DNA of 63,976 bases, the filler included, from Stramenopiles sp. TOSAG23-3 (Eukaryota), in NCBI GenBank assembly GCA_900128585.1. It is 5 parts of 5 records of this genome, joined end to end, with 100 filler letters (N's around TTAATTAATTAA, not from the genome) between each part and the next. Parts side by side here need not be neighbours in the genome. Positions count along the whole stretch, not along the records: positions 25,947 to 38,780 come from LT642662.1; 4 more parts are not named here. The stretch is one strand, 5' to 3'. Of the stretch, positions 1 to 63,976 are shown one piece after another; position 1 is the first letter of the stretch, and the number at the start of each line of letters is the position of its first letter. The notes beneath the pieces are model-generated. The model was not told where the DNA came from, did no database searches, and saw only the letters and a program-made list of their open reading frames with translations. Both the position numbers and the translations under genes were made by a program.

Positions 1-281
1 ACTCCCTGCTAGTTTTTTAATTAAAAAAAGTTCACACACATACACACCCCTCTGGACACAAAACCGGTTAAGTACAATAACCTATATAAATTGATAGTGA
101 AAATAATAAAATAAAACCTTTTTATTGTAAAAAATTTAAAAGCTTTTTCGTCCGTTTTCCTCTTATTAGCTGTTAGTTATTTTTCGTAAGACTAACTCCC
201 TGCTAGTTTCTTATTTAAGTCTACACACATAGGCATACACCCCCGTCTGGACACGGAAGTCGGACAAGTACAATAATCTAC
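1..281. repeat. Degenerate direct repeat, period ~194 nt, downstream of POT1
   Basis: 1-86 (ACTCCCTGCTAGTTT...CACACAT...ACACCCC.TCTGGACAC...AAGTACAATAA.CTA) aligns with 195-281. Confidence 0.8.
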
Positions 282-290
282 AACACACAT

Positions 291-2345
291 TTAGCACACG
301 CGAAAGAAAATCTTCCCTTGGTCTGCACGTATAGATTCAAGACCCAGATTCAACAATGTCGTCGGTTTCACCCGCATCAAAGTCGCAATGTTTGAGACGA
401 GCAAATTTTTGACTGCAGCATTGCCAGGATTGCGAAGGTCGCATGCGGGGAGTCCATTAAACAACTTTTCTCCTTCCGTTCCGTCTACAGCAACCAAAAG
501 GGAGGAACCTTGAATGTCCTTCAACCGCATCGTAAAACTATACTTGTATTCGCCTGATTGCGACTTTTCCGTCATATTCTCAACAGTGCTTAAGATTGCC
601 GCAACCTCTACTTGGACTATCCACAGACCGCCTGCAGCACCGGGGTCGCCCCTGTGTGATTTAACTTGGCACAGAGGGGTGAAGCTGACGTTCTCGCCTG
701 CCAGTGGCTTCACGCCGTTGTAGCTGACCACGCCCGTAGTGCCTCCATACCACGGCTTTCCGGGATTTTCCTCCGCAGGAACTATTTCTTCCACTTGTTT
801 TTCCTCTGTGGACAATAGTGCGTCGATCAAAACGTTTGTTGAAATGTTGTCTGCGCCGTACGAAAGAAAATGGAACCTGGAGCTGCCCTCAAAATACACT
901 GAGTGATCCTGTTCACGTTTCAGGTTTTTGAACTCAGCGCAAAAAAATTTCAAGTTGAAATTGGGTGGGGGGTTGTTTCTGTATAACCTCGCCTGGTAAG
1001 TTTGGCAGACGTTTATGCGTTTACGCGCAACCTTGATGATATGGTCGGAAAACGTTTGGTCTCTGAACAAAACTGGGACAATGCCACCATTGAATTGAGA
1101 GAACCCTTCGTTGAATTTGTTAAAAACTGTGCCGTGGCCCGAAAGTCCCGTCCCGTCTTGAAGCAGTATGATCAGCTTTGCATCACTGGGAACGTTGTAC
1201 TTTTCTAAACTGTACCTATCACCGTGGATCACTCCCGGCTGTCCGACTGGGAAAATCTCGAGAACCAAGGCGCGAGTGCTGAAGTGAAAAAACTCGTGCG
1301 ATGCAATAAAACTCAGACGAATCCCACCGTCTATACTATAATACTCTACGGGTGGCATCGTCTGAAAAAATTGCCTGATTCTTTCCACGATGTCGAAATT
1401 AACCGGTTGGTTGCAACCGTTTTCCCCCTTGCCATTGCCCTCAGTGCTATTGTCATCATAAATCATCACGTAGCCAACTTTTCTTTTCGTGTTGAATGTG
1501 ATTTGGAGCTTGTTCTCCCACTCGCTAACTGACACGCGATGGAGTCGAATGATGTCTCCTCTGGCGGTAAAAAAAGGAAGAAACGAATACGCGTCCTCTC
1601 TAGGCACAAAAATGTTGCACGATACCGTCCCCGATCGGTGCTCGTTCTCTAGGAGCGTCCCGGAAAAAATGTTACTCGTAGGTAGTGCGATGGACATGCT
1701 CACCTTGAGATCATTCCCCCTTGTCTGCTCTGGCAAGCCCATGCTATTAACATACGCGTACAAGTCAATGTCCTTCCTAAGCTGACGTCGCCAAGACTTC
1801 GACAAGTCGCTCATGCACGTAATGTAGTTGAAGGCAGCAGGTAGCCCCCCCCCCGTGATAGCTTGGCGTAGAGCCACTGGCCCTACAGGCGACAGGCCCT
1901 CTGGGTCTGACCTATACGTTTCAAAATTTTCCGGGGATACCATATAAGAAACCTGTGAAGAAATTGTGGAACAGTCTACTTTTATTTCTAGGGGGTTCTG
2001 GGCAGTGTGGGTATCTGATTGAGCCACATTGGTTACTGCGACGCCCTTCCCATATATTCTTATCTCCTTGGACGGTGCCACCTTCCATACGTCCAACAGC
2101 TGCTGTTTCCACAACGACGAAAACTTGATTTCAATCGAAGAGAATCGCGTCGCTTCCGATCCCCGCAGCCCCCGCTCGCTCACACAATCCAGAACTATGT
2201 GAACAAAACCATCGCCCCCTTCCATGCCAGACGAAGAACTCACCCGTGGTTCGTATCGGACAATTCCTCGTATTGAAGCATGTTCCAAGGTATCACCAGC
2301 CCCAAGTGTTGATATGGCAACGTGCGTCTCGAAATAGTCGGCCAT
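291..2345 (-). CDS. POT1: Protection of telomeres 1 (OB-fold single-strand telomere-binding protein)
   Basis: 684-aa ORF. OB1 signature IDLYAYV...PEQTRGNDL...CNIF...LP...GDIIRLHRV; C-terminal OB YSFTMRLKD...EGEKLFNGLPACDL. Confidence 0.8.
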   Translation of the reverse strand: MADYFETHVAISTLGAGDTLEHASIRGIVRYEPRVSSSSGMEGGDGFVHIVLDCVSERGLRGSEATRFSSIEIKFSSLWKQQLLDVWKVAPSKEIRIYGKGVAVTNVAQSDTHTAQNPLEIKVDCSTISSQVSYMVSPENFETYRSDPEGLSPVGPVALRQAITGGGLPAAFNYITCMSDLSKSWRRQLRKDIDLYAYVNSMGLPEQTRGNDLKVSMSIALPTSNIFSGTLLENEHRSGTVSCNIFVPREDAYSFLPFFTARGDIIRLHRVSVSEWENKLQITFNTKRKVGYVMIYDDNSTEGNGKGENGCNQPVNFDIVERIRQFFQTMPPVEYYSIDGGIRLSFIASHEFFHFSTRALVLEIFPVGQPGVIHGDRYSLEKYNVPSDAKLIILLQDGTGLSGHGTVFNKFNEGFSQFNGGIVPVLFRDQTFSDHIIKVARKRINVCQTYQARLYRNNPPPNFNLKFFCAEFKNLKREQDHSVYFEGSSRFHFLSYGADNISTNVLIDALLSTEEKQVEEIVPAEENPGKPWYGGTTGVVSYNGVKPLAGENVSFTPLCQVKSHRGDPGAAGGLWIVQVEVAAILSTVENMTEKSQSGEYKYSFTMRLKDIQGSSLLVAVDGTEGEKLFNGLPACDLRNPGNAAVKNLLVSNIATLMRVKPTTLLNLGLESIRADQGKIFFRVC

Positions 2346-3394
2346 CTATTCTTATGCGAGAAGTACAGTCCGAAAATATGTACACTGTGCTGTGGGAACG
2401 ATACATATGGTTTTCTTCAAATAGCTCGATCATAAAATCGAAAATAACATTAACTTTCAATTTTGATCAAATGCATTATATATATAAAGAAGATGTCTTT
2501 GGTTGGTTGAAAAAATTCTTCCTCTTATTTATTACCTTCTTCTTCCTTCTTCTCTTTTTTTTCATTCTTCTTCTATTATTATATATCATCTTCTTCTATT
2601 AATTCAATATCTCATTATTAGCGCAGAAGAAGAAGAAGAAGAAGAAAAAAAGAAGAAGAATTGATGATGATGATGATGGTGGATTCTTCCTTCCACAGCT
2701 TCGTCAGGTTCGTTCCTGTTGGTATTAATACTACGCCTCGTAGTACGTGCGAACTGTTGTTGTGGGTTTGATAATTACCTCGTAAATAATACCTTGAATG
2801 ATTCCTGGTTCCGTGGTGCTCTGGGAGCAATAACGAAAAAGTCATTGAAATAATAAGAGGCAGGAGATGGGGGGGAGGATGATGTGGAGGAGATCGATTA
2901 TTATTTTATTGCGCTGCGTTTAAAAATTATTTTAAAAAAATATAATCTAAATTTTATTAGTAATATTATAGACTATTATACAGTAATAATCCTCATAACA
3001 CATTAAAAATATTATATCACAGAAAAAGATGACTAAAAAGAAGTAATATTTTAAAATATATGAGACTTTTATAAATAATAATATATTTTTAAAAAATCAA
3101 ATGAGATGATGATGATGATACTCTATTAATAATATCATCTTCTACTACTGTAATAATAATAATAATTTAATATTATATTATAGCTATTATTATATTATTA
3201 TATATATATAATAAAATATCTAAAAAAAATAATAATAAAATAATGATGTAGACTAATAAAAAATGATGAAAAACAAATGCGAAGGCAATCATTGAAGGAC
3301 TAAATTATTTCAGAAACATTTGCTACTAAGTGGTCGTAATTCAGAGGAGTATCTTTCCTCAAACTGTTCCTTTTAGATTGGCATTCTAGAGAAG

Positions 3395-3787
3395 ATGAAA
3401 AAAGTGATTCAGCAATTTTTTAGCTTCTTGTTGGTAGGTGCTCTATGGGGATGCACGAACCCGTTTTTAAGATCCGGGTCGAAAGATTTGGTGGAAGGGG
3501 GGGAAGCCGATGGCCGTAGTTGGTTTCGGAGAACATTAGCAACTTTGTTGAATTTTCGGTTTATTATTCCCTTTGCACTGAACCAGAGTGGATCTATGGT
3601 GTACTATTATTTATTAGGAACGGCCGATATTACCCTTGCAAGCCCAATTTGCAACTCACTGACCTTTGCATTCACGGCGATAACGAGTTGGCTGCTGGGA
3701 GAAAAGTTGGGTAGTTTCTTTTACACGGCGATCGGCATTTTTTTAGTAGTAGCTGGCGTTACGGTGTGTACTTTAAGTAAAGTATGA
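3395..3787 (+). CDS. TMEM234: TMEM234-family small DMT/EamA-like membrane protein
   Basis: 130 aa with family motifs LLVGALWGCTNPFL, PFALNQSGS, PICNSLTF and LLGEK. Confidence 0.9.
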   Translation: MKKVIQQFFSFLLVGALWGCTNPFLRSGSKDLVEGGEADGRSWFRRTLATLLNFRFIIPFALNQSGSMVYYYLLGTADITLASPICNSLTFAFTAITSWLLGEKLGSFFYTAIGIFLVVAGVTVCTLSKV

Positions 3788-3960
3788 TAGAGGTGGCTAT
3801 TTTGAATTCAAATCGAATACGACTAGCTGAGTGTAACACTCGTATGTTTACCAGTAATCTAATACAAAATAAATATTGTACAGCACGCAAAGACTCTTTC
3901 GAAAAAGAGGAGCGTCCTGTGCGAGAATTACGAAACCTGCTACTGGGACGAGGACGATTT

Positions 3961-4561
3961 CTATTCAGGGACCACTAGCATTCGTCGTAAACGACGCTCT
4001 AGCATCATCTTGCGGTGCACATTAAAGTCATTCTTCGAAGTCAAAATTTTCTCCCAATGCCTCCCCGAAGACAAGTACGCCGAGTAGTATGCGCCTGACG
4101 CTCCCAGCACGACAGCAAAATGTGTTGCGACTTCAATACCCGTGCCTGGTACAGCTATTGTAGATTCATACAACTTCAGAAGCAAAAAAAAAAACGCTGC
4201 TATCGGGGTAAGCAACGACATAATTCCCAACAGAGCAGCAGACAGGATTACCAACACAAGCTTTAATGGAATATTGCGATTCCGGTGATAAACAACCTTA
4301 AACATAATGAAAATAGAATAAGCAACCCTCACAGACAAAATTGTAAAGGCTGCTGCGATTACCAAAGACCAATTGACTGCAAACCGAACGTTTCGTGTTA
4401 GTGAAAGATAAAACGTAGTGAAAATATTATTAAGCGAATATAAACTTACTGTAAAAACGACGGTCGTTCCCTTCGTTGTCTGACTCGCTTATTTCGACCT
4501 GGTAAAGTCCTGGAGTCTGTAAAAGCTCTATTACATAGCTAAACGTCTCTACGAACGACAT
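3961..4561 (-). CDS. Hypothetical multi-pass membrane protein, 2 exons (4561-4450, 4376-3961), 175 aa
   Basis: ATG at 4561 (MSFVETFSY...). Removing intron 4449-4377 joins it in frame to the hydrophobic ORF 3961-4365. Confidence 0.65.
4377..4449 (-). other. 73-nt spliceosomal (U2-type) intron
   Basis: GTAAGT donor, CTAAC branch point, TTTGCAG acceptor; AT-rich; splicing restores the reading frame. Confidence 0.75.
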
Positions 4562-5645
4562 GGTTCTGCTTACTTACTTCAGCAGCAGTTCCCTCTGTTT
4601 AACAATGTGGTCGGCTGCGGGTAATTATGATATGGTTTGAATCCCAGGTGTTTGTCGGGCATGGGCATTCGTATTACCAAGCGTTTCTTACTTGTTTATC
4701 AAATTCGATTCATTCAGCAAACTAGCTGAACAAAACAAAAAACGAAATTCTCCGAAATCTTCTTCTTATAATTGGCTAAAACAATACTAAGAAGTCAAAA
4801 AAAAAAGAGAAAAAGAAGAAGAAGAAAAAAACAAACAAAAAAACAAAAAAAATTATTATTTAGATAGAAGAACGAAGACGACGGACTAATATTTATTTAT
4901 ATAGAATACTATTTATTATATTAAAATAATCGCAGCACACCATCATCGCCGCCACGGAAAAGAAACTGACGACTTGCTATGCTCATGATATAATATAATA
5001 AAATACAGGGTTTTAATTCAGGCAGGAGGTCGGTACGGTACCAGGTACCTGGTATAATACCTGGTATTGTTTCAGTACTGGTACGGTTTAAATATAATAG
5101 ACTATATAAATAAAAAATACAAAGAAGAAGAAGAAGAAGAAGAAGAAGAAGAAGAAGAAGAAGAAGAAGAGAAATAAAAAAATAATAAAACACTGCGAGC
5201 TGCTGCTGTACCAAAATAATTGACATAATAGCTGCTACCAGGTTCGGGTGCGGTACAGGAAGGTTGGTACAGGTACCTGGCCTGGATATTTAATATTAAT
5301 ATCGGTACAGGTAAAATACAGGTACAGGTAGCCCCTCCAACTAAAAAAAAAATAATAATATTAATAATATTTACAAATAATAATAATTGATGATGATGCC
5401 GCCAAAAAAATAAATATGTTATTATTCTTCTGTAGAAATATATGAAGTAAGTAAGACGTATTAATCCCATTTATGTCCCATCGGCCTTATCTTTGCAACA
5501 ACTTCAAAAAGTTGATACACAAAGTTTGAACAATTCGCAGTTTTGTCGTGTCGCACCCCAATTAGACGTTTTTCGACTTTTCCGACCTATGCCCACCAAG
5601 AGGTTACAATAAGTAGAGGTTCGTAGTGGAGATAGAATTTTTACC

Positions 5646-6338
5646 ATGATTAACTACAACCTGACAAAAAACTGCATCATAAACCCGTTAACTAATACGT
5701 CAAATTGCTCAGCGTTCTTGACGTTTTCGAACAGTACGCAAGAAAATACTATTAAGTCTCCTGGGTTTGTTGCGCTTGTGCAAGTACTGGGTATGTTTGT
5801 ATGTTTGACAGTTGCGTCGACAATATACTGGTGCTGCATTCAGTGTAGGATTAGAGCTAGTTATAGGTTCTTGAACAACCAACTTCCTTCCGGGCGGTTA
5901 TTGCACCACTCCGATAGTACGATTTCGCCGAAGATGAGAACGATTCTCGGGAAAGAGACGGATAAGGTAGAAGAAATGCTGCGCAATTCTTATCAGTTTG
6001 TTCGTGATAACGATTTAAACCTGGGGTGGGGGCACTCGGCGCACGGGCCTGTTAATTTCAAAGCACTGGTTTCAAAAAAGGCAGTAGCGCTGCAAGTAAC
6101 AAAAAGTTCCTCCAATAGGACCTTTAGTAGAAAGAGTAGTGAGAGCGTTGGAGACTTTGTGCTACGACTTAAAAGTCACTCCGTGGCGCTGAAGCATTTG
6201 GGAAGCCTCTGTGATGAATATACGGCGCTATGCGATAAAGCAATGTATGGTCCACAGGAACTAACCTCTGAAGATTTTGAAAAGGCAGAAAAATACGTGT
6301 CGATGATTAAAGATGTCCTAGAGCGAAGTGCATCTTGA
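5646..6338 (+). CDS. Hypothetical single-pass membrane protein; C-terminus resembles NICE-3/C1orf43-like proteins
   Basis: 230 aa: N-glycosylation sequons, then one TM helix and a juxtamembrane CC; C-terminal Y...KAMYGPQELTSEDF. The family resemblance is weak. Confidence 0.55.
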   Translation: MINYNLTKNCIINPLTNTSNCSAFLTFSNSTQENTIKSPGFVALVQVLGMFVCLTVASTIYWCCIQCRIRASYRFLNNQLPSGRLLHHSDSTISPKMRTILGKETDKVEEMLRNSYQFVRDNDLNLGWGHSAHGPVNFKALVSKKAVALQVTKSSSNRTFSRKSSESVGDFVLRLKSHSVALKHLGSLCDEYTALCDKAMYGPQELTSEDFEKAEKYVSMIKDVLERSAS

Positions 6339-6499
6339 ATTAATTGTACAATCTTCGTCAAGACAAGGTGTGCGGGTGGGGCGTAGGAAGTCTCTGTTAC
6401 ATTCTCAATCTTTCTAAGCATGCCGCGCCGCTGATGATGAGGCCGCCGCGCCGCCGCTGCTGCTTTTCGCAAACATTATTTAATTATAATACGTACACA

Positions 6500-6572
6500 C
6501 AGTATTTTTGTTTTTGGGTACGACGAAGCTAAATTTAATTACTTAAATAACAGCCAATTTTCTTGTTTTTAT
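6500..6572 (-). repeat. Solo end of the dispersed TIR repeat family
   Basis: Near-identical reverse complement of 17919-17990; 6536-6572 is a perfect 37-bp inverted match to 6597-6633. Confidence 0.8.
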
Positions 6573-6596
6573 TATCTCCATCTACTGATTCAGATC

Positions 6597-6830
6597 ATAA
6601 AAACAAGAAAATTGGCTGTTATTTAAGTAATTACAGATCATAAAAAAAGTACATCTGAGAATGATAGTCAAGACTAAGTGACGAGGGTATATTGATTTAG
6701 TGAAACCAAAAGAGCAAAGATAAGTTCGCAGTTCATGAAGGAATATAAACCTAGAATGTCTAAATCTAGATTTCAGTTCGCAGTACATTAATTTTAATTA
6801 CTGAAATAACAGCCAATTTTCTTGTTTAAT
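6597..6830. mobile_element. MITE-like non-coding element with ~35-bp terminal inverted repeats
   Basis: Left ATAAAAACAAGAAAATTGGCTGTTATTTAAGTAATTA, right TAATTACTGAAATAACAGCCAATTTTCTTGTTT. Interior 6694-6790 is homologous (inverted) to 22745-22840. Confidence 0.6.
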
Positions 6831-6928
6831 AGTTTAATAGATAGAACACGCAAATTCTTCCCTGCTGCGTAGCCTGGCCGCAGCCACTGTTGAGGTCTGC
6901 GTCGAGATATAGTGAAGAGTTGTCCTTT

Positions 6929-8188
6929 TCATGGAATTATATTCTTCAGTAAGGGTGAAACTTTGTTCGGCTCTGCAAGCATGGACACTTTCTTGTATCC
7001 CACGAACAATTTCGCCCGTTTTTGTTTTTCCAGTGAACCCAAAAACTCGTGGCGGACGATGTCCTCTTTGGACATCCCTGCATCAGTCATGAGGTTTTTG
7101 AAGTGGTCAGCCTTTGCGGACTTTGACAAAGAAAGAGCTTCAGAGTCGGATTTTCCTTTTTCAATTGAAAGGAACGCTTCCGCGGCTGCTTGTAATTCTT
7201 TGACTTCAGCGTTCGCTATTTCTATTGCATAAAGGTCTTGCATGTTGATTTTCGAAGCTGCAGCGGTGTTTCTTGCCCGCTGTAGGGAGCCGTCTCGAGA
7301 GATTGTCGCGTCGAAGCGCTCTCCCTGTGCTACTAATATCTTGTTGATGCGGTCACTGTTTGCCCTTTCTACATCTTTATTGAAGTCTTGCAACACTTTA
7401 ATCATCTGTCGTTCTTTGTTGGACTTCTCCAGCTCAATTGCGTTTATTGCAACGATCCTCTTATTTTGCCTACGTTTTATACTTTTTGCAAGTTCAATAC
7501 TACGCTTACGAACGGCATCTGCCAGCTCAGTGTCTTTCTGTTTTAGCAACTTATCTTGCTGGATTTTTTCGCCGAGTATGTTGTCGATCGCGTCAACAAA
7601 CATCGAATTAAGCTTGATATTTCTCATTTGCAATGATATTACGTTGGCAAACATTGTTTTCAACGATTTGTCTACGTTAGATGTCATGGTGGTCGTGATA
7701 TTAGTCCGGTCTTCCGACAGAAACGAGTTGGCGGGGTAGTCTGATGCCGTGTTGATTATAGAACTAAGAGCAATTCTTTTGTAGATCTCTTCGGCAGCTT
7801 TGTGTGGGGATGGGGACGCCCCGAGCAAGTTAAACAAGTCAAGTAATTTTCCATTATCAAACTTGTATTCCACGGACACGTCAATGCCGATTTTCAATCC
7901 TTCTTGTGTCCTGGTATTCAGAACTTGGCCAGCGGAGGCAGAGAACTCAAACTTTTGGACCGTCTTCGGGTAGCATAGGATATCGTTCCAAAACCCTAAA
8001 AATTTGGTACCTGGTGTAGTGGTTGGGGAAGATTCAACTACTTTCGATATCGTGTTGTACTGAAAGCAGATGTCTTGCTCGTTTTGAACTTTAAACGAAA
8101 CTATAAACAGCACTAACACGGTGACAGAAAAGGTGAAACAGCAGCAAGCGCCACCTTTTTTCTTTGTTTCATCGTCCAGATCGTCCAT
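6929..8188 (-). CDS. SPFH/Band-7 (prohibitin-like) domain protein with long coiled coil
   Basis: 419 aa: N-terminal CCC plus TM helix, PGTKFLGF, RTQEGLKIGIDVSVEYK, DRTNI, ISLQMRNIKL, then coiled coil. Confidence 0.8.
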   Translation of the reverse strand: MDDLDDETKKKGGACCCFTFSVTVLVLFIVSFKVQNEQDICFQYNTISKVVESSPTTTPGTKFLGFWNDILCYPKTVQKFEFSASAGQVLNTRTQEGLKIGIDVSVEYKFDNGKLLDLFNLLGASPSPHKAAEEIYKRIALSSIINTASDYPANSFLSEDRTNITTTMTSNVDKSLKTMFANVISLQMRNIKLNSMFVDAIDNILGEKIQQDKLLKQKDTELADAVRKRSIELAKSIKRRQNKRIVAINAIELEKSNKERQMIKVLQDFNKDVERANSDRINKILVAQGERFDATISRDGSLQRARNTAAASKINMQDLYAIEIANAEVKELQAAAEAFLSIEKGKSDSEALSLSKSAKADHFKNLMTDAGMSKEDIVRHEFLGSLEKQKRAKLFVGYKKVSMLAEPNKVSPLLKNIIP

Positions 8189-9044
8189 GATAGGGAGTGC
8201 CGCGTTTCGTCGTGGTCAGTATTGTGTAACGTTGTGCGAACGGGTTGATGAATAATCTACGGCCGGTGTGAGTGATGAATTTGCTATTTTAGATGTTGCT
8301 GTTCGCTGATCAATGTGATCAATGCTGATCAGGGGATCCATGTCCTTGAAGAAGCGCACGCGCAACGCGTTTGAACCAACATAAACATCCACTTTCTCTT
8401 TCTTGTTTTTCGGTACCTTTTCTAATACAGGATGCTGTACACTATTGTCCATACAACTAACTACCTGACGGTATTAAATACCAGGTACGTAGGAACCAGG
8501 TATTAATACCTGAAGATAATAATACCTACCACCACCGTCCACCGTACGATCCACAGGTTAGTTTTTTATTTCCAGTTGTATAATGTACGAATGTTGTAAT
8601 TGTGCTGCTGTATATATAACTAGGACTATAGATAAATAGTACCTTCGTAAGACAATACCTGCAATAGCACCAAAAAAATACTGCTTCTTCGGGACAAACA
8701 AGAAGAAGATCCAAAAATTTAATATGAGAATGAGACCCCCCCCACTCAATCAATTTCTTCTCCCTTCTTTTTTTTATTATGTCGTTTTATGACTCTATGG
8801 ATGGGATGGGAGTAGTTCAATTGTATTGTTACGTATATTTTACCTATATAATTATTATATTATACAAACAAGGTTGCTGAAATCTATTTTTTAGTCGTCT
8901 TCTAAAAAAACAACTAACATATCATAATTTAACTTTTAACAGTAAATAATTTTGTTTTATTCGTCTAATAATAAATGAAAACTCTAAAAAAATCTGTTTC
9001 TACAAAGGTGGCAACATTTATGTTTCACGCAATTTGTATTCAGA

Positions 9045-10343
9045 TTACTTCTTAGGGGAACATTCGATGCCTTCCGATTGTTGGTATATCTCTTGAAGGT
9101 ATGGTGTAGTCACACCCTTTGCCGATAAAGAGCGTGCCATGGCGACAGGACTCAAAGAAATGCTTAAGGTTGGAGACTGGTCATCAATGTACGACCGGCT
9201 GCGCTTATATGGGGTGCAGCCTTTAGCAGTTCTTGCCAACCTTGCAGCTTCTGATCTGCATCGTATACCTTTCTTCTTTTGGCTTTTGTTTGCCTTGCTT
9301 GGTTCATTTTCAACGCACTCGCTGTCGTTTCTGAATGAATTAATCTGCTTTAGAACAGAGTTTCCTTCCGTGTGCGTCATGGAAGGGGCCAAGGCACCTA
9401 TGTCGTCTACTTCGTCTAACCAGAGGTCCCAATCATCGCTCCAACCTATAAAGTGAATCCTAAATGTCCTTTTCTCTGGATATGACTTTGAGGCTTTATC
9501 TTCCACTATTTGTCCTTTATACCACTTATTGTTTTTGTCTTTTGCGTCCAAAAAATCCCCAACGCGTAGCCTCTTGCACCATTGTGGGGTTCCATGACCG
9601 CACCATAAATCTGGCGAAGACTGCACTTTCTCGTTGGTGGGCGAACCAACCTGGCGCTTTAATGTGCTTTCATACGGCGATCTGTCTGGACGCACTGTTT
9701 CTCTAGTCACCGTACTCTTTGTATTATTGGTAGATGAAGTTGACCTATTACTCTGATCTGGGTTACCGGAGGAATTGACCCCTTGGCTCGTTTTTAGCAG
9801 ATCAATTTCATCCGTACAATTCCAAATCGTAGGAGTGTTCGCTGGTCCCTCAAAAAATTGTTTTCTGAAGGATTGCTCCAAATTGCAAACGTTGGTGGCA
9901 ATGTCCGAAATGCTTTTCATGATGTGCCTGGCGTTGTCTCTGCCTACTTCAACGCCTGGTCTGTCTGAAGGCAGATGTGCCACTGAGTTGGGAGATGTGA
10001 GGATTTTGTTTCTTCTCCTTTCTTTCTCCAAGCATATTTTTGTGGTCTCTAACTCCGAAGTGACGGTTCGTAAAGCCTTTTGCAAGTCTGCGATTCGGTG
10101 AACAAGTTCAACAGGATTAGGGGATTTCGCCCCATCAATGCCTGTACGCTCAATAGACGGAGAGCTAATGTGCTCCAGAACTGAGGCGCCGGACGAAAAC
10201 AGGTTTGAATTCCCCGATTTTAGTAAGCTTATTCGGTTTGGGCGCTTAACGTCTGCACGCTCGTCGTCCCGAAGAGGCGTTTGAGGGACAGGACCTTTTT
10301 TTTCAACATTCAACATGTCTCGGTGTAACGGCGCGTCCTCCAT
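9045..10343 (-). CDS. Coiled-coil protein with MBT/Tudor-knot-like (Royal family) domain
   Basis: 432 aa; LRVGDFLDAKDKNNKWYKGQIVE...RIHFIGWSDDWDLWL. Confidence 0.7.
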   Translation of the reverse strand: MEDAPLHRDMLNVEKKGPVPQTPLRDDERADVKRPNRISLLKSGNSNLFSSGASVLEHISSPSIERTGIDGAKSPNPVELVHRIADLQKALRTVTSELETTKICLEKERRRNKILTSPNSVAHLPSDRPGVEVGRDNARHIMKSISDIATNVCNLEQSFRKQFFEGPANTPTIWNCTDEIDLLKTSQGVNSSGNPDQSNRSTSSTNNTKSTVTRETVRPDRSPYESTLKRQVGSPTNEKVQSSPDLWCGHGTPQWCKRLRVGDFLDAKDKNNKWYKGQIVEDKASKSYPEKRTFRIHFIGWSDDWDLWLDEVDDIGALAPSMTHTEGNSVLKQINSFRNDSECVENEPSKANKSQKKKGIRCRSEAARLARTAKGCTPYKRSRSYIDDQSPTLSISLSPVAMARSLSAKGVTTPYLQEIYQQSEGIECSPKK

Positions 10344-10862
10344 TTTGTCTTTGTAAATATTGTTGATACTATCAGTGGTTGTTGGGGTCGTTTGAGATTA
10401 TATTTGTATACTTGCGGTAACTTTTCCGGGCGAAAGTCTGGATAAAAGTCCTGTGAATGGGATGGGGGTATCGATTTTGGGCAAATGTTCGTTATTTACA
10501 ATTTCAGCTGGTGGTTGTTGAATGTAGTCGGTTTGTTGGTGTATGGTGGGTGGTGTTGTTCTTTGTTTTTTTACTACTGTTGTTGTTTTGTTTTTTCTGT
10601 GTGCTTTTACATTTAATAATATTATGCTGTGTGAATGTATTTTGTGTTGATTTTTTTATTCAGTTGGTCTAGAGTGGTCAATTCAATACATAACACAGCA
10701 TCCAGCACGGCCCAACCGTTAATTTCCATCCTCAAACTGCTGTTCATCTCCTACAATATTTCATAGGTTTTCAGTATATATTTAAGTACATGTGTACATA
10801 TAGTATTGTTGACTTTTTGTCATAGTTATTGTGGAGTAATACATCACATGAAATTATTTTGA

Positions 10863-12886
10863 TTACACGTCACATTGATCCTCTTCCACCAAGGCCGGCA
10901 GAATTTCGATGCCTTTGGTTTTATCGAGACCGACCGCGCGACCTTTGACACTCATTGGACTCACAGAGTTGATACCAGTATGTGTCCGCATCAATTGGCG
11001 CATCGCAGGGGTGCGCGCGCCATCTTGATACGTAATTTCTGAGAACCGATTTTTATTTGTCGTCGTCCTGGAGGTCATAGTGGCCGCCCGCTTGCGGAGG
11101 TTTTGCTCCGCTATGAGTTTGCGGCGTTCGGTCTTAAGACAAGAACGACCCTTCAATTTCGAATTTTTTACCAATGGTTGCTTGTTCTGTTTGTCTCGGT
11201 TCACTATGATCAGTAGTGCCAAAGTTAACGCGCGAAGCGCGGTGCCAATCCAAAACAAGTTCCACGCGTTCGAGAACAGTGTATTGGTGCCAATACGGTA
11301 GCCTTTCTCCTCCACCCCGTATGCACTCACTGCCGCTTCACGTTGCAGCATCGGTGCATTGTTCATCCACTTTGAAAAAATACCTTCTACTGCCCATCGC
11401 CCAAAGGATACAGAGTAAACCTGTGGGATGGGAAAAGGGTACGTTCCTATGCTCTTCAATGTAGGCGATAGGCCCGTCATCAACCCACCAAGCAAGAAAC
11501 ACGCCGCGGCGGTCGAAACAACGGCACTCTCCTTCGCGACGGTAATGGAAATGATGTACCCCACGGGCGATGCTGCATACGCCACGCCTACAAATACCAG
11601 TATCACTTCGCTTCGGCTCACCAAAGGCTGTGAGCAGTCGTAAAATACAGTCCCAAAGGCAAATCCTTTTATCGCAATAAGCGCGATGTCCAGCAGCGCA
11701 CGTGCAAGAAAGTACGGAAGCGCCTGAAGGCCCCAGCCACGCTCCCGGTAATACAATAACCGCATTGCCCCAAACAGCGCTACGGAGTTCACTCCCACGA
11801 GCACACCCAATAATGCAACGGCAAGTGTCAGGCTCGTAGGCAAAATGTTCATCCCAAAGTCATCCGATTGAGACAGCCAACCGCTCATGGCCGCGGACAG
11901 ACCTAGGACGCACAAATCCTGGAAAATCGTGAACATACGCATGTACGTAATGACTGCTATGCGCACTTGCAGCCATTTAAATTGGCGGAAGAATGTTTTC
12001 CAGTATACGCCAAAGGCAGCATAGCACCCAGAACTGTTGGTGATGATTTTTAAGCTTGGCAACTGCTCCATGCTTAGTGCCCACTTTCTTGAAGGGAGTT
12101 CGTCATTTGTCGTGCATCTTGTCATGTGATTACGAATAGCACTGGCCGCCGTCTCGTTGCGTTTTATCGCCACCCTCCGTTTCCTCTCTGCCTGTCCGAT
12201 CTTGGCTCTGTTGAACTCGACAAGCAAGTTCACGACTTCCTCTAGAGCATAGCGACGTTCAGCCAACGTCCCCAAGAATGCTTCGAGCTGCTTGATTTGT
12301 TTCCGGGGAAGAATATTGTCGTCTTCAACCAAGCGTATTACCGTATTTATATCTGGGATATGGAGCATGTTTTCGTTGCCTAGGACTGCTCGGTGGTACA
12401 CTGCCAAGCTTCTTTGAAAAGTAGCTATCTGACCTGGGAGCAACACCGAGTCCTGAAGCCGTCGCACAATTTCGGCTTCAGCGCCTCTGCTCACAGTCTC
12501 CCTTTTCATCCGTTGCTTATTCTCTGCAAACATTTTTGACCCTTCTTTTCGCCACATAACAAACAAATCTTCGGGGACAAACGTGGGGTCACCCTCCCGC
12601 GAAACAACCCCAGCGCAACAATCCATGAGGAAATCGGCCAAATTTTCCGCTTGTGGACAGTGGAATCCAATCCCTTCAAAATAAGCTTGGACGAAGTGCG
12701 TCGGTCCGCAGAACACTGTCATGCCACCCTTGCCCAATAGCAACAACTGGTCAAACAACGCAAAAATCGAGTACCGTGGCTGGTGTATTACGGAAATGAC
12801 CGTCATCCCCAAATTGGCCAAATCTTTGAGCGCAGACATGACGATCTTCGCGGACGTCGAATCCAACCCACTCGTCGGTTCGTCCA
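10863..12886 (-). CDS. ABCG (White-family) transporter, 5'-truncated by contig end
   Basis: Frame open to the gap. DEPTSGLDS (Walker B/D-loop), VIHQPR H-loop, NLADFLMD, C-terminal ABC2-type membrane domain. Confidence 0.9.
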
Positions 12887-12986
12887 NNNNNNNNNNNNNN
12901 NNNNNNNNNNNNNNNNNNNNNNNNNNNNNNTTAATTAATTAANNNNNNNNNNNNNNNNNNNNNNNNNNNNNNNNNNNNNNNNNNNN
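12887..12986. other. Artificial contig-join spacer
   Basis: N44-TTAATTAATTAA-N44; stop codons in all six frames. Confidence 0.97.
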
Positions 12987-15451
12987 TTGGCAATTACGAG
13001 CCTCTTTTTTGCTTTTTTCCTTTTCTTTTTGCGCCTGCGGGTTGCCATGGATCGAGCCAACGATTCGATGGTGGGGTCTATGGGCGTAACATTGTACTGA
13101 TTAAGGCATTCTACCAAATTTTCCAGTCCACTGATGACAGCGTTCCGGAGGGTATCCAAAAACATGTGGTTCAAAATGTACAAAGCCCGACGAAATGGGC
13201 CACGGTAAATGTCTGAAGCAATGATACTCGATTCCCTGTTCGCGAACATTCCAGGAGGAATGTCTTTAATGTGCGCGTTAGGGCGCCGCATGCGCGTCAG
13301 CTCTTTTGGCTCTACTATTCCCTCCGGCAACACCGGCGGCACGGCCTTTGGGGCACTGCGCCTTGTCCGTTGGTCTTGCAAGGCCGCTTCGTACGCTGCC
13401 AGTTTGTCCGACAGGCTGTCGCACGCAAAGCTGTACTCGTCAAACACGAGTTCATCCAACACTTTTTTGACGTGCGGAAGTGCTGCCTGTTTGAAGAGAT
13501 CTATCTGTTCTTTCTGGGTGGCTACAAAATCCTCCAGGCTCGACGGAAACCTACCCTTGCACTTCCCCTCTATTGCTACGTCTGAGTGTTCATCGAAGTA
13601 AAACCTTGCCTTGTGCGTCTCTTTCTTTTCGTCGGACAAAAGCTCAAACCCGGCAATGTTGAACGCAGCGAGGGGTTTCCAAACTGTCCCCGGCCCCCAC
13701 ACCGCTTCCATGGCCTCCACGCGGTGCACCACTTCGTCCCGGATCTTTTGCAGCGTTTCCAAAACGTAAGGGCTGGCGGCCGGTAGGTACTTTACAATTT
13801 GGCCCTTGGCTTCATCGTAATCGCGAGACGGCTCCTTCCCCCCCTCGTCACTTCTGCCAGCGTCGTCCTTCTGAAAGTCTAATCCGCAAACGCGCTTCCA
13901 CCCGTTCATCCCACCGTGTCGCAGGGTTCTAATTGCTAATGACTCAAAGGGCAAGTCTGGCAAGCCGGCAACGTCGGTGGGCCCGCCTGGGACGGGCGCA
14001 ACAACAACCGCCGCCGCATGAAGGCGGTTCATTATGGATATGTACTCGACCCGGACCTCTTCCGACAGCTTTGCAATGGACTTTACAAATGGCCGGGGCA
14101 TTTTCGCTTCAATATCAACGTTCGACCGGGCAAAAATACCGATGAATATTTCGCTGGGCACTACCACTTTGGGCAGGTCCATTTCGCCCAACAGCGCCTC
14201 GACAGCACTCTTGTACCGCGCGGCGGCCTCTGCCGTGTCTCTTCGAGACTGCGCCGCAGAGTACCGTTCGTCGAACTTTGCTTCGTCTTCTTCAAGAAAC
14301 CGAAGGTTCAACCGAGGGACAAACTTCCGCTTCCCGTTGTGGGACCATGCAATCTGAAACCTTGAGGACAGTTTTTCGTATGACAGAACATTGCACAGGC
14401 GCCATTCCCAGTTGCCCTCCAAATCATACCACCTTGATTCCGCCTCCACAAACCCCTGATCGTTCTTCTTGCCCCGCGTCAGCCATTCCCCCGGGGGCCA
14501 CGGATCACAGTTGGGGTCGTCAAACAGCTCCACTGGTATAAAAATGGGTTCTTTGGTGCCCACGATGTCCGTTGCTTCCGGGTCACCCTCCCACGCCGTA
14601 CTCTTTGGGTCTGAGACACCCCGTCTATGCACCCGCGACTGCATCGCGTAGGCGCTCCCCCGCTCCCGCATTCTTCGAATGCGCTCGACACCGTCTAACT
14701 TGACCGGCTTTCTGGAGTACGGCAGGGTGTCCATCAGTTCCCGTATTCTTGCGGTCGACTTGCTCACTTTCAGCAAGGCGGGGGCGCTCGCACTGTGCGA
14801 TTTCTTAACGCCTGGCAAGAGACGAGGGCGCTGCTTTACAAGCTTGTCCTTCTTCGGGATATGCCCATGCGGCTTTGCGACACCATACGAGTGCCTCGGG
14901 CCTTTTTTCAAAAAGCGAGCGACGGCTTTCTTGTTTGAATTCCTCTTGTTCCTTCCAGACGCCCTCAAAAGCGCGGCAGCCGGTTGCCCGACGATACTAG
15001 AGTGGGCCACCAGGGTGGACACTGCATCTTGGGCGGTGCCCATTGCCGAGCTCCCCATCATAATAGAGCTCCCCCCCCCGTCGAGGGTGCTTGGCGGGGC
15101 GGTACCGTCGTCGTACCCGCCCAAGTCTATCGCGCTCGTCACACGGCCGAGGGATTGGTTGCCGGCAATATTCGTGCTGTGGCCAAACGAGCCGCTCCCC
15201 CGGGTGTAGTACCGACTATTTTCTACACGCTCTTCCATGACCGAGTCGCGAATCGCGGAGAACCGGTTCACGGAGGAGTCGGGGTCCGTGTACTCTATAT
15301 CCCAGTCTCCCGCAGTTGGTACTTTCGGTGCCCTCGTTTTTGCCCCAAGCTCGTACATCAGCTGGTCTTCCCCCAACCGAAACCTAGCATAGTTCAACAG
15401 TCGCTTGCGGGACACTTCCGCACGCTCTTCAAGGGTACCGCCAGGCTCCAT
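12987..15451 (-). CDS. Axonemal inner-arm dynein heavy chain N-terminal region (DNAH1-like), 3'-truncated
   Basis: First ATG 15451; frame open to the gap. IPVELFDD...P.EWL, WRLCNVLSY, FVPRLNLRFLEED..KF..R..AAQ.RR..AEA..RY match the DNAH1-type tail. Confidence 0.65.
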
Positions 15452-15835
15452 GGTCTTCGTTCCGGACGACAGGCGTGAAAGGCACTTCACTCAAAAACGA
15501 AAGAAACGTACGTACCTGCTTCTTTCTATGATACAAATCCGCTTCACCCGTATATATGCATACACACACACACACATATAGATAGATTCTTAAAAAATCT
15601 TTTAATTTCTTTACACGTTAAATGGGTATAACGATGACTTCTATACGTAATTTTCTTTTCCCTTTCCTTCTTTTCCTTCTTCAATAATAATAATATTATT
15701 TTTTTAATAATATTTTACTACCTACTGGTACGGTAAGAAGAAGAAGAGGAAAAGAAATAATAATATAAAAAAATGATTTTTATTATATATAATAAAAAAT
15801 AAAATTAACGGAAATTATTAAAATAATAATTTTGA

Positions 15836-16018
15836 ACTTTCTTCTTCTTTCTTGTTGTTTCTTGTTTCTTCTTCTTTCTTCTTCTTCTTCTTCTTTCTTC
15901 TTCTTCTTCTTCTTTCTTCTTCTTTCTTCTTCTTTCTTCTTCTTCTTCTTCTTTCTTCTTCTTTCTTCTTCTTCTTTTCTTCTTCTTCTTCTTCTTCTTC
16001 TTCTTCTTTCTTCTTCCT
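15836..16018. repeat. (CTT)n/(CTTT) microsatellite tract
   Basis: Nearly pure pyrimidine tract on the + strand. Confidence 0.95.
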
Positions 16019-16526
16019 TAAAATTGGGTTGAGTGAGGAGAGCAGTAAAAATATTAAATAGATTGATACCTGATTTTGATGCGTTAGTTATAGTTAATGT
16101 AACACTATAAACAACAAAGCCCTTTGTAATTAATTATAAGGCCATTGTCTGTAGGGATTTAGATGAAATCATTTCTTCATATTAATTATAACAAGATAGA
16201 ATTAAAAAGTAATAAAGTATAACTCTTTAAGAAACATATAGACAATAAAATCCTTAAGGTTACGTGGATTAGCTCCTCTAAATTTGAAGCCCCACCACCG
16301 TCCAACCGGTTGTTGGTACTCACTCACTCTTTTCTTCTTTTCTTTCTCTCTTTTTCATCATCACCAACGAATTTACAAATTTCCAATACTACTTTCCAAT
16401 CAAAACAGTGAAGGAACAATAGATAAGCAGAATTTATTGTGTCGTAACCGTTCATGATTATCGCGGGCACGGTCTTTTAAAAACGCTTACATATAGCTGT
16501 TTTCTTCGTTTTTCTAGTAGTTCCCA

Positions 16527-17615
16527 ATGAGCTCTCTAGCGCACGCGTACCGCGCAACGAGCGAAGGGGAGGGGGTAATTTCGGCGGGCGGTTTGCCAGC
16601 GACCCGTTTGGCATTGGGGAAAGTTTCAGGGGAGGGTTCGGTTGTTGCTTATGTTGGAAATAAAAATCGGGTTTTCAAGCACCAAATTTCTCTCCCTGGC
16701 AAGGACAAGGTCACCTTTATCTCAACGAAGGGCTCGAAGGCGTCGCTCCCGGTTCCTGCCAAGTGCACCGTGCAGCAAGACTGCCAAAACAACAATATGC
16801 ACCCGTGCGAGGTACAGTCTGTGTCGTCGACAGTCACGGGCGACATCACCGTGGCGTCCATCGACGCAAAGGGGGGCATCAGGGTGTCCTGCAACGACAA
16901 AGCCACGGAAAGCTCTTACAGTTCCAACTTGGAGTCAAGCTGGGCGGGCATAGACTTGGAACCCTGCTCGTCCGGCACACCGTCTTTTGCCGTCAGCGCT
17001 CACTTCTGCAGCCGGATGATTGGTAGGTACGACATAAAGAAAGGGGTGTACAGCTCCCAGACTCACTGTGCGCTAGCCCCCACCGCCGTGTGCTTGTTAG
17101 ACCAATGCGCCATTGGCATCGCAGAATCGAACGTTCTGTCGATATGGGACTCGCGGAGCAATTCGTGCTGTGGGCGGTCGACCGTGTCTCGCGATCTACT
17201 GTTCGGTATTGCAACTTCCGGGGACAACCCAAACCTCCTTCTGACAGCCGGTGCGGACCGCACTGTCTATACTGTAGATAGAAGAAACTGGAAAATTCAA
17301 AATCGCTGGCGCTCCCCGCTTAAGTACGAGGCGATCGGGCTGATGGTGTCCCCATCGAACCCGTCAAACTGTTACGTTGCGGGCTTGGACAACGACATAC
17401 TGTGTGGGCAGTGGCACCGGGGTGGGAACAAAGGCGGGGACGGCAAGGGGGGCGGGATACTGTTTCAAAATCACCACTGTGGGTTTCGTGGCGATTCAAG
17501 GTGGATCGGCCTTTCCGTTTTTGATTCAAAAGAGAACTCTCGGGGGGATGTTATAGTTGGAGGCTGCGAAAGTGGGTCTCTGTACGTGATTGAAAATGCA
17601 CAATACATGCAGTGA
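16527..17615 (+). CDS. WD40-repeat beta-propeller protein
   Basis: 362 aa; LSIWDSR, LLTAGADRTVYTVD, YVAGLDN, IVGGCESGSLYV. Confidence 0.75.
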   Translation: MSSLAHAYRATSEGEGVISAGGLPATRLALGKVSGEGSVVAYVGNKNRVFKHQISLPGKDKVTFISTKGSKASLPVPAKCTVQQDCQNNNMHPCEVQSVSSTVTGDITVASIDAKGGIRVSCNDKATESSYSSNLESSWAGIDLEPCSSGTPSFAVSAHFCSRMIGRYDIKKGVYSSQTHCALAPTAVCLLDQCAIGIAESNVLSIWDSRSNSCCGRSTVSRDLLFGIATSGDNPNLLLTAGADRTVYTVDRRNWKIQNRWRSPLKYEAIGLMVSPSNPSNCYVAGLDNDILCGQWHRGGNKGGDGKGGGILFQNHHCGFRGDSRWIGLSVFDSKENSRGDVIVGGCESGSLYVIENAQYMQ

Positions 17616-17918
17616 GAGAGACGTGGTAAGGGGCGCATGATTTTTAAAACAAAATAAAAGGATTTCAGAGAATGATCCCAGAACCACTTGGGAAGATGAC
17701 TAGAAAGTAGAGAGAGCGGGATGGAAACGGAGCACTTTTTTCACTGGGAAGAATATCGTAAAAAGTAGTTACGAAGTCTATCTTAACTTACACAGCATGA
17801 ATGGGCTAACTCGGACTCAACTTTTACAATCAATATACTTCGTGTGTAGGTAAAATTTAAGAATTCTGTAGTATTTTTCTTCTTTTTATGTTCTTTGTCT
17901 CTTCTCTTTTCTTTTCTT

Positions 17919-17992
17919 TAAAAACAAGAAAATTGGCTGTTATTTAAGTAATTAAATTTAGCTTCCTCATACCGTTTAAAAAACAAAAATTG
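17919..17992 (+). repeat. Solo end of the dispersed TIR repeat family
   Basis: AAAACAAGAAAATTGGCTGTTATTTAAGTAATTAAATTTAGCTTC matches the copies at 6500-6572 and 6597-6633. Confidence 0.8.
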
Positions 17993-18026
17993 ATAATTAT
18001 TGTTCATTATCTTAGAAAATACGCGC

Positions 18027-20756
18027 TCAAAGTTTTTGCCACCCCGTTGCGTCTGCAACGATGTACTGGTACTTTCGCTGGTGTTCCCTGATGACCAATG
18101 GGATCGGTTCTTTGTACAATCGTTTGAACCCTCGTGCTTCCATTTCGCGAAGGAGCGTGGCGGCGCTGTCGACGGGCTCCCCAGTGCTCTCGTCGTAGTA
18201 GCCGCCCATCCATTGTTCTCGGTTGGTGAACTCTTCCAGCCATGAAAATGGGGTCGTCATGACGACCATCCCCCCGGGCTTCACCATGCGAGACAGGCTG
18301 TCAAGGCAGTCCATAGGTCGGGGCAGCCGACAGATTAAGTTTGCCATGACGATGGAGTCAAATTGCCCAAGTTCCTTTTCGTCCAAATTGCACGCGTCGC
18401 CTTGCAAGAACTTTGTGCGGGCCTTTGCGGCCGCGTCCACGCCGTCTTCATGGCAGGCGAGCACGCGGGCGTGGACGTCTGCCTCCATCGCAATGTTGAA
18501 GTGAATGTCTTCGTTGCCCTTCATGGAGTTTGCGGCGTCGACAAAGGCTTGGCTAAAGTCGATGCCAACCACCTCGTCGTACCGGGTAGCTAGCGTGTAC
18601 GAAGTACCGCCCACGGCGCACCCCAAGTCGAGGGCCCTGGTGGTACTCGATGCGCCGTAGCTCTTGTTGTGCTGGCCATCGAGTTGGAACAGAAGCTCTG
18701 CGACCCGCTGGGGGAACCTTCCGGTCCCGGCCGGGAGGCCCTCGTGGGCCATCATGAAGGGAATGTTTTCCTTCTTTCCCGAGCAGGAGGAGTAGTGCAA
18801 ACCCAAGTATTGGTCGACCAAACTTTGGGTTTCGTACACGTTCGATTCCTTTCTTTCCCCTTCGGTGATCGTCTGTTCCGTCTTCGAAAGCGGTTCGCCG
18901 TCCGCGTCAACTTTCTCCCCTGCCTCGTTCAGGTATGCGGCGGGGGCGGCCGAGTCGGACTTTACCATGCGAAAGCCAGAGTGCTGAAGAAAATGCCTTC
19001 GGAAATGGAAGCGCGCAAATGTGCTGGCCTCGTCCCCCGTGCTCATAAAGGACCCTCCAAGGATCATGTCATGCCGTCCGTCGTAACATGGTACACTGAA
19101 GTCGTCGTACGTCGGGTGGATCTCATAGTTGCACAAGTGGGACCCTCCGACGTAGGAGACCAACCCCTCCTCCAACGGGTTGAAGTTGTCCTCCATGTGC
19201 TCCCACACGTTTCCCATTACGTCGTAATGACCGCTTTGGCTGGGCGCGCCGACGCCCCCCACGGGGCTTGCACTCCCATACGCCAAGTTGAGGTTGGCGC
19301 TTTTGGGGGACGACGGGTCGCGTACGAAGTCTTTCCCCGACATGGACATGACCGGGTCGGCCATCGCGTCCCCTCGGGCCCGTTCCAGGGACACCGCCGG
19401 GTCCTTCAGGAGGTTCCACTCGGCCTCCGTGGGCAGGCGGTACGAGGCTCCGTCTTGCTCCGACTTCCAGGCGCAGTACGCCTTTGCCTCGTGGTGGGTG
19501 ACTTCCGCGGGCCAGTCCCACTGCATGTCGATCGTTTCGAAGATCGTCCTTAGCTTGAACTTGAACGAGCCCTGCGGCCCGTCCCATTCCCAAAAATGTG
19601 GGTCCTTCATGTTCCGGAACTTCCTCCAGCCCCAGCCGTCTTCGGTCCAGTACTTCTCCGTGCGGTACCCCCCGGCCTTAACGAATTCAAAAAAATCCCC
19701 GTTGGTAACCATGTACTCAGTGGCGTGAAACGATGGCGTTGTCACGTCGCGTGTGCCGTACTCGTTGTCCCACCCGTACGACGGGAACTTGCGGGGCTTC
19801 CCGAGCGTAACGTCCCCGCCTTGGACGGCAATGAACCTGTTTTGCGCTGGGTAATGCTCGCCACGGACGGGCGCGTGCGTCTTGCGCGTCGCGTCCCGGG
19901 CGGACGGGTGGAGCTTGGGAAATTCCTTGGGAACCTGGACTAGGCTTTCGGGGGCCTCTCGAAAAAGGACGGAGGACGTTTCGAAATGAATCCGGTCGTG
20001 CTCAAACCCCATGAAGAGCGCCCACAAGGGGTGGTCCCACGTTATCGTGGAGGGGCTGCCCTCGGTCCCGATGTCCGGGTGGGTTGCAATGACGTCCGAG
20101 ACCACTTGGTACACTTCTTTCCGGTACTCATGGGTCTCTTTCACGGTCGGCCAAACCATGTCGTTCTTGTGCATGTCGTCCCAGAGCATCTCATCGACGC
20201 CGGTTTCGTAAATGCTCTCAAAGTACGGGTTGACGCCCTTGTCCAAGACCCCAGCCACTTGCAGTTTGTTCACGTACAGGCACGGGGTGTGGCCGTAGTA
20301 GAAAATCTGGGGGTGGCGAAGCCCGTGCGGCGGCGGCCGGTAAAAATACTCTTCTCCCTTAAGGCCCGCAAACAGTATCTCATACGATGTCCAGGTGTTG
20401 TCGAAGTACGCTTGCGTCTCCTCCCGCGTGACGCGGTCAAGCCGTGGGAGCGCAAGGGACGTAAACGTCCCGTCTTCCAATACCCCCGGGCACTCTCCAA
20501 AAACTGGCCGCTTTCCCGTGTACCACTCGTCCGACCGAGGGCCGACAAGCCAGTTGTCGCACTCTCGGTTCAGGTTGACCATCCAGTCTTCCCTGTGGGA
20601 CAGTTGATCGATACTCTCTTCTGCGGCAGAAGCCGGCGTCGACGCACTCCCAATAGCAGACGCGGACGCCGCAGACGACGAGGACGCCGAAGCGAGACCC
20701 CGGACGTGCGACCCGGCGGTCCTACCAAAGGTTCTGAAGAACCTAGCTTTTAACAT
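18027..20756 (-). CDS. ovoA: Ovothiol biosynthesis enzyme: 5-histidylcysteine sulfoxide synthase / SAM methyltransferase
   Basis: DinB-like domain (LRHPQIFYYGH, GVDEMLWDD, HDRIHFETSSVL = Hx3HxE iron motif), FGE-sulfatase domain (YGWDNEYG, RLPTEAEW, GNVWE, YDDFS, FRRHFLQHSGFR) and methyltransferase (ALDLGCAVG). Likely start MLKARFF at 20756; the frame is open to 20852. Confidence 0.93.
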   Translation of the reverse strand: MLKARFFRTFGRTAGSHVRGLASASSSSAASASAIGSASTPASAAEESIDQLSHREDWMVNLNRECDNWLVGPRSDEWYTGKRPVFGECPGVLEDGTFTSLALPRLDRVTREETQAYFDNTWTSYEILFAGLKGEEYFYRPPPHGLRHPQIFYYGHTPCLYVNKLQVAGVLDKGVNPYFESIYETGVDEMLWDDMHKNDMVWPTVKETHEYRKEVYQVVSDVIATHPDIGTEGSPSTITWDHPLWALFMGFEHDRIHFETSSVLFREAPESLVQVPKEFPKLHPSARDATRKTHAPVRGEHYPAQNRFIAVQGGDVTLGKPRKFPSYGWDNEYGTRDVTTPSFHATEYMVTNGDFFEFVKAGGYRTEKYWTEDGWGWRKFRNMKDPHFWEWDGPQGSFKFKLRTIFETIDMQWDWPAEVTHHEAKAYCAWKSEQDGASYRLPTEAEWNLLKDPAVSLERARGDAMADPVMSMSGKDFVRDPSSPKSANLNLAYGSASPVGGVGAPSQSGHYDVMGNVWEHMEDNFNPLEEGLVSYVGGSHLCNYEIHPTYDDFSVPCYDGRHDMILGGSFMSTGDEASTFARFHFRRHFLQHSGFRMVKSDSAAPAAYLNEAGEKVDADGEPLSKTEQTITEGERKESNVYETQSLVDQYLGLHYSSCSGKKENIPFMMAHEGLPAGTGRFPQRVAELLFQLDGQHNKSYGASSTTRALDLGCAVGGTSYTLATRYDEVVGIDFSQAFVDAANSMKGNEDIHFNIAMEADVHARVLACHEDGVDAAAKARTKFLQGDACNLDEKELGQFDSIVMANLICRLPRPMDCLDSLSRMVKPGGMVVMTTPFSWLEEFTNREQWMGGYYDESTGEPVDSAATLLREMEARGFKRLYKEPIPLVIREHQRKYQYIVADATGWQKL

Positions 20757-21730
20757 GATTGTGGTGGTGTTTGAAAATAAAAGGTGCGCGCGTGTATGTG
20801 TTTTGTTGTTGTTTAACTTTATGTCAAATGCTCGCACGCCATTCCTCATCATTCTTCTTCTTTCTAATTCTTGTTTCTTGTTTGAATTTGAGATAAAATG
20901 ATTTGGTATTATTACAGATGGATGAGCTGGTGGTTCTGGAAGTAGAAGAAGAAAAGGAAAATAACACTTCTTTTAGAGTATAATAATAATATAAAAATCT
21001 ATAATATCATCTCCATATTTTTACTAAATAAGAGAACACAGTATATAAATAATTAAACTTTCGATTCAGCTAATACCAGCAGTAATAATATAATAATTTT
21101 TTGTTGTTTTCATCATTAGAAGATAATAGATGGATATAGCATTGTTATTTTAAAAATGGTTTTTGTACTCCGAACTCCGAACTCCGCATAAATAAATAAA
21201 TAAATAATTAAAATTAATTAATTATTAACATTGAATAGGAAAGAAATACCCCAAATCGAATAGATTTACTGTTCGATTTATATTAATAAAAGGTGAATAG
21301 AAGGGAAAATAATCATGTACGTGAAGTTTGAGATAAAATTACCTAATTGAATAAATTAAAGTATATAAAACAAGCAGAAACAAATAATAACAACAAGTAT
21401 GTAGATTTCCTATTTGTTTTATTTTTTTAATAGAAAGGAGGGTGGACAGATGAAAGAAAGAAACAATCCGCCCACCAATAATCCATCTAAAATTAAGGAA
21501 ATATATTTATAATTAGTATATATGCTATGTATATGTAAATGAGGATTACTTTATCACTTTTTTCATTCTATTTTATTATAATTAATATTGAGAAATGATT
21601 TCATCTAAATCCCTACAAATACATAGATTTATCACAACAAACTGTCTCAATCAATTATTCCTACAAAAACATACCCTTAATTTTACTTATTTTGTCCACC
21701 AACAAGAATGCATAATAATTTATGAAGTAC

Positions 21731-21960
21731 AAGAAGAAGAAGAAGAAGAAGAAAGAAGAAGGAAGAAGAAGAAGAAGAAGAAGAAAGAAGAAAGAAGAAA
21801 GAAGAAAAAGAAGAAGAAAGAAGAAGAAGAAGAAGAAAAAGAAAACAAAGAAAGAAGAAGAAGAAGAAGAAAAAGAAAACAAAGAAAGAAAAAGAAGAAA
21901 AAGAAGAAGAAGAAGAAAAAGAAGAAAGAAGAAAAAGAAGAAAGAAGAAGAAAAAGAACG
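21731..21960. repeat. (GAA)n microsatellite tract
   Basis: ~230-nt purine tract. Confidence 0.95.
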
Positions 21961-22228
21961 AAGCAATAAAATCATTATTATATCTTCTCTTCATCTTCAT
22001 CTCATCAAATCTATCTTCTTTTAACTATAAACTATATACTACAAATAATAATCGAAAGAAAAGAAATCTAGAATGATTCATATAAGTGCTCTGTTTCAAC
22101 GAGGCTGACGTTGTAGCGTGCGTGTGTACATCATACATACACATACATATAGAACCGAGTTGTATTTGTTTTTTGCTTCTTGTTTTTCGTTGTTGTTCTT
22201 GTACATACTTTCGCCCCTTTGGCGCGCC

Positions 22229-22507
22229 ATGGCAAGCGTCGTGCAAAAGGTTGCTGGGGGGAAGGCAAAGCAGTTCTCTGGAATCCAGCGCGAAGTGTTC
22301 TCCGTGTACCGCCAGATAATAAGGGAAGCGTATAAGAAGGACTCTGGGGCCAGGGAGAGCATTGTAGCGCAAGCTAGGAGTGAGTTTCGCTCAAAGGGGG
22401 ACACAATCAAACGATCCGACTACCAACTTATTGAGCACAACATTCGGAGGGCGAGAAAGCACGTCCAGCTCATTCAAATGCCTGGGTTCAGAGGGGTGAG
22501 CTTGTGA
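22229..22507 (+). CDS. SDHAF1: LYR-motif succinate dehydrogenase assembly factor 1
   Basis: 92 aa from ATG 22229; SGIQREVFSVYR...ARSEFR...D...IEHNIRR. Confidence 0.8.
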   Translation: MASVVQKVAGGKAKQFSGIQREVFSVYRQIIREAYKKDSGARESIVAQARSEFRSKGDTIKRSDYQLIEHNIRRARKHVQLIQMPGFRGVSL

Positions 22508-22685
22508 CCACGCTTAGTAAACAGCACGACAGGCGCTGCCGACGGACTTGCTGCCGTTAGAAAATAAAGTACCGATCACTAAACATCAAAATCTCAACCG
22601 CCCAGGCAGTGAAGATAAATTTTAATTTAAAAACTGAGGAGAGTTTTAAAGCGTACTCTATGTAATTTGTTTCTCTTTTTTTAAA

Positions 22686-22867
22686 TTTAAAAACAAAAAA
22701 AATTGTCTGACATTTAAGTACAAAATTAAATTTTATCTTCCTCATGTACCGCGAAAATGAATCTGCTCCTTTTGTCCATGAAAGGTTTTCGTTCCTTCAT
22801 GTACTGCGAACTTATCTCTGCTCTTGTGGTTTTACTAAATAACAGCCAATTTTTTTGTTTTTTAAAA
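22686..22867. mobile_element. Second MITE-like copy with imperfect TIRs
   Basis: TTTAAAAACAAAAAAAATTGTCTGACATTTAAGTA ... TACTAAATAACAGCCAATTTTTTTGTTTTTTAAA; interior homologous to 6694-6790. Confidence 0.6.
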
Positions 22868-22905
22868 AGTTTAAACGACCAACCGACACCGCAGCCCCGT
22901 GCGCT

Positions 22906-25393
22906 TTACTTCTTCTTCTTCCCCTTCTTCTTCCCCCCCTTCTTCTTCTTCTTCTTCTTCGTCCCTCCAGGGTTGTAGATTTTCAACTTCTCCGCTGCGT
23001 ACGGGTCGTTCTGCAGCCGCCCGCCTTCCAATGGCATGTTGCGAATGCAGACCTCGTACGGCGTGTCTTCGGGAATCACCAGCGCGTTCTCCAGGGTCTC
23101 CTTGCTGAAGGGCATCGCCATGCCCTTCTTTGCGAACGCTGCGGCGATGGCGTCGATCTCCGTCATCTCCACCGACCGCTTCGCGGACATTGGACGAGGC
23201 CGCTCAACACGTTCCCCAGGCCGGGGAAAGGGCACTACTTCCTTCTTCACCAGCTGCGGGCCCTTCTTCTTCTTCCCCTTCTTCTTCCCCTTCTTCTTCC
23301 CGCCCTTCTTCTTCGCCGGCTTCTTCGCGGGCTTCTTCGCCCCCTTCTTCCCGCCGCCCCCGCCGGGCTGGATCGCCCGCGTCGGGTTCAGGCTCTCCCG
23401 TTCAGCATCGTCCATACCGCGCTTTCGGTCGTTGAAGACGGTCGTCATCGTCTGGAACTCCCCGTCGAACGCGGTGACCCCTTTCTCCCACGCCGGCTCG
23501 GCGACCGGGGAGCGCGGCCTTGCCCCGAACGCGTCCTGGGTGACAACGCTCCCGTAGTCCCCGCGGTACGGGGACAGTGACCGGTCGGCCTCGCTCGGGC
23601 CCACGTGCTTCTCGGCCCGCTGCTTCTGCTCGTTCCGCCGCGCGGGGGTGACGATCCGCGCGTTTCGCTTCCGAAGGGCCTCTTCGTACCCTGGGGGGGC
23701 GTCGTACTTGAAGCGCATGGGCACCGGGGTGTTGCGCGTCGGCGTCGGCTTCGGCGTCTTCCTCGAGCCCTTGGGGGTCATTTCCTTCCGGACGATGACG
23801 ACGGGGGTCTCCACCAGGGGTCGGGCGCTCTGCCGGGAGTGCGGTGTCCGCATGCGGGCGGGGTTCGCCGGGCCCTCCTCCTTCGCGTTCTGCTGCGGCT
23901 TGCTCTTTCCGCCGCCCGCGGCGGCGCTCTTCGGCCGAACCTTCCCCGGGGGCGACCGTTTCGTCCCTGCGGTGGCGCTGACCGGCCGCTGCGGAGACCG
24001 CGCCCTCGTCATGCCGCTCACCGCGGACGTCGGCCGGGACCGCCGGCCCATGCTCGCGGCGGCGGAGGAGGGGCGGGAGAACACCCCCCCGTTCTGGTAG
24101 TAGCGGCCCGACCGGGACGCGTAACGCCGGGACTCTTGGCGCCGCGCAATCTCTTCCTCTATTCGACCCCGGTTCATCGCCCACTGCTGCATGGCGGACT
24201 GAACCTCGCGCTTGAACCGCTCGTCGGTCGCCTCCTCGGACCGTCCCTTGATCCACTTCTGCTCGAGCCAGACCTCCTGCTCCACCGTCTTCTCTTCGGC
24301 CTTCCGCTCCCCGGCGTTCCCGTGGGCGTAGTGAAAGTCGTTTGTGGGGGGCGCCCCCCCCCCCCATACGCTTCGAGGCCTGCCGCGAGGACGGTCTATT
24401 GGTCGCCCCCGCGGTGCTTGGCCGGGCCTTTGTGTCCCTCGCCCGGCTCTTTCGCACCCCGGTGCCCGGCCTCGACTTGGACCCGGAGTTCCCGATCAAG
24501 TACGAGTACATGTTGGTGGACTCCTCCACGTCCACGGTGTGGGCCTGCTGGGCGTCCGCAATCTGGCCGATCATCCGCCGCTGCTCGGCCCTGGACATGG
24601 ACTGGGCCTTCAGGATGCGGCGGCGCTGCGATGCGAACAGGTTCCTCATCTTTATTCCCCCTATCTGAAGGCGGCCGGTCAGCTTGACGTTGTCGAAGTC
24701 GTTCGAGGACACGGGCGCCGTCGTTGGCCGGTTGCCCTTCCTCATGGACCGCGCGGCGGCGGCTGCGGCGGAGCCGGAGCCGGCCGCGGCCCTCCCGCTC
24801 GTGGACGGCCGGTTGTTGTTCATCTGATTCTCGTACCGATCCCTTCTCGACCGTTTCTCGTTCTTTTGCTCGTCCCGAAAGACGGCGTTGTCCGACGGGA
24901 ACCCCGCGCGCTCGCGCAGCGCGTTGCGGGCCTTCAGTTTGTCCTGGAACCACGCGTGGACGCGGGACAGGGACGTCTGGCGCTGCAGGTCGTTCCGGGA
25001 GAACGTGACCTCCCGCATCATGGTCTTCAGGGACGCCGCGAGCACGCTATCGAAATGGGCGACGCCCGTTTCCAAAACCCTCTTGTCCTCGGTCTTCAGG
25101 CCCATGGCGACTGCCTCCATGTAATCCATCAGTTCCCGAAACAGCGGGTTCTTCCCGAGCCGCTGCTTCATCCGACGGTCGACCACGTCCCCGTGGGTCT
25201 CTGCAAGCTCCCCCGCCGCGTCGAGCGCCACGTTCTCCGCCCCAAGCCTGACTTCTTTCAGGTTCGCGTCGGCCTCCAGGAAGAGCTCTTCCATGTGACC
25301 CATTCGCATCGATGCGGACGAGTCGCTGTGGCCCATCGACCCTTGCTGCCCTCCCCCGTACGTCCGTGGGGACGAGACCGAAGGCCGTGCCAT
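22906..25393 (-). CDS. Hypothetical basic, low-complexity protein (~828 aa) with Lys-rich tail; one frameshift in a G12 run
   Basis: ORF 25393-24354 joins ORF 24285-22906 if one G is removed at 24354-24365; recurrent RP(S/T)(T/S)A motifs. Confidence 0.65.
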
Positions 25394-25846
25394 TTCGGAG
25401 GAAGGGAGAGAGGGGATGGAAAGGAGGTGAACGAACAGCTACAGAAAGGGAGAAAAAGGGCAAAGTATCTATATCTAATACACCCAGTCAATCTCTACCT
25501 TTTGAAACTATTTATTGTCCAATTTGATAACGTTGGCTATACATTTCCATCTATTTAAAAATAAAAAACAATTGTAAAATGTGGTTCTTGGATTGTATAA
25601 AGTCTAATTTATCCTCCCACCCCACCCCCATTTTTAATAATAATAATCCATAAATAAAAATTATTATTATTATTATATTTTTTTCATTTTTTATTCAAAG
25701 CCAATACTGTGCTTTGCTATAAGAAGAGTATAAAAAATAGAAGATTATGTCTTCTTCTTCTTCTTCTTCTTCGCAATTTTATTATTATTCTCTTCTTTCT
25801 TCTTTCTTCTTTCTTCTTTCTTCTTTCTTCTTTCTTCTTTCTTCTT

Positions 25847-25946
25847 NNNNNNNNNNNNNNNNNNNNNNNNNNNNNNNNNNNNNNNNNNNNTTAATTAATT
25901 AANNNNNNNNNNNNNNNNNNNNNNNNNNNNNNNNNNNNNNNNNNNN
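25847..25946. other. Artificial contig-join spacer
   Basis: N44-TTAATTAATTAA-N44. Confidence 0.97.
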
Positions 25947-26241
25947 TCGGGTTCGTATACATAAACCTGTGTAAATGTATTTTCTGAAGATCCAAGTCTA
26001 CTAAGAGTATCATGGATTTTCCACTAAGGAGATATTTTTAAAATTCCACAGTTTTCATCTTAAAATTTACTTGTTGTATAATCAATTTGATTTTTAAAAA
26101 GAAAAAATTGGCTGTTAACATTTTTAAATCGTGCCTTGGGTTTACAAGATTCTTTATCTGACTTCTCAGTTTCCGGGAAAATCTACCAGCACATTCGGCG
26201 TCATTTTCAACAAATCCGTTCTTAAGAGTTTAGTGCCCGGC

Positions 26242-27117
26242 TCAAAGACGACCTGCCAACCTACTGAATTCATTCGCAATACCTTTCGTATCCGTCAGTT
26301 TTGGGGGCACCTTTTCACCCGAGGGGGACGACCTGGCCGGCTGCGAGGGGGCACTGGGCTTGCCCTCCGTCGCCGCGCCTCTCGCGTCGCTCGAGGGGGC
26401 ATTTCTTCCCTGCAAGGGGGCACTGGGCCTGTTCTCTGTCCCTGCAGAACTGCCGGCCTGTGGTACGTTGCTTTGGAGCTGGGGCCGCCCACCACCACCA
26501 CCAACAAGAATAGAAGGAACTTGAGGGGTCTGTTGGGGCGTGCCTTTGTTTTCTTCCTGTTTGATTTCCTGCTTCAAAAAGTTCCACGCCGGGTCGCCTT
26601 TTCCAAGGTTCTTTGGGCTCTCCCCGCTGGGGTCTGGGCCGCCTGGCGGCTCGTCCACCGCGTGAGCCTTTGGAAGCCTGGCGTGCTCCGAATTTAAAGA
26701 TTTTGTCAGCTCTTCGAGCGGGTTGACCGGTTTTATGACTTTGTCTTTTCCCGTCAAAGACGCCAGTGCGTTGCTGAACTTTGTTGGGCCAGCGGTCCCG
26801 TTCGTATTTGCAGGCAACGGCGATTTCGTCTTCGGTTTGTTGCTCTTCTCTTTGTCCGGCACGTCCATGATTTTCTGGATGTCTATTCTATTGCCGCCTC
26901 TCAAGCCCGTCGCGGTGGAGGCGGACACGGGCAGTACCGGCGCTGGGTCAGGGTGACCAAACAAGGAGTTCAGGGACCCCGATGGCGTCGGGGTGGACCC
27001 TTTGCGCATGTCACCCCCCATCATTTGCGATTCACCTGGCACAAGGACGTTCAACACCAGTGCGAGAAAGAGCAAGCACGCTCTTCTCCCCATGGCCGCG
27101 GTTGTGGAAATCCCCAT
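26242..27117 (-). CDS. Hypothetical secreted Pro/Gly/Ser-rich disordered protein
   Basis: 291 aa; signal-peptide-like RRACLLFLALVLNVLVPGES; GC-rich coding-like sequence between AT-rich flanks. Confidence 0.6.
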   Translation of the reverse strand: MGISTTAAMGRRACLLFLALVLNVLVPGESQMMGGDMRKGSTPTPSGSLNSLFGHPDPAPVLPVSASTATGLRGGNRIDIQKIMDVPDKEKSNKPKTKSPLPANTNGTAGPTKFSNALASLTGKDKVIKPVNPLEELTKSLNSEHARLPKAHAVDEPPGGPDPSGESPKNLGKGDPAWNFLKQEIKQEENKGTPQQTPQVPSILVGGGGGRPQLQSNVPQAGSSAGTENRPSAPLQGRNAPSSDARGAATEGKPSAPSQPARSSPSGEKVPPKLTDTKGIANEFSRLAGRL

Positions 27118-27444
27118 ATAATAATAAAACCAAACGAGAGAAAGAGAGGGAAGAATAAGGTGAGGAATTGGGACAATTGTTAATTATTATCTCTCGTTTG
27201 TTCTTTTGAACGATCATTTGGACAATATGTATTCATGATGTAATTTAAAATCAGAAGTTGTTATATACTACTTGGTACTTCAACTGAACTACCAACTAAC
27301 ACGAAATTAATTTTATTTATAATAAATAATTCTTAGTTCATTAAATAGAGAAGTAGAGAAGATGATTTGATTGGTATCACTTATATTTATATTTTTATTT
27401 ATCATATTTCACTTATATTCTTCTTTTCTATATTCACCACTATC

Positions 27445-27492
<48 letters not shown>

Positions 27493-27606
27493 TCGACTCT
27501 TTCTTTCGACTCTTTCTTTCTTTNNNNNNNNNNNNNNNNNNNNNNNNNNNNNNNNNNNNNNNNNNNNNNNNNNNNNNNNNNNNNNNNNCCCCCCCCCCCC
27601 CCCCCA
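27445..27606. repeat. (CTTT)n tract, scaffold gap (27524-27588) and poly-C
   Basis: Direct reading. Confidence 0.9.
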
Positions 27607-27775
27607 TTCTATTTTACCAGTATTTAAAGTACACTTCTACTACAACTTTTTTAAATAGCGCACTACTATCTCATTGTATAAATAAAACCCTTGACGTCAA
27701 TCATTTTGGAATTCCACTGATTGACATCTTCTAAATTATTTAACATCAGGATAAATGGAAGTTGTAAATACCTAT

Positions 27776-27830
27776 AGAAACAGTAAAGAAACAGTAAAGA
27801 AACAGTAAAGAAACAGTAAAGAAACAGTAT
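27776..27830. repeat. 11-bp tandem repeat (AGAAACAGTAA) x5
   Basis: Direct reading. Confidence 0.85.
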
Positions 27831-28712
27831 AAGAAGAAACAGGAGAGCGAGGAGAGCGAAGAGAGAGAGCATCATCTATTATAATAAATATATTGGGAAA
27901 ATAATTACCAATTTTCATAAAGTACTGTATAGCAGCTATTATATATTTATTAAAATACTTTTTTATTTATATTTTTGATGATTGTTTGTATTTTAATCTA
28001 AACTCTCTTCTTCTTCTTTCCTCTATTTTTTTTACCTTCTGATTTCTTGATTCTTGATGATTGATTTTTTTTTTTTTCTATTATTAATTTTATAAAAATA
28101 ATACATCAGTATAACATTATTTATAGTTCCTATATGAATATGTACTTATTCAGTATATATAATACAGTACTATTTTTTTTATTATGATGACAACCTCCTC
28201 CTCGTATTTTGTACTTAGTTTTAGAATTAACACTAATAATAATTGGAATCTATTAGAATGAATATAAAGTGGAGGTGGTTAGGGTTAGGGTTAGTTGTGG
28301 AGGTCTTCACTTTTTCATTAATTATTACCTTCAATGGTATTCAATGTATATTAAAAATTGCGTATCTTTTTGGCGCGTAAAAAATAATAAAAAAAAAAGA
28401 AGAGGAGACCTATTATAATAATTGTATTTAACAGGTATACAGCATTAAACGAAGAATCAACAAAAAAAAAATAAAAAACACAAGTCAAAAGTCAAAAGAG
28501 AAAACAAAAGATACGATTGGGATTGGATCAATTACAAAGTGCAACCTCATACAAATTAACTGGCTGGTTTTTTTTTAATGAAGGTGTAATTTTTTTAAAC
28601 GGTATTCTTTCATTTTTCAGTTCTGTTCGGGTTTACATCATTTTCGCATTTCCAGCCCATCCAATTTTCCTATTGTGCCCACGCGCCTTCGTAACGCAAT
28701 TGTATAGACAGG

Positions 28713-31700
28713 ATGTCGACGAGACGGTCATCGAGAAAGACCCAGGCGGTCGCTGTGCAGCCCCCCGGGGCTTCGAGCCAGCCAAGGGCCCTGGGAAAGC
28801 GCAAAGCGCCGCTGATGGGAAATGCCACGCCGTTGGGACTCGCCGAACGAGGGGAGGCGCGCAAGAACCCCAAGGCCACGCCCAGGGACCAGATCAGCTT
28901 TACGGACCGCTTCTTCTTGGACGTCGTGGTGGGGCTGCAACAGGCGGGGGACGCGACGACGACGCCGGGGTTTTTCAAACGGCTCTCAAAAACCTTGCAG
29001 AAGGAGGCCGCCATAAATAACGCCGACGATAACGTGCAAAAGCACCGGGCCCCTGCGGAGCTTACGAAATGCTCCATACTCGAGGCACGGTTGAGGTACA
29101 AACGGCTGGAAAAGTCTGGGCTGCTGACGCCCTCGGCGAGCGCGCATAGGGCACAGGCGGGCCAGCAGAACAGTGCCGCCCAGGGCGCCAGCTCCGCCCA
29201 GTCGTTCCAGTCCAACAGTACGGTGAGCCGCCACTCCACGGGCAGCAGACGAGACAACGGCGGGCAGGGGAGCGGCCGCCTCGACGTTCCCGCCTCCACG
29301 AACGCCAACAAGAGGAAATGGGACGGTGGGCACGACACCGGCAGCGGCGGCGGCCAGAGCAGGGGCGCCCGTATGATGCGCGTAGGGAATAGAAGCACGG
29401 ACAGCGCCCAGAGTAGTGAGGCCACCGGGCGCTCGGGGGACGCGCAGGGTAGCGCATCGGCCCTTCGGAACGTGTCCGGGGGCGCCACGATGCTGACCAG
29501 CCCGGGAAGCACCCCCAGCAACACCAGCGGCACCACCACCGCCACCCTTCTTGGCAGCCCGTCCGAGGGGTTCTCACCACGGTACAGGTCGCAATCGCTG
29601 CGCGCCCTGCCAGCGCCGAGCATCTTGCAGCCGGAAAGCGCCGGCACCGCCCTTGTCGTAGCGCCCAGCTCGCTGTCAAGGCGGGTGGGGCAGGTTGCGC
29701 ACCAGCGCCGCAACCCCCCGGCCACCATTTTTCGCCCCCAGCACCCGATGTTTTCCCATTTCAAGGCGTGCCAGAACGTTCTGAGGAAGCGCCTGTCCCT
29801 GCTGCACGTCCCGGACACCAAACAGCTCGTGGGCATCGAGAAGCAGCGGTCCGACGTTCAACGAATTTTGGAGCGCACGATGAGGGCAGCAGAAAACAAC
29901 TCCGTCCTGATCCTCGGGGCGAGGGGACGGGGGAAGAGCGTCCTGCTGAACCATGTCCTAAAATCCATCAAAAAGAAATTTGTAGAAACGCCGAGGCAAC
30001 GGTCAAAGCGCTCGAGCGCGTCGTCGGCCAGGAGCGACCGAATCCCGGTATCGACTCTTGCGTCCCCCCCGATGCTGTCGCAGAGAGGGGACGCGCAGCG
30101 CGGCCAGCGGCAGGACGCCCGCCGCCCGCTTATGCTGTCGTCCCCGCGCGTGTCCTCCTCAAGAAGCAGCAGTAGCGAGAGTGAGCGGTTGGCCCTTGGC
30201 AGCGGCCGCGCGAGCAGGGGGCTGTCCCTGTCTCGAAACCGGCGCGCGAAGCGGAGCACGGTTGCGCGGCCGCGCGTCCTGGTATTGGGAAGCGCGGCAA
30301 AATCGGGATACGAGTGGGCGAAGCTCTTGAAGAAGATCAACGGCACCCTGGAGACCTCGAACGGCTCGGCGGTGACCCACGTCGTCCTCGAGGACAACTC
30401 GATCGAGCGGTCCCTTGAGCTTTTGGAGATTCTGGCAAAGCCCTCCGTCCAATGGCGCAGCGGCTCGGCGTCGTCGTCGTCGAGCCGGAGCTCGCGGAGC
30501 ACCGCCGCCCACATCGTGTCCATTGACTGGGTGTTTGCGGGCATTGAGGCCGGGTACGCGGTGGAAGAGACGGATTACGTTCCCGAAGACCCGCGGTTCG
30601 AACGAACTTACGGGATTTCGATGGAGGAGGCCCTCTCTCGCCGGAAGAGCGGGAGCGCGCTCCTGCAGCACTGCACGGTATACATCACGGCCGGCGTGAC
30701 CCCGGGCCGCTCGGCGCTTCGAAAGTGCATCACGAATGCTGGCGGGAAGGTCTTGAACAGTCTACCGAAGCAAAGAAATTTTGGCGGGGCCCTGGGGGGC
30801 TTTGGGCTTGGCAGCGGCCAAAGCGGCGGCAGCCAAAGCGGCAACGCCTACGGCTTTCTCCCCATGAGCACGAGCATTGCAGGGCAGTCGGCCGACCTCA
30901 TGTCCCCACTGTCCCCGGCCTTTGTCCCACGGACGTCCGGGGCACGGCGCCTGCTGGTCATCGGGACCCGAGAAGACCTTTCGGAGGAGAACGGGGCGCC
31001 AAGCGACGATCGGTCCGGCGGCGTACGAATCGTAGACAAGCTGCGCACGCTGGGGGTCGAAAAAGTCTACAACGTGAACGTGCTGCTCGACGGCATTTTG
31101 CACCACCGCCTATCGCTGGCAGAGAATGTTCTGCTGAGTCTGACGGGGGAGACGGAGGAGTACGCGGCCGTCCCGTCCCCGGCAAGCGGGGAAAGTCCCA
31201 GGCAGGCGGGGGCGGACAGCGGGGCGGAGGCCGACGACGACGACGGGCTGTCCAAGTACGAAAAGGATCGCCTCGAACGGATCCGCGACAACCAGGCGTT
31301 CATGGAGTCGATCGGGCTGACGTCGGTGCGCCGGGACATTGCCGACGCGATGGGTGGGAAGCTGGGGGTTGAGGCTAGGGGGGACGAGGCCAAGGGGGAC
31401 GAGGCCAAGGGGGACGAGGCCAAGGAGGACGAGGCCAAGGGGGACGAGCTGGACGATGCCTCCGCTCTCCCGCCACCGCCAGAACGCCACGTGGGGAACC
31501 TGTCGTCCACCGCCCCGTTCGTTGTAATCCGCCTGAACGGGCTCGTTCACTCCGACGAGAAGACTGCGCTAAGGGAGATCGGCCGGCAACTGTACCTGGA
31601 GTACGAGTCGTACAAGATCAGTTCGCGCTCCCTGAGCTTTGGGCACCACGTCCAACTCTTGCTGGACGTGCTGCGGGAGGCCAAGGGGGTGAGCGTGCCG

Positions 31701-32636
31701 ATCGTTTTCGTTCTAGACGAGTTCCAGGGCTTCACAATGCGCCCGAAGCAGACCCTCCTGTACCACCTCTTGGATATTCTGCAGTCGGGCGAGACGCAAA
31801 TGGCCGTGGTCGGCTTGACGGAAAAGCTGGACGTCGTGGAGTCGCTCGAGAAAAGGATCAAGTCCCGGTTCTCGCACCGACAAATCTACGTCCCCCCCAT
31901 ATCGCTCGAGCAGACGGTACTGGTCCTCAAGCAGACCCTCGAGCTGGAGGCGTCCGCGTGCCCGGACACCAGCGCGTCCTTCGTTTCCAAGTGGAATTCC
32001 CAGGTCCAGGCCTTGGCCAAGTCAAGGGACTTTCGGGGCTGCATCGAACGTTACCACAGCATCGGGCACCCAACCAGGTGGTTTCTTCGCCTGGCCTCTG
32101 TCGCGCTGAGCTTTCTCAACTTTGCGTCCTCCGAACGGGCGTCGTACGCTGCCCCGTTTCTGAAGCTGGACCATTTCAAATTGGCGCTGAAGAAGCTCGT
32201 GGTAGACCGCCGCGACCTGGGCTTCAAAACGCTCACGACGGTGGAGACGATGCTGCTCCTGTCCATCGGCCACTTAGAAAAATGCAACAGCGTCCCGTAC
32301 AATTTTGAAATGTGCTACGACGAGTACACGAAGCTGCTCCGCTTGGAAGACGAGGGGGGGAGCGTCGGGATCTCCACGTACAAGTTTTCGAAGCCTATCA
32401 TGTTCAAAGCCTTTGAGCATTTGCTGGCCATCGGGCTCTGCAAATCAGTGGGGGTCGGGAGCACGGGCGTCTTTCACGGCGTGCTTGCTAGCAACAGCTC
32501 CAGCGCCAGGCAGTACGACCTGAGGTACCAAGGGGTCCGGCTATTGTTCGGGATGCAGCACTTGAAGGAGCTGTTTCGGGGGAGAAGGGAGGATTTGCCA
32601 ACGTTGGTGAAGACGTGGACGCAGAAGTGGATTTGA
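28713..32636 (+). CDS. ORC4: Origin recognition complex subunit 4 with N-terminal extension and inserted tandem BRCT
   Basis: 1307 aa; ENNSVLILGARGRGKS (Walker A), LNGLVHSDEKTALREIGRQL, IVFVLDEF (Walker B), KQTLLYHLLD, LEKRIKSRFSHRQI, YNFEMCYDEY and KAFEHL (winged helix). Confidence 0.92.
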   Translation: MSTRRSSRKTQAVAVQPPGASSQPRALGKRKAPLMGNATPLGLAERGEARKNPKATPRDQISFTDRFFLDVVVGLQQAGDATTTPGFFKRLSKTLQKEAAINNADDNVQKHRAPAELTKCSILEARLRYKRLEKSGLLTPSASAHRAQAGQQNSAAQGASSAQSFQSNSTVSRHSTGSRRDNGGQGSGRLDVPASTNANKRKWDGGHDTGSGGGQSRGARMMRVGNRSTDSAQSSEATGRSGDAQGSASALRNVSGGATMLTSPGSTPSNTSGTTTATLLGSPSEGFSPRYRSQSLRALPAPSILQPESAGTALVVAPSSLSRRVGQVAHQRRNPPATIFRPQHPMFSHFKACQNVLRKRLSLLHVPDTKQLVGIEKQRSDVQRILERTMRAAENNSVLILGARGRGKSVLLNHVLKSIKKKFVETPRQRSKRSSASSARSDRIPVSTLASPPMLSQRGDAQRGQRQDARRPLMLSSPRVSSSRSSSSESERLALGSGRASRGLSLSRNRRAKRSTVARPRVLVLGSAAKSGYEWAKLLKKINGTLETSNGSAVTHVVLEDNSIERSLELLEILAKPSVQWRSGSASSSSSRSSRSTAAHIVSIDWVFAGIEAGYAVEETDYVPEDPRFERTYGISMEEALSRRKSGSALLQHCTVYITAGVTPGRSALRKCITNAGGKVLNSLPKQRNFGGALGGFGLGSGQSGGSQSGNAYGFLPMSTSIAGQSADLMSPLSPAFVPRTSGARRLLVIGTREDLSEENGAPSDDRSGGVRIVDKLRTLGVEKVYNVNVLLDGILHHRLSLAENVLLSLTGETEEYAAVPSPASGESPRQAGADSGAEADDDDGLSKYEKDRLERIRDNQAFMESIGLTSVRRDIADAMGGKLGVEARGDEAKGDEAKGDEAKEDEAKGDELDDASALPPPPERHVGNLSSTAPFVVIRLNGLVHSDEKTALREIGRQLYLEYESYKISSRSLSFGHHVQLLLDVLREAKGVSVPIVFVLDEFQGFTMRPKQTLLYHLLDILQSGETQMAVVGLTEKLDVVESLEKRIKSRFSHRQIYVPPISLEQTVLVLKQTLELEASACPDTSASFVSKWNSQVQALAKSRDFRGCIERYHSIGHPTRWFLRLASVALSFLNFASSERASYAAPFLKLDHFKLALKKLVVDRRDLGFKTLTTVETMLLLSIGHLEKCNSVPYNFEMCYDEYTKLLRLEDEGGSVGISTYKFSKPIMFKAFEHLLAIGLCKSVGVGSTGVFHGVLASNSSSARQYDLRYQGVRLLFGMQHLKELFRGRREDLPTLVKTWTQKWI

Positions 32637-32735
32637 AAGGTTTAGAACCCCTGATAATTAATCGATTTATTTTTCGCTGACTATATTGTCGTCCTAATAA
32701 AAACTGATATTATAAAATTTACATACACTATCATC

Positions 32736-33299
32736 TCAAAATGACTCCGCGTGGTCGACAAAGTTCTGCTCCAACCGCCCGAGGGCCCTCTCCGGCATGA
32801 CAAGTTTGAACCGGTACGGGTTCCTCTGCCCCACCTCTAGGTTTTGAAAGTGCTGCAGCTTGCACGCCGATTGAAGGGCACGGTACAGTCCCGACGAACG
32901 ATCGATGCAATTCAGGTCGGCAGCCGTGATCCATACGATCCCACTGGCATTTGACTGTATCTTTTTGTTCTCTGGAAAATTTTGAAACGCCTTCAAGAGA
33001 AGGTCCAAAAGCCCACTGCCCAAAGCGGCCTCCCGATTCGGTGGGTGGTCCAGCAGGTAGTACAACACGTTCAAACACAAAAACTGCACGTCTTGTTCCT
33101 TTTCGCAAACTCTCATGCACGATAAGATCGCTTCTATGCACCCAGACGCGCCTATGCTTGCCCTTGCGCCATACACTGACATTCGGAGGGCGCCCAAACC
33201 GGCAGCCACATCGTTTACGGGGACCGGGGTCAAGGACACCGCGTCAGAGAGCAGGGTGGAAAAACCAGAAAAGTCGCGAGCTCGTAAGGCAGACTTCAT
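32736..33299 (-). CDS. Hypothetical armadillo-like helical repeat protein
   Basis: 187 aa; GCIEAILSCM...DVQ...LYYL and GLLDLLLKAF.NFPEN.KIQ.NA ARM-like repeats. Confidence 0.6.
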   Translation of the reverse strand: MKSALRARDFSGFSTLLSDAVSLTPVPVNDVAAGLGALRMSVYGARASIGASGCIEAILSCMRVCEKEQDVQFLCLNVLYYLLDHPPNREAALGSGLLDLLLKAFQNFPENKKIQSNASGIVWITAADLNCIDRSSGLYRALQSACKLQHFQNLEVGQRNPYRFKLVMPERALGRLEQNFVDHAESF

Positions 33300-34225
33300 C
33301 GCGATTGGGGGGTGGAGTAGAAAAAAGCAGGCAGGGCGTTCCGGCCTTTCCTTTCGTTTTCTTGAATTTCAAAGAAGGAAAATATTTTGATTCTACAAAT
33401 GTAATTAATCGTTGTCTGTTGTCCAAACACAACTGTAAAATTGTACGTTGGTCGTGGAAGTTGATGATCATTATTATACATAATTCAACTCGGAGTGTGA
33501 TGATGAGAAGAAGAAGACGACTAACAACTATTAATACTAATAATAATAATTTTTTTTTTTTAAATAACAACAACAACAAAACACCACGTCATCTTTTCCA
33601 GTTTTTCTGTCATTTTCTGTCTTATAGTCTTATTTAGCACTAACTCACAGAAGACCCCTCCTCTGGCAGCAAAATAATCGGTTAAATCATCTCCCTATTA
33701 TAGTTAATATAGTTCCCGACATTTGATGTTCGATACTTGACTTCGCCTAGGCGTAGTAGAATTTTACTTGCTCTGAAAATAAAACAAAAAAAGGATATTA
33801 GAGAGAGAAACAATGCGTTTGGAAGAAATCCAAGAAGCGTGTCTTTCAAGATTTCCACAACAAAAGACGTTGCTGGTCGATTTTTCGTTCTTCTTCTTTT
33901 CAAATATTTTCGAGATATTATTGTAGTAGTATATACGTACTGTAGTCTATTTATTGCTGGAATTGGCAAAACAATAATCCATCATTGTACGGTAGTTTGT
34001 TTAAAAAATAGTTGTTGTGGTGTGTGGTTATTATTTTATCTTCTTCTTCTTAAAATAAATTATTAGGATAATAATAAATCTTCAAAAACTGTTAGAACTG
34101 TCTGCAAATAAACAAACTATCAGGTCATTGTTGAAACGCAAGTTTTGAGAAAATAGAAAAGAAGAATTTTTTAATCAAAAAAATTAACACAGTAGTAGTA
34201 GTACCACAAAAATAATTCTATAGAG

Positions 34226-36433
34226 ATGACAGTAAAGGTCTCAGTAAGCAAAGATACTTTCAAGTATAACGGGAAAATTCGCACTATTGGAAAATTGCAT
34301 CGTGATGTTGAAGGCGCGAAAAGATTGTTTGTAAAGATGAAAGAAAATAACGTTGTTACCGACTCTGTGACATACAGCATTATGATTGATGTGGTTGGAA
34401 AGGTTGGCCGCGATGTCGATGGTGCCAAAAACTTGTTTGCCGAGATGAAGGAAAAAAACATAATTGCCAATGCTATTACTTACAGCACAATGATTTATGT
34501 CATTGGAAAGGTAGGTCGTGACGTTTGTGGTGCTCGAAAGTTGTTTGACGAAATGAATGAAAAGAATATTAATAAGGATACCATCACGTACAGCACGATT
34601 ATTGATGTGGTCGGACAAAGTGGTAGGGACGTCAATGGTGCCCAGGCACTGTTTGAAGAGCTGAAAGAATCTAACCTAAAAATCGACACTTACACCTACA
34701 ACACACTCATCAATATTGTTGGGACAATTGGCCATGACGCTCCCGGTGCCCAAAAATTATTTGAAGAAATGAAGAGAAAGAACGTCGCGCCTGATACTTA
34801 CACATACAACACAATGATTGAAGTGATCGGGAAGATTTTTCGTGACGTCAGTGGCGCTCAAAGATTGTTTGTTGAAATGAATGAAAAGCGTATTGACAAG
34901 GACACCATCACGTACAGCACAATGATTGATGTGGTTGGAAAGATTGGTCGTGACGTTACCGGTGCCAAAAGTTTATTTGCCGAGATGAAGGAGAAAGGTA
35001 TTGATATCAATACTGTCACATACAACACCCTAATGGACGTGATTGGAAAAATCGGTCGTGACGTCGGTGGTGTTCGAAGGCTTTTTGCTGAGATGAAGGA
35101 TAGAAACGTTCGCAAAGACATATTCACGTACCATTCAATGATTGACGTTGTTGGAAAAATGGGCCGCGATGTTACCTGCGTTCGAAGACTGTTTGCAGAA
35201 ATGAAAGAAAATAAAGTTCGAATAGACGAAAAATTGTACACTGCTATGATTGATGTGGTCGGGAAAATAGATCATGATGTTTTCTTCGCCCAAGTGCTAT
35301 TTGCAGAGATGGAAGAAATGAATATTAAGAAGGATACGTTCGTATACAGTACCATGATCGATGTGGTTGGAAAAATTGGCCGCGACGTCAATGGCGCCCA
35401 TAAATTATTTGCAGAGATGGGCGAAAAGAACATAAAGAAGGACACAGTTACTTATAATACTATGATTGATATAGTCGGAAAAGTTAGTCGTGACATTAAC
35501 GGCGCTCTGACGCTGTTCGCAGAGATGAAGGAAAATAATATTAATGTCAACACCGTTACTTACAATACAATGATTGATATTGTCGCTAAAATTGGCGGCA
35601 ACGTAGATGGCGCCCGAGAGCTGTTTGCAGAAATGAACGAAAAGAACATCGATATTAATACAAGGACATACAATATAATGATGAATGCAGAAAAATGTTT
35701 CACGCAGAATGTAGCTCGTCTGTTTGAGCAAATGCAAACCTCATCTATTCCTCGCAGCAGCCATACCTACGTCGCAGCATTATCAGCAAGAAACAAACCC
35801 TTGGCGCTCGCTGTATTCCAAGACATGGTCGATACAAAGCCGTTCATCAATGGCAAGGGGTGGAGTATTATTGTTGGCCTGCTTCGGCAAGTCTTAGGTG
35901 TTGAGATGTTCCAGAGCTTATTTGACAAGCATAGGTTCAAAAAGGAGTCTCCTCCCAGGCAAGGCTCTCAAAGGACTGCATGGGGAAGATCTGACAGTGG
36001 CAACGGCCGCACTACTCACAACGGAAGAGGTAATCATAATTGCCAAGAAAGAACCAATCATGGAGGTAGTAGGAGCAATTATCAAGGCTCGGGGGGAATG
36101 GAGAGAGGGCGCTACAGCACAAGTGCTCAAGGAGGTAGGAGAATCCCCATTCGTGGAAATTCAAGATGGGACGCTCTTTGCCCAAAAGACCGTAGTGCAT
36201 CATCCAATCACAGAAATTCAAGATGGCGTAATTCTCAAAGTCACGGAGACTTTAGACGTGTCACTGACAGAACCAGCCGTGACTTCAGAAGAGCTAAAAA
36301 AAGCCACGAGGGAAGCTACAATACATACTTTCGAGGGCACAGCGAATCGTCTTTTAGAGGAAATACAGATTGTCGTAATAGCCGTGAAAATGAGGGGAAT
36401 TCTCGAAGTGACAGCACGAATGGCAAGCGCTAA
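34226..36433 (+). CDS. Pentatricopeptide-repeat-like protein with 13 tandem 36-aa repeats and an R/G/S/N-rich tail
   Basis: 735 aa; repeat consensus DTxTY(N/S)TMIDVVGKIGRDVxGAxxLFAEMKEKNIxx. Confidence 0.9.
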   Translation: MTVKVSVSKDTFKYNGKIRTIGKLHRDVEGAKRLFVKMKENNVVTDSVTYSIMIDVVGKVGRDVDGAKNLFAEMKEKNIIANAITYSTMIYVIGKVGRDVCGARKLFDEMNEKNINKDTITYSTIIDVVGQSGRDVNGAQALFEELKESNLKIDTYTYNTLINIVGTIGHDAPGAQKLFEEMKRKNVAPDTYTYNTMIEVIGKIFRDVSGAQRLFVEMNEKRIDKDTITYSTMIDVVGKIGRDVTGAKSLFAEMKEKGIDINTVTYNTLMDVIGKIGRDVGGVRRLFAEMKDRNVRKDIFTYHSMIDVVGKMGRDVTCVRRLFAEMKENKVRIDEKLYTAMIDVVGKIDHDVFFAQVLFAEMEEMNIKKDTFVYSTMIDVVGKIGRDVNGAHKLFAEMGEKNIKKDTVTYNTMIDIVGKVSRDINGALTLFAEMKENNINVNTVTYNTMIDIVAKIGGNVDGARELFAEMNEKNIDINTRTYNIMMNAEKCFTQNVARLFEQMQTSSIPRSSHTYVAALSARNKPLALAVFQDMVDTKPFINGKGWSIIVGLLRQVLGVEMFQSLFDKHRFKKESPPRQGSQRTAWGRSDSGNGRTTHNGRGNHNCQERTNHGGSRSNYQGSGGMERGRYSTSAQGGRRIPIRGNSRWDALCPKDRSASSNHRNSRWRNSQSHGDFRRVTDRTSRDFRRAKKSHEGSYNTYFRGHSESSFRGNTDCRNSRENEGNSRSDSTNGKR

Positions 36434-36751
36434 GTATAGAATTAAAAAGAAAATTGCTGCTCAACTCCTATGTTCGGAATTTTGTAAAAAAACTAGCAGG
36501 GAGTTAGTGTTACAAATTTATATAAGCTAAGCATACTTTTTATATTTTTTTTTTAAGTGTGAGCGTCTTAAAACAAATGACACCTTCTTTTTTTCTTTAA
36601 TTTATATTTTAATTAACAGCCAATTTCTTATAAAGTATTTTAGATTAGGTGCAAGGTTTTTACACCTGGGATGATATTATATGATACAGGGAACGGGTAT
36701 CATACAGGTATTTTTACAGGTACCTGGTAGTACCGTTATTTGATTACATCA

Positions 36752-37615
36752 TCAGTCAACCTCGAGCTCCCCCCATGCTTCATCCCAGTCTCGCTCGCCT
36801 GCCAATAAGACCAAGGACTCCAACTTTGACCCCAGGCTACCATTCTCGGTGATGATGCTTTTCAGGCAGTGGCCATCGTCGCACTCCACCAACTTCGTCA
36901 AGGCCTTTGCTTTCGTTCTCTCAGCATCGCCCTTCAGCGCGCCTACTAACTTTCTTGATATATCAATCTCCACGACGCTATCTTTTGTCCCGTGTACAAT
37001 AACAATCGGCACTGTTCTAGGGAGCGGTTTCGTCTCCAAAAGGCTTTTGTAATACTCTGGCGCAACGTCGACCGGTGGGGCACACAGTACACACGGCACT
37101 TTGAAGTGTCCCTCCATCAGCGACAAAAATGCTACAGCCCCACCGAACGAGGAAGCGACGATTACGTCTGGCTCGTACTTTTTGACGGCCTTTGCCTGAA
37201 TTTCCATACATGAACGTAGGACAGACTCGGGGACAGAGTTGCGCAGACCATTGACCAACGAAAAGATCGTTCCCAATTGCACGTAACAGAAGCAACACAA
37301 AAGGGTCATTGTTCCTGTCAAGATTGCGATAGAATCTCTTACACTACCTTTCGTGTGCTCGGCCCAAACGCCACGGGAGTGGTTGATCGCCAAGAGGAAA
37401 GACAGCGACATCATTATGACAACGTAAAAATCCGCCTGCTTCACCAAGTGCTTCAGAAATGAATTCGAACCGCACGTCAAAACACCAGTCTGCATAGGAA
37501 CCGACTTTACAGTTTTAAATTTTTTACATAAATGTTTGTACTTGTTACCGTACGGGGTGCTCTCGAACAAGCCGTGCATGAACAGCACGACCAAATTGTG
37601 CTTCGTCGGGGGCAT
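36752..37615 (-). CDS. Alpha/beta hydrolase with internal hydrophobic hairpin
   Basis: 287 aa; FMHG, ASSFGG nucleophile elbow, VHGTKDSVV, DDGH. Confidence 0.8.
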   Translation of the reverse strand: MPPTKHNLVVLFMHGLFESTPYGNKYKHLCKKFKTVKSVPMQTGVLTCGSNSFLKHLVKQADFYVVIMMSLSFLLAINHSRGVWAEHTKGSVRDSIAILTGTMTLLCCFCYVQLGTIFSLVNGLRNSVPESVLRSCMEIQAKAVKKYEPDVIVASSFGGAVAFLSLMEGHFKVPCVLCAPPVDVAPEYYKSLLETKPLPRTVPIVIVHGTKDSVVEIDISRKLVGALKGDAERTKAKALTKLVECDDGHCLKSIITENGSLGSKLESLVLLAGERDWDEAWGELEVD

Positions 37616-38510
37616 TATTTAACGGAGTGTGTAGCGGGCGAAAAACGCTTTGCCTCTTTCGAAAGAGGGCAGTGCGTAGACATGTATATGGCAAGAATTG
37701 TGGGAACTGTGGAAAGGGTGGGATAATGAAATTGATTACAATTTAAAATGGTAATGGTATGGAATTATTTAATTTTAATCAATCGCCCACGTCCCACCAC
37801 CTACATCATTTTTTGTCGTCAGGAGGAGGAGGAGGACGACTGGACTACCTGGTACTAGTTCACGTTTTCTTCAGTGCTATTCAATGTATTATTGGAACTC
37901 GAAATTTTTTTGTTTTTCTTTGTTGTTATTTCACCTTCGTGTCATAGACTATCTTTTTCCTCGATGTTTTATAAAATATAGATGCTGTGTTGATATTATT
38001 GAAATATTGCCAAGAAGATAAAACAAAATCATCATCATCAACGAACATTAATTAGTAAAAAAAGGTTCTCATGATGGTCCACAGATAGACACACTTGTGA
38101 AAGGAAAGGAACCAAAAATAATACACTCTCTAGATATAAGTGATTAAAGGGGAAAAAAGTATATCATCAACACGGTATTAAACTTCCGTTCCTTGCTACT
38201 TTCAGGGGTACTCTTAAACCTGGCACAGGTACCAGGTACCAGGTACCAGTTCTGTTCAACCAAGGAAAGAACCGAGTACCGGTTCCTTACCAGTATTGTT
38301 CATTGGTGACTGTAAGACAAGTAGTCTCTCGGTTCTGCTTCTCCTTCGTCGTCGCAATAGTAAAGCTCCGGGTCACACTCTTCCTCTTTATATGGGGGGG
38401 GAGCACTCAGGCATCGTTGGAGCCACTTTTCGCCCTTGTGTCATGAAACTGTTGATGTCGTCTTCGCAGTCGTCACAGAGCTAGAAAGTGGTGGCGGCTG
38501 ACAGTCAGAT

Positions 38511-38780
38511 TCAGATTCGATTCAGTGGTGGGCGGGGTTCCTCGAAGCAGTATTCGCGTCGAGGGTCGCACTCTTCCTCTTCATTTGACTCTTCCTCTTC
38601 ATATGACTCTTCCTCGTCGTCGCAATAGTAAATCTCCGGGTCGCACTCTTCCTCTTCGTATGACTCTTCTTCGTCGTCGCAATAGTAAAGCTCCGGGTCA
38701 CACTCTTCCTCTTCATATGACTCTTCCTCGTCGTCGCAATAGTAAAGCTCCGGATCGCACTCTTCTTCTTCGTGCGACCC
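38511..38780 (-). CDS. 3' end of an acidic Cys/Tyr tandem-repeat protein (5'-truncated; absent from the ORF track)
   Basis: Frame from the gap reads GSH(EEEECDPELYYCDDEEESY)x3 EEEESNEEEECDPRREYCFEEPRPPLNRI*; 57-bp DNA unit. Confidence 0.55.
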   Translation of the reverse strand, partial: GSHEEEECDPELYYCDDEEESYEEEECDPELYYCDDEEESYEEEECDPEIYYCDDEEESYEEEESNEEEECDPRREYCFEEPRPPLNRI

Positions 38781-38880
38781 NNNNNNNNNNNNNNNNNNNN
38801 NNNNNNNNNNNNNNNNNNNNNNNNTTAATTAATTAANNNNNNNNNNNNNNNNNNNNNNNNNNNNNNNNNNNNNNNNNNNN
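38781..38880. other. Artificial contig-join spacer
   Basis: N44-TTAATTAATTAA-N44. Confidence 0.97.
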
Positions 38881-38882
38881 TG

Positions 38883-39338
38883 TTCTGGTTCACCGGTTTT
38901 ACGTACCCGACCGGTTTCCTCACTGCACTTTTGCAGACATGCGCACGAAAGACCGGAGAAGCGATTGACGCCCTTGGCTGGGAATTCAATGTTATTCCTC
39001 AGGAAGAGAATGGCATCAGTCAGTACCCGAAGGATGGAGCGTACATGAAAGGCATCTATCTTGAAGGTGCTCGATGGGACTATGAACACGGGTACCTTGC
39101 GGAGCCGCTTCCTATGGAACTGTTTTCTCCCATGCCGATAATTCATTTCAAACCGGCCATGGCAAAGAAGAAGGCCCCCCGAGGGACTTATTCATGCCCA
39201 ATGTACATGTACCCATTGCGGACAGGGACAAGAGAAAGGCCGTCTTTTGTATTGATGGTCCATTTGAAGTCTGGACAACAATCGTCTGACTTCTGGATTA
39301 AACGAGGCACAGCACTATTGCTGTCGCTCGCCGAGTAA
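38883..39338 (+). CDS. DNAH2: Axonemal dynein heavy chain C-terminus (DNAH2 / I1-beta-like), 5'-truncated
   Basis: FWFTGFTYPTGFLTALLQ...PKDGAYMKGIYLEGARWD...MPIIHFKP...YSCPMYMYP.R.G..ERPSFV...WIKRGTALLLSL*. The dynein call is firm; the paralogue assignment is less so. Confidence 0.8.
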   Translation, partial: FWFTGFTYPTGFLTALLQTCARKTGEAIDALGWEFNVIPQEENGISQYPKDGAYMKGIYLEGARWDYEHGYLAEPLPMELFSPMPIIHFKPAMAKKKAPRGTYSCPMYMYPLRTGTRERPSFVLMVHLKSGQQSSDFWIKRGTALLLSLAE

Positions 39339-39429
39339 ATTTCAGACACGAAACAAAATAATGTAAAAACGAATTAAAACCAAGTACTTACTATGTACAA
39401 TTTTTTAAAACCAACTACAAGCCCTGCTC

Positions 39430-39792
39430 TTATTTTTCAAGTAGATGTTTGGACACGCATTTTTCGTATTTATCGAAACGATCTTGGCATTTTTTCCAAT
39501 CGCTCTGGCTGAGTCCTTCATCCGAACACACGTCAAACAAGGAACGAATCAAAGAAATTTTACCGCAAGTCGCCACGAGACTTTTTTCTTGTTCCTTTCT
39601 TATCTTTCTGCACGACTCCACTTTTTCTGAAATTTCTAAACAATGCCCCTTTCCTTCTCTAGATACTCTCTCCCGGCATGATTGCAAGGCCACACGAAAA
39701 GCAAGACAGCTGCGGAATTTTTCTTCTATTGGTTGCAGGGTAATCCCATTTGTCGCGTCGCGGTGCACCGGAGGCGCATAAGGACACGACAT
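39430..39792 (-). CDS. Small CX9C-motif (CHCH-like) protein, probable mitochondrial intermembrane-space protein
   Basis: 120 aa with C-x9-C, C-x9-C, C-x12-C and C-x9-C. Confidence 0.6.
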   Translation of the reverse strand: MSCPYAPPVHRDATNGITLQPIEEKFRSCLAFRVALQSCRERVSREGKGHCLEISEKVESCRKIRKEQEKSLVATCGKISLIRSLFDVCSDEGLSQSDWKKCQDRFDKYEKCVSKHLLEK

Positions 39793-40675
39793 CGGAGGCG
39801 GTAACTGTTATTGTTAAACAAAAATAGGTAAATAGTTAATACTTCGTGTCTTTCCTACGCTCGGAGATTTTTTTCATAGGCCATTTTCAGTTGCTCAAAC
39901 AGAGAGGTGTGTAAAAAAAAAGTAGCAAGAAGAAAAGAAAAGACTTATATGCATTCATTCTGATGCGAGTGTGGATGAGGAGGTAAATAAAAAAAAAAGA
40001 AGAAAGATGAAGAAAAAAAAGAAAGAAGGACAGCCAGGTAGAATACCTTACCTAGGTAGAGTACCCAATAGACGATATGTCCTATTAATATATAGTACAA
40101 CTTACAATAATCTAATCGATGCCAAATATTAGTCTCCATTAATGCCTAAGTAGAGACTACTACACTGGTTCAAACAGTCGAAGTGTGCAAGTAAAAATTT
40201 GAATAGAAGACGTTATTATATTATTATTACGAATAAAAAATGTGACTGAAGAAACTCATAATAGTAGTTCATAGTCCAGTAGTAGTTCTATTACATTGTC
40301 ATTACATTTTCACCCGTTTATAGCTGCCTGTAGTAGTAGTATTATATTATAGTAAGACTGAAAAAAGAAGAATGCAGCAAACACAAACAAACCAAGCCCA
40401 GCTAATTAGACTAATAGCAGCAACGAGATGAGTTTTTTTTAAAACTCCGTCCGCCGTTTTCTTTGTGACTACTGCTTGAACTATAACTCCGCAGAATATC
40501 TTAACAAGAAAAAGCAGTGTTTTTGGTAAAGTCGCGGGTATGACTCTCTTGTTCGCTGATAGGGATTAAATTTGGGTATAAACTGTGGAAACGCACCATA
40601 TATTACCGAAAGCATAGTACAACGTTGGTTACGCGGAGGCCGGCATGGACTAACTTCTGCAAGTAAAGGGAAAAA

Positions 40676-43600
40676 ATGAAGGCATTCGTGCAACAGACAG
40701 TTGACGATCTGAAGTACAAAGCACAGGCGAAAAGGGAAGAATTTAATGAATGGCTGCAAAGTGAGAGAGTTCAAAAAAACCTTGTCAGAATAAAAGCGCA
40801 ATATGCAATTGCCAAGAAGAGAGCGAAAGTTCTTGCGGCAGATATCGAGAAGACGGAGCGGTACAAAAAATTCAGGGAAGGGGCTGCGCCACACTTGAAA
40901 AAAATCCAGCAAAAAGCAGCCGAACTGAAGAAGGTTTATGAAGAGAAACAAAAAGCCAGGCAACTCCAGGCTGAAATGAAAGAAGACACATTAACCGATA
41001 GAGAAGCTGACCAGGCGTTGTTTGATTTTCTGTCCGACAAGCGCTCTAAAGAAAGAAAGTTGAGAGCAAAGACAAAAGGAAAAGCGGACGCAATGAAATC
41101 CATCTTTCAGTGCATACAGGAAGGCAACATTGAAGGCGTGGAACGCTGTTTAGGGGAGGATGATAGCCCGGCATATGATGAGAATGGGTTCACACCACTT
41201 CACTGTGCTGCAAACTACAACAAATTGGAAATTTTAAAGCTCTTCATTGAAATGTCACACGCAAGCGTTGATGATAAAGACCGGTTCGCATGCACAGCGT
41301 TGCATCGGGCTGCTTGGAACGGCCACATCAACATTGTGAAATATTTAGTCGTCCACGCGGAAGCCGAGTTCCAGGCAACAAATTTTTGGGGAAACACGCC
41401 GTTTCACTACGCGTGCGAATACGGGCATTTTGAAATTGCACAATTTTTGCTCATGAAAGGCACCGATGTTATATGCACAAACGACGAAGGCAAAACTGGC
41501 TACGAAGTCATTTGCAAGAGAATGAGAGGAAAAGATAAATTAGAACGCATCGAGAAGTTTCGAAACGGACTTATGGAGCACGTTGACTTATGCCTTGTTG
41601 AAATGGAGGCCACGTACGGAAACCACCCAAAAGGGTCAGTCGAGGCCACGTCGGAACAAGTACGCCTGGACATTGTTGATCGCATTAAAAAACAGCACGA
41701 GGAATGGCTTCGGAGTTTTGATGAGCCAGAGGTAGAAGCCGATGAAATCGGTCCTGCACTGATCAAAGCAGCAAAAGAGGGTAGCATAAAATGGATTGAC
41801 GACCAACTTGCAAAGCCAGACGTGAGGGATGCGGCAACAGATTATAGGGACGACGATACAGGTCGCTCTCTATTGCACATTGCAGTATTGCACGATGATG
41901 AAGACTTCTTAGAAATACTGCAAGACTCCACCAGTTTGGAACCCAACGATAAAGATGATGAAGGGCGGACGTGTTTGCACTTGGCAGTTATGAGAGGGCT
42001 TGTCGACATGGCCGATCTTATGATAGAAGCCGTGGACGACGATGGAGATGGGATGGAGGACTTGATTGCAGAGAAAGATGGTAATGGGCGAACGGCCATG
42101 GATTTAATTTGTTTTGAGTACGAAGAGGAAGATAAGGAAATGGTAAGAGCAGAACTAGAGTACTTGTTAGACCCCGACAAAGCTCAAAAAGAGGCGGATG
42201 AAGATGAGATTATAAGGCGCTTTCAGGAACAAGTGAAGCTCGCAAAGTTTTACAAGGCCTCCCATATTAAGTACCCAAAGTGGATAATGGAGCATAAGGC
42301 TGACATAAATGCAAAGTTAACGGGGAAATGGTTGGCGAGAAAAAAAAGACAAGAGGCCGAGGAAGCAAGACGAATCAGAGACGACAGGCGAGCAAAAGAA
42401 AAATCAGAGAGGGATGCGTTTTTAAAAGATTTAAACGGTGCTGTTACAGGCACAAAATATAGGCTTTTACGAGGTAGGGAAAAGCTGCAGCTGCGCGTTG
42501 CCCGGAGAGTAACTCGGCTCAGAAAGGTTATGAAAGTTATCAATGCGGATATCGAAGCGGTCGAATTCGTCAACCAGCAAGCCAATGGGTTTGAAAATGC
42601 GATTGACCCCCGTATGGAACACTGGCTTTACCCTACGGAATCCAATCGACGAGGGGCCCGCGACGGCGCGATCGATTTATGGCATGAGAATCTTGAAACC
42701 AGTCAGAAAGCAATCTCGAAGGTTTGGTCGGAATACGACGAAAGGGTAGAGAAGATGGAAACGGCTGCTGTCGAAACTTCAGGGAACATGCAACTTCAGG
42801 CGAAAATTAAAGCAATCACTTCTCAAGCAAGGGTTCGCAACGAGACAAGACGAAAGGAGATACAAGATTTGGACAATTCAATGGTAATCGACCGGTTAAT
42901 GATTATAACCGAACGGGAGAAAATGGAACAGATCAGGGATAATCAAACACCGAGGTCTAGAAGAGAATCCATGCGCCACTACAAAAGAATAAAGTACGAA
43001 CTCGACACTCGAGAGAAAAAGCTGTTGTCGGAAAAGGGTATACTGAGCACTAGTGGTATCGTAGAACAAAAGCGTGTGGCAAAGATGCAGTTTCAAGAGA
43101 GCAATCGTGGTGCGCTTCGTAGACTGAAACGAAAAACCCAGTTGATATGGAGGGATGCAAAATACGCGTACCTAAAGCACCAAGACAACCTGAAGGATTA
43201 TGACAAAGAGACGAAAGAAATGGAAGAGCAATTGGGGCTCGAAAAGACGATTGTCGAAAAGAATCAAGCTCCATTGTTGTGGAGGCGTGCCCAAAGGGAA
43301 AAATGCGTTGAAATAAAGGAGGAGTTGGAGAGAAGGGCGCATTACCGTGAAAGTTTTGCCATGCGATTCGAAGATATTACCAGCCATTACGATCAAAGAA
43401 TTTCGCTCAGAGAGCAGGCATACAGAGCCAAGCGCATAAAGCGCACAAAAAAATATAGAAAAGTAGTCAAGACCCTTCGGAAAGCTTACTTTGAGCAAGG
43501 CGGGAACGACATTTTTGAAGAGGATCGCGATTTCGACACCGAGAAAGACGGGAGCAGCGAGTCTTCCGACAGTTCTGACAGCTCCGACTCCGGATCTGAC

Positions 43601-43852
43601 GGGTCGTCTGGTACTAGCGATTCAGCAGACAGCGAAGACGACACGGAAGACAACTCGAGCGCCGAGGAAGGGTCTGGTTCAAAAGCAAGGGAAAGCAGTT
43701 TGGGCGAAGATGCAGCGTCGAAGAACATGGAGGAAGATAGCGATGTTGAAGGAAAAAATGGGGGGGGAGAAAAAGAAAACGACGACGACGGTAGCAGTAC
43801 CGATAGTAGCGAAAGTGGCAGCGAACAGGGCTCCTCGGGGGATGCATCGTAG
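40676..43852 (+). CDS. Ankyrin-repeat and coiled-coil protein with acidic Ser-rich tail
   Basis: 1058 aa; GFTPLHCAA, TALHRAA, GNTPFHYAC, GRSLLHIAV and GRTCLHLAV in two ANK blocks. Confidence 0.88.
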   Translation: MKAFVQQTVDDLKYKAQAKREEFNEWLQSERVQKNLVRIKAQYAIAKKRAKVLAADIEKTERYKKFREGAAPHLKKIQQKAAELKKVYEEKQKARQLQAEMKEDTLTDREADQALFDFLSDKRSKERKLRAKTKGKADAMKSIFQCIQEGNIEGVERCLGEDDSPAYDENGFTPLHCAANYNKLEILKLFIEMSHASVDDKDRFACTALHRAAWNGHINIVKYLVVHAEAEFQATNFWGNTPFHYACEYGHFEIAQFLLMKGTDVICTNDEGKTGYEVICKRMRGKDKLERIEKFRNGLMEHVDLCLVEMEATYGNHPKGSVEATSEQVRLDIVDRIKKQHEEWLRSFDEPEVEADEIGPALIKAAKEGSIKWIDDQLAKPDVRDAATDYRDDDTGRSLLHIAVLHDDEDFLEILQDSTSLEPNDKDDEGRTCLHLAVMRGLVDMADLMIEAVDDDGDGMEDLIAEKDGNGRTAMDLICFEYEEEDKEMVRAELEYLLDPDKAQKEADEDEIIRRFQEQVKLAKFYKASHIKYPKWIMEHKADINAKLTGKWLARKKRQEAEEARRIRDDRRAKEKSERDAFLKDLNGAVTGTKYRLLRGREKLQLRVARRVTRLRKVMKVINADIEAVEFVNQQANGFENAIDPRMEHWLYPTESNRRGARDGAIDLWHENLETSQKAISKVWSEYDERVEKMETAAVETSGNMQLQAKIKAITSQARVRNETRRKEIQDLDNSMVIDRLMIITEREKMEQIRDNQTPRSRRESMRHYKRIKYELDTREKKLLSEKGILSTSGIVEQKRVAKMQFQESNRGALRRLKRKTQLIWRDAKYAYLKHQDNLKDYDKETKEMEEQLGLEKTIVEKNQAPLLWRRAQREKCVEIKEELERRAHYRESFAMRFEDITSHYDQRISLREQAYRAKRIKRTKKYRKVVKTLRKAYFEQGGNDIFEEDRDFDTEKDGSSESSDSSDSSDSGSDGSSGTSDSADSEDDTEDNSSAEEGSGSKARESSLGEDAASKNMEEDSDVEGKNGGGEKENDDDGSSTDSSESGSEQGSSGDAS

Positions 43853-44227
43853 CGGTAAGATAGGAAATTTAACAATTAATTAAGTATATATTCAAGATAT
43901 ATATTTTTATTAATCGTTTTATTATGATGGGTTGAAAATGAATGGCAGCGAAATGATCAGAGGAGCATCCATGAAAAAAATAATTTTAATACCAACTAAA
44001 TAGCACAGCTCAACAAGAGTGTACTCCTCTCAAAATTGTAACAGGTGTATAGCACCATTAATTACGACGTCGTATAGAGATAAAAAAACATAACCATTAA
44101 TAATATGCACACACCATCAAGAATTGAGACAACTTATTTTCTGTAGTTGTTTATTTTGGTAAAAAAAAAAGACAAATGCAACTTTTAAAAAGAATTACAA
44201 AGACACAGCACAGCATTAAGCTTAGCA

Positions 44228-44320
44228 GAAAGAAAGAAAGAAAGAAAGAAAAAAAAAGGAAGGGTATCCTGAGAGGAACCATCAGCCACCAAATACAAAC
44301 AACAAAGAAAGAAAGAAGAA

Positions 44321-44401
<81 letters not shown>

Positions 44402-44412
44402 GAAAGAAGAAA
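44228..44412. repeat. (GAAA)n microsatellite tract
   Basis: Direct reading. Confidence 0.9.
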
Positions 44413-44674
44413 AAAATAATAATAAATATTTTATTATTCACCTGCCTGCGTACTCTGTGTAAATAAAAAAAAAGTGATGATGATGATGAGTGGTCTTGAT
44501 ATAGCAAAGAAACAACAGAAATACTCCACACAGTTCGTTTGTTAATTGTGACTTGATTCAAATGAATCCATAAAGTTATCTTGTTTCTTTTCTAAACTAA
44601 TAGAATTCGGAAAAGAAAAGACCAAGAACATTTCAAGAATTCATCAGATCAGTTATATTTAACAAATAATAAAT

Positions 44675-46369
44675 ATGTTTACAAAATCTCTCATCCTCGC
44701 AGCGTCAGCTCTTGCAGTTGTTACCAGCGGCACCGTATTGAAACACGAAGTCGACTTAGACTCACCCCTAGTTGACGTCAAAACGAAATATGAAGCATGG
44801 AAAAACAAGTTCAGTAAAGTCTACCAAACCATCGAAGACGAGGCGAAAGCCATGAAAACGTTCTCTGCGAACGACCAATTTGTCGTGAACCACAATAAGG
44901 AAGGCCACTCCTACACCGTAGGCCACAACGAGTTCTCCGACTTGACCTCGACCGAGTTTGCAGAGCAGCTGACAGGGTACAAAACGAAGGACAGCTACTT
45001 GCGCCGCAGCAAGAATTACAACACCGACCTTTCCAAAGGATACGAAACCGCCCCCACATCCATGGATTGGACGACCAAAGGTGCCGTAACCCCAGTAAAA
45101 AACCAAGGCCAGTGCGGGTCGTGTTGGGCGTTTTCTACCACTGGATCCACCGAAGGCGCCTACGCAATCGCCTCGGGGAAACTTGTGTCTCTATCCGAGC
45201 AAGATTTGGTCGACTGCGACCACAACGGTGACAATGGATGCAACGGTGGCTTGATGGACAATGCATTTGGTTTCATCATCCAAAATGGTGGTATCTGCAC
45301 AGAGCAAGGATACCCATACAAAGCCGTCGGCGGTACTTGCCAAACAACTTGCCAAAAAGCGGTGACGATCACCGGTCACGTTGATGTCCCTAAAAACGAC
45401 GAAAAAAGTTTGCTTGTTGCTGCTGCAAAGGGGCCAGTCTCCATTGCTATCGAAGCGGACAAACCGGCATTTCAAATGTACAAGTCGGGCGTCTTTGACA
45501 ATCCATCTTGCGGCACCAAGCTGGACCACGGTGTATTGATCGTAGGTTACGGCACCGACTCCGGAAAAGACTACTGGAAAGTAAAGAACAGCTGGGGAGG
45601 AGCGTGGGGTGACCAAGGTTACATCCGCATTGTTCGCAACAAGAATATGTGCGGTATCTCGCTATCTGCATGCTACCCAACGGGCGCCAAAGCTGCCGCG
45701 CCATCCCCAGGACCATCCCCAGGACCATCCCCAGGCCCAGCCCCAGGCCCTTCCCCAGGCCCAGCCCCAGGCCCTCCGGGTCCTCCCGGACCAATCCCCA
45801 CCGTTGCCACTGAGTGGGCTGCCAACGTTTCCCAAGTCGTCAAGTTGGTGAATGGGCAAACAAAGTCTGCAGTTGGTACCTCTTACCAATCGGCGAAAAA
45901 CAATGCCACTCGATTCGACGGGAACGGCAGGACCATTGTTACCCTCTACGGTAACATCAACAAAGAAATGCTCGTCGTTGATGGAAAATGCCAAGCCTAC
46001 TGCCCAGCCACCGGAACGTTCTTCAACCGCGTTCAGCCAGGAATGGGAAAAAAAGGTACTTCCAAAGCTGTAAACAAAGGTACCGTTACCATTGACGGCA
46101 AACAAACTACCGACTGGGAATGGAAAGAATTATTGATCATTATCCAAATGGAGCTTATGGATTTGTTCTTGGACTCGAACCAAAACCCAGTTGTTTTGAA
46201 CACCCAGATCACTCCATTCAACAAGCCTCTTGGAAACAGTACCGAAACCTTTAATAGTTTCGTTGCGGGTGACCTACCAGAAGGAACCTTTGCGGTAAGT
46301 GGCATTGACACTTGCCCAAAAAGTTCTGGCTGCCAGAACGCGAAAGGCATGTCATCCTTTTTGATGTAA
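44675..46369 (+). CDS. Papain-family (C1A, cathepsin L-like) cysteine protease with Pro-rich linker and C-terminal extension
   Basis: Signal peptide, I29 prodomain (NEFSDLT), QGQCGSCWAFS, LDHGV, YWKVKNSWG; (PSPG/PAPG)n linker. Confidence 0.95.
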   Translation: MFTKSLILAASALAVVTSGTVLKHEVDLDSPLVDVKTKYEAWKNKFSKVYQTIEDEAKAMKTFSANDQFVVNHNKEGHSYTVGHNEFSDLTSTEFAEQLTGYKTKDSYLRRSKNYNTDLSKGYETAPTSMDWTTKGAVTPVKNQGQCGSCWAFSTTGSTEGAYAIASGKLVSLSEQDLVDCDHNGDNGCNGGLMDNAFGFIIQNGGICTEQGYPYKAVGGTCQTTCQKAVTITGHVDVPKNDEKSLLVAAAKGPVSIAIEADKPAFQMYKSGVFDNPSCGTKLDHGVLIVGYGTDSGKDYWKVKNSWGGAWGDQGYIRIVRNKNMCGISLSACYPTGAKAAAPSPGPSPGPSPGPAPGPSPGPAPGPPGPPGPIPTVATEWAANVSQVVKLVNGQTKSAVGTSYQSAKNNATRFDGNGRTIVTLYGNINKEMLVVDGKCQAYCPATGTFFNRVQPGMGKKGTSKAVNKGTVTIDGKQTTDWEWKELLIIIQMELMDLFLDSNQNPVVLNTQITPFNKPLGNSTETFNSFVAGDLPEGTFAVSGIDTCPKSSGCQNAKGMSSFLM

Positions 46370-47131
46370 ACGACGCGTCGAAGACAGGAAGAGCCATAAA
46401 CTCAGTTGGAAGAGGTCACTACTAGTGGAATCACCGTACCCTTATCCCCGTTGCTTTTCCGAGAATACCGCAGCCCTCAACTTCTGCGGGAGGCCTCAGT
46501 GCTAGTGTACAATTGTCATCATTCGTATGATACCGACAGAGTAATTATTAAGAATGATCTCTCTCGTAATTGTGCAACTGTGCACTAAAGCGCACTTTAA
46601 AAACAAAAAATTGGCTGGTTGTTTTAGAGTAATTAAAATCTTAGCTACTCAGCTTTTGTCGATTACATTCCTCTTTAACACAGTAAAATATTTTCTAAAT
46701 TATTTGACGTATGCATACCATGATTGAGATCTTCACTTTGATGAAACATATATCATACGCACATATGATACTTAAAACATTTATGAAAAACCAAAATATA
46801 AAAAACCAAAATATATAGTAATGTTTTAAACAATACCAGAAGTTTTATTCTGGAACAAGGAGGAGTTTAGGTTCTTGAACGGTTTTACCTTCTTTTTTCT
46901 TTTCTTTTTTTTTTTTTTGTTTTAAACATTTATGATACAAGGAATTTAACGAATTTAATAAGTTTCCGCAGTTTTGTTATTTTTAACATATATTCATCAT
47001 TCTCCTCCAAATTAAAACATCAAGATAGGATCAGGGTTGGAATTGAAATAGTAATTGATTTAAATTGAGAGTCTTAAAACATACTATAGCATAGCAAATA
47101 ATTTGTTTTTTTTTCATTCTCCTCCGCTATT

Positions 47132-49684
47132 CTACTCATCGTAATTCTGTTGAAACTCGGCCTCCTTCTCTAGCGTGGGCAACAAGATTGCTTCTGTGTA
47201 AGCGTTCAGCTGAGAGCGCAGTCTGACATTTTCGTTCAAAATTTCTACCAAAGTCCTGCACACATCAGATGTTATCATAGGTCCATCTATGTGTTCGTCA
47301 ATTGCCCCAGTGTTACCCGAACCCATTCCATCGGGCGACAAGAACTCAGGGGTATACTTTCCCATTCCCCACGACAGCCAACCTTTCAAGTGGTTTAGGC
47401 GGGAGGATGTTGGGGAAGCACCGGCTCTCCCAGGAGACTTAGCGGTTCCTTCTACTTCTTGCTGTTTCGATATTGCCTGGACGCTGGGACCAACGCGAGT
47501 ATCTGCCAACTTAATTACTCGGTTTCGGACGATCGAAACCTTTTCTTGAACGCTATCGAGGACTTCGTCGCTCTTTTTAATCAAAGACCCCACCCCCATC
47601 TTCAACTCACCATCCCCGACGCTCCCGTTCATCGCTCCTAAGCTGGTCGCACGTGCTTGGATCCACAAATGCTTAACGTCTCGCAGTGTCCGACGCACTT
47701 CGACTAAGTTCAAACCGTTCATGTCCTTTTCTAGCATCTTTGCCGCTGATAGCGCTTCGGCCACACGCCGTTTTCGCTCTTCTGCCGCTGCAAGGGCAGC
47801 TTTCATATCCGCCTCCTCACGCTCCTTTTTTTCACGCTCCTTCTTATCCTTCAAATACTGTTTCAGCAACGATCGGCTATTCTCCACACGTTCATACCAA
47901 TCTTGAAGCATATACTTATCATCCACTTCTAACTTGTATTTTGCGATTTTGTCTTCGTACTTTTTGATGACGGCCTCGAGCTTTCTGGTTCTTTCATCCT
48001 TCTGCTCGTTTGCGTCGTTGTCCTCACTGCCTTGGCTGTCGTCATGGGGCGATTCTACGTCGCTCGGCTCGTTGCCTTCCGCAGCTGCAGTGCTATCGCC
48101 GCCGTTCGACTTTGCATTATCGCCCCTTTCCATCACCACTTCCCCCATATCTTCCTCCATGCCCTCTTCTAGTTTCCCCGTCGTCACATCACCGGCTTCA
48201 TCGTTTTCTTCTTGGTCGTTTTCGAGGGACTTGCCGTGATCTTTTACAGCGACTTCTTTCGAATCTGTTTCCTTGATGTCGTCCTTGTCTTTGTACCCAA
48301 AAATAACATTGTGATGCTGCAAGACCATTCTTAGCAAAACGATCGACGCGATAGACGGGGACTTCTCTGAGTTTTCCCCGTGGTCGTTATGCACCAAAAT
48401 TCGGGCAAACTTAGGCGCCAAATTCCTTCGCGTGTCGTCAAAGCGTCTAGCGGGTCGAATGCCTAGTTCCCACGGTCGGTAACGGAGGCAAAACAGCCGA
48501 ACGACTGCAGTGACTTCTCGAACTAATCTAACGTTTGAAGCAGACATCATGTCAATTAAATCTTTGATTATACGCACGTCTTTGGATATTCGCTTTACAC
48601 CAGTCTCTTTGATCGCAGAGAAAGAACTTTCGTACATCCCGTACACTTCCATAGGGATTACAGTAGAACCTATGTCTTCTAACGCTTTCATCATTGTCGA
48701 TGCAACGATGTGGACATCGTAAGATTCCAATGTCACATTCCGTGAAAATGCAAACCGGTTCATTAACTTTTCGACATCGATCTTATTGGCCTTCTGTTGA
48801 AACATTGTGCTTGGCAAGTCTGCCTTTGTTTGTAAATGCCGGGCTGTTTGCAAAACCACGCGCTGGTTTCGCAGCAAGCCATCGCGGTCAACGGTAGAGG
48901 TTTGCGAAGACCCTGCTATTGGCGTGTCTCCTGGTTCGCCAATCGGAATGGGACCCTCGTTATCGCTTTCATCGTCTGAAGGAACCGCCACCCGCGCCTG
49001 CCCTTCATCTTGAAGAGCCTTCTTCTCCTTTTCCCTATCCGACCTCCCCGTGGCCTCCCCGTCGTTACGCTCACCACTGCCATCTTTATTCGCTTCGGCA
49101 ACTTTACCGCCGTTATCGACGCTGCTGCTACCGTCCGCCCCGTCGCGGCCATTGCTAAATTCATCGTCCAACTCCGCCTCTTCCCCGTCGTCGCCGTCGT
49201 CGTTCTCCCCACTCTCCCGCCTTATCCCCGCCTTTTTTGAGTAGCGAATCCCTCTCTGCCACATGACCGCTTCGTCTTTTGTGTCGAAAAGGATAAATAG
49301 GGCGCTCCGTTGGTCCCCGTTGGATTTTTTCAGGCCGACGATTCTTAAGCACTGCATACCAGACTCAATTATTTCCTCGGAAAGATCCTCGTCGTTCATG
49401 TTCAACAGAGTGACCCGTGTCCCTGGGCCAAATACATAGAACCCTAGAGGCTTCCCCCCCGAAATGTTCTTGTAGTAGTGCAGCTTTCCTTCTCCAACAG
49501 TCAAATACCGGGTTATCGCACGCTTTAGCCGGTTGCCAACTTTTGTAAACCCCACCCGTTCGTTCTGTACATGCCCATACGCAACCTTCTCAAACCGTTC
49601 CTCTTGGTCCACCTCCTGCTTCAGTCTATCCGAACGTTTTTTCGTTATTGTCCGCGGGTCCACCCGGAAAACCAACCCGCTCAT
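47132..49684 (-). CDS. PH domain + degenerate RhoGAP-like domain + coiled-coil protein
   Basis: PH: GFTKVG...RYL...LHYYK...DEAVMWQRGI; RhoGAP-like: DVHIVASTM...VIP...NLAPKFARILV; first ATG 49684. Confidence 0.65.
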   Translation of the reverse strand: MSGLVFRVDPRTITKKRSDRLKQEVDQEERFEKVAYGHVQNERVGFTKVGNRLKRAITRYLTVGEGKLHYYKNISGGKPLGFYVFGPGTRVTLLNMNDEDLSEEIIESGMQCLRIVGLKKSNGDQRSALFILFDTKDEAVMWQRGIRYSKKAGIRRESGENDDGDDGEEAELDDEFSNGRDGADGSSSVDNGGKVAEANKDGSGERNDGEATGRSDREKEKKALQDEGQARVAVPSDDESDNEGPIPIGEPGDTPIAGSSQTSTVDRDGLLRNQRVVLQTARHLQTKADLPSTMFQQKANKIDVEKLMNRFAFSRNVTLESYDVHIVASTMMKALEDIGSTVIPMEVYGMYESSFSAIKETGVKRISKDVRIIKDLIDMMSASNVRLVREVTAVVRLFCLRYRPWELGIRPARRFDDTRRNLAPKFARILVHNDHGENSEKSPSIASIVLLRMVLQHHNVIFGYKDKDDIKETDSKEVAVKDHGKSLENDQEENDEAGDVTTGKLEEGMEEDMGEVVMERGDNAKSNGGDSTAAAEGNEPSDVESPHDDSQGSEDNDANEQKDERTRKLEAVIKKYEDKIAKYKLEVDDKYMLQDWYERVENSRSLLKQYLKDKKEREKKEREEADMKAALAAAEERKRRVAEALSAAKMLEKDMNGLNLVEVRRTLRDVKHLWIQARATSLGAMNGSVGDGELKMGVGSLIKKSDEVLDSVQEKVSIVRNRVIKLADTRVGPSVQAISKQQEVEGTAKSPGRAGASPTSSRLNHLKGWLSWGMGKYTPEFLSPDGMGSGNTGAIDEHIDGPMITSDVCRTLVEILNENVRLRSQLNAYTEAILLPTLEKEAEFQQNYDE

Positions 49685-50439
49685 CGTATACAAAAAGAAA
49701 TCGACAGACTTTCAGACAGTATGCGTTCGAACGTTGGCGCAGTGGATTAATTAAATAAAATAAGTTTATTTTGTTCAAACTACAATATAACTTCTGTAGA
49801 AATGCAACCGTATATATGTATAAACATTTCCTCAGAAAACTCCCCCCCCCCAGCGAAGAAGAAGACAAAAAAATAATAATAAATAATAAAAAAAAAAAAT
49901 TAATAAAAAAATAAAAAAACAAATAATCAATAATATACATTTTAGTAATATTATTAATATTGTTTAGTATAATACAGGTGAATAGCATAAGAGAGAGGAG
50001 ATCATTTTTTTGTTTGTTGTTGTAGAAGCTATATATTAGACGACTTTCATCTTTCATCTTTCATACTCCTTGCAAGGTAGTCAATAAAAGAAGAAGAGAT
50101 GATGAAGTAAAGTATGAAGTTGATAAAAATATTATAAAACAAATGTTATTAACTTATTTTCATATACTTAATAAAAGTACATTTATAAATATTGTATATA
50201 TTTTTAATACGTAGTATAATTGGAGAAACAACAATGGTGTGATAATGTACTTCTTTCAAAATCAACAATTTATTTATAATGCTGTAAGTAAGCTACAATA
50301 AAATAATAAGGACATACTACGATTACATCAAGGTGTACGAGGAGAGGAGAGGTAGATAATTGTTTTTTAAAAAAATTGAAGAAAAAAGTGATGATGAGAT
50401 GAAAAAACAATTATATTTTTAAAAAGTTAACTTTAGATT

Positions 50440-51600
50440 TCAATTGTTTTCAGTTCGATTTTCCCCCCCTTTCTTCTCTTTGTTTGAATTAACATTCGCC
50501 AAACACTTCAGACTAGCCTTTAGTTCACCCTGTTTGGTTTGGACTTTCTTTATATAATTCATCTCCTCTTTCGTTAACGACACAAGTTTTGTGTTTGCCC
50601 CCCCACCACGGTACAAAGGGTGGCCATTGTATTGTGCCAATATTTTTTCAACCACACCTTCGTAGGGAATTTGCGTCCGACAGACCGGGCAGGGAAACAC
50701 AAACTCCTTTCCAAACGTACCGTCTTTGCTTTTCTCTTTGGCTGCGGACAACGTTTTCGACTTGCCGATGGTCTCCTTGAGCCTCCAAAGTAATTTGTCT
50801 ATCGCTTGCTTGATCACCTTTTTCTCTCCCTTCAATGTGCAGACATGGGTTTCCAGTTCATCGCGTCGTTGCTTGTCGTGCACAACCCGCAACTTTTCGT
50901 CTGGGGTAAGAGAACGAGTCAGCTGGTCCCACTCGTTGCAGGTCTTGGAAAAATACTTAAACTCCCTCTCTGACTGCTTTAACGATTTCTTCACTTTGGC
51001 CTGCCTCCCTTTCTCTGCTTCCAACGTGCTCTCAAGTTGCCCAATCGTTTCCTCGATGCCTACTAAATCCTCCTCCTTTGATGAAAAATCTCCCGCCGCG
51101 ACTGCTACAGCGCGCCGCAGGTACCACTCGCTGATGCAGGCGCTGTGAAAGGTGTGGAAACATCCCGTGCGAACGCCGGCCATCTCGCCAGAGCCCAGGG
51201 GTTCCAAACAAATACTGCAGTCCGCGTGGTTAAAGCCCGTCAACATTTCTTGGCAAGAATTGCACAGCAACGGTAAGACGGGCTCCCCAAGGTACTCTTC
51301 CACTTCTTTCTTCAGTTGGTCTAAAATTTTCTTCACGTCTTTGTCGCTTAGACCCTTCGTGTTCGACAGCGCCAGGACGGGCCCCTCCGAGTCTGGGTAT
51401 TTCCCTGACAAAGTCATCTTTAGCGTACATTGAACTAAAACTTGACCATCGTCCCCCCCAGTCAACGGTCTCAAGTTAACAAAAACGTTACGAGCATTCT
51501 CCGTACTTTTCGGGGTCACCTGGATTTCTTCCTCCGCATAAAGCGACTTCAGCGCTTCTATTTCCTCTTCGACTTCATCGAAGTCGTCCGCAAAATCCAT
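50440..51600 (-). CDS. RNF25: RWD-domain RING-H2 E3 ligase (RNF25-like)
   Basis: EEEIEALKSLY...KYPD..P (RWD); CSIC...CFHTFHSAC...W...CPVCR. Confidence 0.75.
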   Translation of the reverse strand: MDFADDFDEVEEEIEALKSLYAEEEIQVTPKSTENARNVFVNLRPLTGGDDGQVLVQCTLKMTLSGKYPDSEGPVLALSNTKGLSDKDVKKILDQLKKEVEEYLGEPVLPLLCNSCQEMLTGFNHADCSICLEPLGSGEMAGVRTGCFHTFHSACISEWYLRRAVAVAAGDFSSKEEDLVGIEETIGQLESTLEAEKGRQAKVKKSLKQSEREFKYFSKTCNEWDQLTRSLTPDEKLRVVHDKQRRDELETHVCTLKGEKKVIKQAIDKLLWRLKETIGKSKTLSAAKEKSKDGTFGKEFVFPCPVCRTQIPYEGVVEKILAQYNGHPLYRGGGANTKLVSLTKEEMNYIKKVQTKQGELKASLKCLANVNSNKEKKGGENRTENN

Positions 51601-51665
51601 CGACGATGGCCAGTATGTGCACTTACTTTAAATGCAGTGGCAGATTAAGTTAAACATTCACACAT

Positions 51666-51765
51666 NNNNNNNNNNNNNNNNNNNNNNNNNNNNNNNNNNN
51701 NNNNNNNNNTTAATTAATTAANNNNNNNNNNNNNNNNNNNNNNNNNNNNNNNNNNNNNNNNNNNN
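51666..51765. other. Artificial contig-join spacer
   Basis: N44-TTAATTAATTAA-N44. Confidence 0.97.
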
Positions 51766-52289
51766 TACTTAATATAATATTAATATACTTAATATTGATA
51801 GGATATAATAAATGCTATTATTTAATACTGACCAGTCAACCAATCCCCAAAAAAAGAAAAAAGAAGAAATCGCCAAATAATAAAAAATAAAAAAAAAAAT
51901 AAAATAAAATAAAATAGTAATAATAATTACATCAACGACGACGCAAGAAGAAGAAGAAGAAAGAAGCGCAGTGAATCCAACAAAAAAAGAAGAAACAAGA
52001 ATGACAAAGTGACAACGACAAATTCAAATTCAAATTCAAATTCAATTTAAATTTAGTACACATACATCTATTTGTATGCATAATTAATAATTAATTGGAA
52101 GTACATAAATACGAAAGGTTTCATTATTCTCCTGGGAGAACGAACGTTACTGCATATTTCACAGATCGGTCGTTCGATAGATTGATACATAGTTTTAGTT
52201 AGTGGGCAAGGGTCTCTCCATCTCTCCGCCCATCCTTCATTTTCTTCCAACCTTTCGTTGGTTTCTTATAGTAGTTCATCGTGCCCCCA

Positions 52290-55200
52290 ATGCCCACGCC
52301 GAAAGTGCCGAACGGGCCGGCCGCCCTCTACCATGGCGACACCCCGTGCCCGTGCTCGTTCGATTTATTCAACCCGGACGACCTGTCCATTTTGCGCTGC
52401 CTGGACGACTTTAGCGTCACCAGCAACGAGACCGGCGAAATGGTCGGCTTGATGTCGATCCAAGGCTCCAGCAGCGGACAGAACTTGAGGGCCAACGTTC
52501 GGGCCAACGGAGCGTACAGGGTCTTCCCGCTGCGGTCGGCCGTGCCGCCGCTCTTGACCGCCGGCGAGTGGGTGGCCGTCCTGACGCGCGTCGCGGCGAG
52601 CGCGTGCGCGGAGGCCTTTCGGGACCCTCCGCAGGCGGCGGACTGCCCAGACTACGCCAGCTTCGTCGAGGAGCCGATGGGCCTCGGCGAGCTGTTGAAA
52701 GGGCTCAAAGAGGGCCGGTACCGGAGCGAGGACGAAACGCTGTTCGTAGAGTACTGGGACGTCGCGTCCGTGGAGTCGAGCAAACGGCCGGTGGCGATGC
52801 AGTTTTTGTTGGATTTGAACCTGCTGTGGGCCAACTGCCGGTCCTACTACTGCATGGGGAGGACGCTCGGGGCAGGGGAGTGCGAGGCGATGAACGGCAA
52901 GGCCGACGAGCTCGAGGCGGTGACGACGAGGCTGGTGCTGGAAGCCTGGGCCTCCAAGAAGGCCGGGAGGAAGGCGCTCGCCGAGAACGACCGCAGTGCA
53001 GCAATGAAGGAGGTAATAGACGCGATGGTGGGCGACCCGTTTTGCGCGGCGTTTTTGGCACCCGTGGACCCCAAGGCCCTCGGCCTTACGGACTACTTCA
53101 AGGTCGTCGCGCGCCCGATGGACCTCGGGACCGTGCGGAAGAAGGTGCTCGCGTCGGCGTACGCGTCCTGCAACGCCTTTGCGGAGGACGTGCGGCTGAT
53201 TTTTGAGAACTGCTGCCGGTACAACGCCGCAGGGTCGGAAATATGGTGCGTGGCGCGCATCATCTTGCAGCGGTTTGAACGGGCGCTTTTGGCGGTGTTT
53301 GGCCCGGGCGCGGAGGGCGCGTGCGACACCTTTTTTCTGGGGGGGGGGCGCCGGGCCGACGGGCCAGGCCACCGCGTTTTTGCAGCCCGGGGCGTGCATC
53401 CCCAAGGTCGCGCAGGACACCGTCGATTTTCAAAAGGGCCGCGGCGGCACGGCGAGGCGATGGCTAAAGTCCAGCGAGGGGGTATTTTATTCCATTTTTG
53501 ACACCCGCCGCCGCCCGTCCACGGCCGCGCTTCGCCCCTCGACCGAGTACGCGCCGCACTTCGAAGCGAGCGCGGCCGGCGCGGCATTTCTGGCGGCCCT
53601 GAAGAGCCTTCTGCTGGAAGACGGCGCGGTGAAAGTGGACGCGACGTCAAAATCCGGCCGCTCCCTGAAGAGCAAAAAGAAAAACGCCCAATTATTCGTG
53701 GAGCAAGCATTGAGCGTGGCCGGAACGGACCAGTCGTTCCTAGAGTCGTACGGGGACTTGGTCGCGTCCCAGGTTCGATTGTTTCCGCCGCCGCTGAACA
53801 CGGCGCACAAGACGGCGCACTACATCTTCTCGTTGGCCACGGTGCTGGGCAAGCGGAAAGTGCAATGGAACGAAGCACGGGAGGCAAAGAAGCTGGCGGA
53901 CGCAGCGAAGCGGCAAAAAAAGGAAGCCGAGGCCGAGAGAAAGAGGCAGGAGAAAGAGCGGCTGAAGCTGGAGCGGGAGAAGGCGAAGCAGGCGCTGAAA
54001 CAAGAGCGGGAGGCGAAGAAGAAAGGAAAGGAGGAGCAGAAGAAGAAAGAACGAGAGGAGAAACAGCGCCGGTCAAAGGAAAAAGCGTTAGAGGCAAAGA
54101 TGAAAAAGGAGCTTGCTGCCCAAAAGAAATCTCCTAACAAGCCCAAAATGACCATAAAATTATCAATCAAGGGAAGAAAAGCGACGAGGGCAGCGACACC
54201 GGCGAAACAGGCGGCCCCGAAAGATTTGCGAGACCCGTTCGACGATTTGGTCATTCTGGAAAAGTTAGAGAAAGACACGACGGCCACTGCCCAGCCTTTC
54301 CCCACCCCCGGCGCCTTGTCCTTGTGGATCGACCCTACCATCGCCGGGGACAACCGCACTACCGGGGCCTTGAGGACGGAGAGTTCGATATCGGCCCATG
54401 CGCGGAAGCACGCGGGAGATTTGAACAAGTTCATCGGCGTCCGAAAACTTAGGAAAGACGAAAAAGTTGGGCAACCCGCTGTACTGCAAAAAGAAACGTC
54501 GCAGCAAAACAAGTGGTTGGCGGAAATCTTTGTCGGAACGTACGCAAGATCCCTTGGCACGTTCCCGACGGCAACGGAGGCAGCACGGGCCTATGACCGT
54601 GCGGCCTTGATCCACCTTCCGAAACGTTCGCCTTTGAACTTTGACGAGCCCGACTACCTGGACGAGGAAGGCATGTTTGGGGTTACGACGGTCTCCCTCC
54701 TTCCAAACAGGCGCAATGACGCAAAGACCTCGGGCAACGGGATTCGACTGTCGAAGCACGCGGCAAAGAAACCGCCTTATGTAAAACTTAATGTCCACCC
54801 GTCCATGCTGTGGTCATTTGTCCATGTATGCGAATCTTTTAACTTGTTCCACCAGGCGCTAAAAATCAAAAAGGTCCAGCTCGGGGATCTGGTGTCAGCT
54901 GTTTATTTGCATCACTCGTACGACTGCGCAAACAAGAGAAACACGGACATTGTGCGGCGTGGGTCGTACCTAATAGCGCAGTTGCATATATCATTGCTAC
55001 GGGCAATTTTTATGGAGCAAAGGACGAGCCAAAAAGGTGTGTTTTCGGCTGTTGCCCAGGCCAAGCTGAAGAAGCGAAGGGGCGTGGACACGGCGCAGAG
55101 GTGGGCGTACCGGCGGGCGTTGAACGAACACTACGACCTTGAAAGCGGAATAAACGGATCTGTTGGGTTTCTTGACGTTTCAAACAGCGATGAAGGGCCA

Positions 55201-58200
55201 CGTTTGAGTGTGCCCCTGAAACCGTCCGATAAGTCGACCGCCCAGAGCACAGCGAAGAGGGCCACCCTCCTGAAAGAAAGCAACATAACGGCGGAGTGGG
55301 TGCTCCCCAGCGCAAAATTCCACGTTTTTACGGATCCAGCGGAGCCTTTGGACATCACGTGGCGGCGCACGAATGCCTCGTTTGCTGTCAGTTTGCGAGC
55401 GTTCTTCGATGCCCGGGGCATGACGTTGGGAAAGGCGCCCATTCTCGCAAAAATCCCCTTTGACATGTACAAGTTGTATTCGTGGGTGGTTAGCAAGGGG
55501 GGCTACAAGATGTTTGCTCAAAAGTCCATGTGGAAAGAAGTGGGCCCGCACTTACAAAATTACGTTGAAAGCAACGCGCAAGCGCCTTACATTATTGCCA
55601 GACTGTACCAAAAATACCTGGCGCATTACGAAGAGTATTTCAACGAAGGGCACGGCAAAGTAAAGCCCGGGGTACCTTTGTACGGCGTGAAAGACTTCAA
55701 AGGAGCCCCGATCGGGGAGGTGCTTACCAAAACCATTGTTCGCCCCAGCTCACCTGGAAAGGTTAACGGTACGGCGCCCGCCGGTGGTTCTCAAGGGAAC
55801 GTTGCCGTCGAGGTGAAGCGCGAGCCCGAGCCAAAGGTCAAGGAAGATGTGGCTCCCAAAGTGAAGGAAACGAGCCAATCGGCGAAGAAGAAAACACAGA
55901 CGACATATGACCTAGATTCTATCCCGGTGTTTGCATCGACTATTTTGAATGCACAAACCTGGACCAGTATACTGTCGTGCTTTGTGGAAGACATGGTGTA
56001 CCTCTCCAAAGACGAAGATTTTTTGTCTGTGCCGGACAAAGAAGACATCGACCGGGAAATGTCTTTGCTGAACGAGTCTGCATTTGGAGAAACCCTCGAA
56101 GCAGCCGAAGGCCCGTCGAAGTTTCGGCTGAACGCAAAAACCAGAGCAGCGCTGGGAAAAGTGGAGTATTTGTGCTACGAACCAGCCTTTGGCGGCGCCC
56201 TCAACCCCGAAACGGACCAAAGCCTCTGTTACGGTGGACCCATAGACCAGTGCGAACAGCTGCTTAAGTCAATGATCATGCACCCTGTCTCGCAAATATT
56301 TTTTGACACAGCAGAGGGCCACCGTAGGTACCATTTGGAAACGAAGAAGCCGATGGATTTACAGACGGTATGGAACTTGTTCAAGGCCGGGTACTACTTT
56401 ACCCCGCACGGGGGCTTGAAACATGCTAAATTCGAAGAAGATATGGCGTTGATATGGTCGACGTGGAAGGCCTTTGATGCCGGGGAAAATTTTGCCCGGT
56501 GGCAGCAAGCCGATGAGTTCGAGAAAGTGTTCAAACGAAAGTGGGAGCCGATAAAGGCTCTCTGCATAAGCCACGAAAAGGCGCACTTAGGCTGTGCGCT
56601 TCCCGGCGACCGAGTCATGACCCCGTACGGAGTGGGAACGTTCGTAACGTCACACGACAACCACTTGAAAGCGATCGTGGAGCTGGACTGGGAACTCGCG
56701 AACGGAATTCATCCTACCATGTATTGTAAAGTCAACCTATTGAGCGTGTTGCCGAATCCTAGGCCCGCACTCTCCAGTTTTGAAGATCCTGACAACTGGT
56801 ATGGGACCAAGGTCAAGTTGCAGGAAAGTCACGGTGTGACTCCCTCTAAAGTCGGAATGGTCGGGACGATCGTAGACGCGGGAAAAATGTCACACGGGTG
56901 GCGGAATATCAAGCTTGACGTGGATGGGACCGTGGTGACATGGCGCCTGTCGGCGCTGGAAGTTTTGGGCAAAGACTCCGAGCAGACCGAAACTGATAAG
57001 CCGCTGCAGACGGTGGGCGCAACCGGGGAAAACCCAGAAGCTGGGATCGATGCAATGGACGTGAAAGCGTTCAATGTACGAAGTACGTTCTACACCAGAA
57101 TGGGCAAGAATGTGCACTCGTCGATGAAGAACGTTGCCCCTGCCGACCTCGCCAAGGCTTTGAAGAAAAAAGAGTACAGTGAAATAGTACCCGAAAAGCG
57201 CATTTCAATCCTATCGTACCTCTGCGATACGCTGCTGGGCTGCTCTACCGTCCGGGAACTGATCAAAAGCGATCTCGAACATGCGGCCCGACGGCGAGAG
57301 CGAAAAGAAGAGAGTAGCAGCGAAGAGGAGAGCAGCGAAGAAGAAGGGGACAGCAGCAGCAGTGACAGCAGCGGGGACGAAGACAGCGATGGAGGGGACA
57401 CGAAGAAATCACCCAGTGCTAAACGAAAGGAGGCAGCGCCCAAATCGGAAATTACAAAAGTTTCCAGCACGAAGCTATTGTTTCGAGGACCCGCGCGCGC
57501 CCCAAAGGCCCCGGTATCGTACAAGCAAAGCATTTCACCTGTAAAGTCAGCAGGGAAACGGCAGCAGGCCCCGAAGAAGATGACGAAAGCCGAACTGCGA
57601 ATGACGCAGCAAGATCTGTCCGCGTTGAAACGAAAAGTGTCAAAATTTGAACGGAGTTACACGGACAAAGTAGTAAAGCATGCCCTGGGTAAAGGCCCGA
57701 ACCCCGGACCCTTTCCCGAGTTTGTGGCGCACGAGGGGAAGACAATTTCCTCGGAAATGTCCGAACACGATAAAGTGGCGTATAAAGCGAAATTTCCAAA
57801 AATCGCAAAGAAGCAATTGCCGAAAGTTAGCAGCTCTTTCGTTGACGTTCTTACGATGCACGGTGTCCAGCCTGGATTAATGTACACTCGGACTTCGTTT
57901 GGTACCGTGTGTGACAAAATTTTAGCAGAAATAGTTTTGTCTGTAAAAGCCAAGGAAGACCAAAGAGCGGTTTTGGACCTGCTCGTTGGACTCCGCAAAG
58001 GAAAGTACGGCCTTGAAAATTCTGAATTGAAACTTGATTTCTTGGAAGATGTTCGGCAAACGTTAGCATCAGTATCCAAGCGTGGCAGAGTTGATTTTCT
58101 GGGGCATTTCCTTTTACGCATAGTGCCTCAGCTCGCTGCGCGCAAAAAGCAACACCTGTGGCCAGGACAGGAGGTGTACTTGTTAGATGCATCTGGAAAG

Positions 58201-60753
58201 TACGGCAAAATAAGGAAAGCCGTCGTGACCCAGGAAGGGAAGTTTAAACTGCGCGACGGAACGTTACTGCCGCCAAAACTCTTTTTGTTCCCAGACAAGT
58301 CAAAGAAGAAAAAGATGACTCTTCCCACGGCATCCCCAAAGGGCAACCCAACAGCAAATACGGGTATCCTGGCAGCAAACACGGGCGCTGTTGTAGATGG
58401 TCCAGAGGGCCAAAAGAAAGGCGAAGATGATAACTTTGATTTTTGGATGTATGAAAAGTCTTGGGCCTTTGCCTCCGACCAACGCTCGTGCGAAAAGTTT
58501 TTTTCCGGGAGATTGGCAGCGATAGAGAAGGAAATGTATTTTACAGTCGCCTTGGACCCGGATAATTTTCGTTTTCTGACGTATTTGAGCAAAAAATACC
58601 CCACGAAGAAGAATTTAGATTCAAACACTCAATTCTTACGAAGCGAGTGCCTTGGAACCGATCGGTTTTTCAACAGATACTGGTATTTCATTCGTAGAGG
58701 CACTGATCGTTTTCTGTCTTCTTATATTTTTATCGAGCTTACAGAGCTCGGCGCAAAACATGTGCACCCGAATTTGTCCAAATTGTCTCTTACCGAAGGG
58801 TCATGGTTGTGTATATCGGGCCATCAAAAGCTGAAAGAATTACTCTGTTCGCTCTTCCCGGACGGGAAACGAGAGAAGCGTCTGCGGTATGCTCTATCGA
58901 AAATATACAACACGTTCCTAGCCGCATCCGTGGACATGGGCGCATCCATCGAGTCCCCCAGCCCGTTTGGCGGCGAAATTTTGTCAAAAAAACTGTGCGT
59001 CGGTAGTGGTGATGGGATCGGCCTCACGTTGAAGAGCGTTGCCTGGTTAGCCAACGGCATCACCTTTGTAGAATACGATGAAAGTCGCACGTTCAACCGG
59101 GGAGACATAATTATTAAACTTGATGATAAATCGACGTTTGGGATGAGCACGATGCAAATTTCAGATGCCATTGCAGCGCGTGTCAAGCGTGGTGCACGAG
59201 AGATACACGTGATGGTGCAACGCCCAAAAAGCCCTGTGTGGATAACTGCGCGCCCTTGTACAGTTGGGCAACCAACGTTGACGCATGGCATGGATACTTT
59301 GGCACACGTTCAATTGCTGAGATACGAAGCGACTGCGTATGCACTGTTTCATCTTGACGCCATTAAGCACGTGTCTGACTCTTGGCTTTTCCTTTTCGGC
59401 CGAATTGGTTGGTCGTGGCCGGAGCGTCGCATGACATGGCGAGGGCAGATTCTTGAAGCTTTGCGAACTGGGAAATACTTATCGTGCAACGAAATCGCTA
59501 AAATGGTAGCTTTGTTCGAAGACGCTTATACGGGACTTTTGCCCCCGGTGAATCCTTCTTTCTCATCGGTAGACATGTTGCATGCTTTTGAGGGACTATT
59601 AAACGATGCCAGCGTGGCCAAGTTAAGCATTGAATACGCGAGCCGAAAAAAAAAGAAACTACACGATGAGGAGGAAGTGCCTCAGGATACCGTTCATGCA
59701 GGCTGGTTCGGCGACGCACTGGACTTTTCCGCCAACCCGCTGCCTTCACTGAACGGCGTTGTCAAAGAGTTGGACTTTGTTTCTACGTACCAGCAGGGCA
59801 TTGTAATCCTAGATTGTATTTGCTCCGAATTGGCAAGGCGATTGGGCAATGCTGTTGTGACCAATGACATGATGACTTCTTTGGAAAAACAGTTTCAAGT
59901 GGAGAAGATTACGCACCGCAACTTCGCATACCAGACATTTTTGAGGCAGAATGGGCGCTTCGACTCGGAGTATGAAAAAGATAAGTTTCAAGGAATTGCA
60001 AAACGGGGAAATCGTTGGACGAAATCATTCGAATTACAGATTGCTTTTGACAGTCCAACGGTGCCACCAATTGTAGAAACTGTCATCCCTACCTTGTTGG
60101 AGACAATAATGCGGCGCGATGCATGGGCACGAACGTTGTATGGTGCTTCTCTGTCGAGAAAGTTAGTGGTTTACAATTATTTGTCTGCTTTGGACTGGGT
60201 GCCGTTCGTTGAAATGGCAGAGATCCACCGCAGTGGCGTTTCTGTCGCCAACTCTGTTTTGCCGACGTCGCTTCATCTATGCCCTGTTTGCAATGCAGGG
60301 TTTAAAGTTCGCGCGAACCTCAACAGTCACGTAAGGACAAAGCACCAGCATACCTTGACTGTCTTTTCACAACACAACGGGTTTCAGTACCGCAGCTTGC
60401 GAATGAGGGGGCGTCCCACAAAATTCCACAGCAACACGTACAAAGACGACGGTGCAAAAAGTGCAGCCAAGCGGAGCTTGGGCATTAGTTCTTCTTTGCA
60501 ACCATTTAAACGTCGGAAACCTACTGGCACAAAGTCTGGAAAACCAAACCCCAAAGGAGGCGATTTTCCATGCTCGGAGTGTGGTGCCATTCTAGGCAGC
60601 AGGGACAGTCTGAAACGACACATTAAAAACCAGCACGTGAACAGAGGAAACCAAAGGTACCCCTGCAATTTCTGTTCGAGCGTCCTGAGTTCGAAGGATA
60701 GCCACCAGAGGCACATGCGAACTTTGCACCCCGTCGAACACTCTTCGCGTTAA
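52290..60753 (+). CDS. Giant BAZ/DDT-WHIM-like chromatin protein (~2820 aa): bromo-bromo-AP2-DDT-ARID-bromo-WHIM1-WSD-PDZ-like-C2H2x3; one frameshift in a G10 run
   Basis: ORF 52281-53501 (PDY...EPMGL; TDYFKVVARPMDLGTV...DVRLIFENCCRYN) joins ORF 53203-60753 if one G is removed at 53339-53348; domain motifs are listed in the findings. Confidence 0.8.
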
Positions 60754-60849
60754 CCGTGTGCACAATATGGATTGAAAATTTCAGTAGTTACGTAGTGTAT
60801 AACTTTGTATTTATCTAAGTTAAAATGACACAACGATATTTTTGTGTTT

Positions 60850-62070
60850 TTATTCCATTTCATTTAACGCCATGGACTCGCTTTCTTCTTCCTCCATCTC
60901 TTGCGAGGCCGGGACCTGGGCACTCTCAAGGTAGCCCTGGTCGTCTGAATCATCGCTTTGTACAATTACGGTCTTGTCTAAGTTTCCTCCTCCTTCCGTA
61001 GGCACAACTACCGTTTTATCTAAATCTCCGTCATCTTTATCATCACTACCATTGTCACTACCAGCATGGCGATCGTTTCCTTCAACAAGTACCGTCCGGT
61101 CCACCTCTCTCCTGTCGTCATCCTCGTCGCTGACGGTGCCTCCTAGATGGTGCTCGGCTTCTTCCGCCGGGTTCACTTGCTCTTCGGCCACCGTCGCCAT
61201 GATCAACTCTGCAAAGTGCGCACCTGGCGTTGTGAACAAAATAGGGGAACCATTCACCCGAAAGAAAATGTGAATTTCGGGCGCCGCAACACCGGGGGAC
61301 AGGCAGTAGTTCAAAAACGCTTTGAGCTCTTTCAGGCAACATATTAATTCCACGCCACTTTCACCGCACCGGTTCAAGGAAACGTTTCGAAGCTCGTTCA
61401 TTGGGATAACGACTTCGCTGGCCAAGCTTATCCCGGCCTCGTCGATGTTGTGGTGGTGACTCACAACCTTCACCTTTGTCCGTTTCAAGCTAAATACGAT
61501 TTGCTCCGCCCCATGTATTTGGTCCAAAATGTCAAACAGCGTTTTCGGTTTAATACTGAACTTGTTAGGCCCGTCAACGTCCCGGTTGAACAAAACTTGC
61601 AAAATCTCCGTCTGTTCTACTTGGAAGGTGTGGGTTTTCACAATACCCCTGGCACAGTACAACTGCAGCGTTAGCATGCTTATGTGGATTTCGTCGGAAA
61701 AGCGCATCTCCATGCGGCCCACCGTTCGCAAAGAACGCAAGATGGAAGTCAACGGCCTCAAGAGGCACTTAAACTTTAAGATGCCGTGGACGTCCGGGTT
61801 GCCTCCCCGAGTTCTCGAGCCTCTGAAAGCGTACTGTTCAAAAAAGTTGGACCCCAAGTTCAAGGTAAGGAACGCGGTTTTAGAATCGTCTAACACACGA
61901 AGCAAAAACGTATTCGCAGACACTTCAAAAGACACCTCGTTTCCAATTTTACTCATACACTGCAAAGCCGCAGCCAGCCTTCGTAGATTCTTTTGTGGAA
62001 TTGCAACGGCGAACAACTCTTCCGCATCCGTCCTTGGGCGTTGCGATGAAAGACTCGACACAAACTCCAT
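60850..62070 (-). CDS. RAD9: RAD9 checkpoint clamp (9-1-1) subunit
   Basis: NLRRLAAALQCMSKIGNEV...LRVLDDSKTAF...FFEQY, C..GIVKTH, CLKELKAFL, G.PILF, AELIMAT; acidic tail. Confidence 0.88.
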   Translation of the reverse strand: MEFVSSLSSQRPRTDAEELFAVAIPQKNLRRLAAALQCMSKIGNEVSFEVSANTFLLRVLDDSKTAFLTLNLGSNFFEQYAFRGSRTRGGNPDVHGILKFKCLLRPLTSILRSLRTVGRMEMRFSDEIHISMLTLQLYCARGIVKTHTFQVEQTEILQVLFNRDVDGPNKFSIKPKTLFDILDQIHGAEQIVFSLKRTKVKVVSHHHNIDEAGISLASEVVIPMNELRNVSLNRCGESGVELICCLKELKAFLNYCLSPGVAAPEIHIFFRVNGSPILFTTPGAHFAELIMATVAEEQVNPAEEAEHHLGGTVSDEDDDRREVDRTVLVEGNDRHAGSDNGSDDKDDGDLDKTVVVPTEGGGNLDKTVIVQSDDSDDQGYLESAQVPASQEMEEEESESMALNEME

Positions 62071-62841
62071 GTTGCAAAACTATAACTCGCTCAGGAAAGC
62101 AGATATTGAAAAACACACAAATGTTGCCAAGACAAGAAATAACCATGGCGTTTCTCTACTTCACAACATGATCTCGTTCTTTCTTTTCAGTTTTTAGTCT
62201 TCTATATATTATTATATATATTACAGAAAGAGTTTGTTTTGTGTTTTTTGTTTTGGATTATTTATTTTTTTTTTATTTTTTTTTATTTGTTTGGAACAAC
62301 GTGTCCATCAACAAAAAAAGAAGAAGAAGTAAAACGAATACAATTTATTATACTTGTATTGTAGAAATACCTATGAGAGAATAAAAATGTTCATTTTATT
62401 GATGTTGAAAAACGGTAGATAATATATACAGAGCATACAATTTCAATAATCAATTTTCACCGAATTCAAATAATTATGTTTAGCTATTTAATAATGTATA
62501 CTAAATAATAAACAAGTAAATTAAACAAATGAGTCTTTGAAATTTCAATTGTGTGTTGTTTCTTCTTTTATAATCAACAAATACTTCAAAAACATTTGCT
62601 TTCTTTGCGTCCATTTGTTTCGGAAGATATAGAAATATGTACTTAAAAACAATCAAACAGGCATATTTTCATCCATTTAACGATAGTATATTTCCCGTGA
62701 GAACCAGACACAACATTTAGAGCGACCGGGTCGGATCCTTTCTCAATTCTTTTCTGTTTCCCCTTTCTTCGAGCAGTTCCTGAGTCGGAAAGACGACATT
62801 TGCATCAACGAGACAACGAAATGAAGATCCAACAACGACGA

Positions 62842-63129
62842 ATGAGTTACAACATTGTTCTATTCATTCTTTTGTTTGTTTACATTTTGCCGGGTTGTGC
62901 ATATGCGACAAAACTAAGCGTGTTGGTCCCTTTGAGAAGATCTACTGCGTACAACATAAAACACGATAGAAATGTTTTGCGGATGACTGACATTTCAACA
63001 GGCAAACATGTGTTGGAATACAGAGTTCCCACTCGCTGTTTAGGGTATGCGACTGTGAAGAAGAAAGATTTAACTCTCACCATAACGTTTCCATGCGCAT
63101 ACTCGAAAAGAAAATCCTTCCATCTTTAA
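62842..63129 (+). CDS. Possible small secreted protein
   Basis: MSYNIVLFILLFVYILPGCAYA signal-like start; fits the alternating gene orientation; no family recognised. Confidence 0.4.
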   Translation: MSYNIVLFILLFVYILPGCAYATKLSVLVPLRRSTAYNIKHDRNVLRMTDISTGKHVLEYRVPTRCLGYATVKKKDLTLTITFPCAYSKRKSFHL

Positions 63130-63227
63130 GATTTTCACGCCTTGCGAGCGCATGACTATAAATTTTTGTACAAAAACGTTTTACATGTATTTTTTAAATT
63201 ATTTTCCTCTCCTCTTTTTTAATTTTA

Positions 63228-63974
63228 CTACATACGCGGCGCTTTCAATATTCCAAGGATTCGAAAGAACGAATATGCTTTCTTTTCGTTAAATTCATAA
63301 TTCATCTCCTCGTCCTCTTCCCAGACAAATTCACGAAATGATTCCGGTTGTCTGGCATTGTCATCCGTAGCTGACCAGATCGATGGTGTCAATTTGAGGA
63401 AATGATCGGCGAATTGGTTCAATCGATTGTCCTGAAGAATATGGTTGACCAGCCTTGGGCATAAAAAGCTTGAGGAAAAATAATGTGCGAACTGCTGAAG
63501 GTACACTGCTAGCTTTTCCCTCCCAGGGGCCTGCTGGGCATCCGGGTTAACGGCTACGTTTCCAAGCTCTGCTGGGGAATGGACTCCTGGAAAACAGAAC
63601 ACGTTCGAACGAACACGCTTTTGCACCGATCGTTCTGCGTGTATACCACCTGCCTGCTTCCCAAAATTTCTGTCTTCCCACAATGCTTTCACCCATTTGG
63701 CTACGAAATTGCCCCCTGCTTGTAAAAAATCTATGACACCCTTGTAATCGTCGTGGAGCAATGGTTCCCGACTCGTTCGCACGCCCAACGTACTCAACAA
63801 CACTGCCAAGTACGCATTCGCCCCATGGACATCGGCATCCCCCGACATCTCATAATCCCCCATAAGATTGAAGCACTCGATGGAGGGGACGATGAAGACT
63901 GTATTGAAGGCGCTGTCTTTGCACTTGCCGATATACTGGATCAAGGCTTCTTTCAGCGCCCGCCCAGGATCCTC
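63228..63974 (-). CDS. Hypothetical protein, 5' end beyond window
   Basis: Frame is open from the window end to the stop at 63228. Confidence 0.6.
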   Translation of the reverse strand, partial: EDPGRALKEALIQYIGKCKDSAFNTVFIVPSIECFNLMGDYEMSGDADVHGANAYLAVLLSTLGVRTSREPLLHDDYKGVIDFLQAGGNFVAKWVKALWEDRNFGKQAGGIHAERSVQKRVRSNVFCFPGVHSPAELGNVAVNPDAQQAPGREKLAVYLQQFAHYFSSSFLCPRLVNHILQDNRLNQFADHFLKLTPSIWSATDDNARQPESFREFVWEEDEEMNYEFNEKKAYSFFRILGILKAPRM

Positions 63975-63976
63975 AT

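Follow-up and report, generated by a model that had tools for sequence, protein, structure and literature searches.

An ORC4 gene encoding a tandem BRCT module within its AAA+ domain in an uncultured marine eukaryote

Can the ATPase fold of an origin recognition complex (ORC) subunit be interrupted by a second module, and what might such a module do there? The question is raised by a gene in the window analyzed here, a stretch of 63,976 nucleotides assembled from Stramenopiles sp. TOSAG23-3. A first-pass annotation had described an ORC4 whose Walker A motif is separated from the remainder of the AAA+ domain by an MDC1/PTIP-type tandem BRCT pair. Its coordinates for the reading frame (28713..32636), Walker A (29916-29939) and the point at which the AAA+ domain resumes (31518) were correct. 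The architecture is not confined to this genome and is present in at least four further lineages. The same layout was found in four metagenome loci of three of these (L001/P0003, L002/L003 and L004), and a more distant fragment, P0004, carries its BRCT2-to-C-terminal part.

An ORC4 gene with a divided ATPase domain

A single ATG-to-stop frame contains the following features.

28713..32636, + strand: complete single-exon coding sequence, 1307 aa plus stop; GC3 0.79-0.87
28896..29132, + strand: N-terminal module, residues ~62-140, shared by the proteins of the window, L001 and L002 as a conserved block
29730..29972, + strand: N-terminal piece of the ORC4 AAA+ domain, residues 340-420 (helix α0, strand β1, P-loop, helix α1), equivalent to human ORC4 20-85; pLDDT 83-97
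29916..29939, + strand: Walker A, residues 402-409; G and K nearly invariant in 78 aligned ORC4 sequences
29973..31517, + strand: insertion, residues 421-935 (~515 residues), between helix α1 (after Walker A) and strand β2 of the AAA+ domain
30120..30149, + strand: conserved RxL-type motif and, after it, a Ser-Pro-Arg site (first linker, residues 470-479); same motif in L002
30267..30560, + strand: BRCT repeat 1, residues ~519-616; Pfam BRCT at 534-607, predicted β-α pattern, end aligns to MDC1
30660..31136, + strand: BRCT repeat 2, residues ~650-808; Pfam BRCT_2 at 650-685, MDC1/PTIP alignments to residue ~688
30897..30917, + strand: L-x-S-P-L-S-P motif, residues 729-735, in the BRCT2 loop; P732 invariant in 5/5 sequences
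31245..31355, + strand: conserved helical motif C-terminal to the BRCT pair, residues 845-881; 25/56 columns invariant in four lineages
31380..31448, + strand: acidic five-residue repeats, residues ~890-912; species-specific, missing from P0003 in the alignment
31518..32633, + strand: remainder of ORC4, residues 936-1307, from strand β2 onward (Walker B D1002-E1003, lid, winged-helix domain)

When the protein was compared with the PDB by phmmer, human ORC4 was matched (E 6.5e-53) in two stretches that adjoin in the human protein: residues 353-420 correspond to human 20-85 and residues 937-1245 to human 95-387. Because the human alignment jumps from residue 85 to 95, the ~515 residues interrupt a loop of ~10 residues. 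Pfam ORC4_C (PF14629) was found at residues 1072-1278 with 82.2 bits (cut-off, 25.3). ORC4 chains matched at 6.5e-53 to 8e-21 and the top Cdc6/Orc1 chain at 4.3e-8, which places the protein nearer ORC4. Structural comparison of the AlphaFold model using VIA gave Z scores of 24-28 for ORC4 chains, ~19-21 for eukaryotic ORC1 and ~16-17 for ORC5. All six invariant columns of a 78-sequence ORC4 alignment are kept in the window protein, as are Walker A, Walker B (D1002-E1003) and the conserved E-K-R...S-R-F-S block, which in ORC4 contains the arginine finger. Judged by these matches, the gene is the ORC4 subunit of the ORC of an uncultured marine eukaryote, and its ORC4 motifs are intact.

Both ORC4 halves had pLDDT >90 in the AlphaFold model (mostly so for residues 936-1307). 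They superposed on human ORC4 (7jpo_D, VIA-align) with a Z score of 28.2 and an rmsd of 5.5 over 403/406 residues (model residues 11..966). On this prediction the halves come together as a normal ORC4 fold, a point that the first-pass annotation had left to be checked with AlphaFold. Like canonical ORC4 (human, 5uj7 chain C and 7jpo chain D; Drosophila; budding-yeast Orc4), the protein combines an AAA+ domain and lid with a winged helix at the C terminus; unlike canonical ORC4, it carries a BRCT module of ~515 residues in the α1-β2 loop and an N-terminal extension of ~339 residues. An initiator AAA+ α1-β2 loop can evidently host a folded module of 500 residues.

GC3 was 0.79-0.87 in all six segments into which the ORC4 gene was divided, and the flanking intergenic DNA had a GC content of 0.26-0.27. 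Across the 515 insert codons the ORC4 frame contains no stops, against 11 and 7 in the two other forward frames; the open ORC4 frame through the insert is far beyond chance. RNA contigs cross both junctions without joints, as the first-pass annotation had asked to see: X16 record 7 (29819-30144) bridges the upstream junction, and X15 record 4 (31427-31610) and X16 record 9 (31459-31628) bridge the downstream one. These contigs come from assembled metatranscriptome of depth 2-9, the bridged junctions derive from one sample (X15 = X16), and RNA libraries may include DNA. The RNA contigs leave gaps within the insert. In an independent DNA run, X5, 30/30 bins were covered; two of its contigs continue into unlike sequence at 30470 and 31862. 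Fourteen runs contain at least half of the sampled words. Coding GC3, the junction-crossing RNA contigs and the same layout in relatives all but rule out the insert as an intron or a misassembly.

The BRCT pair and its phosphate-binding pocket

The insert opens with an RxL-SP linker and the tandem BRCT pair; an acidic linker, which is variable, then leads to a conserved helix and, last, to an acidic spacer. Long parts of the insert are low-complexity and fast-diverging. Both Pfam assignments are barely over the cut-off (BRCT, 23.3 bits against 21.3; BRCT_2, 29.7 against 27.3). Direct sequence matches in the PDB, to MDC1 (4.5e-11, or 3.7e-12 with a profile query), PTIP (3.6e-8) and Brc1 (4.3e-5), were firmer; the MDC1 match is confined to the tail of BRCT1, the inter-repeat linker and the opening part of BRCT2. 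The order of predicted strands and helices is consistent with two BRCT repeats. The pair was poorly modelled (pLDDT 45.7 alone and mostly <60 within the larger model); from this weak model, MDC1, PTIP and Brc1 chains were the top fold matches too. The phmmer and Pfam matches uphold the earlier description, in which ORC4 carries a tandem BRCT pair of MDC1/PTIP type within its AAA+ domain, and on this evidence we assign the insert a tandem pair of the MDC1/PTIP/Brc1 sequence type.

The closest sequence matches are the C-terminal BRCT pair of MDC1 (2ado, 2azm, 3k05), PTIP BRCT5/6 (3sqd) and fission-yeast Brc1 BRCT5/6 (3l40). Unlike these pairs, which are C-terminal, the one described here is embedded in a domain of another protein. 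It also differs from them in a Ser-rich BRCT1 loop (~22 residues, ahead of strand β4), in a disordered loop of ~60 residues (686-744) that splits BRCT2, and, as placed by motif position, in having Leu/Met and Glu in the pocket. The C-terminal half of BRCT2 is kept in 5/5 lineages. Within the BRCT2 loop, S731, P732 and L733 are invariant between the window and P0003, and a Ser-Pro pair occurs in 4/5 sequences. The RxL-SP motif of the first linker has a similar counterpart in P0003 (R-R-L...S-P-x-K) and may represent a cyclin-docking plus CDK site. The helical motif at residues 845-881 had no match in the PDB or Pfam; a helix is predicted at 848-866 (pLDDT 68-83), and the first half of the motif is recognizable in P0004 too.

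The pocket positions lie in the N-terminal half of BRCT1, which gave no significant match as a sole query, and four HMMER alignments to MDC1 start only at β4 of BRCT1, past these positions. Leu525 and Glu569 were equated with MDC1 Thr1898, which we take to be the phosphate-binding Thr, and Lys1936 by motif position, predicted secondary structure and background knowledge. Mapped by motif position in this way, Leu/Met and Glu appear to occupy the phosphate-binding Ser/Thr and Lys positions in 4/4 lineages: BRCT1 has Leu/Met-Gly ending β1 and Arg-Ser/Thr-x-Glu starting α2. Arg566, the counterpart of the Arg that grips the H2A.X C terminus, is invariant. In MDC1, according to the part of PMC11014961 available to us, Lys1936 and Gly1899 contact the phosphate and Arg1933 contacts the H2A.X C terminus. 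The same part of that paper describes a plant reader, BCP4, that binds γ-H2A.X with Asn replacing this Lys, so a BRCT pocket tolerates some change. Like the plant γ-H2A.X readers BCP3 and BCP4, as presented there, the insert has an MDC1-type tandem BRCT with an apparently diverged pocket. In BCP4 the phosphate ligands remain polar and uncharged (PMC11014961, same part), and the protein is a stand-alone one; in the window ORC4 the position mapped as equivalent is acidic. The first-pass suggestion that MDC1-likeness makes the module a γ-H2AX or damage-signal reader is doubtful, given Leu/Met and Glu at the phosphate-ligand positions as motif mapping places them.

Occurrence in related lineages

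Sequence comparison shows conservation of the ORC4-BRCT architecture across at least five lineages that are related, the window included. The 304-residue BRCT region contains 74 invariant columns. The ORF GC content of the relatives is 0.35-0.46, against ~0.63 in the window. A gene neighboring ORC4 downstream in the window is also found at L001, L003 and L004.

Among the best 150 ORC4-like representatives, four align to the insert core, all in this clade; in 133 others, the median gap at the α1-β2 insertion site is five residues. Unrelated insertions of up to ~125 residues occur near this site in ORC4s of other lineages. No BRCT family was detected at E<=0.001 in any of 63 long ORC4-like representatives, six of which contain PHD fingers; in some ORC4s of this survey the PHD finger is N-terminal. 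Among the papers listed by full-text literature searches, none described an ORC4-BRCT fusion, in agreement with the first-pass annotation, which knew of no such ORC4; PMC7052976, in the part available, is unrelated to such a fusion.

Candidate roles of the insert

Our preferred explanation, held with moderate confidence, is that the insert serves ORC as a peripheral module for protein docking and regulation, one that carries conserved CDK-like sites. Within an AAA+ ring, strand β2 begins facing the outer rim and is directed away from both the ATP site and the DNA channel. Given this general AAA+ topology, the BRCT pair probably hangs from the periphery of the ORC ring, where it could act as a docking platform linking ORC to a partner that is bound to chromatin or takes part in replication. 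Proline-directed Ser/Thr sites, conserved in the loops, would place the module under CDK-type cell-cycle control. With the phosphate-binding Ser/Thr and Lys of BRCT1 apparently replaced by Leu/Met and Glu, the ligand is more likely to be an unphosphorylated or non-canonically recognized partner than γ-H2A(X).

The insert would have parallels in other targeting modules that ORC subunits have acquired, among them the AT-hooks of fission-yeast Orc4, the BAH domain of ORC1, the PHD finger of plant ORC1 and the N-terminal PHD fingers of some ORC4s. In each case a core ORC subunit has gained an accessory module for reading or binding; those modules are N-terminal appendages, whereas the module in the window is a BRCT pair and lies inside the ATPase fold. 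Origin choice and its restraint by ORC vary widely in eukaryotes, often through modules of this kind, and to these the conserved BRCT pair embedded in the ORC4 ATPase fold would add a new solution.

It is rather unlikely, in our judgment, that the embedded pair is a working phosphopeptide reader that switches licensing on or off. Its ligand would be γ-H2A where chromatin is damaged, a replication partner phosphorylated by CDK/DDK, or the protein's own phosphorylated Ser-Pro loops. The three closest solved structures (MDC1, PTIP BRCT5/6 and Brc1 BRCT5/6) point towards such a reader, and 2azm and 3sqd are titled as complexes with γ-H2AX. The Arg and Ser/Thr of an Arg-Thr-x-Lys-type motif are retained, conserved Ser-Pro sites adjoin and sit inside the pair, and BCP4, in the part of PMC11014961 available, reads γ-H2A.X without the Lys. 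Against this, motif mapping puts Leu or Met, in place of Ser/Thr, ahead of the conserved β1 Gly, and the Glu mapped to the Lys position in all four lineages would, by its negative charge, repel phosphate. Furthermore, MDC1 is matched in the linker and BRCT2 and not in the half that bears the pocket. Similarly unlikely, in our view, is a reading in which an ORC4-embedded BRCT reader of a phosphorylated mark governs licensing in this clade, so that cell-cycle or damage signals would directly gate ORC chromatin binding or MCM loading; the mark could be γ-H2A or a partner phosphorylated by CDK, or it could lie in the conserved Ser-Pro loops of the module itself, which would then form an intramolecular switch. 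If the module does read a phospho-mark, or if CDK switches it, licensing control and signalling would be joined in one polypeptide.

Direct binding of DNA or the nucleosome by the BRCT pair and flanking basic stretches, providing an extra sequence-independent hold on origins, seems improbable. Single BRCT domains of RFC1, PARP1 or BARD1 offer analogies, and fission-yeast Orc4 uses its added AT-hooks to bind DNA. Basic runs do occur upstream of BRCT1, and BARD1 BRCT-nucleosome entries are among the fold matches (ranks 9-14 and 45, from a weak model). However, the basic runs are poorly conserved, the module is flanked by acidic linkers, and the strongest sequence similarity is to peptide-binding pairs.

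We consider it highly improbable that the insert has no role of its own and has simply been tolerated and carried along since a permissive surface loop captured the domain. The surface position of the loop, the fast-diverging low-complexity parts and the unrelated nearby insertions in other lineages would suit this explanation. The BRCT cores and the helix motif, however, keep 42-57% identity and many invariant columns across lineages, including the distant P0004; this conservation spans lineages with an ORF GC content of 0.35 to 0.63, and insert codon usage matches that of the remaining gene.

An artefact, whether from a missed intron, from one gene nested in another or from chimeric assembly, is very unlikely: the RNA gaps, the loose ends in one DNA run and the splitting of one relative's orthologue into pieces by gene callers (P0023, P0005) are outweighed by an in-frame insert with coding GC3, RNA contigs running through both junctions, the 14 runs and the same continuous frame on four independent metagenome contigs.

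The lineage is known from metagenomes only, and the group would be worth culturing or single-cell sequencing. Its ORC4 has one further addition, the N-terminal extension, for which the earlier description as mostly disordered holds in part: it is largely poorly conserved outside residues ~62-140. These residues, which had no match in Pfam or Atlas, form a conserved module of ~80 residues.

An ORC4 gene interrupted by a BRCT pair

The gene at 28713–32636 (+) is one ATG-to-stop frame of 1307 codons. It encodes an ORC4 with an embedded BRCT pair, an architecture that we confirm to be real, expressed, and conserved across a small, uncultured clade of marine eukaryotes. When the protein was searched against all PDB chains (phmmer), human ORC4 was matched at E 6.5e-53 in two stretches, with residues 353–420 aligned to human residues 20–85 and residues 937–1245 to 95–387. 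Because the match is split in this way, some 515 residues (421–935; window 29973–31517) fall at the site of a ten-residue loop in human ORC4. Walker A, Walker B, and six columns that are invariant in 78 ORC4s were all found. The first-pass annotation had placed Walker A at 29916–29939 (residues 402–409) and the resumption of the AAA+ fold at approximately 31518, and these coordinates are exact. Its reading of the interruption as a BRCT pair of MDC1/PTIP type was confirmed by the Pfam families listed here and by phmmer matches to the PDB. The BRCT region alone matched MDC1 BRCT chains (E 4.5e-11), PTIP BRCT5/6 (E 3.6e-8), and Brc1 BRCT5/6 (E 4.3e-5).

Pfam families in the ORC4 protein (residues)
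364–461 and 946–1056: P-loop/AAA families
534–607: BRCT, 23.3 bits (cut-off 21.3)
650–685: BRCT_2, 29.7 bits (cut-off 27.3)
1072–1278: ORC4_C, 82.2 bits (cut-off 25.3)

The GC content of this genome is strongly two-toned (coding 58%–70%, intergenic ∼26%). GC3 is near 0.8 in coding DNA across the whole window, where long genes are single open frames; intergenic examples at a GC of ∼0.26 are 28000–28650 and 32640–32735. All segments of the gene, among them the two linkers and the BRCT pair, had a GC3 of 0.79–0.87 in the ORC4 frame. This frame runs through the 515 insert codons without a stop, whereas the two alternative forward frames have 11 and 7.

The stretch is wholly or partly present in 20 of the 24 listed public runs, from 11 studies, and at least half of the sampled words were present in 14 of the 24. 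Run contigs were compared over 28400–32900, and an independent DNA run (X5) covers all 30 bins. Two X5 contigs stop matching and continue as different sequence, one at 30470, which lies in a Ser-rich loop, and one at 31862; these may be assembly-graph branches, at the Ser-rich repeat and a highly conserved ORC4 block, or may reflect a co-occurring relative. RNA across both insert junctions had been proposed as a check in the first-pass annotation. The upstream junction is bridged by a contig from RNA run X16 (record 7, 29819–30144), and the downstream junction by contigs from X15 (record 4, 31427–31610) and X16 (record 9, 31459–31628); these are assembled contigs of depth 2–9, X15 and X16 come from one sample, and RNA libraries can hold DNA. 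Additional RNA contigs lie within the insert, one of them from a second study (X17, 31048–31317), and no joints were reported in any RNA contig over the insert. The region 28400–29758 has no RNA contig cover, so that the RNA is uninformative on the 5′ end.

Distribution of the architecture

A search with the insert recovered P0002, which is this protein itself, and P0003 (1136 aa, 38% identity over the insert), labeled ORC4 by one source. Scanning metagenome contigs with the BRCT-pair alignment gave four loci.

Metagenome loci with the embedded BRCT pair
L001: encodes P0003
L002 and L003: one near-identical 1476-aa protein each
L004: contig beginning inside BRCT1 and continuing to the ORC4 C terminus

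The order of parts is identical in all four loci, each in a single open frame. The ORF GC of these relatives is 0.46, 0.35, and 0.42, versus ∼0.63 for the window gene, so conservation is at the protein level. A more distant lineage is represented by P0004 (669 aa, 35%–39% identity), a 5′-partial gene model that spans the inter-BRCT linker, BRCT2, and the helix motif before continuing into ORC4. P0023, P0005, and P0152 are fragments from L004-like and L002-like species. L002 (3126–7556) and L004 (1–2454) encode an extra basic, Asn/Lys-rich lid insertion of ∼35–45 residues, which falls between window residues ∼1079 and ∼1080 and is absent from the window protein and L001.

Residues 340–1307 gave 1780 matches at E ≤ 0.001 among 1.84 billion representatives (phmmer), and the best 150 were re-aligned locally to compare the insert site. 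The insert core aligned in only four of these (P0002, P0003, P0004, and P0023). Both flanking stretches were aligned in 133 of the best 150, separated by a median of 5 residues (range −7 to 125), and a single flanking stretch in 13. Pfam found no BRCT family at E ≤ 0.001 in the 63 matches of the best-150 list longer than 560 aa, the part of the list that was scanned. Judged from these sequences, no ORC4 examined outside this clade has the embedded pair. Among the 63 long proteins, six from other lineages (P0063, P0076, P0101, P0109, P0110, and P0139) have one or two PHD fingers N-terminal to the AAA+ domain, a further case of a chromatin-reader module joined to ORC4.

No published ORC4–BRCT fusion was found by a full-text literature search, the scope of which excluded supplementary files; passages of one paper mention both terms, in unrelated contexts (PMC7052976). 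Stand-alone shorter relatives of the BRCT pair, which might mark a donor gene, were not found at E ≤ 0.001 among 8000 candidates scored, and a BRCT-pair profile retrieved only two fragments, both from the same clade; a word filter, probably swamped by the Ser-rich loops, limited these searches, which do not show absence.

Fold of the split domain and the BRCT pocket

Residues 340–1307 were modeled with AlphaFold2 from 78 aligned sequences. The pLDDT is 83–97 for model residues 1–90 and mostly above 90 for 590–968, and most of the insert scored low. The chain departs into the insert after helix α1 (model 69–86) and returns at strand β2 (model 598–603). The first-pass annotation had suggested AlphaFold as a check on whether the split AAA+ domain refolds, and the predicted halves do superpose on human ORC4 (7jpo_D): VIA-align placed 403 of its 406 residues on model 11..966 (Z = 28.2, rmsd 5.5), with lower scores for eukaryotic ORC1 (∼19–21), archaeal Orc1/Cdc6 (20–22), and ORC5 (∼16–17). 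A Foldseek local alignment of the same model covered only ∼372 columns. In the general AAA+ topology, strand β2 leads to a pore-facing or initiator-specific element. The start of β2 would thus face outward, which would put the module at the periphery of the ORC ring and away from its ATP sites.

Parts of the inserted module, in order
Linker motif: conserved R-R-P-L-x-L-x-S-P-R (counterpart in P0003, R-R-L...S-P-x-K)
BRCT1: contains a Ser-rich loop
Helical linker: between BRCT1 and BRCT2
BRCT2: interrupted by a disordered loop with a conserved L-S-P-L-S-P
Acidic stretch: variable, after BRCT2
Helix motif: invariant across four lineages in 25 of its 56 columns
Acidic spacer: after the helix motif

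The helix motif had no match in the PDB and nothing meaningful in Pfam at E ≤ 10. At 31380–31448, the linker of this species carries five-residue acidic repeats specific to it (15-base tandem unit, ∼4.5 copies).

The alignments with MDC1, PTIP, and Brc1 run from late in repeat 1 across the linker into the first part of repeat 2, and whole-pair alignments to MDC1 begin only at β4 (phmmer, hmmsearch). The N-terminal half of BRCT1, as a single sequence or a four-sequence profile, had no significant PDB match (best BRCT-related rows, E 0.7–1.8). An AlphaFold model of the pair alone from four sequences (mean pLDDT 45.7) was too poor for reading the pocket. Foldseek matches of this model were all BRCT proteins (PTIP, MDC1, Brc1, and BARD1; TM 0.2–0.33), which lends weak support to a BRCT fold. 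An Atlas search with the BRCT region returned BRCT clusters at 0.83–0.88, treated as leads only.

Passages of one paper describe the phosphate contacts in MDC1 as Lys1936 and Gly1899, the H2A.X C terminus as held by Arg1933, and the lysine position as Asn in the plant reader BCP4 (PMC11014961). In all four lineages studied here, Leu/Met-Gly closes strand β1 and helix α2 starts with Arg-Ser/Thr-x-Glu; these positions, Leu525 and Glu569 in the window protein, were mapped by motif and predicted secondary structure, and HMMER alignments to solved BRCTs do not reach the N-terminal half of BRCT1. MDC1-type pairs, in contrast, have Arg-Thr-x-Lys at the start of α2 and Ser/Thr-Gly at the end of β1. 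The arginine is retained, whereas two of the ligands for phosphate seem to be missing, one of them replaced by an acidic residue. The first-pass annotation had suggested a chromatin or damage-signal reader; the MDC1-type pair stands, but the pocket residues lend the reader role no support. Because the phosphate ligands appear lost or replaced in four lineages, we consider a canonical γ-H2A(X) or phosphopeptide reader unlikely.

We prefer a model in which the BRCT module would act as a docking and regulatory platform on ORC, with a non-canonical ligand. Kinases of the CDK type, known to control other licensing factors, may also regulate this module, as suggested by its conserved proline-directed sites; its Ser-Pro loops lie around residues 477 and 731–734. 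For research on DNA replication, an ORC4 that carries an accessory module internally is clearly of interest.

N-terminal extension and neighboring genes

The N-terminal extension includes a conserved module of ∼80 residues that it shares with L001 and L002. Its hydrophobic/basic pattern recalls, in our impression, a small winged-helix domain; Pfam gave no meaningful match at E ≤ 10 and the Atlas no usable match. Homologs of the 187-aa gene downstream (185–191 aa) are likewise placed and oriented in L001, L003, and L004, so it forms a conserved gene pair with ORC4. Genes for chromatin and genome-maintenance functions are frequent in the window.

N-terminal module and other genes of the window
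28896–29132 (+): N-terminal module of ORC4, residues ∼62–140
32736–33299 (−): 187-aa gene, convergent on ORC4, no Pfam family at E ≤ 1e-5
291–2345 (−): POT1-like telomere protein
18027–20852 (−): FGE-sulfatase and methyltransferase fusion, which we take to be ovothiol-synthase-like
52290–53501 (+): double-bromodomain protein
54100–60753 (+): 2217-aa ARID/WSD/C2H2 protein
60850–62070 (−): Rad9
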